Origin: Neoechinorhynchus agilis
Lineage: Eukaryota > Animalia > Acanthocephala
NCBI GenBank assembly: GCA_051530055.1
Contig: CM121343.1
Coordinates: 3,690,389-3,754,388, forward strand
Reading direction: 5' to 3'
Length of the DNA stretch: 64,000 nt
Shown piece after piece: positions 1 to 64,000 of this stretch. Below the pieces are notes generated by a model that searched no databases, had not been told where the DNA came from, and was given only the letters and a program-made list of their open reading frames with translations. Within the stretch, counting starts at the first letter, position 1. The number at the start of each line of letters is the position of its first letter. The translations under genes were made by a program, and so were the position numbers.

Positions 1-34
1 TCTAAGGAAACCCCCCTTCTTTGTGAACCTCAAC

Positions 35-910
35 ATGAACAAAGAAGCGGCTGCGGATGCAGATCAGATTAGGAAAGACCTTATAATTGAAGCTTTGAAC
101 AATACGCATGAACAATGCAGATCCATTCACACGTCCGCGTTCAATCTTGTGGACATGGACGCTGTTTCCACGGACATTTTATCTGATATGCAACATGCGG
201 GTCTTTGCGATCTGGAAGGATTTGATGATCTGCAGAAGGATGTGCTTGCGAATTCGCTAATACCACAAACCATTAGGTTGGCTGCTTTTCGGCATTTTTG
301 TCGTCAACTTCCATTTAAACCACGAAATGAGGGCATCGAATGCTGGCAGGTGATTCTTGATTCTATAGCGTCAAATGGAACAATAATCGATGAATTGATA
401 GATTGTGCCGCAAATTATAGATTGCGTGTAGTTCATGATATTCACTTTGTTTCAGAGCGCTTATGGACCCTTTTGACTCATTCTACGCCTTACGACTACC
501 GATACTATCGTATCCTCCGATTGTGGATTCTATTGTTTGGAAACCGAGATGTAATTGAAGGTCATGGTGATGGCTTGGTCGGCGGAGCATTTGAATATAA
601 ATTGATCGAAATGTGTTCTGACGATGCTAACAACGAAGAACTTTTACAAAGTGGTTGCGTAAAACGAAGTAGGACGTTTGTGAAGTTGTGTAATGATGAT
701 TTGAAAAATCCATTAAGTTTATCATATTACAATGAAGACGACTTTGAAGCATACGATGATTTACTGGATACAGAATCAAGCGAGGAGGTGTCCGATGGTG
801 TGGAATTATGGGAAGATTCTGGATCACTAGAAGGCTACGAAGACCCCATCGATGAAGGTGATGCATTTGACGTTAACTACGCAGACTCTACCCAAGGTGG
901 TCAGTATTAA
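35..910 (+). CDS. Hypothetical protein, ~292 aa, acidic C-terminal third
   Basis: Long open frame (ORF track 23..910; first ATG at 35) with globular-looking N-terminal two thirds and a D/E-rich tail. No family motif recognised; may have upstream exons outside the window. Confidence 0.5.
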   Translation: MNKEAAADADQIRKDLIIEALNNTHEQCRSIHTSAFNLVDMDAVSTDILSDMQHAGLCDLEGFDDLQKDVLANSLIPQTIRLAAFRHFCRQLPFKPRNEGIECWQVILDSIASNGTIIDELIDCAANYRLRVVHDIHFVSERLWTLLTHSTPYDYRYYRILRLWILLFGNRDVIEGHGDGLVGGAFEYKLIEMCSDDANNEELLQSGCVKRSRTFVKLCNDDLKNPLSLSYYNEDDFEAYDDLLDTESSEEVSDGVELWEDSGSLEGYEDPIDEGDAFDVNYADSTQGGQY

Positions 911-1382
911 AACAAATTCATCGAAAGATCTAAAAGATGATATGCGAGAAGTTGGATCAAGTGACCGAAACTCATGCTACTACGCAATGGTTTTGTACGA
1001 AGAATATCGGTGTATTCCAAATATTGAAAACCGCTAACGATACCTATAGACAACCATGTTCTTGATTAGTGCATGCTCCTTGGGCTTCAAATTAACCCGA
1101 GGTTGACCAACCGTGACTTTTTTCCAAATTACGTTTGAAACAAAATGTGATTCTTAATGTGTATTTTTTCACTTCCGGTTACTAGCCGTAGATCGCTGTT
1201 GTGATCGCGAGTACATCGACGATTTTGCACTCGTTTAAACTTGGCTGTTTCTCAATTATTGTGAGAATTCATCAGCACGGCTGTCACTTTGCAAACGTTA
1301 CCTTTTGTTGATAGTAGCTTTCAAATAAGAAATTCAAAATGACTTATTTTTCGTATGTTCAATTATTGAAGAAATCAGTATA

Positions 1383-1690
1383 TCGCCCGCCTAAGGAAGG
1401 AAACTCACTGTTGATTTCAGGCTCCTCGGAAGGTATCTGAGGATCCGGAGGATTGAAGGAAACTCATTTCGCGCACACCAACGCTACCAGCCTTCTTGAA
1501 AAGCTTCAATAAGGCTGGTAGCACTGGTGTGCGCGAAATGAGTTTCCTTCAATCCTCCGGATCCTCAGATCGCCCGCCTAAGGAAGGAAACTCACTCCTC
1601 GGGAGGTATCTGAGGATCCGGAGGATTGAAGGAAACTCATTTCGGGCACACCAGCGCTACCAGCCTTCTTGAAGCTTTTCAAGAATAAAT
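1383..1690. repeat. Forward-reverse-forward palindromic repeat (~60-bp arms)
   Basis: Arm ATCTGAGGATCCGGAGGATTGAAGGAAACTCATTTCGCGCACACCA..CTACCAGCCTT starts at 1435. Its reverse complement ends at 1570 and a third, forward copy starts at ~1608. The leader CGCCCGCCTAAGGAAGGAAACTCACT is also duplicated (1384, 1571). Confidence 0.95.
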
Positions 1691-2074
1691 GATGGTGATT
1701 GCTAATTATTAGTTAATTGTGCCTATGTGGATCGCTTTACACGAATCTTATTTAATTTGAGCTTTTTTATTTGGGTGCCTGAATTAAAAATGGCATCTTA
1801 GGCAAAATTTCTACGTTTGATCCTAATCCATTTGTGCATGTTCAACCTTTTATACTTATAGGCAGCAAAAGTTGGCGAATGGATTTAAAATAAATTCGAC
1901 ACTCAGCCTCACTCCAAAATTATTGAGAATTTAAAGAAACGGTAAGATGAAGCAAATTAAAAAGTATAAAAATAGGATACAGCAAGCGATAAATGCATAT
2001 TACAGATTTCGCAAAAGAAACTGGAGGTATATTAATCCATTTGAAAAGTTCTATTGGCAGAAGAACCAACTGAG

Positions 2075-2297
2075 TGGAGCGCTCGGCAGCTCGGCACTCT
2101 CTGCTCCAGGATCTCTCGAAGAAATTGAGAGAGGCAACCGGAGACTCAAGAGCAGGCGTATTCCTTCGACAAAATATCTCGCTAGCAGTACAACGGGGCA
2201 ATGCTGCCAGCGTGATGGCGACGGTCGAGGAAGGACAAAAGCTGGAATTCGGCGGGAGGTGGTGAGTGTGTTAATTGTCGAGAAATGAAGATTGATT
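2075..2297 (+). mobile_element. 5'-truncated 3' stub of a CRE-type (RLE) non-LTR retrotransposon
   Basis: Near-identical to the minus-strand copy at 28955-29170. Encodes LLQDLSKKLREATGDSRAGVFLRQNISLAVQRGNAA, the C-terminus of the restriction-like endonuclease region. Confidence 0.85.
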
Positions 2298-3412
2298 GAA
2301 TAAAAAAATCTTCAAACTGAGAAATTGCGCAAAACATTAGTTTAAAATGAGAGCGCGAAATCTTTTATTTTGTGGCAACAAGCGAAATAAGTACACGAAA
2401 CGGAAATCAATAGAATCATCGAAAGTACATCTTTCATTTGATATGTGAGGTACCATGATTAGAATTATTGTTTAGAAGTCTTCACCAGGTAAATAATTTT
2501 TGTTAAAGACGTTCTGCGAATCCCGTAGGTTCTTCATCATCAGTTCTAAAATACAAGTGGTTATTCTGCTCTCACACGCGCTTATGGTTGATTGTGTTGT
2601 TCCATTTTATATCTGGTTTCGTTTCTTTGATTTAAGCGTCGAGGTGTATTATGATCACTTGCTAAAACCAATGTTTGGTCGGCGATATCACCTTGTGGGT
2701 ATCGGACCGTTTATGTTCCGGAAATCTTATCTTCAAATTGGTGTTGAATTGGTTATAAGAAACTTTGTAGACAACAGTCCTCTTTTCTACCTCCTGATAT
2801 TTTCGGGAAATGAACTTTCCTATCAGTACAGAAAGTCGAAAATAAAAATTAGATCCATGCTCTTAATTATCGTTTGAATTTTGTTATGCCAACCGACTCT
2901 CCAATGCTTGGGTCCATTCGATTCTGGTTGGTCCACTTGCTCTCGCACTGAAGTAATAGTATCCTTTGGGTGCTCTCACTTGCTGAAAATTTGTTTTAAC
3001 TGTTGGATTTCGTCACTGGGGAACTCTTCACTGGAGATGTGTACACTACACATTCTCTAAACCCTGCACAGAGTTTAAGAAGAACGTTATCTGGGCGAGC
3101 AGGAACAGAAAGTTTTGCTAAGGAAGGATAGAGCATGGCAATAAACGAGTTTTCTCAATCTGTGTTGAGGAAAAGATCCTAAGAAGCAGTACAGTCAAAT
3201 CCGACTGGGCCGCCAAAAATGCCGAACTGGATCTCGCGTGTTCTCTATTCGAATAAAAGTTCTTATAGTTTGTGCTGTGTTTTTCAAATGCTATTTAAAT
3301 TGCGACTTAGATGCATAAAATTGAATACATTTTAATCGATCAAAAAATAAACATCGTGGCTGCGAATTTCCGCATTTCAGCAAACAAAACAGGCAAATGC
3401 TGATAATCAAAG

Positions 3413-4399
3413 TCAGCAATCAGATTTATCTGTCTTGAACCTGAAGACAGATGACATCAATTGCTTATACTGATCGGAAAAGTTAAGATCTTGCACGTTC
3501 ACACTATGCTCCATATTGGTTATCAGAACAGCATTTATATTCGTGACTGGATCAGAAAATTGCATATCTTCTACGTCGTAGTTGATTGTGTTTCTGTAAA
3601 AATATCTATCAACTCGTTGATTCACGTCAGCGCTGTGGTTCCATTGATCGGTGGGGTAATCTCTATATACCCTCAAAAGAAATCCAGCAATAAAAGTTAT
3701 AAAATCCCGATTGTGTTGACGCATCTCTTGGACTGTTACCTCTGCCGGATCGTCAAACATCTCTCGGAAAAACTCCGAAGGACATTTAAGGGTCCGTGAA
3801 CAAAGACACACGAGCTCTTGATAAAAATCTTCGAAAATTGTCGACATTCTATTATAAAAATCTTGATTAATATTTTCGTTTCCTTCAATTGAGCACTCAG
3901 AAATAATACATTTGATTGATCGGTAGAAGAAAAATTGAAAACAAAGATAAAACGCTCTAACAAGTTGTTGTGCATGTTGATCGTTCACATGATTGCCCAT
4001 TAATTTTATTGGCCATGGCAATAATAAATGACTAGTTATGCTTGCTGATATACGATGGAGAAAGTAGGGATTCATTTGAATTTGAGGCTGAATTATTTTA
4101 CCGATTTCACTGATGATACTTTTCAATAATTGTTGGTCGCTTGGATTCGATTCAGTATTTCGAAACAATGACTTAAGCGACGACACGGTAGCACGCTTTA
4201 GAACACTCAGAATATCGATCGCCATTTTTTTCGATGCCAATAGTTCATTTGGTTCCACCGATGAGATTGAAGAATTCGAGATTTTCGTTGTTGCGATCTG
4301 AGACATAATAGACTCTATTGTCATCTGATTAATTTCATTATCCTCTCCGTTGTCCATGATCCCACTGATCAATCTTTCGATTGCATCGATTCTCATCAA
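3413..4399 (-). CDS. Helical-looking ORF, probably the downstream exon of the BAG6-like gene
   Basis: 328-codon open frame, same strand and 280 nt downstream of the UBL ORF. An open frame in the gap (DISASQSSETLT...MLLE) could be a linking exon. Splice junctions not resolved. Confidence 0.45.
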   Translation of the reverse strand: MMRIDAIERLISGIMDNGEDNEINQMTIESIMSQIATTKISNSSISSVEPNELLASKKMAIDILSVLKRATVSSLKSLFRNTESNPSDQQLLKSIISEIGKIIQPQIQMNPYFLHRISASITSHLLLPWPIKLMGNHVNDQHAQQLVRAFYLCFQFFFYRSIKCIISECSIEGNENINQDFYNRMSTIFEDFYQELVCLCSRTLKCPSEFFREMFDDPAEVTVQEMRQHNRDFITFIAGFLLRVYRDYPTDQWNHSADVNQRVDRYFYRNTINYDVEDMQFSDPVTNINAVLITNMEHSVNVQDLNFSDQYKQLMSSVFRFKTDKSDC

Positions 4400-4678
4400 G
4401 AAAGTAAAAAGAGAACACCCAATACAGAACCGATAACCTCTAGGAGCATATAATGGGTTTGCAAGCGAATTTCATAAGTTTCTCTATTTGTCTCAATGTC
4501 TTGCTCATCAACAGATTGCGGGTTCAGCCGTGGTTGGTGTCGTACGTCGTCCGTCGAAGATGATTGCGTCAATGTCTCTGAAGATTGCGAGGCAGAGATG
4601 TCGGTTGCGGGTAAGTGATGATTGATCAGAAAATAGGTTTTTTTCTCTCTCTATATATACCCAATCACATCTGATCGA

Positions 4679-5929
4679 TCATCGCAGTAAAACTGAGGTA
4701 GATGATGTGCTTGATTGTAGTCCTTGTTGAATAAAATCAATCAGCGGCCCAATAGCACCACGTATGGAATCGGCTGCAACGGACGACTCGATGTTCGTTC
4801 CATCTAATAGGGGAGGTCCGTGTTCGGTTGCTCGCATGCTTCCTTCATTTCTAGATGTAAAGAAGACGGATCTGTTCGCCGTTGACAATTGGAAATGCCC
4901 TAAGAATGCGATCAAACGACTAATTGCATCCATCAATGGAGGAACGGATTCCATGAACGAATAATCATCAGGACGTAGCCTTTCCGAAGAGGCCGAAAGC
5001 AACGACATATAACGTGACATTGCACTCGTCAGATCGATAGTCAATTGTTGGACATTGCGATAGAGAGAAATCAAATTTTCGACACTTGCCGTAGTAAATG
5101 GAGCCAAAGGTTCGTGGTTTCGACGGGTAAAATGGTACATGTGATTCATTCCGCGCTGAATAAATTCTCTGAGATCGTTCATTTGCCGTAAAACTCGCTG
5201 GTCGTAGATGCGTTCAACGCGTTGATGAGTATCGACCGTCACACTGGACAAATTGGTCGTCGTCGCCGCTGTTGTTGTTGAGGGCATCACTAGTTGAGTT
5301 TCGTCCATATTTTCAGCTCCGCCAAGTGTTGTTGGGCCAACGGAAAGTGTTCGCAAAGGCGAAGCATAGATCACAGCAGCATTTGAAGGGACAGCTTGCT
5401 GACCTAAAGCTGGATGTGGGACGAATTGAGTAACTCGCCATCCTGATGACAAAGGGGCATTGGTAGCTCCTTGATGAGTCAAATGAACGGGATGTAAAGG
5501 GATGTGGGTCCCATGACGAAGGATCCGGACTTGGGGACGTAATTGACCGAGTGCTGCATATCTGGGCACAATGACGCCGGGGTCTCCGCTTCCGGGGATG
5601 ACGTAATAATCCGCATTAAGGCGCCTACGTCTGTTTTGAAAAGCAGGCCGTTCGGAGGAAGATCGAGGAGATACGTCACCTGCACCGGGATGAATCCTGG
5701 ATGTGGAGGAGCGGTCATAGACGAGATGAACGACGTGTCCGTGCATCTCAGCTCCTAATAAAACACGCTCATCAGTCAAAATTTCGCCGCGATAAATGAG
5801 CCTTTGTTGGTTGATGGGGATATCAAGAGATCGAAAGATTTGATCCTTAAGGGTACGAACGAAGATGCGTTCCGGTAGATGGAATCGATGATTTTCCCCG
5901 TCAATGGTCCTTATAGTCAAGTCAAACAT
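4679..5929 (-). CDS. BAG6: BAG6/BAT3-like protein with N-terminal ubiquitin-like domain
   Basis: From ATG 5929: MFDLTIRTIDGENHRF...LKDQI...IPINQQRLIYRGEILTD...GHVVHLV matches the BAG6-type UBL pattern (..V+T+D...IP.E+QRLIY.G..L.D...G.V+HLV), followed by Pro/Thr-rich low complexity. Confidence 0.7.
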   Translation of the reverse strand: MFDLTIRTIDGENHRFHLPERIFVRTLKDQIFRSLDIPINQQRLIYRGEILTDERVLLGAEMHGHVVHLVYDRSSTSRIHPGAGDVSPRSSSERPAFQNRRRRLNADYYVIPGSGDPGVIVPRYAALGQLRPQVRILRHGTHIPLHPVHLTHQGATNAPLSSGWRVTQFVPHPALGQQAVPSNAAVIYASPLRTLSVGPTTLGGAENMDETQLVMPSTTTAATTTNLSSVTVDTHQRVERIYDQRVLRQMNDLREFIQRGMNHMYHFTRRNHEPLAPFTTASVENLISLYRNVQQLTIDLTSAMSRYMSLLSASSERLRPDDYSFMESVPPLMDAISRLIAFLGHFQLSTANRSVFFTSRNEGSMRATEHGPPLLDGTNIESSVAADSIRGAIGPLIDFIQQGLQSSTSSTSVLLR

Positions 5930-6213
5930 TGTGTCTGTAACAGTGAAAACGAGGGAATCGAAGCGTACAGGAAACACACGCGCTTTTTTGGACACACTCG
6001 CGATTCCGATGAATGTGCGCGTAACCCCGCAGTTCGGCGAGGAAGGGGCACGCGTGCATCTTTCAACAGGTGAACATTTCTGTGACGTAACTCGTTTCTT
6101 TCGTGGAATGTCGCGCACCGTCGTCTACCGATTGAGTCAGAGGGCGCGCATTTGTAGTGTTAGGTTTTAAAACGTGTGCGCGAGTGCGGCTCAGGTCTTA
6201 GTCGGAACAAAAA
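5930..6213. promoter_or_regulatory. Putative bidirectional promoter between BAG6-like and PDIA3
   Basis: 284 nt between divergent ATGs, rich in CG dinucleotides, with TGACGTAA (ATF/CREB/XBP1-type core) at 6083-6090. Confidence 0.5.
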
Positions 6214-7722
6214 ATGGCGAATCCAGCAGCGGTCTTTGTTGCTTCGTGCCTCTTTGTGCTCTCGTACGCATCCGTTCTTGATTTCACCGACGATTTCGAC
6301 TCAAAAGTCACTTCGGTTCCTGTTGCTCTCGTCAAGTTCTACGCTCCGTGGTGCGGACACTGCCAGGCTCTTGCACCGGACTACAAAAAAGCCAGTGATC
6401 TAGTCGATGAAACCAAATTCGTCTTCGCTGAAGTCGACTGCACCAAAACAAACGGAAAACGAGCGTGTGAAACTCATGGAGTGAGCGGTTATCCGACTTT
6501 AAAACTATTTCGAAATGGCAGTCCGGCTGGCGACTACGATGGAGAACGCTCACTGCGTTCTTTAGTCGACTATGCTAATCGAATGAGCAAATCTTTGACA
6601 ACCGAACTCGAAACTGTCCGAATGTACGAATCTTTCTTGAACGATGACGATAGAGATATGCCTTCTCTTGTGGGATTCTTCTCAACGAAATCTGAATCAG
6701 ATCTGCTGCAACCGTTCAATGAGCTCTCAAAAACACTTTCGTCTTCAGTTAAATTTGGATTCACTTTCAACCAAGACGTCATGTCCCATGCGAACGTACA
6801 GCCAGAATCTCTTATTCTATACAGAGCTGCCAATCTCCGTTCGCCTAAACTCGAACCGGAAAGTGTTCCATTCACGACACCTCAATCATCGGTGCCCAGT
6901 GTCGGTTCAATAGAACGTTTTATAAAAGACAATAAACACGGCCATTGCGGTCTTCGAACTAGAAACAACGCTGATGAATTCGCACTCCCATTGGCTGTAC
7001 TCTTTACTGCTGTTGATATGCAGTACAACAGAAAGGCTTTTCAATACACTCACAACAGAATGGTGAAAATAGCCAAAGAAGTCCCAGGACTTCATTTTGC
7101 GATATCGGATATTAAAGAATTCGAATACGTTCTATCGAGTCAGTATGGAATCGACAAAACCACCGAACAAACCACTTATCATCACCTTGTTATCATTAAT
7201 GAAGCTGGCGAGAAATTCGTCGCTCCCAAGTCCGTGTTTGAAAACGTAAAATCGTTCCCCTCCGGTGCTGTAATCGAGTTTCTTAACAGCTACCTTGGCG
7301 GTTCACTGAAACCGTACTTAAAATCGGAACCTGTTCCAAAGAGTCCGAAAGGCAATGATGGAGTCACTGTTCTTGTGGGTACGAACGCTAAACATCACTT
7401 GGTCGACCAAACAAGTAAGGATGTTCTTATTGAGTTCTATGCACCGTGGTGTGGTCATTGTAAGAGTCTGGCTCCTGTTTATCAGAAAGTAGCTGAGCAC
7501 TACGAATCCGATGATGGAATCACAATTGCGAAAATTGATGCAACCGCCAACGATTTTCCGCCGTCCTTCGATGTTAGAGGATTTCCTACTATCTTCTTTG
7601 TTCGTGCTGATCAAAAGGATAGCCCAATCAGATTTGAAGCCAAAAGGGACTTCGATTCGTTGGTTAAATTCGTTAATGAACATCGGTCCACTACGGAAAA
7701 AAGCAAAAAAGAGGAATTGTGA
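6214..7722 (+). CDS. PDIA3: Protein disulfide-isomerase A3 (ERp57)-like, intronless
   Basis: Signal peptide, two FYAPWCGHC thioredoxin motifs, ERp57-like b' segment (YTHNRMVKIAK, YLKSEPVP), C-terminal KEEL ER-retention signal. Confidence 0.92.
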   Translation: MANPAAVFVASCLFVLSYASVLDFTDDFDSKVTSVPVALVKFYAPWCGHCQALAPDYKKASDLVDETKFVFAEVDCTKTNGKRACETHGVSGYPTLKLFRNGSPAGDYDGERSLRSLVDYANRMSKSLTTELETVRMYESFLNDDDRDMPSLVGFFSTKSESDLLQPFNELSKTLSSSVKFGFTFNQDVMSHANVQPESLILYRAANLRSPKLEPESVPFTTPQSSVPSVGSIERFIKDNKHGHCGLRTRNNADEFALPLAVLFTAVDMQYNRKAFQYTHNRMVKIAKEVPGLHFAISDIKEFEYVLSSQYGIDKTTEQTTYHHLVIINEAGEKFVAPKSVFENVKSFPSGAVIEFLNSYLGGSLKPYLKSEPVPKSPKGNDGVTVLVGTNAKHHLVDQTSKDVLIEFYAPWCGHCKSLAPVYQKVAEHYESDDGITIAKIDATANDFPPSFDVRGFPTIFFVRADQKDSPIRFEAKRDFDSLVKFVNEHRSTTEKSKKEEL

Positions 7723-8164
7723 ATTTTTCGTTCCAGCAACGATAATAAAACTATGATTGACATTGAAAAGTGAGTTTGTGTGTTGCGTGGCATCGTAATG
7801 AAGTGCTCAAATGAGAAAAGTTAAATTTGCCAATATCTCATTATCCACAATAAAGATGATTGAAAGCCACGAAGCAGCCGAAGTGCTAAACTTACGATTT
7901 CTCAATACTTTTTAGTATTTTAAAGACGTTTTCACACTACATTGCTTTATCCAAGCAGCTTTATATTTTAGCCATTCATGTAGCGAAATCTTTGAACCTC
8001 ACATTGAAAAGTTTAATTTTTGTCTAGATCGCGAGTTTAATAATGTGCAATATTAAGATTCTAAATGGCACCTTTAAATGCGGAATTTGATAAAAGTAGT
8101 AACCGTAAATGAGCTTAGCATCAATTGTTCAACATTTTGTAATCTTTTGCAAACACCGCAGAAT

Positions 8165-10641
8165 TTTTAGCCAATGTTTTTAAAAAAGGAATGTTCAATT
8201 CAAAAAAAAGGAATGATGGATCCATCCTCGAAGCTACGGAAAATAAAGATGTTCCTCCGTTCCCATCGGAACTATTATAAAAAATTGAGTATTAAAAAAA
8301 GAATCTAGGACCATTTGTAGATGCGTTGAGATTGGAACTTTAAATGAAGATAGAAATTTGAATCCTTCGATCTTTGGCTCTACATTCTCCGATCTCTCAC
8401 CAGCATCTCATAATTTTTAACCAATGTTTTTGAAAATGGTTGCGGTATTCAGAAACGAGATACATCCTAGAGGCAATAAAGGATAAAGATGTTCCTCCGT
8501 TCCCATCGGAACTATTATAAAAATTGAGTATTTAAAGAAGAATTTAGGACCATTTGTAGATGCGTTGAGATTGGAACTTTAAATGAAGATAGAAATTCGA
8601 ATGCTTCGATCTTTGGCGCTACATTTTCGGATCTCTCGCCAGCATCTCATAATTTTTAACCAATGTTTTTGAAAATGGTTGTGGTATTTAGAAACGACAT
8701 ACATCCTAGAGGCAATGGAGGATAAAGATGTTCCTCCGTTCCCATCGGAACTATTATAAAAAATTGAGTATTAAAAAAAGAATTTAGGACCACTTGTAGA
8801 TGCGTTGAGATTGGAACTTTAAATAAAGATAGAAATTCGAATGCTTCGATCTTTAACTCTACATTTTCGGATCTCTCGCCAGCATCTCATAATTTTTAAC
8901 CAATGTTTTTGAAAATGGTTGTGGTATTCAGAAACGAGATACATCCTAGAGGCAATGGAGGATAGAGATGTTCCTCCGTTCCCATCGGAACTATTATAAA
9001 AAATTGAGTATTAAAAAAAGAATTTAGGACCACTTGTAGATGCGTTGAGATTGGAACTTTAAATAAAGATAGAAATTCGAATGCTTCGATCTTTAACTCT
9101 ACATTTTCGGATCTCTCGCCAGCATCTCATAATTTTTAACCAATGTTTTTGAAAATGGTTGTGGTATTCAGAAACGAGATACATCCTAGAGGCAATGGAG
9201 GATAAAGATGTTCCTCCGTTCCCATCGGAACTATTATAAAAAATTGAGTATTTAAAGAAGAATTTAGGACCATTTGTAGATGCGTTGAGATTGAAACTTT
9301 AAATAAAGATAGAAATTCGAATGCTTCGATCTTTGGCTCTAAATTTCGGATCTCTCGCCAGCATCTCATAATTTTTAACCAATGTTTTTGAAAATGGTTG
9401 TGGTATTCAGAAACGAGATACATCCTAGAGGCAATGGAGGATAAAGATGTTCCTCCGTTCCCATCGGAGCTATTATAAAAAATTGAGTATTTAAAGAAGA
9501 ATTAAGGACCATTTGTAGATGCGTTGAGATTGAAACTTTAAATGAAGATAGAAATTCGAATGCTTCGATCTTTGGCTCTACATTTTCGGATCTCTCGCCA
9601 GCATCTCATAATTTTTAACCAATGTTTTTGAAAATGGTTGTGGTATTCAGAAACGAGATACATCCTAGAGGCAATGGAGGATAAAGATGTTCCTCCGTTC
9701 CCATCGGAACTATTATAAAAAATTGAGTATTTAAAGAAGAATTTAGGACCATTTGTAGATGCGTTGAGATTGAAACTTTAAATGAAGATAGAAATTCGAA
9801 TGCTTCGATCTTTGGCTCTACATTCTCGGATCTCTCGCCAGCATCTCATAATTTTTAACCAATGTTTTTGAAAATGGTTGTGGTATTCAGAAACGAGATA
9901 CATCCTAGAGGCAATGGAGGATAAAGATGTTCCTCCGTTCCCATCGGAACTATTATAAAAAATTGAGTATTTAAAGAAGAATTAAGGACCATTTGTAGAT
10001 GCGTTGAGATTGAAACTTTAAATGAAGATAGAAATTCGAATGCTTCGATCTTTGGCTCTACATTTTCGGATCTCTCGCCAGCATTTCATAATTTTTAACC
10101 AATGTCTTTGAAAATGGTTGTGGTATTCAGAAACGAGATACATCCTAGAGGCAATGGAGGATAAAGATGTTCCTCCGTTCCCATCGGGGCTATTATAAAA
10201 AATTGAGTATTTAAAGAAGAATTAAGGACCATTTGTAGATGCGATGAGATTGAAACTTTAAATGAAGATAGAAATTCGAATGCTCCTATCTTTGGCTCTA
10301 CATTTTCGGATCTCTCGCCAGCATCTCACAATTTTTAAGAAATGTCTTTAAAAATGGTTGTGGTATTCACAAACGAGATACATCCTAGAGGCAATGGAGG
10401 ATAAAGATGTTCCTCCGTTCCCATCGGGGCTATTATAAAAAATTGAGTATTTAAAGAAGAATTAAGGACCATTTGTAGATGCGCTGAGATTGAAACTTTA
10501 AATGAAGATAGAAATTCGAATGCTCCTATCTTTGGCTCTACATTTTCGGATCTCTCGCCAGCATCTCACAATTTTTAAGAAATGTCTTTAAAAATGGTTG
10601 TGGTATTCAGAAACGAGATACATCCTAGAGGCAATGGAGGG
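8165..10641. repeat. Tandem array, ~240-bp unit, ~10 copies
   Basis: GATGTTCCTCCGTTCCCATCGGAACTATTATAAAA recurs about every 240 nt. The first unit is the most diverged, and neighbouring units share private variants. Confidence 0.97.
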
Positions 10642-10819
10642 ACTACTGAAGATGCGGATCCAGTAAAAGTCTGGATGGATTGTATACTCTTCTAAGATAA
10701 ACAACAACAAGCGTGCGACAAAACCAGTATTTCTTAAAGTTCTTCCGTGTCAATGGTTACGCTGGGCTTATCGCAGGATGGAAGCAGAGCTCGTGAATAT
10801 ATCCCGAACTTCCCCGGAA

Positions 10820-11584
10820 ATGGATATGCAGCCGATAAAATGCGTCATTGTCGGCGACGGGTAATGTTGTTTTGGCCGTGTATTGATGTACTCATTGGAT
10901 TATTCGAAGGGCTGTGGGAAAGACTTGTCTTTTAATATCTTACACAACCAAGACGTTTCCAGTGGAATACATCCCAACAGTTTTCGATAACTACTCCGGT
11001 AAGGTTATAGTTGAAGGAATATCCGTGAATCTCGGTCTATGGGATACCGCTGGTCAAGAAGACTATGATCGTCTTCGACCTCTTTCATATCCGCAAACAG
11101 TTAGCATTTCCTCATTTAGCTCTTTTTTGGCATCCTTTTTTTAGGATGTTTTTCTTATATGTTTTTCTCTCGTGAGCAGAGCTTCCTACTTGAACGTAAA
11201 GTCAAAGGTTCGTGCGGCGCTCCGATGGCAACGGACATTTTCGGTGTTTTTAGTGGAGACCTGAAATTAGTCATCATTGTCCAAACACGCCCGTGATTCT
11301 GGTTGGTACTAAATTGGATCTACGGCATGACCGGAGAATGAATACGGTACGGAGTTTATGAACAACAACAATTCTTGAACTCATGTGCCTTTCAGGACAG
11401 AAACTCCAATGAAATTTCTTATAACGAAGGCACACAGCTAGCAAAGGAGATCCAAGCCATCAAGTACGTAGAATGCTCATCTCTCAGGCAAGAAGGTGTG
11501 AAGGTAGTCTTTGACGAAGCAATAAGAGCTGTTCTTTTTCCTGCACAAAAAAACAACTGTAAACGAAAATGTAACATTTTGTGA
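10820..11584 (+). CDS. RAC1: Rac-family small GTPase, 5 exons
   Basis: Exons 10820-10860, 10910-11099, 11145-11207, 11254-11346, 11396-11584, joined by GT-AG introns of 45-49 nt. Motifs [52 protein letters not shown] and CAAX box CNIL. Exact Rac paralogue uncertain. Confidence 0.9.
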
Positions 11585-11904
11585 AAATCCGACAAAATCC
11601 AAGTCTATTTATGTCCGTCCGATGTTTACTCACTGCATTCTCATCCGCAAACACGTCATCGAAGGAACAACACGCCAACACGGTTCCTGACAACAACAAC
11701 ACTTATTTAATCGTTTTATTTTATCATAAACATTTCGGTTCACCCATTTTGTCTATTTCGCAATAATGAAAATTTCATCCGTTTATCCACAGAAAATCCT
11801 TCGGAATTATAGAATTGATGATGTGGTCATCGTAATCCAGGACGCAGCAAATAAGGGCGGGTGGCGATCCCGCGTTTTCAATATAAAACAACTAACATTT
11901 TTTT

Positions 11905-13485
11905 AGATGAGTGATGACGCGAGCTATCTTCGTGAAATATTTCAAAAAAATATTTTCTATCCGGGATTATGATGACCACATCTCCATCATCCCGAAGGAT
12001 AATCTCCCTCAATGATGAGGTGAGCTATCTTTATGAAATATTTTAATAAAATATTTTCTATCCGGGATTATGATGACCAAATCTCCATCATCCCGAAAGA
12101 TTATCTCCCTCGATGATGAGGTGAGCTATCCTTGTGAAATATTTTAAAATATTTTCTATCCGGGGTTATGATGACCAAATCTCCATCATCCCGAAAGATT
12201 ATCTCCCTCGATGATGAGGTGAGCTATCTTTATGAAATATTTTAATGAAATATTTTCTATTCGGGATTATGATGACCAAATCTCCATCATCCCGAAAGAT
12301 TATCTCCCTCGATGATGAGGTGAGCTATCCTTGTGAAATATTTTAATAAAATATTTTCTATCCGGGATTATGATGACCACATCTCCATCATCCCGAAGGA
12401 TTATCTCCCTCGATGATGAGGTGAGCTATCCTTGTGAAATATTTTAATGAAATATTTTCTATCCGGGATTATGATGACCAAATCTCCATCATCCCGAAAG
12501 ATTATCTCCCTCGATGATGAGGTGAGCTATCTTTATGAAATATTTTAATGAAATATTTTCTATTCGGGATTATGATGACCAAATCTCCATCATCCCGAAA
12601 GATTATCTCCCTCGATGATGAGGTGAGCTATCCTTGTGAAATATTTTAAAATATTTTCTATCCGGGATTATGATGACCACATCTCCATCATCCCGAAGGA
12701 TTATCTCCCTCAATGATGACGTGAGCTATCCTTGTGAAATATTTTAAAATATTTTCTATCCGGGATTATGATGACCACATCTCCATCATCCCGAAGGATT
12801 ATCTCCCTCGATGATGATGTGAGCTATCTTTGTGAAATATTTTAATAAAATATTTTCTATCCGGGATTATGATGACCACATCTCCATCATCCCGAAAGAT
12901 TATCTCCCTCCATGATGATGTGAGCTATCCTTGTGAAATATTTTAATAAAATATTTTCTATCCGGGATTATGATGACCACATCTCCATCATCCCGAAAGA
13001 TTATCTCCCTCAATGATGAAGTGAGCTATCTTTATGAAATATTTTAAAATATTTTCTATCCGGGATTATGATGACCACATCTCCATCATCCCGAAGGATT
13101 ATCCCCCTCGGTGATGATGTGAGCTATCTTTGTGAAATATTTTAATAAAATATTTTCTATCCTGGATTATGATCACCACGTCTCCATCATCCCGAAGGAT
13201 TATCTCCCTCGATGATGATGTGAGCTATCTTTATGAAATATTTTAAAATATTTTCTATCCTGGATTATGATCACCACATCACCATCATCCCGAAGGATAA
13301 TCTCCCTCAATGATGAGGTGAGCTATCTTTATGAAATATTTTAAAATATTTTCTATCCGGGATTATGATGACCACATCTCCATCATCCCGAAGGATTATC
13401 TCCCTCGATGACGATGATGCGAGGTTTCCCCGTGAAATATTTTAATAAAATTTGCTTTATCCGGGATTATGATCACCAAAAGTTG
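11905..13485 (+). repeat. Tandem array, ~98-101-bp unit, ~16 copies (left arm of inverted pair)
   Basis: Unit GAGCTATCTTTATGAAATATTTTAATAAAATATTTTCTATCCGGGATTATGATGACCACATCTCCATCATCCCGAAGGATTATCTCCCTCGATGATGAGGT. Confidence 0.97.
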
Positions 13486-14288
13486 AATTTTAATATCACT
13501 GATCGGGACACTGTTGGAATCTAGAATAAAATAATTTTTTACGTGTACACAAAAACGATTGTTTCCATTCCACCGGTAGTTTTTAGTTTAAACCGGCATG
13601 CGAACCTTTTTGGGCAAATCATAGTGATTATTCCTTTGAGTTCGGGATTGCTTTTGATCTATCAATTTAATTATACTCGAAGAACCAATCACGACCGAAT
13701 TCGCAGCTTCTCAAGGTAGTGCCTTTAATACTGATGACATTCCGTCGCTGGACAGTCATTTTTATCCTATGAAGAAAGTCCTACTCCTGTGAGTTATGAA
13801 AAATGACTCTAGAAAAGGTTTACTGATCAACGAATCCTTGGAGAAATTAAGCTCAACAATCGCAAAGATGTAAAATCGATTACTGAATTCGTATCGGGTA
13901 GAATTGGAAAAAATAACTTCAGAAAAGTTCAACTTTGAGTTGGTTTCAAAGAATTAATTGGAAAGGAGCAATTTAGCTATTACCGGAAAGGAAAAATGTC
14001 TTCGGGAAGACAAGACAGTTTGTATTCTTTAAACCCCGATTTCTATTTGGGAAAGTGCGTCTTGAAAGTTTTACTATGCAAATAGGTCAAGATTAAAAGA
14101 TGTTCAATTATGAAACCAACAAAATCTTCATACTAAAATACGCCGCAAATCTATACCTATGATTGGTATAATCTCTCATGATTTCTAATCGAACAACGTC
14201 TTATAATCGTTTTCAATTTAAGCAACTAATTTCAGATTTGCTTTGTGTAATAGTTTGAATTATTAAACGTTTGCACCTTCATTAAATC

Positions 14289-14886
14289 ATGGGATCATCA
14301 ACGGAATCCGCTTATGAACAAACGGCTAAAACCGTCAAAGGATCTAAATTAAGTAGTCAATCAAAAACAAGTTTACCATTGGCAACTGTAATGCATCTAT
14401 CATGCCTAGCACTAGTAATTGTATCCATTATTATTGAAAATCAATCATATTACGAATTCCCAATTGGATTATTCCCCGAAGTATGTATTTAAGTGATTTT
14501 CATTGTACCTTTCCTTATTTTTATCGGTATAATTATTTCACAGCGGCGAAAAATTCAAAAGAACTACAACGAACACTTTCCAGTTTCTTACCGAAATTGG
14601 ATTTCCAACACAATCCTAGTGGCCTCAATCGTCTTTATTTTCAGTAAAGGTATGATTCTCAAATTGTTTTAATTTTAAGCTCATACTTGCAGGAATTCTA
14701 CGAATAACAACAAATTCGATCATTTTGGTCATCCTATTTTTGGATGTAATTAATCCCGAAGATTTAATTGCCTTTAATACGTTGATTATGTGGAGAATGG
14801 TGCAAATCTTTCGCTTATATATAGAAATTATCAAAGATCTCAATGCTCGAAGCCACTATTTCGAGGTAGCGCTAAGTAAAATGTAA
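14289..14886 (+). CDS. Spliced four-TM membrane protein resembling a degenerate Hv1/VSOP voltage-sensor domain
   Basis: Exons 14289-14480, 14544-14649, 14693-14886 with canonical GTATGT..CAG (63 nt) and GTATGA..CAG (43 nt) introns give 163 aa. Segments: ISNTILV...K (S2-like), LFLDVI (S3-like), AFNTLIMWRMVQIFRLYIEII (S4-like). Further candidate exons at 15585-15629 and 15799-15816. Confidence 0.55.
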
Positions 14887-16049
14887 TTTTTCAATTTTAA
14901 ATTACACAACGCGAAAATGACGGGAACTCATTTGTGTACAAAAGCAAAATGATCTCGATTCGCGATCGATCAAATAGTCAGCATACTAACCGAAGACGAG
15001 GTTTATGACGTCTCATCCTTCCAGAGATTAAATCAATGCTCAGATTCGTTGCATAAATGAACTTTAGCATCGAGTTTCTAACAATTTCATTGCCGTTTTA
15101 TTTGTGGATTCGAGTAAGCTCACAGTTTAAACGTTCTATTCTCCGATTTTGCAAGAATGCACGAAATGGTTCGTTATGTAGAACTTGGACGAGAAAAACT
15201 AGTTTTACGCTTCTCAAAGCCAAAAACAATTTTAATTGCACTCTTGTTAAAGATTGCACACAGAATCTCTAAAATCGTAAAAGTAATAAAAGGGATCTTT
15301 TCACCAGATTAATTGCTTTATTCATTAAATTTAATTATACTCACAGCATCAATCACAACTCCCCTCAATGAACAGTTTTGTTTATCCTCTGAAAGTCTTA
15401 CTCCTGTGGTCGTTTCCCTCATTCCGCGGCTCAATTTGTCGTGCTGAACCACGGAAAATGTTCACTGTGAAACAATTAAGATGGATTAAAAGATCTCACA
15501 AATGCATAAAATTGAATTGATATGCTTATTGCAAATTTGAATTGGAAGCTTTTATTGACATCTGAGATTTCAATTGATTTTCAGTCCAATGAATTGCAAA
15601 TACGGAAAGGACACGAACGGATATTCGAGGTAAACTTGAAACGAGCCAGCTTTTAAAGCCGAAAAAACTATGAATTGTGCTTACGAATAAAGGAGAAAAG
15701 CTTTTGAGCTCCTTAGATATTTCTAAATCTTTGGCTGATGAACCTAGTTAACGTTGCTAAAGACGTTTGGAGTTTTTCCTCAAATCTCTATATTGTAGAA
15801 GAAGATTCAACGATAATTGTTTTTAATTCCCGTGGTGCATTCTTTTAAACGAATTTTGAGGCTTTTCTTACAGCCACAAAAATCATACAGTTCAAGTGCG
15901 TAATTCATTTTGATTTTGACCATTTATACGTTATTCCAAAAAAAGGATAATTCGCCAAAGTAACGCTTCCTCGGTGAAAAGAGAGGTGCTGCTTCCTCGG
16001 CGGACTCCGATTTCGTGCCATTCGAGGGCGCTAGAGGAATCCGCCGGGG

Positions 16050-17822
16050 ATGTCGTTATCGCAATCGCGGAAGCTCGCATCATCATCGAGGGAGATAATC
16101 CTTTGGGATGATGGAGATGTGGTCATCATAATCCCGGATAGAAAATATTTTAAAATATTTCACAAGGATAGCTCACATCATCATTGAGGGAGATAATCCT
16201 TTGGGATGATAGAGATGTGGTCATCATAATCCCGGATAGAAAATATTTTATTAAAATATTTCACAAAGATAGCTCACATCATCATCGAGGGAGATAATCC
16301 TTCGGGATGAAGGAGATGTGGTGATCATAATCCCGGATAGAAAATATTTTAAAATATTTCATAAAGATAGCTCACATCATCATTGAGTGAGATTATCCTT
16401 CGGGATGAAGGAGATGTGGTGATCATAATCCCGGATAGAAAATATTTTAAAATATTTCATAAAGATAGCTCACATCATCATTGAGGGAGATTATCCTTCG
16501 GGATGACGGAGATGTGGTGATCATAATCCCGGATAGAAAATATTTTAAAATATTTCACAAGGATAGCTCACCTCATCATCGAGGGAGATAATCTTTCGGG
16601 ATGATGGAGATTTGGTCATCATAATCCCGGATAGAAAATATTTCATTAAAATATTTCACAAGGATAGCTCACATCATCATTGAGGGAGATAATCCTTCGG
16701 GGTGATGGTGATGTGGTGATCATAATCCCGGATAGAAAATATTTCACAAGGATAGCTCACCTCATCATTGAGGGAGATTATCCTTCGGGATGATGGTGAT
16801 GTGGTGATCATAATCCAGGATAGAAAATATTTTAAAATATTTCATAAAGATAGCTCACATCATCATTGAGGGAGATAATCCTTCGGGATGATGGAGATGT
16901 GGTCATCATAATCCCGGATAGAAAATATTTATTAAAATATTTCACAAGGATAGCTCACATCATCATCGAGGGAGATAATCCTTCGGGATGATGGAGATGT
17001 GGTGATCATAATCCCGGATAGAAAATATTTTATTAAAATATTTCACAAAGATAGCTCACATCATCATCGAGGGAGATAATCCTTCGGGATGATGGAGATG
17101 TGGTCATCATAATCCCGGATAGAAAATATTTTAAAATATTTCATAAAGATAGCTCACATCATCATTGAGGGAGATAATCCTTCGGGATGATGGAGATGTG
17201 GTCATCATAATCCCGGATAGAAAATATTTTAAAATATTTCACAAGGATAGCTCACATCATCATCGAGGGAGATAATCCTTCGGGATGATGGAGATGTGGT
17301 CATCATAATCCCGGATAGAAAATATTTTATTAAAATATTTCACAAGGATAGCTCACATCATCATCGAGGGAGATAATCCTTCGGGATGATGGAGATGTGG
17401 TCATCATAATCCCGGATAGAAAATATTTTATTAAAATATTTCACAAGGATAGCTCGCATCATCATCGAGGGAGATAATCCTTCGGGATGATGGAGATGTG
17501 GTCATCATAATCCCGGATAGAAAATATTTTATTAAAATATTTCACAAGGATAGCTCACATCATCATCGAGGGAGATAATCCTTCGGGATGATGGAGATGT
17601 GGTCATCATAATCCCGGATAGAAAATATTTTATTAAAATATTTCACAAGGATAGCTCACCTCATCATCGAGGGAGATAATCCTTCGGGATGATGGAGATG
17701 TGGTCATCATAATCCCGGATAGAAAATATTTTATTAAAATATTTCACAAGGATAGCTCACATCATCATCGAGGGAGATAATCCTTCGGGATGATGGAGAT
17801 GTGGTCATCATAATCCCGGACG
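16050..17822 (-). repeat. Tandem array of the same ~100-bp unit in reverse orientation, ~17 copies (right arm)
   Basis: Unit GGAGATGTGGTCATCATAATCCCGGATAGAAAATATTTTATTAAAATATTTCACAAGGATAGCTCAC... is the reverse complement of the 11905-13485 unit. Confidence 0.97.
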
Positions 17823-18177
17823 TAGAAGATCCCTGAGCCTAAGAAATGGCGTTTCCGCGTACGCAACAAACCCTGAAATCCCGAAGGATTTTCTCGAGAA
17901 TGTAGTATTTATCTTCTAAAAGTCAGGATTCTTTAAGCGGGAAGAAACTCGAACTCCATGAAAACATTTCCATTCCGTGGAATTTGTATTGATTTTGTTC
18001 TAGGCAGTGGCGATTTTTTTGATGTTCTCTATGTTTGTGGGGAATTTTACACTCTATTTGATAAAAGTAGAATTTATCGTTTTTGGGACAGTAATTAATA
18101 ATCCTTTCATTTTATTTTGACCTCTTTTTTTTACAAAAACATGCAATTTTGTTACTTGAGTTATTGATTTTAGATTG

Positions 18178-20583
18178 ATGTCGTTCAGCTTTACAATCCT
18201 AAAACATAAAATTGGCTTTAGAAATTTTGTAGCTTTATCAACATCGATTAAAGTAACTGAAGAACAAGTGAAAACTATAGTTCAACATTTGCCGTCCCAA
18301 TATAATCCCAAAAAAGGTATGGATATAAGTTTAGTAGAAGGCATTTTATCTGAGACATTTAATCGGGATTTATTGACATTTGAGGAATTCCCATCTAAAT
18401 CGAACACGGACGAGGTCCTCGGTTATATCGAGGAAATATCGAGCTATTGCCGAGATATTATGAGAAGAACCAACTCAAAAGTACTTTCAATCGCGCAGTC
18501 TGAAAATACGAAAATAAATTCAATAATTGAATTTAATGCTTCAAACCCCAAAGAAATGAACCCTTTCTTTAATCCATCGAGTATTTCTCAGGCAGTTCAA
18601 CTCGGTTTGTTTGGTCTATGCGCTCCTTTGAACTTCGGTGGAAGTCAAAGACCTCCGTTTGGCATCACTGCTATCTTGGAAACTCTCGGATTCTATGATG
18701 TATCTTTTGCGTCCTTTATTGCTATGCACAATCTTTGGATAGTTCGTCCAATCGTTTTATATGGAACTCGGGACCAAAAGGCCCACCTACTGCCCAGTTT
18801 GGTCAAAGGCGATCTTACTGGTACACTTTTATCAATCAATCGGTATCAGAATCTATGCTTCGGTTTCCATTATTTGGCTTTTGACCGACTACCAATACGA
18901 ACCCAACGAAATGATGAAAACTGTGTACTGGAGGCGAAATTTAGATATCATCCGAGTTGAATATCGGTCTTTATTTACAGTTCTAGCTTTCATATTTAAG
19001 CTTGTTACTGACATTAAAACGATGGATTTCAATTTAGCATCAACAAAGCAAATAGCCATAATAGTTTGATTTTTTGTTACTCTTTTTAGCACCATAAGCA
19101 TTTTCTATAACGATTTGTTTTTGCAAATTCTACGGTAAGAATGAAAAAGCGAAGCAATAGACGATTTCACCGTTCGTGGACGAAATGTGACACTCAGAAA
19201 AGTGGAAGAAGACAAATCGAAACTTGGTCACGGTCTCAAGCAATGGAATAAGTCGACATGGCTTGGTGACGCCTTTTATAAAGTCCCCAATGTGCCCTGT
19301 GAAATAACTATTTCGGTTCAATCTAAGCACGCAGTCTGGTCCAGATTCTCCAATGAAGTTCTGTATGAGCACGATTACGTGGGTCTTGAACCACTTGGTT
19401 TTGGGGTTCTTACATCAGTGGTGGTTCTCCCTTGGCAACCAGGATATTCGTAAATCCACTAAAGGAGAATCTTCGAAGAAAATGAAGCTTTGATCAACAG
19501 CGTTGACTATTACGGTAGGCTTCGATGTAACGCTGACCAGTTTTCGAATGATATAATCGATTCGGAAAGTTATCAATTTCTTGCGATAGCTGGAGGAGTT
19601 TTAAAACGAGCACTCGAAATTTCTCTTGCGAACGCATGCAAGAATGAACGCTTCGGACAACCAGTGCATTCATTGGAAGCAATACAAATTGTGCTGGGTG
19701 AGGTTCATACTTGTGCCTATGTTATTGAGAGTTTAGTATATTTCATAAGTAGCATGGGTCATGGATCAAACGGGAGAATCGATAGATCCATCGAATCAAG
19801 TCTTGCTATACTCTTTGGTCCAAGATTTGTAATAGATGCATTAGAGTCTCTAATGGATATTTGTCCGTTGAATGCAGCTTTAAAGATCCGGCACGATATC
19901 GATGGTATCAAGACTATGGCATACGCACTTGGACAGTGTGCTGATATGGCATATGTAAAGAATTATATTTTATATCATTAATTCTTCATTTTCCATCTAG
20001 AATTAATGTACTAACAAATACTCATAAAATTCTACTCTCTAGTACTTCAAGAAGAGATATTCTCAAAATGAAGGGTAACCGAAGAAGCCAAACAATTCAG
20101 TCCTTTTTAAGGAAAATGAAATCTTCTTTGATTGAACGACTGGCGTGTTGCCAGGATGGTCGTGCATCTAATGAATGGATTAAAAATAGTCATCAGCTTC
20201 CTTACAAGTTATACGAAGTTGTTCATCCATCTCTCGAACAATCAGCAATGATGCTCGAGTTTGCATCTTACAATCTGGATGTGGCTTCCAAGTTCATGGT
20301 AGTATCAGCTTGTCCAGCAAACTGGTTCCTTCTATGCGCTTTTGATGTGATTTGCATGGCAGCGTGCATTTCGAGAGCAAGCAGATCTTATTGTATTGGA
20401 CTTCGAAACGCAGACGATGAACGAATCATGACTAACGCTTTTTGTCACAGAAAAGTTAATGATATTAAAGAATTAATTGAAACTTGCTGCTATGGCGATC
20501 ATCAAAAAGCTGTTCTAATTCCTAAGAAACCATTCGATATATTTGGCGTACAAGTACCACAACATCCGTTCGACAATAGCTAG
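18178..20583 (+). CDS. ACAD9: Divergent ACAD9/VLCAD-family protein, multi-exon
   Basis: GLFGL...GG, GT.DQKAHLLPSLVKG, LFTVLA, GGVLKRALE..A...ERFG, AYVIESLVY and ASRSYCIGLRNADDE match acyl-CoA dehydrogenase 9/VLCAD segments in order across four ORF pieces. Some junctions (18950-19190) are unresolved. Confidence 0.75.
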
Positions 20584-21532
20584 AAATCGTGTGATACGTT
20601 CTGAATTTGTTGCCCTGTTTTTCCAGTTCAAAAAAGAACCTTTCATTGTTTACTTTTACTGGAATTCGCATAAATATTGTAGGTGCGAAATAAACCTTTT
20701 AGCGTCCAGAATAATGCCTTTTCTGAAAAAAGCTTAGGTATAATCCGTTCGAACAAAAGTGACATCAAACCAACCGTGAGATTATTGCCATAGTTGGTCA
20801 ACTTGGATTCGTCAGGGTTTGAAATCAATCCATTTTGATTCATGATATTGCTTTCCATCACCAAAAGAAGAGCAAGGAATGAGGACCCAAAGTCCTCACG
20901 AGTCTTACCGAGATCATCTCCTGTGATCTAGTTGATTAGCCGGAAATCTACATGGTCCATTGCAAAACTGGAAGTTGGGACGATGGGGAGCACTCGTCGC
21001 CGGAGTCTCAGTATCCGCCAATGCTGGATCACCGTTGAGAACTTCCACCAGAGTCCCTTTTGCCTATCAATGTTCAGGTTTTCTAAAAGACCTGTCCGGA
21101 AAGCGTGGTGGCGAATGGCCCTCGAAGTCCCAACCGACATAGTTTTGCTGGGTAGTCCCGTATTTTAGAGTTTCCCACTAAAGGGTGGTTGGATTTCCGA
21201 CACCTCATGAGATTATTCGAATATATTCAATACTTATTTTAATATGGTTCTTCCTTTAAGACGTCTCAATGATTCTGAGGTTCTCGGAATCCAGTGTTTT
21301 ACCTCAATGAAGATGATTTTTTCGTTTATGTGTACATTCGCAAGCAATGTGTGGAAATTGTAAAGACTCAATCGCCATGGATGATACTTTTCATAATATG
21401 TTATTTGTAAGAGCATGACGTTGATATAATCGAGATTCTTAGATTTGATGTATTTGTAGAAATTCCGGTAACGGTTAAAACTAAAAAGTGGGTACTTTTT
21501 CGGTCGTAGTCATGGCAACCTTATAAGCAAAA

Positions 21533-22672
21533 GTGATATACTGTTTAATTGATAACAATACTATGGCGTGCTCTCAAGCACAAGAGTTGGTAATCCACGT
21601 GATAGATACGGCAAAGAGAGTAGTGGATTTCTGTTTGAGTATAATGGATGTAACAAGAATACAGAAACGGCATGCTTTGGTGTATATGGACGTTTGCTAC
21701 GAAGCCGGACAAGTGAGTCGAATTCCGCAATGCGATTTTGGTTTCAATTTGGATTTTGATTTGCTTTTATTCCGAAAAATGATAACTAAAGCTTGTGAAC
21801 GAGCACGTGACACACTCACAGAGCTGAGGGTTCAAAGACTGACAAAACCGAATTCGTCTATTAAGCTTAGACCAGGTTTAGAATCAAAATTTGAGAGTTT
21901 TAAAGCAAACCTCAGTCGATTTTCGATTGAGATTGAAAATGAAAAAGTGATTGAAAGAAATGAATTGAGAAATTTCAGAGAAATTCTATACATGCTTGAA
22001 CAAATGGCTATAAGCGTAAGACTCCTATTCTGTTATTTGTCCCAATCAGTCAAAATAAAAGACACGGTGTTATTTGCAGCTCCTATTACAGACGCGATGA
22101 GCGTAATGGCCGCAGTGATGGAAAGTATCGACAAATTGGCGAAAAGACCATCTTCAATTTCCGTAAAAACCGGCAATTATCCGGGATGGTCGCATCAAAA
22201 GGAAGTTGAACGAGCACATGAACTGTTTCTTATTATGCAAAAAGAGTGGGGATATCCTTCAGACGATGAAGATGAATTCGATGAAGAATTAAGTGAAATA
22301 GACGAAGGTGAATTTGACACTGATGAGGAAGATAAAGCCACACCAGTTGGTGGAACGCACCCGATTAAGAAATCTAACAAAAGCACCGGTCATAAATCTA
22401 AAAGTCGAGCCAACAAGGACGCCGATCAAAGGAGTGCCAATGAAGGTAGAAAAAAGAGAAGTTCGCACCGCAGTGGAAGGAGAAGGCGGAGGAGGAGGGG
22501 AACTACAGGAAGGCACCATAGGCGAAGGAAAAGACGAGAAGCCCATAAAGGAAGGACAGAAGATACATCCAATGACGGTTCATCGAGAAATTCCTCCAAG
22601 GAAATGTCGAACAAATCGTCAAAAAAAGACCGCAGAGATAGGCGACATAATAGGAATCACAGCACTAAATAA
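21533..22672 (+). CDS. Hypothetical protein: helical N-terminus, acidic linker, R/K/S/H-rich tail
   Basis: 379-codon intronless ORF with SDDEDEFDEE followed by RRRRRRG..RRRKRR. No family recognised. Confidence 0.65.
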   Translation: MIYCLIDNNTMACSQAQELVIHVIDTAKRVVDFCLSIMDVTRIQKRHALVYMDVCYEAGQVSRIPQCDFGFNLDFDLLLFRKMITKACERARDTLTELRVQRLTKPNSSIKLRPGLESKFESFKANLSRFSIEIENEKVIERNELRNFREILYMLEQMAISVRLLFCYLSQSVKIKDTVLFAAPITDAMSVMAAVMESIDKLAKRPSSISVKTGNYPGWSHQKEVERAHELFLIMQKEWGYPSDDEDEFDEELSEIDEGEFDTDEEDKATPVGGTHPIKKSNKSTGHKSKSRANKDADQRSANEGRKKRSSHRSGRRRRRRRGTTGRHHRRRKRREAHKGRTEDTSNDGSSRNSSKEMSNKSSKKDRRDRRHNRNHSTK

Positions 22673-23046
22673 CTTATTTTGAAAAATATTAAGGTTTTTC
22701 GTTACTTAACGGTTGTCTAAAAACATTACTCGAGACATTTGTTTGTCCAAATCAGTTTTAAGGGGAGTGTTACCGCAAGTTTAATCGTGTTTCATTTTTG
22801 AATAAATGAATTGCAAGAAATACCGACGACCATCATTTCTTCTTACCAGTGAAAAGGTCAGTTTCGGTTTAAATAGCAGCGTCCTTTTAGGACAGAATTC
22901 TCACGGCGTTCCAAAAAATTAAATATTCAAGCAATTAGAAAAAGAGTCGAACTTTTCTAAATTCGATATCGTTGCCCCAAGTTTAAAATTCAGAGACTAT
23001 ATTTATGCGTACATTTCGGCACCCAATCATAATCTTAAATGGTCTT

Positions 23047-23340
23047 TGAACATAATCCTGCGGTTAAAGATTTCTTTTATTATAATGAAATATTTCGAAA
23101 GAGGAAATCTCATCCGGGAAATTGCTTTTAAGTTTTCTCAACTGTGAATGAACCCAAAAGATCTTCTTGATATGATTTAATCATAATATTGAATTGCGGT
23201 GTTGGTGGTGATGAACATAATCCCCCGGTTAAAGATTTCTTTTATTATAATGAAATATTTCGAAAGAGGAAACCTCATCCGGGAAATTGCTTTTAAGTTT
23301 TCTCAACTGTGAATAAACCCAAAGGATCTTCTTGATATGA
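23047..23340. repeat. Direct tandem duplication, ~165-bp period, 2 copies
   Basis: AACATAATCC..CGGTTAAAGATTTCTTTTATTATAATGAAATATTTCGAAAGAGG..GATCTTCTTGATATGA occurs at ~23050 and ~23215. Confidence 0.9.
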
Positions 23341-23498
23341 CTCAATTATAACGTTCGTTGAGAAAGTTGGTTTAAAACGCCGCCTTCGAATTGAAAGACA
23401 GTACTCGCGCCGCAAACGTTGGCTCAAACCTTAAAGCGCGTTTCTCGCCGTTCCATATCTTTGATGAATTCGCGATTTCTTTCCGTATTATTGCAGAT

Positions 23499-25179
23499 AT
23501 GGAAGAGGAATACGATTACATTGTCCTTGGCACCGGTCTAAAGGTAGATATTCAATTTAAATAGGATATTTCTAATTTATTCAGGAGTGCGTGTTAGCCG
23601 GTTTGCTTGGGATCGCAGGGAACAAAATTCTTCACCTTGATCGAAACAAGTACTACGGAGCAGCCACAACTTCATTTTCGCCATTATCAAGCGTTAGTGT
23701 TGTTGTTGTTGTTTGAGAGGGCGAGAATATCATTTCACGATTTAGCTCTTTGAACACTTTAACGAGAAATTGACTAATGGCGAGGCATACGGTCGCCCTC
23801 GTGATTGGAACGTCGACAATATTCCCAAGTTTTTGATGGCGGATGGAATGCTCGTAAAGATTCTCGTCCACACGAACGTTACCCGCTACGTTGAATTCAA
23901 AGTTGTCGACGGAAGCTACGTTTTCCGCAATAAGTGTAATAAAGCTTTTTAGCTTCAAAGTGTTCATAAAAATCCAATTTTCTTAGGTATCTACAAAGTT
24001 CCGGTGACTGGAAGTGAAGGGATGCGTACTGGTTTGGTTGGGTTTTTCGAGAAACTTCGGTACAAAGATTTCTTGGTCTGGGTATCAAACTATGATGCCA
24101 AAAATCCTGATACCTATCAAGGGATACCGCCTCATGCACCAATGAAGGATGCATATAAGAAGTTTAACCTTGACCCGGGCACTCAGGAGTTCACTGGTCA
24201 CTCACTCGCGCTTTACTTGAACGACGAGTAAGTCTTTTTCGTTAAAAACCTTAAGATTCATCGGCAACCTCGCCAAGTTACTTGGAAGCACCTACGCTAG
24301 AAACCATTGAACGTATCCATTTGTACGTGAGTTCACTTATGCGACATGGCGGTTCACCTTATCTGTATCCGGTATATGGATTAGGAGAGCTTCCTCAAGG
24401 ATTCGCAAGGTAGAATACAAAAACTACGAAGTAATCAATTTCATTGTCTTTTTGTTAAGATTGAGTGCTATATACGGCGGAACTTACATGCTTGATAAAC
24501 GAGTCGATGAAATAGTGTACGAAAATGGACGAGTGATCGGTGTGCGATCGGGCGACGAAGTGGCACGATGCACGAAGGGGATTATCTGTGATCCAACTTA
24601 CGCCAAAAGTGATCAGATTCGAAAAACAGGAAAAGTCGTAAGGGCTATATGTCTACTCGATCATCCAATCAAAGACACTCAAAATTCTTTATCATGTCAG
24701 ATAATAATGCCCCGTGGTCAGTTGAACCGTCAAAACGGTAGGTGAATCATTTATTTATATAAAACCTCAATAATCGGTTTCAGACATCTATATCGCATCC
24801 GTTTCATATTCCCATGCAGTGTGCGCCAAACCTTGGTTCCTGGCAATCGTTAGCACAATCGTGGAGACGGATCGTCCGCACGATGAATTAAGACCTGGAA
24901 TACAGTTACTTGAACCAGTCAATAAGTGTTTTTATAGCGTTTGTGATCTTTATGAACCCGTAGATGATGGTACACTCAATAAGGTTAGTGCGGGTGCTTA
25001 TATACCATTCGATCTTAATTTTGAAATAGTTATTCATATCAAAATCCTATGATGCAACGAGCCACTTTGAAACGACCTGTATCGATATCATGAACATGTA
25101 CAAACGCATCGCAGGCGAAGATTTGGACTTGAGCAAGAAACCGGCTCATTGTACAAACATTGATGATGAATACTCGTAA
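23499..25179 (+). CDS. GDI: Rab GDP-dissociation inhibitor, multi-exon
   Basis: [70 protein letters not shown] and [11 protein letters not shown], joined by short GT-AG introns. Stop TAA at 25177-25179. Confidence 0.95.
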
Positions 25180-25779
25180 AAGTGATCATAATACTTGGTT
25201 TAGCAAATTGTTTTTCTTCATTCAAAATATTTCCGCTCTAAAGTCCGAACGCTCATACAGGCCACATTACGACATATCCAACTTTTTCACCAACTAATCA
25301 ATGCTTCTAAGAATTTCAAACAACAAACTCACCAAACGTGACTTTAAAATCATAAATAATCAAACTCAGGCAAAACCTAAGGAATTTTCTTATACTAATG
25401 AATCGTGTTTCGTTGTTGCCAGTTCTTTTTTCATAAACCATTCTTCAGGAATTTTGACCAAAAGGCTAATAAAGCTCCAAATTTATTAGCGAAACATCAT
25501 CGAATTCGTATGCTAAAATAGATGTCCAAGAAGCGCTAATCTTCGCGACCATCCCTTGAACGAACTTCTGTCGTCTTTCTCTACTTATGAAAACATTTGT
25601 TCAACGAGGAAAACCACGTAGCGAATAACACCGACGATTAGCAAATCACGAATTTGACGTATTAATCCCTTTCAGAGGTGTGAAGTACCATTGAGGGGAG
25701 AGCGATGCCCCTTCTTCGTGGACGGTGGTGATTGTTGAAACGTTTTGTTGTTGTGTTTGTAAATGAAAGAGTTGCTTTC

Positions 25780-26035
25780 AAACGGGATGCCACCTCAAAA
25801 GCGGGAGCAGTCGCGAGCCTCAGCGAGGAAAAGAAGCGGTAGAAGTACTCCTCGCTCGATTCATCCCGATTGCGGTGGAAACACTGGGATGCCTCGGAAA
25901 AGAAGCCGATTATTTCCTTTCTCGACTGGGAAAGATGCCACCGGCGATATGCGCTCCAGCAGCTTCCTGTTGCAGCGAATCAGCGCGGCGATCCAACGCG
26001 GCCATCAAGGAAGCTGCCGAACAATCATAACCTAT
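25780..26035 (+). mobile_element. Decayed 3' fragment of a further CRE-type RLE retrotransposon subfamily
   Basis: Across frameshifts and a stop it reads AGAVASLSEEKKR*KY, FIPIAVETLGCLGKEADYFLSRLGK and ATGDMRSSSFLLQRISAAIQRG, the same motif order as the other CRE copies. Confidence 0.75.
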
Positions 26036-26814
26036 GGGTAATGCGGATTTGATATGACTGCGAAATAAAATTTCGAGAATATTAATAAAAAAATTGAAAT
26101 TTTTTACTAAATAGTCAAATTTTAGAGACTCAATTAGAAAAATACTTATTAAATTGCTTTAATTTTTTCCAACGAACCTGGCTAATATTTGAAAAGCTCC
26201 TAATTTGGTTTGTCAGTAAGAATATCAATTAATAAAATTATGATTTTTTCTACTAAATAATCAAGTTTTCGTATTAAATTGCTTTTATCTTTTTCCGACA
26301 AACTTGGCTAATATTTGAAAAGCTTCTAATTTGGTTTGTGAGTGAGAAAACTAATAAACTTATTATTTTTACCAAGAACAAGACTCAATTTAGGTTTAAC
26401 AACTTTAAAACCTACAAAAAATAGTTAATCGCAAAACAAAACGACTCCATGTTCCCCATTTTAGTCCATCCAAAAGTTCAACTAATTGCCATTTGACTCT
26501 TTTAAACAAACGGAACTTTTCCTTGTAGAATATGATTCAATCGCTGTTCAATGGCATGGATAAAGCATTGCCTTACTCACATAGCGCTATGAAATGATGG
26601 GTTTCCACTTTATCATTGCAATGACTCTTGAAAAAGGTGTTCGTCGCTTCGGATGAATGTTCGAACGACGAAATTCACAAGCATTTCCTCTCGTGATTTT
26701 GGAGATGATTCCAAATGAACGAAAAAGTTTCCGGCGGAAGTCGTCCCGAGCAAGAAACTTTGTCCTTCGCAAACGCATTCTTTCCGCACCTTTTTATCAC
26801 TGCCACACTAAGCA

Positions 26815-27368
26815 AATGATTGACGATATTTAATCGGCAGATTTTAATTTGCGTAAATTGTCGTTGTGATTTGAAAGACTTTGTAATCTACTTTAAAGAA
26901 TCAACTGGTGGGCTTGGGAACCTTTAGGGATAGATATTAATAAAAATAAAATCCATAATCGAATGATTGACGATATTTAATCGGCAGATTTTAATTTGCG
27001 TAAATTGTCGTTGTGATTTGAAAGACTTTGTAATCTACTTTAAAGAATCAACTGGTGGGCTTGGGAACCTTTAGGGATAGATATTAATAAAAATAAAATC
27101 CATAATCGAATGATTGACGATATTTAATCGGCAGATTTTAATTTGCGTAAATTGTCGTTGTGATTTGAAAGACTTTGTAATCTACTTTAAAGAATCAACT
27201 GGTGGGCTTGGGAACCTTTAGGGGTAGATATTAATAAAAATAAAATCCATAATCGAATGATTGACGATATTTAATCGGCAGATTTTAATTTGCGTAAATT
27301 GTCGTTGTGATTTGAAAGACTTTGTAATCTACTTTAAAGAATCAACTGGTGGGCTTGGGAACCTTTAG
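26815..27368. repeat. Tandem array, 147-bp unit, ~3.7 near-identical copies
   Basis: TGACGATATTTAATCGGCAG starts at 26821, 26968, 27115 and 27262. Confidence 0.97.
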
Positions 27369-27851
27369 GATCGGCCTTTTTATAGAGAAGCAATTCTAAA
27401 TTTTATTGTTGGAAATATTAATCAATGTTGAATCATTCTCAGGTACGATCTCGTCTTCGCGTTTATCAAGGCTTTCTGCGACTAAATCAGTGAAAATTCA
27501 CTCAAATCTTTTAAAAATGCGCAACTTTGTTTTTGATTACTTGCTTTTTCTAAGCATTTTTAACGATATTTTTCGGAATTCAATGTATTTATGTTTTGAC
27601 TGCAAAGAAAATATTTTGTTTGGTGTTGAGGAAATAAAGATTAATTCCCTTTGTGACAATATTTCGTCCGTCTCGTTGGACTTCTTTAGGTCTTTATTTT
27701 CGCGGCGGTGGTGGTTAAATTGAGCGACCCCGGCGCGTTCCAACTTGATTTGCATCGAACATAATTTTCAAATTGTGTGATGTAGATAATTTCTTAATTG
27801 TGTTTGGGAGCAACAATTCATTTCGGTAAACCGCGGCTGATTTACTACTAG

Positions 27852-28554
27852 ATGTCAACTGAAAAGTCGATTCATGATGTAAAAATTTTATTGCTCGGCG
27901 ACAGTGGGGTTGGAAAGTCATGTTTGGTTACTCGATATGTTGAAGGTGAGTTTATGGCTGATGGGCGGCCAACTATAGGGATTGATCTTAAGACTAAATC
28001 GTTAGAATTAAGCAGTGATCATCAACCGGATCGGTACACGTTTTTCATGTAAAGTGTGGTTGTTGATTTCTGGTATAATGGACAAATCGATTCGAATGTG
28101 TGTATGGGATACGGCCGGTCAAGAAAGGTTCCGGACATTGACTCCAAATTATTACCGGAATGCTCTTGGTGCAATTTTGGTTTACGATGTTTGTCACTCA
28201 AATAGTCTTGATGGACTTCGAAGTTGGCTTACCGAACTCGCAATGCACACGTCTACGGGATCAGAGGAATCACAATTACCGATTAAAATGTTAGTTGGCA
28301 ACAAAATCGATTTGGAAAATGAAAGACAGATAACCAGAGAGCAAGGCGAACAGTTCGCACAACGGCATCAAATGATGTTCATGGAAACAAGTGCCAAATC
28401 TAGCCACAATGTGGAACAAGCGTTCGAAGAGTTAACACTGAAAATACTTCAAAGCCCTGAATTTTCACAGGAATGTGAACAGTCTAATGCGGTCGACGTT
28501 AAACGCAAGACTGAAAATGGAAATTACGATTATGCGAATATTTGCGGTTGTTAA
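27852..28554 (+). CDS. RAB18: Rab18-like GTPase, 2 exons
   Basis: KILLLGDSGVGKSCL, PTIGID, WDTAGQERFRTLTPNYYR, MLVGNKID, FMETSAK and C-terminal CGC. The intron lies near 28015-28073, with ambiguous boundaries. Confidence 0.85.
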
Positions 28555-28954
28555 GCGCATTCTGTTCTGAAGTACACAACTGTTTTAACAATCGAGAACT
28601 GCTACTTTATTTCGATTTGATGGGCGGAAATATTTTTTTCTCAGATCAATTGTTCTCACCTATTTTTGGATCTTTAAACTTTGTCTATAAACGGATTTAC
28701 ACCACCGAATGTATTCTTGTGAAACGCGAATAGTCTTTATGAATGTATTGGTTTCATTAAATACAACGATTCTTCCCATAAAACATTTCCGGTCCACTTA
28801 ATTTTGAATGAATACGTTGAGTACCTAGCTTACAATTATCAAATACAAGTATTCCAAAGCAGTGCACAATATCGAGTGGTTTTCAACAAGGATTCTGTAT
28901 TATGTTGCCAGTATAGATATTTTATTGAGATATTTCCGGAGCATTTCGACAACG

Positions 28955-29770
28955 AATCAATCTTCATTTCTCGACAATTAACACACTCACCACCTCCCGC
29001 CGAATTCCAGCTTTTGTCCTTCTTCGACCGTCGCCATCACGCTGGCAGCATTGCCCCGTTGTACTGCTAGCGAGATATTTTGTCGAAGGAATACGCCTGC
29101 TCTTGAGTCTCCGGTTGCCTCTCTCAATTTCTTCGAGAGATCCTGGAGCAGAGAGAGTGTCGAGCTGCCGGGCGCTCCATACGTCTCTACCCCAAAGGGG
29201 ACAAAATAGTGAGCCCTCGATAAGTGAAGATATTTCCGTATTTTCCTCCCTTCCGCTGCACTGGCGGCACCACCGGCGATTTCGAGGGAGTAGGGGATGT
29301 TGCTGGCTGCGAGGGTATCCATACACGTGGCGTCCCAGAGAAGGCATTTGCCCTCCCGCCACGGGAAGACCGAAATTCCATCGGGCCTACGGCCGTCTAG
29401 TCTACAGAGGTGGGCGGGTTCCAGGATGTTCGGGAAGTTCGCCGTTCTCAACGCCCGAGAAATTGCGTTATTGATTTCAGAATGGCGTGAGAACCTTCCT
29501 GCTGACCTTCTGCAGACGAGACCGTGTCGCCCGAAAGCATCAACCAAAGACCCACATCGACAGCGATGGGGCGTGCATATCGGGAGACCAAGTCTTAAGG
29601 ATACTGCGATCCTCGTTACCTCGTCAGTAAGAAGAGTTCCCACTGATGCCAGAGGAGCAGCCTTCAACCACGCCCCAGATTCTCGTGTTGAAACTGTCAA
29701 CAGTCTAGCTCGGACGACCCCCATCGCGAGAACCGGAAAGTAGAGAGCTGTAAGCTCTCGCGACAAGAGG
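28955..29770 (-). mobile_element. 5'-truncated CRE-type non-LTR retrotransposon (zinc knuckle + RLE endonuclease, open frame)
   Basis: ORF 28987..29766 contains CRCGSLVDAFGRHGLVCRRSAGRFSRH (CCHC knuckle), RRPDG, LLWDATC.DT, AE.RK.RKY and FVPFGVETYG (PD-(D/E)xK restriction-like endonuclease). Confidence 0.88.
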
Positions 29771-29979
29771 TCCGTAGAATTCTAAAATGCAGTCACGTTT
29801 TATTAATTTTTGTGACCTTTGGATCCTCATAAACACACAGATATTCTGCTTTTTTCGTTTGTCCGTTCGATTGGGAATTTCCGATCCGCTATGTCCGTTC
29901 TGGTGGGAATCTCAGGTCTTGTTATGCCCGTTCTGGCGGGAATTGGTGGATATTGTTTGTTGGAGCGCTTTTAAGGATG

Positions 29980-30460
29980 GAATACCCGAAAGGATTGGGC
30001 AGCATGGAAAAAGGAGCGTAAGTACAGGGAGGTGTGAGGTCGAGGGAAAATGAAACGAATTAGAATTACGAGTGTTGTGTTCGCGTGAAAAGGGAGCGAA
30101 ATGTGGTAGAAATTGTGTTTCAAGGGTTGTTAGGCGTTTTGTTTTAACAAAATAGTATCAAGGCATTCGGCGAGAGAGGGAAATCAGCTGTGCAAATTTT
30201 AGATGCTCCTTTATGAAACATTTCAAGACGATAGGTTTGAGATTTGGAAAGGTTGCAAAATACGGGGTAACCGTAGGTGAGGGATGGTAAGATAAAGCTA
30301 AAGTAAAATTCGTAGAGATTGGGTGAAGGGATTCCTAAATGCCGGAAGCGTGCGAGGAGATAAATTTTAAAGGTGTTGTGCTTGAGGAAGAGAGTGATTT
30401 TTCAACCCAGAATTCTTAGGGAGGTTACTCGTAGGATGTCATTTGGAAGCTCACGGGATG
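29980..30460 (-). mobile_element. 3' fragment of an L2/CR1-group LINE ORF2
   Basis: Minus strand reads DILRVTSLRILG, then KIYLLARFRHLGIPSPNLYEFYFSFILPSLTYGYPVFCNLSKSQTYRLE, HNTRNS and RSFFHAA. This is the typical post-RT tail of L2/CR1-group elements, here with stops and frameshifts. Confidence 0.7.
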
Positions 30461-30473
30461 ATGTGGGGTAGCG

Positions 30474-30535
30474 GGATCGCTGGCGACAATTGAGGACGAG
30501 GACGGCGAATAATTATGTTTATATCTTCAAAATAA
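30474..30535 (+). mobile_element. Very short 3' stub of the CRE subfamily found at 47856-48450
   Basis: GGCGACAATTGAGGACGAGGACGGC (30482-30506) matches the reverse complement of 47911-47935 at 24/25 nt. Encodes ATIEDEDGE*, followed by AATAAA. Confidence 0.6.
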
Positions 30536-30726
30536 AACCTATGATAGTAGAGTTTGTCATTGGTGTAGAAATCTTTTATGTGTGTGATTTATTTTGAGGT
30601 TAAGGCGAGGTAGAGGTGGAGTGGTGCTTGAGTGATGAGGGTGAGATCGTCGGCAATGGCTATATTGATGAAGAAAATTCGAGAGGCAGAAGGGACCGCT
30701 TTTTAGGTCGCAGGTGCTTGCAGTAC

Positions 30727-30820
30727 AACGATGCGAAAAGGTGGATGAACACGAAGAGGTGGACGGATACAAACAGGTGGATGGACACGAGCAGGTGGAC
30801 GGATACAAACCGGTAGATGA
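30727..30820. repeat. 18-bp minisatellite, ~5 copies, alternating variants
   Basis: AGGTGGATGAACACGAAG / AGGTGGACGGATACAAAC / AGGTGGATGGACACGAGC / AGGTGGACGGATACAAAC. Confidence 0.8.
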
Positions 30821-30859
30821 ATATGTTAAAAAATGAACGAAGCAATAGCGTTGCTTGTT

Positions 30860-31400
30860 TGCTGGGTCACAGAGTTCGTATCCGTTACTATTGATGACAC
30901 ACACCCAAAGGAGACGGAAGGGAAGAGGCCGCCTCCTCGGGAAGGATCCATACAAAACTCATAACCGCGTCGAATGGTTCAGCAGGATACTAAGTGTGAT
31001 TTTATGCGTTTCCCTGACCAGTGAATCGATGGGAGGAACATTATCAGCCTTGAGAAAGGCCACAAATAAAACACTGAACAAAAGTTACCTGCTTGCCAAA
31101 ATTCAAAAATAGGAAAAAAATTCAATTGGCCCAATCAAAAGTGGCAAAGTTTGTACACGTGGTCAAGTGGATTAAAGCTCCTGATCGCAGTTTGTTGGGC
31201 CAAAGGGTTCGTATCCAAAGGAGACGGAAGGGAAGAGGCCGCCTCCTCGGGAAGGATCCATACAAAACTCATAACCGCGTCGAATGGTTCAGCGGGATAC
31301 TAAGTGTGATTTTAATCGTTTCCCTGACCAGTGAATCGATGGGAGGAACATTATCAGCCTTGAGAAAGGCCACAAATAAAACACTGAGTAAAAGTTACTG
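30860..31400. repeat. Dispersed ~330-bp repeat family, copy 1 (partial tandem dimer)
   Basis: GGAAGGGAAGAGGCCGCCTCCTCGGGAAG..CATACAAAACTCATAACCGCGTCGAATGGTTCAG..GAAAGGCCACAAATAAAACACTGA occurs twice here and twice at 61160-61775. Confidence 0.92.
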
Positions 31401-32973
31401 GCAAAGGAGCGTACAACGGTTCTGTAGCAGATCAACTCGCTTATTCATATTTTAGTTGGAGATCAAAAGAGGGTGATTTATATTTGGATGGTTCCATGTT
31501 AAACTGTATAAAGGGTATGAATGAAAAAAGTTTGAACTTTCCGAAACTGGCGATGTTAGGTTCCAGATAGGGCATAAAAGTAGATTACGGTTCGACTTTT
31601 GTATTCAGTTAATTTTTTTTAGAATACGTATCTAAACGGGTGGCAGGTATATTGATTAGATCATTTGATTAAGACGAATGAAAGTGAAGAATTCTTTTTG
31701 GATGTCATGTTTGCGTAAGATATGCAACGACGATTCGTTCGATTAGTGCTTCTAAGCGTGCTTGGTCTTCTCGTTGGTGGCATTAGGCGCTGCTGCTGCT
31801 TGTGGTGTACGTGTTTACCAATCAGTTATTATCGAGACGTGCGTGGAACGCGACGAAACGGGCGGGGAACAAGGTTGTTAGCATCCGAGGGAGAAGAGCA
31901 GCATTGATTTAAATTTTAAGCCATCAACTGGTGTTCCATTATTGTAGCTGACGCTACCGATATAGACTCTGTGGATTATATCAACGCAATGCTGCTGCTG
32001 CTACATATCGAGACTCAGTTTTTTCCGCCGCTGCTGCTGCTGCTGGCATGCGACATTGTGGTACGTATAGCGCCGATTCTCTTCTCTTGCAATAGATCGT
32101 CGCTTCATGCAAAAGAGATGTATTAGTCGAAGAGAGCGATTTTTAAAGCTCTCAAACCTTGTCGTTCAATCCACTACTTTGAACACCTAAAATACTCGGC
32201 CCCGCATAAAAAGAATACTCAGTTTGTGTTGTACTAGGAACATTCGTGTCTCATTGATTCAACAAAGATGACGGGTTCAACGCTTATTTTGTCCGTTATG
32301 GGCTTTCGAACCGTTGATCCGTATCTGGAAGTCGGTGGTAGTACGTGACCGTTCCCCCCCCGTCGATCGCATGCTAGTCAGCATTTCTCAAAGATAGCGA
32401 CATTGTGTCGTCATGTAAGACTTGGGCTTATTTTGCCCGTCAGCAGTTAGCCGCCTCCTCCTCATCATCTAGCAAAAGTGTACATAGCAACTTCGATACC
32501 ACCCCAACCACGACTGACCGTTTGTTAGGCTGTCTCATATCACTGGGAGAACTTCTTGACTCCACAGACTCGAAAATGGTCTCCTCCCTTAAATTTTTGC
32601 CGTGGTCACTTCGGTGTCTCTGAACGTCCTTTGCTCTTGTGGTTTTTAAAACTGAATTTTTCCAGTTTAACTTCGAATCGAGAACGTTTAACGAGGGGTT
32701 TGAGGTCTTTTTAATACTCTTAGAGTCTCAGAATAACCCACGATGCTCGCTTGGCGTCGGATCGATAATTTGTTATCGCATTCGTCTATATAATGTCAAT
32801 GCCAAATCGTCTGTATTTTTGCGATTCCTCGTCTCCATCGTTCATTTATCGCCCTCTAGCTCATATTTGTTTCTTATCTTTGATTTAGATACACACGCCA
32901 ATGGTCAAGATCATCTAATATTCTCACTGAAAGGTTTTCTGTATACAAACGGCAAAAAAATCAATTATCCCTT

Positions 32974-35900
32974 ATGAAAGAAGGTTTTACGTCAAGAAGT
33001 TCCCTGTCCAACTGTACAAGCTGCTCTGATATCCTTAATGAGAATTCCACGCTTAATATTAAGCAAACTTACGATGAATTTGGAACTCGTTCTGCAATCA
33101 TTTTCAATCATGTGATTGGTCAGCAACGAATCTTTGGGTCAAAATCCAGCACCAAGAATATCGGTTGTACGAATCGGCGACACTACTCGGTCACTAGTGA
33201 ACAAAGTAGTGCTCTAATGCCAAAACGGGATACGAATTATTCGCATCATTGCCGGACGTCTCGAATTGTAGATTATGTCGTTCTGATTGGACTGGACTGG
33301 GATGTTAACGGTTCTAAAGTAGTGGGACGCATTCATCAACGTTTTCCCAGTGTTGATTGGCCCGATGTTCCATTTAATGATGCCCTCGTGAACTTCTGCC
33401 AACCAACACGCTGTAAAAGAGCTGACGTGCGGCGCAATGATATCGGTGAAGTCGCATCCCCATCGTTCAAGAGCTTTGTACTGACGGACGTGGATGGACG
33501 CCGGCAATATTGTAGCTGTATGACCTTTCTTTGCCATTCTGAGCCGTATGATCGTGATATAAGAAGGCAAACCGAGAAATGTTTGGTTGTTGTGTCAAGG
33601 TTCGATTTTATTGAAGTGCACCGGCAAATATTAATTCGAATAATGGACAGTGTTCAGCGCAATCACGCTAATGAATCGTGTACAAATAATGGTAGTAATA
33701 ACAGTGAGGGAGGACGCGGGACTTGGAGTCCGGATGGCATGAACCCATCGAATGGATCCATCACTTCCTCTGAGAAGACAATAGGTGCTATTTTACAGAG
33801 CTATGAGATATCCCAGTCGGTATTGGACACTCCGAGTACTGGATCAAGCGTGTATTTGTTTGTAACAACGGCAGGTATATATCCGGCTATGATGGCTGTG
33901 AATGCCGCATTGACGGAACAAAAGGTTGTCTGTATCTCTCGAAGCGTCAGTCAACTTTATCACGCATGTAGAGCAATTCGAGCTCTTCTTCATCCATTCA
34001 AATACAACCACGTTTATGTGCCATTACTCACTGAAGATATGTTAGACATTCTCGATGCTCCTACACCGTATATTGTCGGAGTTAGGACCTGCCATTATGC
34101 ATATCTTATGAACAAGCTTAACTGTAGCGACTCGTTATCTAGTCAGCCGACCGTGAGTGTCGTTCTAGATTTGGACATTGCAAAACTTCAATTTTTTCCG
34201 GCCAATACAGTTTTATTGAGGCCATGCAAATCTATGAGACGTACGTTAGTAAAGGACTTATTGCAGATACTAAAACCTCGTTTGTTCCATTCACACTGTG
34301 AACAAAGCTCTCGCAGCAGACGAGAGTGTAGATGTCATCGGTTATCTGAAAATGCTAAGGTTGCTCAATTCAGCGCAATCGGGGAACCTGATCCACTTGC
34401 ACTTGGTTCTAAATCGATTCCCGATTGTTGTATACAACGAATGGATAAATCTATAAGAGCTTCTTTTTTGCGTTCTATGGTTACGATGATGGCAGGATAT
34501 AAATCATGTCTTGTTGTAGGGCAAGCCCTTTTGAATTTATCCTGCATTCAAAAAGTTTTGTCGAAATTAGAATTAAACCGAAATTGGCTATCACATTTCA
34601 TAATGCGAGATTCGCGACGACCAGAAAATGCCTGCGTGGTACCAGTTCTGTTTGCTGTCTAAAGTTCGTCACACGACTGATTGAATCAATCGGCTTTCAT
34701 CGATTTATTGAAGAAAAGGGTTGTTTAAAAGGTTCAAGGGATATATTTGATTTAGCGTATGAAGATGACCTTTCGGTTGAAGAAATAAGAGATCGTTTGT
34801 TGGAATTAGAAGTTGATACCTGTGATGAACTGCATTTTAGCGCGTATCATAGAACTCATTCAATGGGACTTGAGCGTCCGCTTTCATCCTTTCCTTATCT
34901 TGATGCGAATGCAGTATCTCGCGCAATTCAAGCCACGCACCGTACATTAGTGATCAAACCTTCTGATAATGAAACTTTAAAGCATTATCAGTTGTTTAAG
35001 GACAAGACCACTTTGTCGGTTCCGATGGGCAATGACTGGCTAGAACAGCAACGCATTTCAATTGTAAGAGAATGTGCTAGTTCCATGCTGCGGTCAGGCG
35101 ACGATGTTGTCTGGGCCCATGTTCAATCAGCTGTAGATGCTCTTAAAGAAGACACGGTAAATCTTAGACATGTAGCTCGCTTGGAGCTTTGCGATAAACT
35201 TGAAGATGCCGTTAAGTTCAACAGCGTTGGTTTAGACGCCTATCAGTTCACTGCCATTCTGTTGCGCGTTCTGAAACTGTGCAATCACTTTGAGAACGCC
35301 TAACTTAGAGACTTGTTTCAGGCTTCCTTATTTCATGGAAACGAAAATCAATCGACCAGTGAGTTTTATCAGTTTTTCGACCATGAAATTGCTGTCCGCA
35401 TACTCCGTCTCTCCATGCGATTCTACCTTCGGCAATATCAACCGGACGGAGGGCGGCAACGATTTATTTATGACTATATGCAATCATGTAAGATTTGGGA
35501 TGATTTGAAGTTCTGGGAACTTGCATTTTTTTCAGATCTACAAGCACAATTGGTAGAACTCTATAGTTCAACAGAAGACAACGATGGTCTCGCGTGTGCT
35601 ACGGTCGACACAAATAAACTAAAGGCAATCGATGTTACAAAATTGGCGTTCAGATTAGTGAGTCGAAATGCACATAAAGATTATTCGGAAGTTGAAGAAC
35701 TGACTATTTTAAGCCTCGCTTTACATTACATTCATCAAATCGGACAGGTTCGTCTAAATCACGGAATGACTCAGAACGATCATGATTTACTCTTAAAGTT
35801 TATTCGGCGGTTTATTGAACGCGTCTGTGATGAAACTCTTGTTACCGAATCGTGTCAATCACAATTGATAGAGAAAATGCAGCAAAATTTTCAGGTCTTG

Positions 35901-38900
35901 GTAGATGAATTGAACGATAGTCCTAATATTATTTCAGAGAGTGAAATACGGACGACGCTTAATTGTGGCGAATATAATCCGTCTAATATAACTTCTCTCA
36001 ATGAAAAGATCATTCGCAGTTTTCAAGATGTTATTCTTTGTGCTCATGATCGCTGGAGTGAAGGATTGTCCGACGGGATTTTAAACGCACGCGGTAAGCT
36101 GATCGTGACCGAATATTGTGTAATGTTCGTTGGAAAGCCACAAAGTGACTTTATTAGCGGACAAATTCTAGTATCAATTCCGATATGTGGCCTGATTGGA
36201 CTGAAACGGTTGGCGCAATCGGACAATACAGAAGATTATTTGGTTCAATTAAATTCAACCACATTTGAATGTATGCATATTCGGATTAAAGATCACCTCA
36301 ATGAACTTCAGATGGTACTGATAGATCGCCAACAGAACAGCCGGCAAGCTTGGCTAAGGAAAATTAGCAAGATTGGTAAACTTGGTGACCACGGTGATCA
36401 GTATGCTCAGTTGTCCTCTCCCATTTCAGAACATAAACACAGTCTAAAAAGAATGGCTAAGAATGTTTTGAAAAGGGCTGGCGGTGTAAGTAACCAAAGC
36501 AAAGAGGTTTCCCAATCAAGTAATTGTGCTTCACCGACACCAATCACTCGATCTTTGAGCGATGGAACCGACACAAATGAAACGGATGACTTTACCAGTG
36601 TTGACATGGATGATAGCTCTTACATGAGTCTTACTAGGTCTGTGAAATATGCAATGAACACGTTTGACCAACTTTCAACTGGTAGCAATGGCGATGGTTC
36701 ACCGGCTGCTGGTAGGTTCGCTCAAATATGCTTTAAAAGTGGTAGACTTCCACAGTTGTTGTGGTTAAACGGTCGATCATTCGGTAGATCGTCAATTGCA
36801 CTTCTTCAGTCATCTGGTTGCACAAATGCTTTATTGGGTGCTTTAGCGCATTGGCTCATAAAGTGTATTTTGGGTGAAGATTTAAATGGTTCAAATACTT
36901 GGTCACGAGTGACTTCTTGTTCTATTTTTCGTTTTATGAGCCATTGCGGTCAATGAGTCTAATGAACCGAATCTCAAATCTGGACGACGACATACATCGC
37001 AATCCGTTCTAAATGCTTTTGTTCGTTGTATACTAACTACAGTAACTTCTCATACTGCACCGTTGGATTTGTGCGAAGTGCCAAGTGATCAAACTTCATT
37101 TTCTGTCTTTAACACACCCATCCTTCGAAGATGGTACAATAGTGTGGACAGAAGCGATACACCGGCTGATATGGAATCAATATCTTCAATATCATCCATG
37201 TCTAGTGCGACAACAGCAGCATCTCCTTATCCTTCACGTTCATCGATGATGATGAGCCGATTCTTCAATAATCACGACGAAGGGAGCTCCTTCTTGGAAA
37301 GCAATCGTTTATTGAACGGTCGCTTAGCGGCAGATGAATCCGGGAACTTGTCTTCTATTAAGATGACTAGGCGGATTTTTATGAAACGATTGACGAAGGG
37401 CCGAAAAAGCAATTGTAGTATTGGAAACAACGATCTTTCAAGTAATCGCCTAACTTCTTGCAAGTCGTTTGCTTGCCTACCTGTTGAGCACAGGAATTCT
37501 TCATGGACCACTGATATTGACCGTTATTGCAATGACAACCAGCGCTCAAGTCAGCGAACATTTTATGTCGTTTTAGATCGGAATTGTATTTCACGAAGGA
37601 CACGAGAGAGCCCAATACAATCCTCACCTAATGGAAAGTTCATTCCCGTTCCTACTCAAGTGTATTCTCTTAAACAAGTTAGATATTCGTTTAGAGCATT
37701 GCTCGTCTAAAAGGGGTGCGTAAAATTAGACAAACAATGTGACAGAAAACTATTAAATGTTTGCACACCCAACGATTCGCTGCCCGATAATTCCTGTGAT
37801 GATCATCTTTTCTCTGATATTTACGCTTGTGGATGGCTGGAACAGGTAGCAAATCTTCTTTCTACCTCTGCAGAAATTTGTCGAAATATCATCGTTGAGA
37901 ACAAAGAACGGATAAGCAATGATTCGGCTTCGAGGGACGATAGTCTAAGCGAAATTGAGAATCAACATGTAATCGTTATTTCGCTTGACAATGCTCATGT
38001 GAGATCAATTGCAAGTCAAAATACACAAGCGAATTCGAATGGTCGAAAGCAAAATGAGCAAAATGGAGAGAAATGTTGTTTTGGATCCGTCGAGAATAAA
38101 GGTAAAGTAATAATTTCTCAGATTTCGTCTCTCTTACAACTTCTGGTCGATCCGTGTTCTCGCACTATGAGCGGATTTCAATCGTTGTTGGAGAAACACT
38201 GGATATCCAATAGTAACATTGATGACCGAAGTGAATATCAGAAACTTTTTATGCCCACACTACACTTCGTTCAATTTCTCGATTGCGTACATCAGCTTCT
38301 TTTTCAATTTCCACTGGAGTTCGAATTCAATGATGATCTCCTTCAATTCCTCGCATACCATTCAAGTTCAGGGAGATTTTACGATCTTTCATCTTACCAA
38401 TTCGCTGGAGAATATCACGACGGAAACGTTCTAGAGTACATGAACAGATTTAGCGAAACTTCGATTGGATTTTACAATCTAATTTACCATGCGACTGACC
38501 GAGTATTGGTTCCTAATTGCCGAGCAGTTTCCTTGGAAATTTGGCAGTATTATTTAAACCCCAATTCGCACCTCAATCCACCACTGAGTGAGTGTCCAAA
38601 TAACGTTGCAACATTACTCACGGACTTGAACTCGGTTACGCAGCGACGGTTTCAATCACAGGGGACGCATGGACGCCCTTATTTTCAGCGGAGCATGGAT
38701 TTGTTTTACTCCATTATCGATGCACCGTGTCCCGAACGAGGATTCGGGCAAATGCAAGTTAACACACTGGGCGATTCCGCCAAGCGTAGAAATTGTGAAG
38801 CCGCGACAATTGCGACCAATGAATCTCTTTGCTCAACGAGTGACAAATATGATGTAAAAGCATCGGTCTCTTCGATTGGAAGTGCTTTTGATGTATTTAA

Positions 38901-39405
38901 CAATGTTACCAGTCTCCCATGTTTAACGGAAGGCCATCAAGCTCACTGTAGTCGACCTACGTCGCCGAATGACAATAGCCACGATCATTTCCTTAATCAA
39001 CAATACACTTCGTCCACAATTGAGGCAACTCACATGGAACGTACGAGTGGAGCTGAACGCTGCTTCTGCGCATTTGAGGGGTGGATCAAAAAACGCTCAA
39101 TAAGTTATACCTCTAATAGTGGACTCCTCAATTTAAAACAATGGAAGCAGCGATGGTTAGTTCTAGATACCGTAAGACATGAGTTGAGGTATTATGATCA
39201 GCAACCGTCCATATACACAACTGAGTGTTCACCAAAAGGACGGATTCCATTGTCCACTGTGATTTCAGTTAAGAGCTGTGACACCGGAGACGATAAAGCA
39301 TTTGAGGTTGCAACAAAAACCAAAATACACTTATTCGCTGCGAACGCATTGGATGTGTCAACCGCATGGGTAGAGAGCATTCGAAAATGCTTAGGCGAAT
39401 GTTAG
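32974..39405 (+). CDS. SBF2: SBF1/SBF2 (MTMR5/MTMR13)-like DENN-GRAM-pseudophosphatase-PH protein, multi-exon
   Basis: uDENN/DENN (IHQRFPSVDWPDVPF, FVLTDVDGRRQYCSC, LLHPFKYNHVYVPLL..ILDAPTPYIVGV), GRAM (GKLIVTEYCVMFVG), myotubularin fold (QFLDCVHQLLFQFPLEFEFND) and C-terminal PH (WKQRWLVLD). Introns modelled near 34521-34570, 35270, 36890 and 37690. SBF1 vs SBF2 cannot be distinguished. Confidence 0.85.
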
Positions 39406-39951
39406 AACCAATAGAAAATGAGAGCGAGAATGACTGCCATCTAATGATCAACTCGTGGAATTGTACCCGTGAGCATGAGGCAAAAAATATGTAATCATTA
39501 GATTGAAATTTTAGATATGAGATAATCAGGTTTGAGAAGTTCGTTCATACACCAGCAATATTTTTGATACAGAAATCAAAGTCGGTTTATTGTAAACGAA
39601 TATCGCACCAATTAAAAGAGTCGTCGCGTGGAAATGAATTTAATTTTCGAATTCGAGGCATCGATAGATACTGCGTCCCATAAAATCACTATCCCTTAGT
39701 ACTTGATCGATCTTTGTACACATCATGTTGCTTGCCTTTTGTCTCAAGAAAATAAGTGAAAAATATTTTGCCTCAAAAGTTTAGATTTTGTCGATTCAAT
39801 GTATAACCACCACCACCACCACCACAGTAACGTACTGTTAATACTAACAAAAAGTAATTCAAATAAATATACTCCCATTCACCAAACGATCTTACAATTT
39901 TGTATATTTGTTATGATTACATTCATGGTGTTAATCATCCGATTTAATTAG

Positions 39952-42900
39952 TCAGAACTGCTGGCTGCTTTCGATTTCCGGACCGTTCGATCCTTCCGAA
40001 ATTGAGTTATCTTCATTTTTAGTTCGATAATTCTGCTGAGGAATGCCAACTTTGATAATCGGCGGTTTCTGAGGGCTGAGTGCTTGTACTGTCGAACGAT
40101 AAAATGCCTCTTTGTTCTTAATTTCGTGACTTAGTTCATTTTTCAGCTTCTAGAAAAATTATATTAGATTTTGAACGTTCTTAAACTATACTTACACTAC
40201 GTTCAACTTCATGAAATTGTTGGAGATCGTGCAATTGCATCTGAAATGCCCGTTGAAGTTGTGCTAACTTTTGCGCTTCTTTGTCGCAGCACTTTGATCG
40301 TTTCTCGGCTTGTTGGCAATGTAATTGAGCTTTACGTTGCTGATGATTGGCAAACAATTGTTCTAATTTCTGTCTCATGTATTCTTCGCGCCTTCGTATC
40401 TCTCCTTGAATTCTCATGTTTTCATTTTCGCTGAATTGCCTAAGTTTTGCTTTCACCTCACCTTGGCTTCCAGAAGTAACATTTACGACCGGCGTTCCGA
40501 CTGATTGACCTTGGACAGTCTGCATCCAACACGTTGTCAATGGATCTTGATCATCTAAGGATTGTTTATATTGTTGTTCCCTGGATCGTTTGAGTTGTTT
40601 CATGTACTTTATGAAACTCCTATGTTGTGAGTTAAGTTCGTCGATTAAATACTGGCGTTCTATTCGGTTAGTTTCGTCCAATTCCTCTAATTCCTTTTGT
40701 TGGTTGGCTATCATGCAACCCCGAAAATTCTCGTAGTAGACCTTTACATGCCTTGCTAAAAGCCTATATTTATCACAGAGGCTTTTTTCATCAAAGGCGA
40801 AAAGTTCCTCCATGTCAATGATTCTTAAGACTAGATATGAACTATGTTTGTTTATTCCATTAAGAATCATTGCACTCTAACTGATCTTTTTTTAGCTGGT
40901 GCCGTCTTTTGGTAAAGGAATTATCCAAGTTGGCAAGGCGAGCCATATGGTACGCCTTTAGATTGTCCAAGTATTCATCTATGCTTCGTTCATTCGTTCC
41001 AATACCAGAGGAGGAGGATGTAAAATGCTTTTGTTGCCTTTCCATCTCATTCCGTTTCCGCTTACTTTCCAATTTCAGTTCGGATGTTACTTGTTGTTCG
41101 GCTCTCTGCATCTCTTGGCGTTGTTCTTGGTGCAATGCATTAGCCGCTTCGTTCAGTTTGCACACTAATGCATTCCGACTAGTTTGTGCATTTCGGTCGT
41201 GATTTCTAATTTCATTGGTTTGTTTGGTCTTGATGTGGTCCAATCTTTGAGTTTGTTGTTGATATTGCCTCCTGAAATGGCGGCCTTCCTCCCGTCGAAG
41301 CAGAATTTGAACTCCGCTTGAAGTACAAGCGTTTAAAATATCGTGGTTATCATTTTCCCTTGTAAATGTTGGACTATAGCACTGTCCCTTAAAACTAGAC
41401 ATACTTGATGCGTTCTCCAGTTGATGTTGTTGGATCATCAATGAACTGGGTGGTGAAAAGTTATGACTGCTACAGCCACTATTGTTTCCCGTACTTGTAG
41501 TCGAAGTATCCGTACAAGGATCCGCCAACTCGTTGAGAACAGAAAAGACAACTTCCGGTATGCTAGTAGCTCCAGGGCTATTACCACATAGGTTGTCGTC
41601 TATTATTTCCCATGAAAGGAAAGTGCATACGGAGTTTAAACACGATATGCGATCGCTTTGCTTGCCGGGATCGTGAGCTATAGGCATATGAGAAGGAAAC
41701 GCAGTTCGTTCAACGATATACGTTTCGGGTGGTTTATACTGAGACTGCAATTCAGGGAGTTTACCACTATCACAAAAGGTTCTTTGATAAGACCTGTCAT
41801 ATAAAGAACCCTTTGCGTCTATTGCACCTGAAATCAGATACATCAACATCATACACATCTATTGAACTAGACTCAACGGTTACCTTACTATTGGGGCTCA
41901 GTTTATCCGTGGAACGCATAAATCCGCCAATCTCTGGATCTTGCCTGGTGAATGAAAATTCATTTAAACTCTCAGAAGTGCTCGTAGCGTTGCTCTCGTC
42001 CACAGACTCGTCCGATGATTCGGCCCACTCATTCTTATTACTATCCAAAACCTCGCGCTTACTCTTCCAATATTTCTTGTGGTCGTAGTGACCACGAGAA
42101 GATCCATCGGGGTACTTTAATTTAGGCGATTGCGTTTCAACTGAAACAACCTGTACGGATAGAAGCTCTTTCAACGATACGACATTATCGCTGCTGTATT
42201 GGACAAATTCGTGCGAACTCAGTTGTTGTGCTGTCAAACGTTTACTTGGATCCTTTTGAAGGATACAACGTAAAAAATCCTTGAAGGACTGAGAATACAT
42301 TTCCGAACGTATTAGTCCAGGCGCCTCGTGCTTTAGGATTCGAATGAGCACCCTGTTTTGATTCATCACATGGTGAGGTGGATTCATTTCCGCCAATTCA
42401 ATAAGAGTTATGCCGAATGACCATATATCTACAGGAAAGGAATACCCTATAGATTTGTCCGTTTCGCATACAATTACCTCTGGTGCCATCCAATACGGTG
42501 AGCCTATAAATGAATATCGCGTTAGCTTGGCATTTTTGCCTCCTTGGGCATTGCTGGTTGAGTTTAAATCGCCAGTATTCAAAAAGGATTCGGCAGCGGC
42601 TACTCCAAAATCTCCTAATTTTATTAGGCCCTTTAAGTTTAGCATCAAATTGGCTGCTTTTAGATCGCGATGAATTATTTGAACACGATTGCTGTGTATG
42701 TATTCAAGTGCGGCAAGCGTCTGTTTGGCGATGCATTTTATCTCAGTTTCAGTTAGTCCACGTTTAAGTAAACAAATGATAGAATCGATGGCACCAACCT
42801 CACAGTATTCTTCGATGATCCATATTCTGTTAGAGTAGAAATAGCATTCGAGGACACGCATTATATTTTGATGCTCACACTTCTCCAAAATGCCAACTTC

Positions 42901-43191
42901 ATTTAAGTACGACGGGAGTTGATCGATTTCATCGTCCTGGACATGGATTATTTTCGCTGCAGCTTCACATAAGTTGGGTAAGACAGCTTTAGCTTGATAG
43001 ACTTTTGCTTCGGAGCCACCGCCCAACTCTCTGATAAGCTTCCACCTTGTGTCAGGGTCAATATTACAGCAGAGGCTAGAGGGTAAGATGAGCCTTTGTG
43101 ATATTTTTCTCGGTGTTTGCGGTGACAATTGAGACGAGGTTGTAATAACGGACGAATTAAAGAATCCTTTGACTTTGGATAAAAACTCCAT
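39952..43191 (-). CDS. SLK: SLK/STK10 (Ste20 GCK-V) kinase with C-terminal coiled coil, 4 exons
   Basis: Kinase motifs IHRDLKAANL, DFG, FIGSPYWMAPEVIVCET, DIWSFGITLIELAEMNPPH. Downstream ORFs 40860..41858 and 40181..40870 resemble the PKK coiled-coil repeats and join through GT-AG introns. Last exon KLKNELSHEIKNKEAFY..QF* ends at 39952. Confidence 0.88.
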
Positions 43192-44043
43192 CTTCAAAAA
43201 TGTGTATGACTGGGGGATTTTAAGGTGAACATCTAATACCCTTGACGGTTCTACCAACAAGAGAATGCTGCGTGTATGAGATACATTAGGTTGAATGGGG
43301 ACGTAATGACTGGCGGGGAAAAGCTACGTGACAAAATCATGTTTACCTTTGAGACCGAGGAAAAAAACTCGAAGGTTCCTATCAGGGGAAAAGGTGAGTT
43401 TTAAAAGCTCGTATTTGAAAGCGAACTCGGTCCGTGTTCATCGTAGCTGGAATTTAAGCGAGCAATGGTAACAAAGTGTTGAGATGAAAAGAAATAACTT
43501 TCCCCAGTTCCATTCTGAAGCCAATATCAGGTATAGCCGAAAACATTCTCAGACAGGTGTCGTTCCACGCTCTCATTATGTGAATTGCTCTTATCTAGTC
43601 ATTAGGAGACAGCACAGTGTCGAGACTGTATCCTGCTTGTACCTCCAAAGGCTCATGTGCCTAACCATTATTATTATTTGAAGGCTTGTGATAACTTTTC
43701 ATGGCCGAGATCATTGAAGAAAAACCTTTATCACATAAAACAACAATCCCGGACGAGCATTACAGAAGTGGATAATCTGGTAAGAAATGTTGCCCAGACG
43801 CCACCTAACATGACACATATTCCAATACATTCCTGGAAAAATTAAATGTGCCACTTATCTTTAAGGTCTTTTTTGTTATTGACACTTATGGACATAACCT
43901 TACCGGTCTCATTGGCTATTTTTTGAACTTCAACAGACAATCACTTCGAATTAAACATGATGAACCAGGCTTCTTCTTTTCATTATACGTTATATGTGTA
44001 TTCTAAAAGCTCCTTGGAATTCAGTCAATGCATCTCGGACCAT

Positions 44044-45045
44044 ATTGTCGATGATTCGCGATCCTTTTGGTCCGATTAAAGTCTTGATCGCGACCGAGAA
44101 AGCCGTACTACTGAATGGATAAACTAAATTGTAGCAAAATGTCTTTAAAAAAACTTTGAGAAAATTGTCGATGATTCGCGATCCTTTTGGTCCGATTAAA
44201 GTCTTGATCGCGACCGAGAAAGCCGTACTACTGAATGGATAAACTAAATTGTAGGAAAATGTCTTTAAAAAAACTTTGAGAAAATTGTCGATGATTCGCG
44301 ATCCTTTTGGTCCGATTAAAGTCTTGATCGCGACCGAGAAAGCCGTACTACTGAATGGATAAACTAAATTGTAGCAAAATGTCTTTAAAAAAACTTTGAG
44401 AAAATTGTCGATGATTCGCGATCCTTTTGGTCCGATTAAAGTCTTGATCGCGACCGAGAAAGCCGTACTACTGAATGGATAAACTAAATTGTAGCAAAAT
44501 GTCTTTAAAAAAAACTTTGAGAAAATTGTCGATGATTCGCGATCCTTTTGGTCCGATTAAAGTCTTGATCGCGACCCCAGAAAGCCGTACTACTGAATGG
44601 ATAAACTAAATTGTAGCAAAATGTCTTTAAAAAAACTTTGAGAAAATTGTCGATGATTCGCGATCCTTTTGGTCCGATTAAAGTCTTGATCGCGACCGAG
44701 AAAGCCGTACTACTGAATGGATAAACTAAATTGTAGCAAAATGTCTTTAAAAAAACTTTGAGAAAATTGTCGATGATTCGCGATCCTTTTGGTCCGATTA
44801 AAGTCTTGATCGCGACCGAGAAAGCCGTACTACTGAATGGATAAACTAAATTGTAGGAAAATGTCTTTAAAAAAACTTTGAGAAAATTGTCGATGATTCG
44901 CGATCCTTTTGGTCCGATTAAAGTCTTGATCGCGACCGAGAAAGCCGTACTACTGAATGGATAAACTAAATTGTAGCAAAATGTCTTTAAAAAAAACTTT
45001 GAGAAAATTGTCGATGATTCGTGATCCTTTTGGTCCGATTAAAAT
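44044..45045. repeat. Tandem array, ~120-bp unit, ~8 near-identical copies
   Basis: ATTGTCGATGATTCGCGATCCTTTTGGTCCGATTAAAGTCTTGATCGCGACCGAGAAAGCC.. recurs every 120-121 nt; variation is mainly in A-tract length. Confidence 0.97.
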
Positions 45046-45851
45046 CTTAAAGATCTATATTAACGGCTAATAAAAAACTACTATTTAACCAGAAGCATCC
45101 GAATTATTGTGGCTACTTACTCTATAGTAGACCGTGATTTTTAAATACGAATTAGTTTCAGCTCAAATTTTGAAGAATCTCAAGGCGATTAGGTATAAAC
45201 ATGGGACAATTTAAGACACGATGATCGAGATGTCTAAAAAGTCATGACTTTCTAAATGCGATTGGCGGCTACGACGTTTTGATCCATTGCGCAACCCGGG
45301 CCGTAGCAGCAGCAGCGACTAACATCCATTAATCATTTTTAGCAATTGAAGGTAAAACATCCAATTACTTTTGTTCTTCGAGGTTGTGTAAAATGGCCTA
45401 AAGGACTCGTTAAACCATAGAAATCAATCACACATTTTTGATGGAAAGAAATTTCAGGATGTCGTTTAGTTTTGACAAGGACATTCTTGAATCGGGCATG
45501 CAATCGATTTATAACGACCAATGAGTTCGATTATAATGAAGAAAACAAATAAAAGAAAATAACGGTAATTCGGATATTGGTCGTTTTTATCACAAGACAA
45601 AATACGAGATAAAAATATCGGAGATATACATCTTCGTTTTTTTTGCGTCTCAATCAAACCAACCTTTGTTCTAAGTCTTTCATCATATTCGAGACTGAAA
45701 GATAATCCCATTTTTCAAAATTGGGTCCATGGAAGAAAAACTCATTCGCTGACGTTAAGAGGAAGTCGGAGTTCGAATTCAATTACTTAAGCGACAAAAG
45801 AATGGCATTTTTTTCGTTCTAATTTCTTATTTTAAAGATTCTAACTTTTTA

Positions 45852-45990
45852 TTTTTCGAATTATCAAAAATAATTGATGTATTTTTATTCTGAAGGCGGT
45901 TGCTTGAGCATCAGTCTATTGTTTGAGAATGAAGAAGGCCTACGCCAAGGCCTTCAGAAATAAATCAATTATTTTTGATAATTCGCAAAA
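45852..45990. repeat. ~140-bp inverted repeat (MITE-like hairpin)
   Basis: CGAATTATCAAAAATAATTGAT (45857-45878) is the perfect reverse complement of 45964-45985. Inner TTCTGAAGGC/GCCTTCAGAA also pairs. Confidence 0.85.
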
Positions 45991-46339
45991 TCAAAAAGTA
46001 ATTTTTTTATTACCTATTTCCTTCACTTTTCCAATTGATTATTAAATAAACGATTTGTCGTAAAAACTTACTAATAACCTCTTCCGAAATACGGAATTCA
46101 ATAAACTCAAATCAGCGCCGACACTGGCGGCATTTCCTCGCTGGATTCCAATATTCTCTCGAGGGACCGACTCCAATGGGGCAAAGTTTTAATCTACGGC
46201 CAATTCTCTGTATTTTTTAATTTCTTTTGCTCCACTCTCCCAATATTGGCGTTGGACTTAACGCATTTGTGCCTTAAAGATTTCTGATTCAATTTTAAAA
46301 GTGGCTGAAAAAAAGAGGATTTGATCAAGTTTATGAAAT

Positions 46340-46560
46340 GTTAAGAAAGGCCACACTTAAACACTGAGTAAAAGTTACCTGCTGGCTAGACTTCAAAAAT
46401 AGGAAAAAATTCAATTGGCCCAAATCCCAGTTTGTTGGGTCAAAAGGTTCGTATCCGTTACCGTTGATGACGACACACAACCAAAGGGGATGAAATACCT
46501 CGTTGGAGGAAGGAGGAACCTCACTGATGAGCCCCACCTCCTCGGGAAGGATTTGCTGCT
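46340..46560. repeat. Dispersed ~330-bp repeat family, diverged partial copy
   Basis: AAAGGCCACA..ACACTGAGTAAAAGTTACCTGCTGGCTAGACTTCAAAAATAGGAAAAAATTCAATTGGCC..GTTTGTTGGG.CAAA.GGTTCGTATCCG is shared with 31060-31215 and 61390-61550. Confidence 0.85.
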
Positions 46561-47619
46561 TGCCCAAGAAAAATTATCAAATGAAAAGTGGGATAAAATA
46601 AAATGCTTGTTGTCCAAAAATATTTTCAATATTAATCGGTAAACTTTGACCTGAAGTATAGAGCGCTTATTATTTAATCGTTTGAATTCATTTAGTTTTT
46701 GATCGTTGGCCTTTTTTATCGTGATTTAGCAAGTATCTTTGTTTTGCTTCTTTAAATTGGCGGACTTTTTTCGGCCCAGTTTAGAAGTTGTTTTGGTGGA
46801 TATATTTTGTTTGTTTCCTTTGATAGTTATCCCCATCGGGATTTAAATTCATAGATTTATTTCCCCCCTCCCCCGATATTTCAAGTCGGATAATTCCGAC
46901 AACATTCAAGTGAGATGAAATTTCGGAATTATCCGACTTGAAATGTCGGGGGAAATACTCTTAAGAAAGTATCTGTGACATAGATATTGATTCCCTTTGT
47001 AGCAATATTTCGTCCGTCTAACCGGACATCTTGAAGTCTAAAAATCCGATGAAACATACGAAAGGGAATCAATAAATTAATCTCTATTTTCATTAATTTC
47101 GTAGCGCTTAAACAACTCAAGCGATTGTTATTCTAAAAAGCACGATAAGCTTAATTATACTGTCTAATTTTTATACATTACAAGAAAAAGCGCATGCTCG
47201 AACAAAACTGAAATCAAAGTCCGCTAAAATGACCGAGTAACGGTCAAATCGACAATATGGATCCATAGATTAGAATTAAAAAAATTGTTTGCTGTCGAAG
47301 AAATCCACGAAAAGATCAAATGACATTCTTAAACATTCAAGTAAACGACGAAAATGGGTAACAAGGAAGCGTTCAAATCGATATTTATCAAAATTTACGT
47401 TAAAAGTCGTCGTATATTTTGTGATCCATTATTGCAACGTATCTTTGAGAAAGGTTTGGCTATTCCAGGAAACAAATGGAAGTTTTTATTGGCGATTATG
47501 GATGATTTTTTTGAAAAGAAATTAACATTGATGAGAGAAATATTCACTTTCACAATTTTTTTATTTAATGTATTGATTTTTAAAAACCTCTTCTGTGGTC
47601 GCAGCATCAATAACGTCCC

Positions 47620-47855
47620 AGCTCTGAGCCGGTCTCTTTCGCTGGACAGCTTTGCTTATCGTCTAAAGAAAGTCTTAATCCCGTTGTCGTCTCTAATCCA
47701 ATTTAAATATTTCTACATCATAAAATAAATTTAATTATACTGGCAGCATCAATAACGTCCCAGCTCTGAGCCGGTCTCTTTCGCTGGACAGTTTTGTTAG
47801 TCTTACTTCCGTTGTTGTCTCTAATCCAATTTAAATATTTCTACGTCATAAATTT
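47620..47855 (+). repeat. Two tandem ~135-bp units of a short dispersed repeat; a third unit resumes at 51096
   Basis: GCAGCATCAATAACGTCCCAGCTCTGAGCCGGTCTCT occurs at ~47621, ~47743 and (1 mismatch) ~51117. Confidence 0.9.
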
Positions 47856-48450
47856 TTTTTAATCAATATATATTTATTTTAGCGCTCGCTCACAAACTGT
47901 TATATGCCTAGCCGTCCTCGTCATCAATTGTCGCCCGAATGCTAGCAATGTTGCCTCTCAACACGGCGATGCCGATATTTTTGAACATCGCTGGTTGTAA
48001 CCTGAAGGCGTCGCTTCAGATCCTTCAGAAGTTGAAGAGCCCCGCTACCAAGAGATCCGTAGGTCTCAACCCCAAAAGCCACGAACTCATGGGCTAAATC
48101 GAGGTATTTCGCCGTTTTCCGCCTTTCCACAGTACTCGCTGAACCTCCAGCTTGAACCGCCGAGAACTTGAGATTGCTGGCCGCGAGTGTATCGACACAA
48201 GTGGCGTCCCAGAGGAGGCATTTACGCTCCCGCCAAGAAAATACGGTCACCCCATCAAGTCTACGTCCGTCGTCCCTACAGAGGTTGGCAGGTTCCAAAT
48301 TTTTGGGGGCATGTACCGCGTAACAAGTGCCCGGCTCAGCACCACGATAATTTCGGCATGTCTTGCGAATCTTCCTGCTGATTTTCTACAGATGAGACCA
48401 TGACGTCCCGACGAATCCACATTTGCACCACAGCGGCATGCAAACAATAT
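47856..48450 (-). mobile_element. 3' part (zinc knuckle, RLE, 3' UTR, short A-tail) of a CRE-type retrotransposon
   Basis: CRCGANVDSSGRHGLICRKSAGRFARH, EPANLCRDDGRRLDG, LLWDATCVDT, FVAFGVETYG and ATIDDEDG*, then AATAAA and an A-tract (plus-strand T-run to 47860). Confidence 0.88.
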
Positions 48451-51097
48451 ACACTAAATTCTGGAAAAGGTCAACTCACAAGCAACGCTGATTTCACCTT
48501 CAATAACGGTTTATTGTAGCTTAACAAATAATTTTCAAAAGAAGCCAGTAATATCTCTAAATAAGACCCGAACTTACAAGCAAAAATCTACAAGCAATCG
48601 ACATGTCAACGATTTCACCACCGTCCCCTCGCTTCACTCGGGGCTTAACTATCTCAGCAAACCACCATTCGCCGCACGTCGCACCGCCCAAGCCCGACGC
48701 TGCTGACGCAGGCCACCTCAACGTGCCACCTGTTAATCACGCGGATCACGAGAGGACCGGCGCTGCAAATTCACAAAATCAACTTTGGTCCGAACAACCT
48801 GTAGAGAGCAAGCGGCAAACGGAAATTTCAAGTACTCTGGGAGGTGAGGCCAATGCTGCCCGATATCCGAGGGTCTCAACACATAATTGCCCGGTTTGTG
48901 ACAAGCAGATCAAAATTACGAAATTGGGAGAATTTTGGAATCACTGCCCAAGGAATTCCCGATGTGTTGGTTCCGGCCTTCTGCTGGCAAGCTCTACTCC
49001 TCAGCTCAGTGAATCTCGCCAGAACATCCAAAACATCGTCCATTGCACCCCTCCGTTGCTGGAGATCGTGCGCGTTTTGCCCAGAAACATCCTGAAGCGG
49101 ATCCCAAATGGGCGCTCGATTTCAGGTAGCGAAGAGGTATTCAGCCCTGCTGAGCGACTGTCTCGAGACAAATACCGAGATATCTTGGACACGCCTTTTC
49201 GCATTCCCGAGACTGGTACTTTGTGCTATCTGACGAATCTCTTGTTACCCTCATCAAAAACCGGGTGTCTTCCTTCGACAACTCGTTTGGAGAGGTCCGA
49301 CGCAAAGCTCGCGTTTTTAGGGGAGATTTCTCAAAGCCACCGAATCCGGGCCGAGTTTGAACCCGTTCAGTGACCCAGAGAGTGCCTTCTAAATTCGCCG
49401 ATGGTGAGGCGCAGTTCGCATTCTATCGTCCACCGACGAATTCGCAAGAGATGATACGAAAACTATCCAACTTCTCAGAGAGAAACATCCTCGATCCGCT
49501 GGACATCTAGAATATTCGGAGATGATCCCCTCGTGCAACCTGATAGAATTTTCGGTTGATGTAGTTAGTAAAGCCGTTTCGTCGTTCGCAAATGGGTCAA
49601 CACATGGGCTCGACGGGCTTCCGCCTCAACACCTAAAGGACATGATGTCCTTCTCCGTAGGTGATCCGTCCTATGTTCTCCTGAACGCCTTGACTCGGCT
49701 AGTCGGCGTTTTCTCTGGAGACAACCTGTTTCCCAAAGCGATCGAATTGTTTTTTGGACTTCCCTCTGCGCTTTAGAAAAGAAGGACGGTGGGATTCGTC
49801 CCATCGCGATCGGCTCTACATTGAGACGACTAACAGTCCAGTTCAACTAGGCTGCTGCACACCTTGTGGGGCGGAAGCCATAGTCCACGCACTCCGTACA
49901 TTTGTAATTGAGAACGTCAAACCGCGTGTGATCCTGAAATTAGATTTCCGGAACGCCTTCAATTCCGTTAATCGCGACTCGCTCTTAAAAGCTATCAGAG
50001 ACCACGCACCGGAGGCTTACGGGTATTTTAGAAATTCGTACTGAGCTGCGACCCCTCCTGCATCCTTCCGAAAGAGGCGCTCAGCACGGAGACCCGTTAG
50101 GTCCCATTGGTTTCGCGCTCACAATAAACGAATTAGTGCACTTTCTTGATGCGAAATTCAATGCTTGGTACCTGGACGATGCTACGCTGGGAGGCGATCC
50201 CCAGGTAGTTCTTTGTGACCTGGAGAAAATCAAGATGGGGGCAAGCAAGTTGGGCATTGAATTGGACACAGAAAAATGCGAAATTCCATTCCGTAACATA
50301 GAAAGGAGCCCTACAAAAGACTTAATAAAGCGCGACTTTGAAAATGTTGCACCCGGGATAGAAATGGTCGATTTTGACCGGCTTAAGCTTTTGGGCAGTT
50401 GCGTCTTTGATGGGAATGTGGAACAAGAAATTAACAGCCTTCTAGAGAAATTATCGGTGCTTGGATCACACGAGGCTCTGTTCTTGATCAAGAATACCCT
50501 CTTCATCCCAAGTTCCTTTATGCTCTACGCACGGCGCCGTTTTTCAAGCACAAGGCTCAGCTTGGCAAGCGAGATGACAGATTGAAAGACTGTCTCGAGC
50601 AAGTTTTAAATGTCCAGCTGTCAGAAGAGGCATGGCGACAAGCATCCTTGCCTGTATCTTCTGGCGGGTTGGGTATCCGGAAAACAGCAGACATATCCAT
50701 GCCCGCATTTTTAGGCTCCTATGAGGGAAGCGGAGTTCAGCGCATTCTGAAATCTACTTATCGTATTGATAGGCATTTTGAAGGGGGAATCAGTGAGTGG
50801 TGTACACTGACCAACTCCGATCAAGTACTTGTGAATGACCAAAAACAATCTGTGTGGGCCTCTCGTCGCAAGAGTTCAAAGCTCTCTCTTATCAGACTCA
50901 AGCGACGACGTTGTCCGTGCCAGGTTGTTGGCAGTCTCCACTAGAGAATCAGGTGCTTGGTTGAACGCGGTCCCGCTAGCATCTGTGGGTATTCTCCTCT
51001 CCGACGAGGCAATAGGAGTCGGAGTTTCAATGAGACTTGGACTACCGATGTGTCATCCCCACCGTTGCTGCTGCTGCGATGCAAATGTGGATTCATC
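48451..51097 (+). mobile_element. 5' part (UTR, N-terminal Zn finger, reverse transcriptase) of a decayed CRE-type retrotransposon
   Basis: ATG 48603; CPVCDKQI..GEFWNHC..C.GS; GLDGLPPQHLKD; GGIRPIAIG; QLG..TPCGAEAIVH; KLDFRNAFNS; WYLDDATLGG; LPVSSGGLGIR; ends at HPHRCCCCDANVDSS. Many frameshifts and stops. Confidence 0.9.
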
Positions 51098-51370
51098 ATT
51101 AAATTTAATTATACTCGCAGCATCAATAACGTCCCAGCTCTGAGTCGGTCTCTATCCTCCTAGGAAAATCTTACTACTTCGGTTGCTGTCCTTAAGAATC
51201 GTTCACTATTCCCCTTTTGAGGCGGACGCATTTAAAACCCGCTGGTGATGAGTTCATCTCCGTGATGCAATAAAGACACGACAGAATTCTACCGTGAAAG
51301 TGGCATTCTTCGGCACTTTACGATTTTATTGCGTAAATGTTCATTTAAGAGAGTAAATTTTGATCACGAT

Positions 51371-53589
51371 ATGATAAGGACTGTATCATACACCATTGAG
51401 TTTTGCGTCCGTATGAATGAGTTGGTTGGCAGGTCAGAGCGCGTGTTTATCTCGGGTAATGTTCCTGGACTTGGATCGTGGACGATAGATAAAGCGGTGG
51501 AGATGGATCTTTATCAATTAGATGGCAGTGAGACTCGCTGGCACAAATCCGTTGTTTTAGAAGACGTATTTTCCGAATCGTGTATTAGAGATGCTCTTTC
51601 AACACATTTCGGTATCTAAAGAGTCGAGAAATCAAGTATCGGTATTTTATTGGTCAATGGTTGACCCGTGGAGCAGCACACACAAGAGGTCTTATTGTTC
51701 GTTCATGGGAAGCATTTCGTCATCCGAGGGTCTTGGAGTTAGTTCATCCGAAGGAACAGCATGCATATGAAATCGATGAATTTTTTCATGGGTCAGGAAA
51801 AGACGATAACAATCACGGAAGTAGTTGGCTCACTGGCCAATCAGAAGTGCATTTGCGGTTCCATTCAAATCCGATCAGTATAAAAAAAGTCTGTGAAGGT
51901 GGTGGCGGCAACGTTGCTTGCCGGGTAAGCGTGGAACTTGTTTCTAATTTATGCATTGATAGTTTTTATCCAATTTGGACATCACCATCGATCGTTCATA
52001 TGATTTCGATTGACTCGGACGTGGCCGACCGTAACGGTTGCACCACGTTCACGTTGAAGCCAACGAGTGCAATCGATATAGAATTTCAGTCGTTTATACC
52101 GGAAGCCATATCTTATCGTCTGGAGTTCAGTGATGCAGTTTGTACAAATAAGGTAGCTACTCCTTTGTATGATGGAGTCTTCGGCACTGCCTTGATTCCT
52201 GCTGTTATTAGCAATCCGATGGACCCAGATAACAAGCGTTGCGTATGCAAAGCTCCGATTGTGGACTTGAACGGCGATGAAGTTGGTCAAGTGGACGTTG
52301 ATGTCCTTCTCGTGAATTCGCTTAATTTGAAGGAGCATATTTAACGGTGCCATGTGACAGGGACTGTCATGTGATGCCGCTTTCATAAGCTCTGCGTTCC
52401 AGCCACGAGGTGCTGGAGAAGAGGTCGTCGAGCCATATACGTTGGACATCGTGGTTTGGGAGCCAGTAATGCATTTATTCTCCCTTCGTGCTCCACCACA
52501 ACCACCTCCACCGCCAGCGCCACAGAAACTCAATTGGGTATCGTTCAAAGACCAATCGAAAATACCATCGAGTCCTTCAAAGCAGCATTTAGAGTTGGTG
52601 TAGACATGATCGAGTTCGATGTTCAATTGACGAAAGATAAAGTTCCAATTGTCTATCACGATTTCGATATCCCCATTATATCGCAGGATGAGGAAGTTGT
52701 CAAAGTAGCCATTAAAGACCTTACATATAATCAACTATCGTCCCTCAAGATATCCGCAAATAATAGAGCTGATTGCTTTCCATCCTTGATGCAAGTACTC
52801 CGTGAACTCGATGCCTGTATGGCATTGAACGTAGAAGTTAAGTATGCAATGCAGTATCTCAACGGCGGATTCGAGATGACTGATTATTTTGAGAGAAATC
52901 AAATAATTGATTCCGTATTGAATTGTATCATGGAGTATCAAGCGTACGAAAGCCCTCAGGCTTCTGAAGTGTACGGTTCAACCTTAAGCGTCGAGTCATG
53001 TACGGATAGTACCCATTATTCAAAGCGATCTAAACCTTCAATGAAAAGGCAGATTGTTCTCTCTTCATTTGATCCGGACTGTTGCACTATGCTTCAACGG
53101 AAACAAAATTCATATCCTGTCTTGTTCCTGTCTCAAGGAAACGATACGAGCGTTTGGCCCCAATACCACGATTTTCGCACTAGGGATGCAATTAGCAGTG
53201 TCGAATTCGCAACTAGCCAACACCTCGACGGAATTGCTTTACCAGCCAGCGATATACTCAATAAACCAAGTAAAGGCTTGCTTAAGAGAATAAAGGACTC
53301 TGAATTGATTCTTTTCTGTTGGACAATTAACGCAGCTTCATCTAGCTCCGCACAAACAATCGACCGCTTACTCAAAGCCGGTGTACATGGAATCATTTGC
53401 GATGAAGTTGGAAGTCTTATGCTTGAGGATATCAATAGATTTTGCGATCATGCGAAAACCACACCGCTCTTTGTTGCTGAACAGGAAGAGGACGAAAAAC
53501 TTTGGAAGTGGCTTAACCGTTTGCGATTGAAGCAGAGACTTAAACGGTTAGAAGAAACAAGTGTTGATCTTGACGAAGATAATCATTAA
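51371..53589 (+). CDS. GPCPD1: Glycerophosphocholine phosphodiesterase GDE5 (CBM20 + GDPD), 3 exons
   Basis: CBM20 (VFISGNVPGLGSW..DKAV, IKYRYF) and GDPD (VGHRGLG, ENTIESF, IEFDVQLTKDKVPIVYHD, LNVEVKY, LSSFDPD). First intron is a 56-nt GT-AG at ~51567-51622; the second lies near 52312-52389. Confidence 0.9.
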
Positions 53590-54651
53590 GGATAATGTCG
53601 TTCGGGGTTGCTGCGCTTCTGAAGTTGGCTGACATAATATCTCTTTATTTTGAGAGCAATTTAGAATTCCATATAATGCGTTCTTCAAAGAGACTTTAAA
53701 GCGAATTGAACTTTTAATCTCTATTGTACGTAATTACGTGTCAGGTTTGATCTAATTTTCAAGTTCCTTTTAAAACTCTGAGTAAAAGAACTATTCGGAG
53801 CAAAATTGATTGCAAAAGTTATGCGCGCCGCGAATTGGGCAATGCTCTCAAATAAGAATTATTTTTGTTTAGCGCTTGCTCGTCGCATTATTTATTCGGT
53901 ACTTTATTGTTATAATCATCATCTACGGACTCTATTGTCTAATCGTCAAGCGATTTTCTGTGCGAACGATTAAATAATATTTTATGCACATTTTTAAAAG
54001 ACCAATTAAAAAAAGTATTTGTAATTAAATGAACGCTAAACATTCTCTGCTACGTGGATGCTGAGCTAATAATTCAAACATTTCTAGATTGCTACTGAAC
54101 TACAGAACACTCAGAGTTCATTTTGTGACATCGTAAAAGTTATACTGGGAAGTTTGATGATTGATCCGTGGCGTCATTCTAGAAATTTGGAAAGATTGAT
54201 CCTACAGCACACGAAACATCGTCATTTTTTAAAGAATGCCCTTCTCTTGTGGTCGCTTCCCTCACTCGAAGGCAACTTAAGAGCCGACTCCCGAGCGCCC
54301 CCGAACGGCACGAAATCATGAGTAAATTTTCAACAATTCACAGCTCATCAAAAAAAGTCGGTTTCGTTATGAGCGATTCATATGTTCGGACTAACTTACG
54401 GATAATCAAATCGCGGCTTTACGCGTCTGTCGAAAACCCCGATGTATACAAAATATCTGTCGAAAACTCTGACAGCCATAGATTGATTTTTACATTCGAT
54501 TTGTCGGTTTCCCTTATGACTAAGAACTCCATAGACGTGATCGATTAAAGTTTCGCGCCTGCATGAAGACTGGAGATGTGCAAACTTGAGAAACGAAATG
54601 GTACATTTGGTTGCATTGGATACGGATCATCATTTCTACTAGGTTATCGCT

Positions 54652-57600
54652 TTACAAATCGTTTTTATTTACAGAACCTCTCCTTACTTTAGGTTCGATA
54701 ACGGTACTTCTCTTATGCGCGGTGCCCTTGGCGTCCATATCATCATCTTCTCCCGATGAAATGGTGATGACGGTAGTCGTGCTAATTGACCGTTTGATGT
54801 CCTTACAATGATACGCACATTGTTCAGCCGAGGATTCAAGTGAGCTGATGCTGCCGTGGTCATGTGAAGATTTGGTTTTATAAGATGCCATCGATGGGTG
54901 GTCCGTGGTGTTTTCGATGCGTTTGCCTTTCTTTGTGGTCGCTTTCATTGAGTAATTATTCGATGAGGAGAGCTCACATCGAAGAGAATCCTGTTTGAAT
55001 GCTACGTTGGACATGGGAACGGCCACGGTGTTAACGTTTGCAGCTTGTACCATATCAACGGCATTATAAGGAGATGATTGGAAATCATGTTGCCGGTAAC
55101 ACTGTGCCCTCATTTGTTGATCCATGAAAACGGGTTGTATTGATTGCATTTGACCAGCGCAATTGCTGATCAAGCATTGATTCAATGAGATCTGAGGTTG
55201 TGATTGTGAGGAAAAATGATGATTGGGTCGCATTGCGGCGGCATAGATTGCATTAAGCTGATGATCTCTTGCAGTTATAAACAAGTTAACGTGATTTTCT
55301 GGTTGATGGAATTGTCCGTTTGATACGTATATGTGATTGCTGATCATTGAACTGATTGTAGGTATTAATGGAAGTGGTTGTTGTGGTGGTAGCGGCGGAA
55401 GAGGAGGAGGGTGCGGCGGCGGTGGATGTTGCGGTTGTAGTGGATAAACAGTAGATTGGTGATGCAAGTAATTTGCGTTTGTAGGTACGGAGAATGGTAA
55501 CATTACATTTGATTGTTGAGAAGTATGAAATGCCGGCCCTCCTCGGGAGATTAAATTCACATCGTTAAAATGAAATTTCGTGACATCAAATGGGTTCACG
55601 GTCGGGTTTATCAACGCTGCTGGTTGGGCGATGAAAGGTGGAAAACGAGAGCATGCAGCCGCTGCAGCAGCCGCAGCCGCAGCGGTGGCTGCCCAATACA
55701 ATGGATTGCTGACTATATTATCCTGATGTACCTCGGGAAATTGTTGCAGGTTTGGCATTGGGTGATATCCAGAGTTGTTGTATCCGATTGGTATGTTCGA
55801 TACTGGCAAATGTAGCGGCTGTGGGAAGGAGCCATAAGCAGACATCGCATCAGCATTGAAGGAGCGAGGAGATAATGGACAATTGCTATCGGCGGCACAG
55901 ACTTCCATGTCGTGGTGGCATTGCTGAAGGTAAGTTGGATGAGCAGTCAAATGGTTCATTGAAATGAACGAAAATCTAACAGCATTTGATGGTTGAACGC
56001 GCATCTTTGGGTCAATAGCCAGCATTGTTTTAATGAGGTCAACAAAATGTCCTCGATCAAGCACTTCTGCTTGGTTCATCGATTGACCGCGCGGTGAGCG
56101 AATTCCGGCACTTGTACCAGCGTTCAATATTGAGAGATTGGCGTGTGTAATGTCATCCAGACACGTTAACATGTATTTCCTGCTCTCTCTAAAAACCTTT
56201 CCCGATTCAGCTGCATATTCATCCGAACTTTTAAGTCTCCACGTCACAAACCCGGGACTTAGGACCGTATGTGTAAAGAACCGTCTTGACTTCGAGCCGC
56301 GATTCAACATATTATTAGGAAAGATACCTTGGGTTTCGCAAATGTATCTTATCTGGTCGTACTCGCAGGATCCGGGATACAGCGGCCATCCTAAAAATAG
56401 TTCGACGAGAACGCATCCTAAACTCCATACGTCAATCGATTCAGAGAATGAGTGGCCAATGAGCACTTCCGGCGCTCTGTAGTATCTCGACTGAAGATAT
56501 GAGCCTGCGATAGTTCTAATGGTCTGTGAGGCAGAACCGAAATCGATTACTTTTATCCGGTAAGGCTGTCTAGCCGGATCGACTAACATTATATTCTCCG
56601 GTTTGAGATCGGCATGGACGATTCCTATTTGCTTCAACTTAATTAAAGCAATCAGTATCTGTTTGGCGATCGGTCTAATGAATCTCAAGGACATGGGAGC
56701 GAACTTGCTCTGTTTCAAGTAATCATACAAATTCATTTCCAGTAGTTCAAATGCTAGACATGTATGATTGCGATGTTTAAATATATCGACAGCTTTAACG
56801 ATGTTGCACCGGTCAGCTTGTTCCCTTTCCAGCATGTTTAAAATAGAAACTTCAATTTGACCTTGGCGAATATAACTCGGATGGTTCTTAAGGATTTTAA
56901 TAGCCACAACATCACTAGAACCACGTCTGATACACTTAACAACCTGACCGAAAGTTCCTCGTCCAAGATATTCTAATACGTCATATTTAAACATTTCAGA
57001 TGTCAGGACTTCGCCGAGTTTTAACGAATAATCACCATTGTCCCTAGCCTTAGGAGGTTTTCTGGGCGAGTGTTGTTGCTGCTGCTCCTTAGCATGTGTC
57101 GAGCATTTTGCCGGGGCAGGCTTGTTAGTCGGTGGAGGAGGAGGAATGGATATCTTGACGGAGGAGGCTACGGTTCCTGTAGACGACGGTTCTTGAATCA
57201 TAAACGACTCTTGGCGTAATGACGGAACATTGCGACGGTGGCTGCTGGTGGTGGTGGTGCTGGTGGTGGTGCTGCTGGTGGTGGTGGTATGCTGATAATG
57301 ATGGCGGTAGTTGGAATTCCGCACTGGATTGTTTTGAAGCTTGATTCGCTTATTCTCAGCTGGCTGCTCTATTACTGGAGAAGTTGTGCTGATTACATTA
57401 TTGGCAATTTTCATCTCTCCTCGATAGTTCCTAAAACGGGATGGGGTGCGTTGGTAGCACAAGGCAGACGAGTGATCCACAATACTGCTGCTAATAATCA
57501 GTTGAATGTATCGAGACGTGCGCGTAAAAATGCGGAGTTCGTCGCTATGGCAACTTAAAACGAGCCAAGGATGTGCGAGTCCACCACGCATTGCACCCTC

Positions 57601-57678
57601 CACTGGGTGCCGATTCAATCGAAAACTTCTCAGCGATACCATTTGCGCATAGCTGACTAACTCTAGCTCGGTATCCAT
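54652..57678 (-). CDS. HIPK: Homeodomain-interacting protein kinase, intronless ORF
   Basis: YLGRGTFGQVVKC, VAIKILKNHPSYIRQGQIEVSIL, HADLKPENIMLVDP.RQPYR.KVIDFGSAS, YLQSRYYRAPE, LFLGWPLYPG..EYDQIRYI, and a C-terminal VITISS SUMO-interaction-like motif. Confidence 0.95.
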   Translation of the reverse strand: MDTELELVSYAQMVSLRSFRLNRHPVEGAMRGGLAHPWLVLSCHSDELRIFTRTSRYIQLIISSSIVDHSSALCYQRTPSRFRNYRGEMKIANNVISTTSPVIEQPAENKRIKLQNNPVRNSNYRHHYQHTTTTSSTTTSTTTTSSHRRNVPSLRQESFMIQEPSSTGTVASSVKISIPPPPPTNKPAPAKCSTHAKEQQQQHSPRKPPKARDNGDYSLKLGEVLTSEMFKYDVLEYLGRGTFGQVVKCIRRGSSDVVAIKILKNHPSYIRQGQIEVSILNMLEREQADRCNIVKAVDIFKHRNHTCLAFELLEMNLYDYLKQSKFAPMSLRFIRPIAKQILIALIKLKQIGIVHADLKPENIMLVDPARQPYRIKVIDFGSASQTIRTIAGSYLQSRYYRAPEVLIGHSFSESIDVWSLGCVLVELFLGWPLYPGSCEYDQIRYICETQGIFPNNMLNRGSKSRRFFTHTVLSPGFVTWRLKSSDEYAAESGKVFRESRKYMLTCLDDITHANLSILNAGTSAGIRSPRGQSMNQAEVLDRGHFVDLIKTMLAIDPKMRVQPSNAVRFSFISMNHLTAHPTYLQQCHHDMEVCAADSNCPLSPRSFNADAMSAYGSFPQPLHLPVSNIPIGYNNSGYHPMPNLQQFPEVHQDNIVSNPLYWAATAAAAAAAAAACSRFPPFIAQPAALINPTVNPFDVTKFHFNDVNLISRGGPAFHTSQQSNVMLPFSVPTNANYLHHQSTVYPLQPQHPPPPHPPPLPPLPPQQPLPLIPTISSMISNHIYVSNGQFHQPENHVNLFITARDHQLNAIYAAAMRPNHHFSSQSQPQISLNQCLISNCAGQMQSIQPVFMDQQMRAQCYRQHDFQSSPYNAVDMVQAANVNTVAVPMSNVAFKQDSLRCELSSSNNYSMKATTKKGKRIENTTDHPSMASYKTKSSHDHGSISSLESSAEQCAYHCKDIKRSISTTTVITISSGEDDDMDAKGTAHKRSTVIEPKVRRGSVNKNDL

Positions 57679-58581
57679 TAATTATTGCAGTACTGCTACC
57701 TCGACGTACGCTACTTTTTTCAATCGATAGTTGCACGCATTATGACGTAGTTGGCCCCCACCCGCTTCGTCGAATGGCCGTCCAAATAGGAGTCGTACCA
57801 TTGGGCCGCCCTCTTCTCACGAGATTGGCCACTGGGTTCACACTTTGGGCATAGAACGGTGCATTGTGTGTGTGTGTGCGGGCGGGCGGGCACACTGCGA
57901 AACGTCACAGGGAGGCGGACTGGGGGGACAACAAGCCAGACTTCGCCGCTAATATACAAGCACCGCACGTATGTAGACATCATGCAGATACGTATAAGAA
58001 GGGTTCGATGATGTCAGCAGATTAGGGAACAAAAGTGTTAAAGTGCCACTCTTACCTCTTTCTTGGGACTCGTCGTCGGGGCATTTTGCCTATTTTTTGA
58101 ATCCGTTGTTGTGTGTCGGCTCTCACGTTTCTCCCCAACCTTCCTATTATCTGAAAAGGTGGCCAGAATCAAAACGTCCACTCAAGGCCACAACCGCACA
58201 ACACTCACGTTCCTCAATAAAATACTTCCGGAAACACACGAAGCGAATGTGCACTATTTAATGCTTCCAAAGGATACCAAGCACAAATACTCGATATGAT
58301 TTGTTTTCAACAACGAAACAAAACGTTGTGGTCGCCCTACTAATCCCCGTTCGCGTTGCTTGGCAACGAGAGGGAAGAATTACGAACACAATCAAAAACC
58401 TGGTAAGGAACGCATGAAATTACGGTATGTATTTATTTAGTGATTTGTTAGAAGGACAATGTCGTGACCTAAGCGCTCCAAAAACACACGTTTAAGGCGG
58501 TTGTGACTCTCGTTATAGCGTAAAATTGGTGAAAGAGCTCTTTGTGAAACGCTTTCACTCCCTTTTTTCCTCAGGTAAAAT

Positions 58582-59140
58582 TTACCCATTGAATCTCGTT
58601 TTTACGTTTTCGATCTGGAAGAATTTCCAAATAATCCCTTTTGGAATAATGAGTTTCTGACCGACGTCATCGAAAACGTAGATCTCCTTTGCGTTTTATA
58701 CGTCTCGTAGACTAGTGATGTTGACTTTAGATACAAAATCTTTATTTCCAGTGATTTGTTGTAAATCAATCAGCTTCGTATTTGTCAAATTGCGGGTTAA
58801 TTGGGGTTTTTCAAAAATGAAGATCAAACGTTCATTTCAGTCCTCTTTCTGTAGAGATGTGAGTAGAACTATGAATTTAACATCCGATACGAAAAAATGA
58901 CTTGAGCGCCAACATTGCGCTTGAATACTTTCGCACAGTTAAAAATATCTCGAAAGAGGAAACCTCGTCTTATCCGGATCATTGCTTTTGAGCGAATATA
59001 TTCACCATCCCGATAGATTTCCTCGATATGATTGTTTAGAGAGTTCCAGTCTTTAACGCGAAGAAGCGATTCGTACGCCGGAATCTTGTACGACAAAGAA
59101 TCAGGCAACGAAAGGTCAATTTTACGTGTCGACTCGTCGC
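58582..59140 (-). pseudogene. Possible decayed spliced gene of unknown type
   Basis: Open frame DESTRKIDLSLPDSL..VGAQ, a 53-nt GT-AG intron (58901-58849), then KED*NERLIFIFEKPQ..SLRDV*NAKEIYVFDD..RFNG* with two in-frame stops. Confidence 0.25.
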
Positions 59141-59501
59141 CTCAATGAACTTCCTGAAATAATTTATTGTTCAAAGTAGAGGAACCATGTACCTCGGGAT
59201 CCTCTTGAACACTCCAGTCCAGATAGGTTCCTTGAACGTAATTTTTTTATTTTGGATGATGTGGGAATTCGATGGGAGACTTTATGAGGTTAGATCTTTA
59301 CTCGGTTTCATTTCAGTCCGTGATATCCGAGTTCAATGGCACTTATGTGAGTAGAGATTTCCCCCCTTCTCCGTGGTAACGTCTTCTCCCAGCTTACACA
59401 TCACGTGATAACTGCAATTTTTTATAGGTCAGATTCTGATACTATTATTTTACAATATATTTTTATTCGTTCTCAATAAAATCTTTGATTTTTTCAGATA
59501 T

Positions 59502-60725
59502 ATGAGACACGAGGAGGAAAGACGGGAATTTCGTAAACGTCTCTGGGATCCTCGCGGTCTGGATAGTTTTGTGCCTGGGATTTGTCAAACTAAGAAGAAG
59601 TTACCTCGAAATGAGCACTGTGATCATGACCGCCCCGCTATGGCCGACACACAAGTTGGATCTTTAAAGCACGTCGATGACCGTTGCTTATTTTTCTTCG
59701 ACAGAGTAGGCGAAGAGCCGGGTAAAACTCCAACGTACGTTTGTCCTTATAAAGTCGCATTGAGCGACAAAGTCACCGTAATTCAACTGGAAGAGCAAGT
59801 AATTAGTCGCCGTACAAAAATAAATTGTTTTAACTGTCAGCAGGAAGGCCATATTGTTCCTGACTGTCCCTTTGAGCATAATGAATTAAGGATTCGTCAA
59901 AATCGATTAAAGTATCGTAAAACTAGACAGTCGTCTTTGGAGATACCAAGATCGTATCGGTATCATGGGTTAGCCGGTGCGGGACGTTCGCGTAAATTCG
60001 CAAATATTCGTCCTGGTGAGTACAGTGAGAATCTCCGCCGTGCTCTTGGTTTACGCCGGTATCAGCTTCCCCCGTTTATATATCGAATGCGCCAAATAGG
60101 ATATCCTAGTGCATGGCTTAAGGAGATCGAGTCCGGATTTTCCATTCACGGAGGTGGAGCACTTGCAGCTGGTGCTGATGATGAAGATAGGATCCAATAT
60201 GATGTTGAGAAATTTGTTCACTTTCAAGGGGTTACTTCGCCTGTTCCGCAAGGTTTTAAGGACGAAAATGAGAAATACTGTGTTCCTCGTTATAAACCAG
60301 ATTTAATCCCACTCCCAAAGGCTTTAAGGACTAAATCGCCGAATTCTACAAAAGAGCATATTGTTCGCCATTCAACGCCGAAGAATAAGTTCCATTGCGA
60401 AGATATTAAATTGCAAGATTCTTGCACAAATGGTGACAACGAGTCAGAAGATACACACGAGGTAGTTACACAACCTAAAGGTGAACAAGAAGTGGAACTG
60501 ATGATCAATGATATGCCGCAAGATTCTTTGATTGGTTCGAGTATTTCCGTAGATGATGGAACACCGATATTGTTGACAGAAGATAGAATGAATTGCAAAG
60601 TTCCGGATAGTCACAATTTTTCTGCTGGTATTGGAGAGCACAGAATATTCGAAAATTTGCCAGGGTCCACTGGTAATTTTCAAAGGATTATAGAGACGGT
60701 TAAGCGCCTGAAAAAACAAAACTAA
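59502..60725 (+). CDS. ZCCHC8: ZCCHC8 (NEXT complex zinc-knuckle + PSP domain protein)
   Basis: CFNCQQEGHIVPDC knuckle, then RYH, IRPGEYSENLRRALGL...LPPFIYRMRQIGYP.AWL (PSP domain). Confidence 0.9.
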   Translation: MRHEEERREFRKRLWDPRGLDSFVPGICQTKKKLPRNEHCDHDRPAMADTQVGSLKHVDDRCLFFFDRVGEEPGKTPTYVCPYKVALSDKVTVIQLEEQVISRRTKINCFNCQQEGHIVPDCPFEHNELRIRQNRLKYRKTRQSSLEIPRSYRYHGLAGAGRSRKFANIRPGEYSENLRRALGLRRYQLPPFIYRMRQIGYPSAWLKEIESGFSIHGGGALAAGADDEDRIQYDVEKFVHFQGVTSPVPQGFKDENEKYCVPRYKPDLIPLPKALRTKSPNSTKEHIVRHSTPKNKFHCEDIKLQDSCTNGDNESEDTHEVVTQPKGEQEVELMINDMPQDSLIGSSISVDDGTPILLTEDRMNCKVPDSHNFSAGIGEHRIFENLPGSTGNFQRIIETVKRLKKQN

Positions 60726-61159
60726 CTGTTTTTGTATCGTTTGGCATTATAGATCGATCTGTTCATATTCTTTAGATTTAAGCACTTGTGGCAATTAGAT
60801 AAGCTCAGTTTTAAACGTTCAATCATGAATCCAAATGTGTCATAGCCTTCTTCGCCAAAAACGTCGGTTGGACTCACTTGTTGTAGCCGCAAAAGTTTAC
60901 ACAAAAGGAGGTAGTAATGCTCGGCGAAATTAACTGAGAAAAACGCTGCGCAATAGCCCTACTTCACGATTTCACTAATTTTAAACAAAAGGGTTAACCT
61001 CCGGGAGACCAACTGATATCTTAAAACTCTAATACGTTAAGAATCATGTCTAAGATATCACCACAGTGAGGGACGGCTTCAAAGTACCACCTCAAAATTC
61101 CTCGGGTGCAAAGGGAAATCTTTTATCTCAAGCACATTATTAAATAATATTTTGCCGAG

Positions 61160-61775
61160 GTGGATAAATGGATTAAAGCTCCTGATCGCAGTTGGTGGGC
61201 CAAAGGGTTCGTATCCGTGACTGTTGATGACGACACAACCAAAGGGAACGGAAGGGAAGAGGCCGCCTCCTCGGGAAAGACCCATACAAAACTCATAACC
61301 GCGTCGAATGGTTCAGCAGGGTATTAAGTGTGATTTCATGCGTTTCCCTGACCAGTGAATCGATGGGAGGAACATTATCAGCCTTGAGAAAGGCCACAAA
61401 TAAAACACTGAGTAAAAGTTACCTGCTGGCTAGACTTCAAAAATAGGAAAAAAAATCAATTGGCCAAAATCAAAAGTGGCAAAGTTTGTACACGTGGTCA
61501 AGTGGATTAAAGCTCCTGATCGCAGTTTGTTGGGCCAAAGGGTTCGTATCCGTGACTGCTGATGACACGCAACCAAAGGAGACGGAAGGGAAGAGGCCGC
61601 CTCCTCGGGAAAGACCCATACAAAACTCATAACCGCGTCGAATGGTTCAGCAGGATACTAAGTGTGATTTTAATCGTTTCCCTGACCAGTGAATCGATGG
61701 GAGGAACATTATCAGCCTTGAGAAAGGCCACAAATAAAACACTGAATAAAAGTTACCGGCTTTCGAGACTTCAAA
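61160..61775. repeat. Dispersed ~330-bp repeat family, tandem dimer
   Basis: GGATTAAAGCTCCTGATCGCAG occurs at ~61170 and ~61504 (period ~334); homologous to 30860-31400 and 46340-46560. Confidence 0.92.
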
Positions 61776-62245
61776 GTTTGGTGATATAGAGATTAATTTA
61801 TTGATTTCCTTTTACAATATTTGGTCCGTCGTCTCGGATTTCTTCGGTTGAAAAAAAGCTTAAAAGTAACCTGAAGAAGTCCTACGAGACGGACGAAATA
61901 TTGTGAAATGGAATCAATAAATCGATATCGATGTCAGACCAAACAAAATATATCCACGAAAGCAACTTCTTTACAATAACTCTGTCTCTTTGTGTAATGA
62001 CAGTTTTTATTCTTGCTCTATGAATCCCAATAATTGGTATAAGGCGAAATTGTCTATAAACATTTATCATTGATGAATGACCAATTAAATTAAAGTATTT
62101 ATAATTTCATTACTTTGTTTAAACTAACAATTTTAACCATTAGCAGAATTCGATTGGTGGTTGTGACGAAACCGACCACCTCGATTCTTCCGTGTGTCTA
62201 TCCGTTTTTATCTAGTTCTGTTGCGCTTCAGATATTCCCTCTGCG

Positions 62246-64000
62246 ATGTCCTCTAACACGTTCGATTCTGTGCTTCTGAGCGGGGAGCGGGATAGCGGTG
62301 AGTCCGGTCGTCAGCAGAATGTGGCCGCCGTCGGTGTGGTTGCGAGTGTCATGAGTTCCAGTCTCGGTCCGTTGGGCCTTGATAAGATGATGGTGGATGA
62401 AATCGGGGATGTGGTAGTGACTAACGATGGAGCGACCATTCTTCAGCTATTGGACGTGCAACATCCAGCCGCGAAGTGTTTGGTTGATTTGGCTAGTCTT
62501 CAGGACCGAGAGGTTGGCGATGGAACCACTTCCGTCGTCTTAATTGCGTCCGAGTTGCTTGTAGCGGCTGAGCAGTTGATGAAACAGAATGTTCATCCGA
62601 CTACTATTATGAGTGGATATCGTTTGGCTTGCAAGACCGCTATAAAGTACATGGAAAACAAACTTGCATTTTACGCGACTACATTGGGTGAAGCGAGTGT
62701 TTTGAATTCGGTCAAGACGTGCCTATCAAGTAAAGTGTTGGCTCAAGAGAATGAATACTTTAGCCGTATTTGCGTCCTTGCTTGTCGATACATCGCTTCT
62801 TCTTCTTTAGCCGGAAAAGTTAATTCGAAGAATAAACCAGGTCGAGGAGATATAGATGTTGCCGTGACTGGAATTGAGCAGAAAACTCCTCATCTCGTTA
62901 CAATCGCCGGAGCTGACATAACTAGATCACAAGCGCTAACTAGCCCGGACTCCAAGAAAAACGATCTTTGTTCCTCTAATGTCAAAGTGAGATATCCTTT
63001 AGAATCGATAAATATTTTGAAAGCCCATGGCCGTTCATTGAACGAAAGCTTTTTAGTAAATGGATATGCCATTAATTGCACAGTGGCAAGTCAAGCAATG
63101 CCGAAGAAAATCATGAACGCTAAAATCGCGTGTCTAGACTTTAATTTGACCAAAACGAGGATGAAACTTGGGATTCAAGTCGTGGTTCAGAATCCGGATG
63201 ATCTGGTAGCAATCAGACAACGCGAGATCGACATCAGTCGTGAGAAAATCCGTAAGATTCTAAGCAGCGGTGCGAATGTCGTGTTCACAACGGCCGGAAT
63301 TGACGATATATGTATGAAACCTTTTATAGAGGCGTGTGTAATGGCCGTTCGAAGATGCAAAAAGAGTGATCTGAAAAGAATTTGCAAATCTACTGGCGCC
63401 TCAATGGCTTACACAATGTCTGACATTGACGGAGATGAAGTATTTGCGGAATCGATGCTAGGTCATGCTGAGATGATCGCCCAGGAACGTATTGGAGACA
63501 ACGAACTCATTATTATCAGAGGTCCCAAGTGTAGAAGTGCAGCATCCATCATCATCCGTGGTCCATGTGACGCCGTTTGCGATGAAGCCGAACGTAGCAT
63601 CCACGACGGTCTTTGTGTTGTTAAAAGAGTCCTTGAATCAAATAGGCTGGTTGCTGGTGGTGGCGCCATTGAAGCCGCCTTATCTGTTCATCTCGAAAAC
63701 TTTGCCTCTACCGTCAGCTCACGGGAACAAATGCCAATCGCAGAGTATGCCAATGCTTTACTCGTTATACCCAAATGTCTAGCTACAAATGCAGGCAAAG
63801 ATGCATGTGATTTAGTCGGAAAACTCAGGGCTTGCCATCACAGATACGCAGCAGGGCAATCACAAGATGAAGAATTCCAATATTATGGTCTTGACCTATT
63901 AGGAGAGATGGGATTAATCAATTGCAAAGATGGCGGAATCCTTGAACCACTCGTTGCCAAGGTTAAGTGCTTGAAATTCGCCACAGAAGCGGCGATCACC
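62246..64000 (+). CDS. TCP1: T-complex protein 1 subunit alpha (CCT1), 3' end outside the window
   Basis: SSLGPLGLDKMMVDEIGDVVVTNDGATIL, EVGDGTTSVV, RYPLESINILKAHG, GGGAIEAALSVHLENFA and KFATEAAIT. The open frame runs off the window, so it is absent from the ORF track. Confidence 0.95.
   Translation, partial: MSSNTFDSVLLSGERDSGESGRQQNVAAVGVVASVMSSSLGPLGLDKMMVDEIGDVVVTNDGATILQLLDVQHPAAKCLVDLASLQDREVGDGTTSVVLIASELLVAAEQLMKQNVHPTTIMSGYRLACKTAIKYMENKLAFYATTLGEASVLNSVKTCLSSKVLAQENEYFSRICVLACRYIASSSLAGKVNSKNKPGRGDIDVAVTGIEQKTPHLVTIAGADITRSQALTSPDSKKNDLCSSNVKVRYPLESINILKAHGRSLNESFLVNGYAINCTVASQAMPKKIMNAKIACLDFNLTKTRMKLGIQVVVQNPDDLVAIRQREIDISREKIRKILSSGANVVFTTAGIDDICMKPFIEACVMAVRRCKKSDLKRICKSTGASMAYTMSDIDGDEVFAESMLGHAEMIAQERIGDNELIIIRGPKCRSAASIIIRGPCDAVCDEAERSIHDGLCVVKRVLESNRLVAGGGAIEAALSVHLENFASTVSSREQMPIAEYANALLVIPKCLATNAGKDACDLVGKLRACHHRYAAGQSQDEEFQYYGLDLLGEMGLINCKDGGILEPLVAKVKCLKFATEAAIT

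Follow-up and report, generated by a model that had tools for sequence, protein, structure and literature searches.

Between the Rac GTPase gene and ACAD9 on chromosome CM121343.1 of Neoechinorhynchus agilis (GCA_051530055.1), 2.6 kb of single-copy DNA is enclosed by a plus and a minus array of one 101/98-bp repeat. The analysis of the surrounding 64-kb stretch of DNA (the window) confirms this observation of inverted satellite arrays around one small unannotated gene. All of the testable hallmarks of transposition are absent and, since no tested feature shows movement, the structure is most likely a local rearrangement able to flip. Specifically, we propose with moderate confidence that a locus-specific inverted repeat was made in place, was expanded by unequal crossing-over, and is able to flip its spacer. 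The locus represents a clean, small case of a gene surrounded by a satellite in both orientations, from an animal lineage that is rich in repeats and little studied, and the arrays bear on the annotation and interpretation of the gene that they enclose.

The left array (11912..13480, plus orientation) comprises 15.7 copies with a period of 101 and 92% matches as determined by Tandem Repeats Finder. The right array (16046..17825, minus orientation) begins with a degenerate inner unit at 16046-16071, followed by the array proper at 16072-17820 with 17.7 copies and 94% matches in the same program; the inter-array distance is 2591 bp. These counts verify the preliminary description, which had reported approximately 16 units and 17 reverse-complement units around a 2.6-kb spacer. 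Two length variants of the unit exist, 101 bp and 98 bp. A 38-nt unit core has 15 plus and 18 minus matches in the 64-kb window, against a chance expectation of 0, and all of them fall within the two arrays, so that this search detects no other copy of the unit in the window. The repeat is not strictly private to the locus, however, since a distant relative is found 5 kb away at 23198-23280 (nhmmer E=0.003). Private satellites are common in the window, as four further local tandem arrays, unrelated to the ~100-bp unit, are present. The unit had been described as internally palindromic, and this holds for the 98-bp variant, which contains a perfect 18-nt AT palindrome, but the CGGGAT...ATCCCG hairpin of the unit is imperfect. 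Unit DNA folds better than shuffled sequences (z-score -2.0 to -3.1).

Searches for the unit beyond the window yielded nothing relevant. An exhaustive HMMER search with a 41-aa stop-free translation of the unit returned two unrelated repeat proteins only, a bacterial Rib-type surface protein and a eukaryotic Calx-beta-like protein, and an exact-pattern scan of metagenome contigs for the unit returned no matches. Rfam reported nothing over 11000-18500 at E<=1 and only chance-level C/D-box-like matches on three units at E<=10, and a hammerhead or other RNA origin of the unit was therefore rejected. ACAD9 searches for synteny or an empty site in relatives recovered only the N. agilis protein itself.

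The two arms, each 1.6-1.8 kb long, share ~95% identity. Their longest inverted pair spans 806 nt at 96%, and they match perfectly in inverted orientation over at most 139 bp (12735-12873 with 17005-17143); long identical inverted tracts thus flank the enclosed segment. The unit-level variants, which may be partly mis-polished in this hybrid ONT R9.4/Illumina assembly from pooled worms (PMC12690905), amount to 5.61 differences per unit between arms versus 5.71 and 4.66 within arms. For 12 of 31 units the nearest relative lies in the opposite arm, and both arms behave as one variant pool. A unit-by-unit mirror register between the arms was not convincing (permutation p 0.01-0.14), and the idea that the arms are mirror copies of each other, unit by unit, was rejected on this ground. 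The array edges are asymmetric, differing in unit phase and copy number. Homology between the two sides is limited to the satellite; the unique DNA inside and outside the arrays is not inverted-homologous, and neither the colinear arms nor the mirror homology including unique sequence of an inverted segmental duplication was found. Each array also bears marks of local amplification. The left array has a ~300-bp, three-unit higher-order period, a CCAAATC/GAAAG variant has expanded locally within it, and the five outermost units of the right array (R01-R05) are ~99% identical.

At the outer boundaries, the sequence AGAAAATCCTTCGG(A/G)ATT occurs on the plus strand at 11791-11808 and on the minus strand at 17877-17894, which verifies the 18-nt terminal inverted match with 17/18 identical positions. 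Both of these tips have AGAAAATCC and ..ATT, whereas every array unit has AGATAATCC and ..ATG. The tips therefore share two derived bases relative to all 33 array units and are more alike than either is to any array unit. Further tip copies were absent from the 64-kb window, and unit-like sequence was found outside neither tip; homology stops exactly at the tips. A degenerate partial unit had been proposed outside each arm. The left one is solid: a fossil partial unit in minus orientation (11791..11847), whose first 18 nt are the left tip, is recognized by an nhmmer profile of the units at 11791-11843 with E=5e-6. An extension of this unit past 11791, suggested by a gappy alignment, was rejected under stricter scoring. 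In direct orientation, the left fossil unit is identical at 44 of 57 positions to the final unit of the right array, and the two have a CG insertion in common (GGACGYAG versus GGATAG in the arrays). On the right, the partial unit is only ~18-20 nt long and scores E=0.27 alone, although it includes a 13-nt exact unit match; its 18-nt tip (17877..17894) is a unit fragment in plus orientation that pairs in inverted orientation with 11791-11808. Tip and array are separated by 50-64 nt of sequence that is not unit-like, F1 on the left (11848..11911) and F2 on the right (17826..17876). F1 and F2 have no inverted similarity to each other (score 11; shuffle median 12), and they share a weak direct match, TGGCGATCCCGCGT, with 12 of 14 positions identical, which exceeds the 95th but not the 99th percentile of shuffled sequences.

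The single-copy spacer (13481..16045) contains no long internal inverted repeat, no transposase-like ORF, and no single ORF longer than 72 aa. It does contain a three-exon ORF (14289..14865, plus strand; exons 14289-14480, 14544-14649, and 14693-14865, with GT-AG introns) that is missing from the GenBank annotation. This ORF encodes 157 aa with four hydrophobic segments, may possess further 3' exons, and lies on the same strand as both neighboring genes. Its earlier designation as a VSD gene was not confirmed: searches with single exons yielded nothing relevant in Pfam, only chance-level matches in the PDB (exon 3), and no candidate homologue (exon 1). Two copies of a dispersed element of ~130 nt lie in the spacer in the same, minus orientation, ~1.66 kb apart. 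The first (13645..13810) aligns with 47570-47860 and 51090-51215, and the second is at 15310..15430. The copies at 47570-47860 and 51090-51215 flank a CRE retrotransposon.

The architecture of the locus invites comparison with a non-autonomous foldback-type DNA transposon having tandem-subrepeat arms, an 18-nt terminal inverted repeat, and a host gene in the middle, an interpretation that we regard as doubtful. Long inverted arms of tandem subrepeats are present, and the two derived tip bases set the tips apart from all array units. Unit homology terminates exactly at the tips, as expected of a transposon terminal inverted repeat, and the unit has a distant relative in the vicinity. The arms are unequal in copy number, as is usual for foldback elements. 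The arrangement also fits the scheme of the Tetris foldback element of Drosophila virilis, with tandem-repeat arms and a variable middle that does not code for transposase (PMC4079207). In Tetris, however, the outermost flanking domain, up to 866 bp, is part of the inverted arms (PMC4079207), whereas here the pieces that separate each tip from its array are not related to each other as inverted copies and the inverted sequence outside the tandem repeats is confined to 18 nt. Tetris is likewise flanked by 8-10-bp target-site duplications and has many genomic copies (PMC4079207). At this locus no target-site duplication of 4-15 bp beyond chance, and no direct repeat of at least 7 bp at any boundary, occurs within +-25 nt of the tips or array ends; the one 6-mer found near the boundaries sits at offset positions, and chance alone predicts 0.6 of these, in agreement with the earlier report that a duplication is absent. 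A second copy of tip or unit is absent from the 64 kb. A transposase beside the repeat had been suggested as a check, and Pfam detected no transposase domain in the spacer ORFs, although a non-autonomous copy would lack one too. The presumed cargo has introns and the orientation of both neighbors, leaving gene capture without support. Of the proposed foldback-like element, then, the similarity of architecture stands, while the duplication, inverted sub-terminal pieces, transposase, and second copy in the 64 kb are lacking. It is quite doubtful that the 6.1-kb unit moves as a non-autonomous foldback-like element that acquired an intact host membrane-protein gene and carries it, or that it is a segment present in both orientations in the population.

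The direct resemblance of the left fossil unit to the last right-array unit, including the 2-nt CG insertion in both, together with the weak direct match of F1 and F2, is consistent with a different origin, in which two separate small palindromic modules (minus unit, short loop, plus unit) flank the gene in direct orientation and in each of them the inner arm alone was amplified into an array. In that case two insertions, or a local duplication, would have produced the cassette as a by-product. This is unlikely: the loops resemble each other scarcely more than expected by chance, a 165-bp relative is not significant in its plus half (nhmmer), and additional homogenization between the arms would be needed, since the arrays are ~95% alike whereas the likeness of the fossil unit to the array units is only 77%. 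It is very unlikely that the orientation switch arose during assembly, through mis-joining within the repeat or from a chimeric long read. Tandem arrays are hard to assemble, and MaSuRCA was used to build this hybrid assembly, which combines Illumina data with ONT R9.4 reads from a pool of 50 worms (PMC12690905). Fold-back read chimeras, however, are perfect palindromes without a unique center, whereas 2.6 kb of non-palindromic single-copy DNA lies here between arms of differing variants and copy number; gaps are absent, with 0 N runs in the 64-kb window. The neighboring gene is carried by one contig only. Finally, the arms could serve as a recombinational switch, in which an arm-mediated flip changes the orientation of the gene relative to read-through transcription from Rac and thereby regulates it. 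The substrate for such a switch, the 806-nt inverted pair and the 139-bp perfect match, is present but stands alone, without a recombinase, and we consider a switch in actual use extremely improbable.

Several observations favor the origin in place of a locus-specific inverted repeat. The satellite alone is common to both sides and the array edges are asymmetric; the arms draw on one variant pool in the absence of a convincing mirror register; R01-R05 and the 300-bp period of the left array attest to local amplification of a unit that folds better than shuffles; private satellites are common in the window; and neither target-site duplication, transposase, nor further unit or tip copy was found in the 64 kb. 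Against such an origin, the tips are closest to each other and sit where unit-like sequence ends, and the repeat has a distant relative 5 kb away. We infer that a hairpin-containing ~100-bp repeat was placed in both orientations around resident single-copy DNA by a local rearrangement, for which candidates are a template switch at dyads within the unit, an inverted duplication, and an inversion. At 11791-11847 and 17877-17894, decayed fragments of the unit would mark the remnants of the original ends. Unequal crossing-over would then have enlarged and reshuffled each arm, giving rise to the three-unit higher-order repeat of the left array and to the run of five near-identical units at the outer end of the right array, and arm-to-arm exchange, or a recent split, may keep the arms one sequence pool. 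The structure probably has no programmed role. Because the arms are ~95% identical, match perfectly in inverted orientation over up to 139 bp, and are only 2.6 kb apart, they should be well suited to homologous recombination that would invert the enclosed gene, and to hairpin or cruciform formation. As judged from the sequence, flipping of the spacer is plausible.

If both spacer orientations turned up in long reads, the locus would be a compact natural system for satellite-array-driven inversion; if the same tips and arrays bracketed other DNA elsewhere, it would be a foldback-type element with a host gene in Syndermata. On present evidence it is a structural curiosity of known type. It shares with Tetris long inverted arms that contain tandem repeats, a variable middle lacking a transposase, and a terminal segment in which a short stretch of the tandem unit recurs; the tandem repeats of Tetris also occur as satellite-like arrays (PMC4079207). 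Unlike Tetris, the N. agilis locus has only 18 nt inverted at its ends, no duplication, and no second copy in 64 kb. The Drosophila FB elements, with the composite TE transposons that they bracket, and Galileo also have subrepeat arms of unequal copy number, and host DNA can lie between such arms as it does here. FB and Galileo are multicopy, generate target-site duplications of 9 bp and 7 bp, respectively, and have known transposases, whereas the N. agilis locus has no detected target-site duplication or spacer transposase and is present once in the 64-kb window. In the human Xq28 FLNA-EMD inversion polymorphism and the Y-chromosome palindromes, inverted low-copy repeats flip the intervening DNA and their arms are homogenized. 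Those arms consist of unique sequence, whereas the arms in N. agilis are purely tandem repeat; the likeness lies in kilobase-long inverted arms of high identity that are near each other around unique genes and behave as one sequence pool.

The interval between a Rac-type GTPase gene (10778-11584, + strand) and ACAD9, which begins at 18178 on the + strand, contains no gene in the GenBank annotation and holds two arrays of a single tandem unit that face each other across a spacer. Tandem Repeats Finder places the left array (+) at 11912-13480 (period 101, 15.7 copies, 92% matches) and the right array, its reverse complement, at 16072-17820 (17.7 copies, 94% matches). We located a 38-nt unit core at 15 sites on the + strand and 18 on the - strand, always within these arrays, with no match expected by chance; the opposed arrangement given in the preliminary description is therefore borne out. 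Inverted pairs between the arms reach 806 nt at 96% identity, and the longest without a mismatch spans 139 bp. The unit occurs in two lengths, 101 and 98 bp, and its reported internal palindromes hold in part: the 98-bp version contains a perfect 18-nt AT palindrome, and the second hairpin that follows, CGGGAT...ATCCCG, is imperfect. Single units fold better than shuffled sequences (z -2.0 and -3.1). Irrespective of their origin, the size, identity and spacing of the arms should, from their sequence, make them a good substrate for flipping of the spacer; that the cassette is a regulatory switch in actual use is hardly credible.

The two arms share rare combinations of variants. In a unit-by-unit comparison, left-arm units L02, L04 and L07 differ from right-arm unit R13 at 0-2 positions, L09 and R08 are identical, and L14 and R11 differ at 3 positions. 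The nearest relative lies in the opposite arm for 12 of 31 units, and units differ on average at 5.61 positions between arms, compared with 5.71 within the left and 4.66 within the right. No consistent mirror order of shared variants was found (best colinear runs against permuted unit order, p 0.01-0.14), and the unit phases at which the arrays start and stop differ on the two sides. The arms are thus one variant pool rather than mirror copies. Each arm also bears local amplifications of its own: the left has an expanded CCAAATC/GAAAG variant and a higher-order repeat of ~300 bp, and on the right the outermost five units are ~99% identical. These unit variants are to be read cautiously because they come from an assembly in which MaSuRCA combined Illumina reads with ONT R9.4 reads from ~50 pooled worms, with Hi-C scaffolding (PMC12690905). 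The window has no N runs, and we regard it as very unlikely that the inverted arms are an artefact of assembly. The window's first ACAD9 exon is 100% identical to an N. agilis GenBank protein encoded on chromosome CM121343.1 (GCA_051530055.1).

No long inverted repeat lies inside the spacer (13481-16045), which is single-copy in the window. The spacer encloses a three-exon ORF with GT-AG introns (14289-14480, 14544-14649 and 14693-14865), missing from the chromosome's GenBank annotation, whose 157-aa product is a predicted membrane protein with four hydrophobic segments. This ORF is the putative voltage-sensor (VSD) gene of the preliminary description. Pfam searches with single exons gave nothing relevant, a PDB search with exon 3 gave chance-level matches only, and exon 1 gave no candidate in a search for homologues. 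The ORF contains introns and runs in the same direction as both neighbouring genes, features that fit resident and captured DNA equally well. A transposase, which the preliminary description had proposed to seek beside the repeat, did not emerge; the remaining spacer ORFs are all 72 aa or shorter and none has a transposase domain. Downstream, ACAD9 is annotated as two models, 18178-19981 (393 aa, Acyl-CoA_dh_N) and 20116-20583 (155 aa, ACAD9-ACADV_C), which correspond to 10001-11804 and 11939-12406 in locus L001, where window coordinates are locus coordinates plus 8177; they are probably a single gene divided by annotation. Searches with ACAD9 yielded no orthologue in related species.

The spacer also holds a ~130-nt element in two copies on the same strand (13645-13810 and 15310-15430); the element occurs five times in the window, always on the minus strand. 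The other occurrences (47570-47860 and 51090-51215) bracket a CRE-type retrotransposon (47.8-51.1 kb) as a tandem pair and one more copy, and the poly(A) end of the retrotransposon (~47850) abuts an element copy. The best copies read, on the minus strand, a ~22-nt stretch (GGATTAGAGACAACAACGGAAG), GTAAGAC and a GC-rich stem, a layout that we take to resemble a spliced-leader RNA gene; genes of this kind are the classic target of CRE-clade elements. No Rfam family matched the element.

The only relative of the unit within the window lies upstream of the GDI gene and is a 165-bp tandem repeat of 1.8 copies (23047-23351). In minus orientation, one of its copies is identical to the unit at 55 of 79 positions (score 33, shuffle maximum 27) and gave E=0.003 with the unit profile in nhmmer; older relatives of the satellite thus exist close by. 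An exhaustive protein-library search with the translated unit returned just two unrelated repeat proteins, and a metagenome scan found no unit. A 240-bp array of 10 copies (8243-10640, 97% identity) ends ~140 nt before Rac's annotated start, so that each side of Rac has a different private satellite. Young arrays unrelated to the unit lie at 26815-27369 (147 bp, 3.8 copies, 99%) and 44044-45048 (120 bp, 8.4 copies, 98%). A dispersed ~250-330-nt repeat family forms adjacent pairs at 30857-31417 and 61191-61802, 30 kb apart and 80-92% identical, and a third site (46359-46424) has a fragment of 66 nt. With four other local tandem arrays in the window unrelated to the unit, gene-adjacent private satellites are ordinary in this genome; the unusual part of the locus is the inverted pairing of its arrays.

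The outermost 18 nt of the cassette, its tips (11791-11808 and 17877-17894), form an inverted pair with a single mismatch, as originally described. Both carry AGAAAATCC and ..ATT, whereas 33 of 33 array units carry AGATAATCC and ..ATG, and the tips thus resemble each other more than they resemble the arrays. Of the partial outer units said to lie in opposite orientation, the left is recovered by the unit profile (11791-11843, minus orientation, E=5e-6); the right comprises only ~18 nt and is not significant by itself (E=0.27). Stricter alignments found no unit-like sequence beyond either tip. The sub-terminal pieces between tip and array (64 nt left, ~50 nt right) have no inverted similarity, and their single weak match, 12/14, is direct and falls between the 95th and 99th percentiles of shuffles. 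The left fragment matches the last right-array unit directly (44/57), and the two share a 2-nt insertion (GGACGYAG versus GGATAG in the array). That the cassette consists of two small palindromic modules with amplified inner arms seems to us improbable. The earlier failure to see a target-site duplication is upheld: within 25 nt on either side of the tips and array ends, only 5- and 6-mers recur, at chance rate.

We give about an even chance to a local origin of the inverted arrays, and favor it because hallmarks of transposition are missing, namely extended inverted ends, a target-site duplication and a visible further copy. Under a local origin, a rearrangement, possibly aided by the unit's own dyads, would have placed the repeat in both orientations around resident DNA, the decayed outer fragments would mark old ends, and unequal crossing-over would have enlarged and reshuffled arms that stayed one sequence pool. 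The preliminary description had instead suggested a Foldback-like element, for which the architecture speaks: as in Tetris (PMC4079207), the arms bear tandem repeats and enclose a variable middle, and a brief segment of the tandem unit recurs in the terminal part. A true foldback-type element is nevertheless unlikely, with no further copy within the window. In Tetris the outermost flanking domain belongs to the inverted arms and insertion is accompanied by 8-10-bp duplications (PMC4079207), whereas here the inverted part is limited to 18 nt and duplications are absent.

Follow-up and report, generated by a model that had tools for sequence, protein, structure and literature searches.

A retrotransposon copy with a twin-priming-like 5' inversion and a restriction-like endonuclease domain in Neoechinorhynchus agilis

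Anatomy of the inverted copy and its target site

The window, a 64,000-nt stretch of the Neoechinorhynchus agilis genome, contains a dead retrotransposon copy, ~5% decayed, in which the front 2.6 kb is flipped relative to the tail. The 3' 0.58 kb lies on the minus strand (47856-48438) and holds the restriction-like endonuclease (RLE) domain, the 3' UTR and a short A tail. The tail occupies 47856-47860 and belongs to a run of eight Ts (47853-47860), three of which may be part of the target-site duplication (TSD). The remainder (47861-48438), recognised by its identity to colinear copies, comprises a CCHC knuckle, a decayed RLE domain and a type-A 3' UTR. The inverted 5' part lies on the plus strand (48461-51097), running from the 5' UTR through the knuckle up to GGATTCATC. 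Its ORF starts at 48603 and is followed by a zinc finger (48888-48965), the RT domain (~49458-50442), the linker and the CCHC knuckle. No other copy of the family extends further 5' than this part. The 3' part matches the 3' ends of colinear copies at 80-90% identity, and its A tail measures 5-8 nt, other family copies ending in 5-9 A.

BLAST searches of the whole assembly showed both segments in colinear order in the ~55 other family copies examined, which identifies the window copy as inverted relative to its family. The breakpoint-proximal knuckle end of the inverted part (51097) adjoins the right flank and its 5' UTR end (~48439-48461) adjoins the 3' part. The A tail of the 3' part adjoins the left flank; the 5' ends of the two parts meet head to head. 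Sequence, ORFs and comparison with the family bear out the initial annotation, which had placed the stretch from knuckle to tail on the minus strand and that from UTR to knuckle on the plus strand. Its boundary between the segments at 48450/48451 is right in arrangement but not in its exact limits: the homology of the 3' part, which starts with TGCCGC in the element sense, is clear up to 48438, and that of the 5' part from ~48461. The 22 nt at this head-to-head junction (48439-48460, plus strand) are of uncertain origin, either a 5' UTR-like motif or filler. The first 12 nt resemble a 5' UTR motif of copy L012, and a search with the full 22-mer found no second occurrence.

The target was a local repeat with one paralogue, in which a unit of ~135-140 bp occurs ~2.3 times. 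Unit 1 and the left portion of unit 2 lie at 47596-47845 (plus strand), and the start of the next unit follows the element at 51107-51150, at 94-95% identity to the beginning of each of the first two units. An interrupted ~135-bp tandem repeat had been described here; the resumption at the right flank is confirmed, but the repeat comprises only ~2.3 units and TRF makes no call on it. The left TSD copy, TCATAAATTT (47846-47855, plus strand), of which TCATAAA is certain, is single in uninterrupted paralogous units, and the first TC(A) of the right copy, TCATTAAATTT (51096-51106, plus strand), overlaps element sequence. TCATWAAATAAATTT occurs once in local repeat unit 1 and once in the paralogue at C3:4.109 Mb; in the window, TCATAAA(TTT) stands at the left and TCATTAAATTT at the right, so that 8-11 bp are duplicated and the candidate TSD proved real. 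A single TSD encloses both segments. The duplication lies exactly at the two outer junctions, and no extra flank sequence is found between the two parts within it. A search of this assembly found no empty site, haplotig or un-inverted allele of the window locus.

Around 30 other copies were surveyed for TSDs by exact and local matching. Duplications of 7-8 nt were recognisable in just two, both 5'-truncated (L050 and L056), the rest being too decayed or having uncertain ends; the usual TSD length of the family is therefore poorly defined.

Both parts of the window copy hold one common knuckle stretch of 29-30 nt, which is duplicated at the inversion point. The left arm of knuckle codons (48409-48438, minus strand) aligns with the right arm (51066-51097, plus strand), which carries an extra TGC. 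The shared stretch had been noticed before, but at ~35 nt its size was overestimated. The arms differ by four substitutions and a 3-nt indel, and the left arm has one difference from the family majority. The five events observed against ~3 expected (P = 0.18) are compatible with the age of the copy. A Gly/Asp codon (GAT/GGT) that differs between the arms is also polymorphic among copies. CpG decay was considered as a cause of the arm differences and rejected, CpG-type changes making up 11 of 142 mismatches, with no enrichment.

Divergence was measured from the family majority, taken as per-site majority counts computed in scripts. It amounts to 4.5% (113/2489) for the 5' part and 5.4% (29/538) for the 3' part (Fisher p = 0.43), and by this sequence measure the two parts appear to be of equal age. 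The concordance of their neighbour ranks is typical of colinear copies, in a star-like ranking of low power. The proposal that both parts are equally diverged from one subfamily was not refuted by these two comparisons.

Element type and family

The ORFs of two family copies, L002 and L004, contain the Pfam domain RVT_1 (E = 1.6e-19 and 1e-15, respectively), and the RT domain of the window copy itself gives a weak Pfam match. The motifs C..C..H..C, RH, E, RPD and WD.T are conserved over 45 homologues. Sequence searches of the C-terminal ORF against PDB and Pfam returned nothing significant, with one chance-level ribosomal match (E = 0.2). The C-terminal 359 aa were modelled with AF2 (pLDDT 92.4), and a Foldseek search with this model gave seven R2 protein chains as its sole matches at E <= 0.001 (E = 2e-7 to 6e-6; TMq 0.56-0.62). 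The N-terminal ORF (256 aa) contains a single zinc finger and gave no Pfam family and no APE domain. Because the RT ORF follows it directly and the element totals ~3.2 kb, we judged that an APE domain could not be accommodated. The predicted fold and the motifs support an RLE-type, R2-like non-LTR retrotransposon, and the fold match to R2 proteins is the evidence that upholds the RLE nature named in the initial annotation.

As in R2 and R2-like RLE LINEs (structures 8gh6, 8ibz and 9dou), the order of domains is zinc finger, RT, linker, CCHC and RLE, and the C-terminal fold matches no proteins other than those of R2. Unlike R2, the family is not rDNA-specific: the flanks of ~30 copies are mutually unrelated, which marks it as dispersed and not site-specific. 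The RLE type and the N-terminal zinc finger are also shared with the CRE clade. However, CRE1/2, SLACS and CZAR insert specifically into spliced-leader genes, whereas the copies of the present family share no related flanks and lie outside such genes. The nearest database proteins to the element are unnamed animal proteins.

Origin of the inversion

We consider it probable that the locus records a single retrotransposition of a dispersed R2-like element that ended in a twin-priming-like 5' inversion. The order in which the strands were cut and the role of RNA as template are inferred as follows. The endonuclease would nick the plus strand after ...TCAT(T)AAATTT, and the T-rich 3' end would anneal to the RNA's short A tail and prime cDNA 1 (47856-48438), which would stop after ~0.58 kb. 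With cDNA 1 still incomplete, the opposite strand would be cut 8-11 bp away. The 3' overhang (...TGA-3') could then base-pair over 2-3 nt, at UC(G) within the knuckle codons, to an element RNA that may have been the first molecule or another; the microhomology between overhang and internal priming site is TC(A), 2-3 nt only. Primed from this overhang, cDNA 2 would run ~2.65 kb to or very near the 5' end of the RNA, and the two cDNA ends would be joined head to head. The ~30-nt stretch present in both parts would then reflect extension of cDNA 1 ~30 nt past the second priming site.

The geometry, the tail, the TSD and the duplication at the junction are all consistent with the single insertion by twin priming put forward in the initial annotation, with one RNA molecule as a possible source of both parts. 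Against this reading we count the failure to find an empty or un-inverted site in the assembly, the poorly defined TSD length of the family, the 2-3 nt of microhomology, the 22 nt of junction sequence and the arm difference at the Gly/Asp codon, together with two observations taken up below, the end match of copy L013 and the occurrence of DNA-level inverted duplications in the genome (L026). The timing of second-strand nicking, moreover, is read from one fossil that is ~5% decayed. What the locus offers is a likely twin-priming footprint in a single fossil, and not proof.

The two parts could instead have separate histories, with a 5'-truncated 0.58-kb copy inserted first and the 5' part acquired from a different RNA or DNA, such as another element copied during break repair; the parts would then derive neither from one RNA nor from one moment. 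We regard such a composite as unlikely. It draws on copy L013 (C3:3,771,880-3,773,274), 30 kb away, which matches the final 1263 nt of the window 5' part at 99.4% identity, terminates 0-2 nt from where that part terminates and has ~52/54 derived sites and a 5-nt frameshift deletion in common with it. The 3' piece of L013 has none of the derived sites of the window 3' part, to which it is related at the family level only. This pattern could mean a separate history for the window 5' part and complicates the one-event reading, and the GAT/GGT difference between the arms, at a codon polymorphic among copies, points the same way. However, the 30-kb proximity and the shared frameshift are better explained if L013 is a later DNA-level copy from the window locus, as it probably is judging from the sequences. 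The equal divergence of the two parts also argues against a composite, as does the TSD that surrounds both without intervening flank. A 3'-truncated plus-strand piece ending on the TSD, moreover, would still need priming from the overhang.

Somewhat less likely again, in our view, is that a colinear minus-strand copy inserted normally and that its 5' 2.6 kb was inverted later at the DNA level, either through a staggered break, with the 30-nt inverted duplication as its trace, or through recombination of short inverted repeats. The flipped segment is indeed bracketed by the 30-nt arms as an inverted repeat, and a DNA-level inverted duplication is seen in L026 (90 nt, 100% identical). Yet a later inversion needs a second breakpoint within ~0-2 nt of where the element 5' end meets the intact right TSD, and the chance of a random break there was estimated to be of the order of 1 in 1000. 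Had the arms existed beforehand, the inverted knuckle fragment beside the TSD would itself have needed second priming. An assembly mis-join inside the element, conceivable for a dispersed repeat, is highly improbable: each junction lies in a unique sequence context, a single local repeat unit with a TSD carries on from one flank to the other, and the other copies differ by 7-20%, which makes collapse or mis-joining between copies unlikely.

Comparison with L1 and inversions elsewhere in the genome

Human L1 elements carry large inversions in about a fifth or more of cases, and twin priming is, to our knowledge, known so far from these elements. Twin priming is the mechanism invoked for the 5' inversions of L1 (Ostertag and Kazazian 2001, summarised in PMC10760644) and awaits experimental validation even for L1 (PMC10760644). 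In cell-culture assays, 5' inversions were seen almost exclusively with L1 in human cells (PMC4245944). The window copy shares with L1 twin priming an inverted 5' segment joined to a non-inverted 3' segment with a tail, the position of the breakpoint-proximal inverted end beside the upstream flank, a TSD around the whole insert and a short duplication at the inversion point. It differs in having a C-terminal restriction-like endonuclease instead of APE, an A tail of only 5-8 nt and an inverted part of near full length (2.6 kb). Large 5' inversions are also rare in its family, with one clear case in ~55 copies.

A search of the available literature library found no report of an RLE element undergoing twin priming. 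Among RLE LINEs, R8 and R4 are known to form TSDs, of 9 bp and 13 bp respectively (PMC6895275). In the R2 model, second-strand cleavage comes after first-strand synthesis and a template jump (PMC6895275), whereas the window fossil would need the second cut and RNA priming before cDNA 1 was complete. Completing integration, by second-strand cleavage, second-strand priming and formation of the 5' junction, is the least understood stage of the non-LTR cycle. If the twin-priming reading is true, a TSD-bounded 5' inversion made with a restriction-like endonuclease would mean that this outcome is independent of the APE/L1 machinery, and it would limit which order of steps can be assumed for R2-type elements. 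Such elements are now under development as gene-insertion tools. The broader proposal, that RLE LINEs twin-prime in vivo, that an early second cut primes on element RNA, and that this is recurrent though rare in abundant R2-like families, seems to us evenly balanced between right and wrong.

A survey for 5' inversions with TSDs was suggested in the initial annotation; among the ~55 family copies examined, the window copy is the one clear case. Related families yielded one candidate inversion among ~60 RT/RLE pairs, a head-to-head RLE/RT pair at C3:6,496,919-6,498,604, a locus not listed in the linker-protein search. Other structures of similar appearance were rejected. L026, ~12% diverged from the window copy, has an inverted piece identical to its own copy and is attributed to a recent DNA-level foldback. 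Each member of the head-to-head pair at L011 has its own 3' end, which points to two insertions or double TPRT. The inverted piece at L054 is just 33 nt long, too short to judge, and neighbouring pieces at L019 and L054 belong to other families (63-68% identity). A breakage hotspot near the knuckle was considered from the ends of the window copy, L013 and L007/L010/L028. Since L013 is probably derived from the window locus, two independent events are left, which is not significant. With its thousands of related copies, many of which have long open frames, the genome is well suited to counting such events.

Anatomy and target site of the inverted copy

Reading of the sequence and its open reading frames (ORFs) revealed a 3.25-kb insert within a local repeat of the window (C3:3690389–3754388). 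Its 3′ part lies on the minus strand (48438–47861) and contains a knuckle of CCHC type, a C-terminal domain that has decayed, and the 3′UTR; it is closed by a short A tail, visible as a run of eight Ts (47853–47860). The 5′ part lies on the plus strand (~48461–51097) and comprises the 5′UTR, the ORF (start at 48603), a single zinc finger (48888–48965), the reverse transcriptase (RT), a linker and the knuckle again, extending as far 5′ as any other family copy. The two parts are separated by 22 nt (48439–48460), a stretch with a candidate 5′UTR-like start, the first 12 nt of which resemble a 5′UTR motif of L012, a locus holding another family copy. ORFs, an assembly-wide search and BLAST confirmed the opposite orientation of the two parts noted in the initial annotation, showed that the copy is truly inverted relative to its family, and refined the coordinates. 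The overlap at the inversion point is likewise present, with a length of 29–30 nt instead of the ~35 nt first estimated. The family majority here reads TGCCGCTGCGGTGCAAATGTGGATTCGTC, from which the 3′-part arm deviates at one site and the 5′-part arm at three, in addition to an extra TGC.

The flanks of the insert consist of a local repeat with units of ~135–140 bp. An interrupted tandem repeat of ~135 bp had been described at this position; the next unit does resume in the right flank, at 94–95% identity, but the array amounts to only ~2.3 units and received no call from TRF. Elsewhere in the genome the repeat has a single partial paralogue. Uninterrupted, both unit 1 and this paralogue (4.109 Mb on C3, the contig of the window) read CTAC(A/G)TCAT(A/T)AAATAAATTTAATTA. 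The left flank ends in ...CTACGTCATAAA, followed by the Ts, and the right flank begins with TCATTAAATTTAATTA immediately past the GGATTCA of the element. Comparison with the intact units thus identifies TCAT.AAA, which occurs there once and on both sides of the insert, as duplicated, and the candidate target-site duplication (TSD) is real. It measures at least 8 bp; the right flank points to a target unit short of one TAAA, in which case the length would be 10–11 bp. Among restriction-like endonuclease (RLE) elements, R8 is on record with a TSD of 9 bp and R4 with one of 13 bp (PMC6895275). In the present family, TSDs were recognisable in only two other copies (L050 and L056; 7–8 nt), most being too old. 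A separate 120-bp satellite (8.4 units, 98% identity) lies 3 kb to the left of the insert, at 44044–45048.

Type of element

In Pfam searches, RVT_1 alone was matched, weakly in the window copy and strongly in the copies at loci L002 and L004; an APE domain was not found in the element. For the 359-aa C-terminal ORF of L004, numerous unnamed homologues were found, from Lepidoptera, a barnacle, a tardigrade and a sponge; their alignment retains the motifs C..C..H..C, RH, E, RPD and WD.T. An AlphaFold model built from this alignment (pLDDT 92.4) gave significant PDB matches to R2 retrotransposon proteins only (silkmoth, zebra finch and turtle; E = 2e-7 to 6e-6, TMq 0.56–0.62). Judged by this predicted fold and the conserved motifs, the element is of the RLE type with an R2-like architecture. 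The family, for which CRE is a putative label, is dispersed in the genome and is not specific for spliced-leader genes.

Two 3′UTR types occur among its copies, type A (...GGCTAGGCATATAACAGTTTGTGAGCG..., 17 genome matches) and type B (...GGCGAATAATTATGTTTAT...), as does a 20-nt indel polymorphism upstream of the UTR. In a younger R2-like family (~64% protein identity), uninterrupted frames are frequent and reach 1221 aa, and the window holds a further 5′-truncated R2-like copy at 29020–29718 (−).

Origin of the inversion

The ages of the two parts were compared by measuring divergence against the per-site majority states of ~25 other copies, in place of a written-out consensus. Equal divergence, as asked for in a check proposed at the outset, was observed: departures from the majority affect 113 of 2489 sites (4.5%) in the 5′ part and 29 of 538 (5.4%) in the 3′ part (Fisher p = 0.43), with no enrichment of CpG-type changes among them. 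At this age ~3 differences between the 30-nt arms would be expected, and the five observed are compatible with it (P = 0.18). Neighbour ranks across the breakpoint gave rho = 0.26 for the window copy and 0.08–0.51 for colinear copies, a weak test because the family tree is star-like.

Insertion in one event, with second-strand priming on the element RNA, is the favoured and best available reading. The copy shares with L1 twin priming (PMC10760644) the tail at one flank, the breakpoint-proximal end of the inverted 5′ segment at the other, a single TSD around both segments and a short stretch duplicated where the orientation changes. Twin priming in one event, as initially suggested, is therefore matched in geometry, TSD and junction duplication, on the evidence of a single fossil. 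The 3′ overhang of the second strand (...TGA-3′) would pair with UC(G) where an element RNA encodes the knuckle, and prime there, while the first cDNA, corresponding to the 3′ part, was only 0.58 kb long; either one or two RNA molecules may have served as template. In the R2 model, first-strand synthesis and a template jump precede second-strand cleavage (PMC6895275), whereas here, if the fossil is correctly read, the second cut came early, as an aberrant event. A DNA-level inversion of the 5′ part after insertion is less favoured, as it requires a second break within ~0–2 nt of the boundary between element and TSD. Two independent insertions are ruled out, since they cannot yield a 3′-truncated plus-strand piece ending on the TSD. 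Together with the exact twin-priming geometry, these points favour the single event.

A second locus, L013 (L013:1501–2895; C3:3771880–3773274), lies outside the window, 30 kb to the right of the inverted copy. Its segment C3:3,771,880–3,773,138 matches the 1263 nt that end the 5′ part of the window copy at 99.4% identity; ~52 of 54 derived sites are common to both, as is a frameshift deletion of 5 nt. The match halts at GGATTCGTC(GG), 0–2 nt from the point where the window's 5′ part meets the TSD, and is followed by 136 nt from the 3′ region, with GG microhomology at the fusion and ~335 nt missing. These 136 nt are an unrelated old fragment; their identity to the 3′ part of the window copy is only 88%, and they have none of its derived sites. 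L013 is probably a later DNA-level copy, for example by ectopic repair or gene conversion templated by the window locus; the non-homologous tail would have been trimmed where homology ended. This reading draws on the death of the lineage by that time, the short distance between the two loci and the small number of private changes (2–3 in each). Its coincident end point, otherwise unexplained, leaves some room for the 5′ part having a history of its own.

Twin priming for an RLE element was not reported in the literature searched, which is not proof of its absence; a single paper in the library searched names 'twin priming' and 'restriction-like endonuclease' together, and there twin priming refers to L1. 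In cell assays, 5′ inversions are nearly confined to human L1 (PMC4245944). The window copy is best read as a twin-priming-like inversion, by a mechanism known from L1, in an RLE element.

Frequency of inversion and other rearranged copies

Following a whole-assembly search with the region, BLAST of the colinear coordinate system against 57 loci found the 5′ and 3′ segments colinear in the other ~55 copies examined, many of them 5′-truncated or internally deleted. Clear inversion in the old family thus amounts to one case in ~55 copies. Related, partly intact copies number in the thousands (3182 candidates in an RLE-domain search, the longest open frame spanning 1221 aa). When the RLE and RT lists were intersected, ~60 pairs were colinear and one had the head-to-head geometry of the window copy. 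This pair belongs to a related, younger family and is a candidate for a second 5′ inversion; it has its RLE match at C3:6496919–6497428 (−), 349 bp to the left of its RT match at C3:6497777–6498604 (+).

Several loci are rearranged in other ways. L037 (L037:2660–2790; C3:~6976660) contains an 89-bp insert with an A run at its end, an internal 11-nt inverted repeat and a perfect flanking 13-bp direct repeat (AATTTTTAGTGGT); no family match could be assigned to this insert. At L011:3747–4110, a near full-length minus-sense copy faces a 5′-truncated plus-sense 3′ fragment head to head across ~85 bp; the arrangement stems either from two insertions or from a single break that was primed at each end. 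A 90-nt inverted duplicate at L026:2745–2864, beside the 5′ end of an adjacent copy, is 100% identical to a stretch of that copy, itself ~12% diverged from the window copy; the duplicate apparently arose recently at the DNA level, by foldback or template switch. L007, L010 and L028 (C2:3.29–3.40 Mb) are segmentally duplicated copies within a cluster of several family copies; in all of them homology extends ~6 nt beyond the breakpoint of the window copy in the downstream direction, to GTCGAGGAC, after which unrelated DNA follows. L002:1285–1530 and L057:511–1384 (C2:14.51 and 14.35 Mb) are copies in which the region around the CCHC knuckle occurs two to three times in tandem, with a unit of ~215 nt; the L002 array preserves the reading frame, so that a 452-aa ORF holds the knuckle twice.
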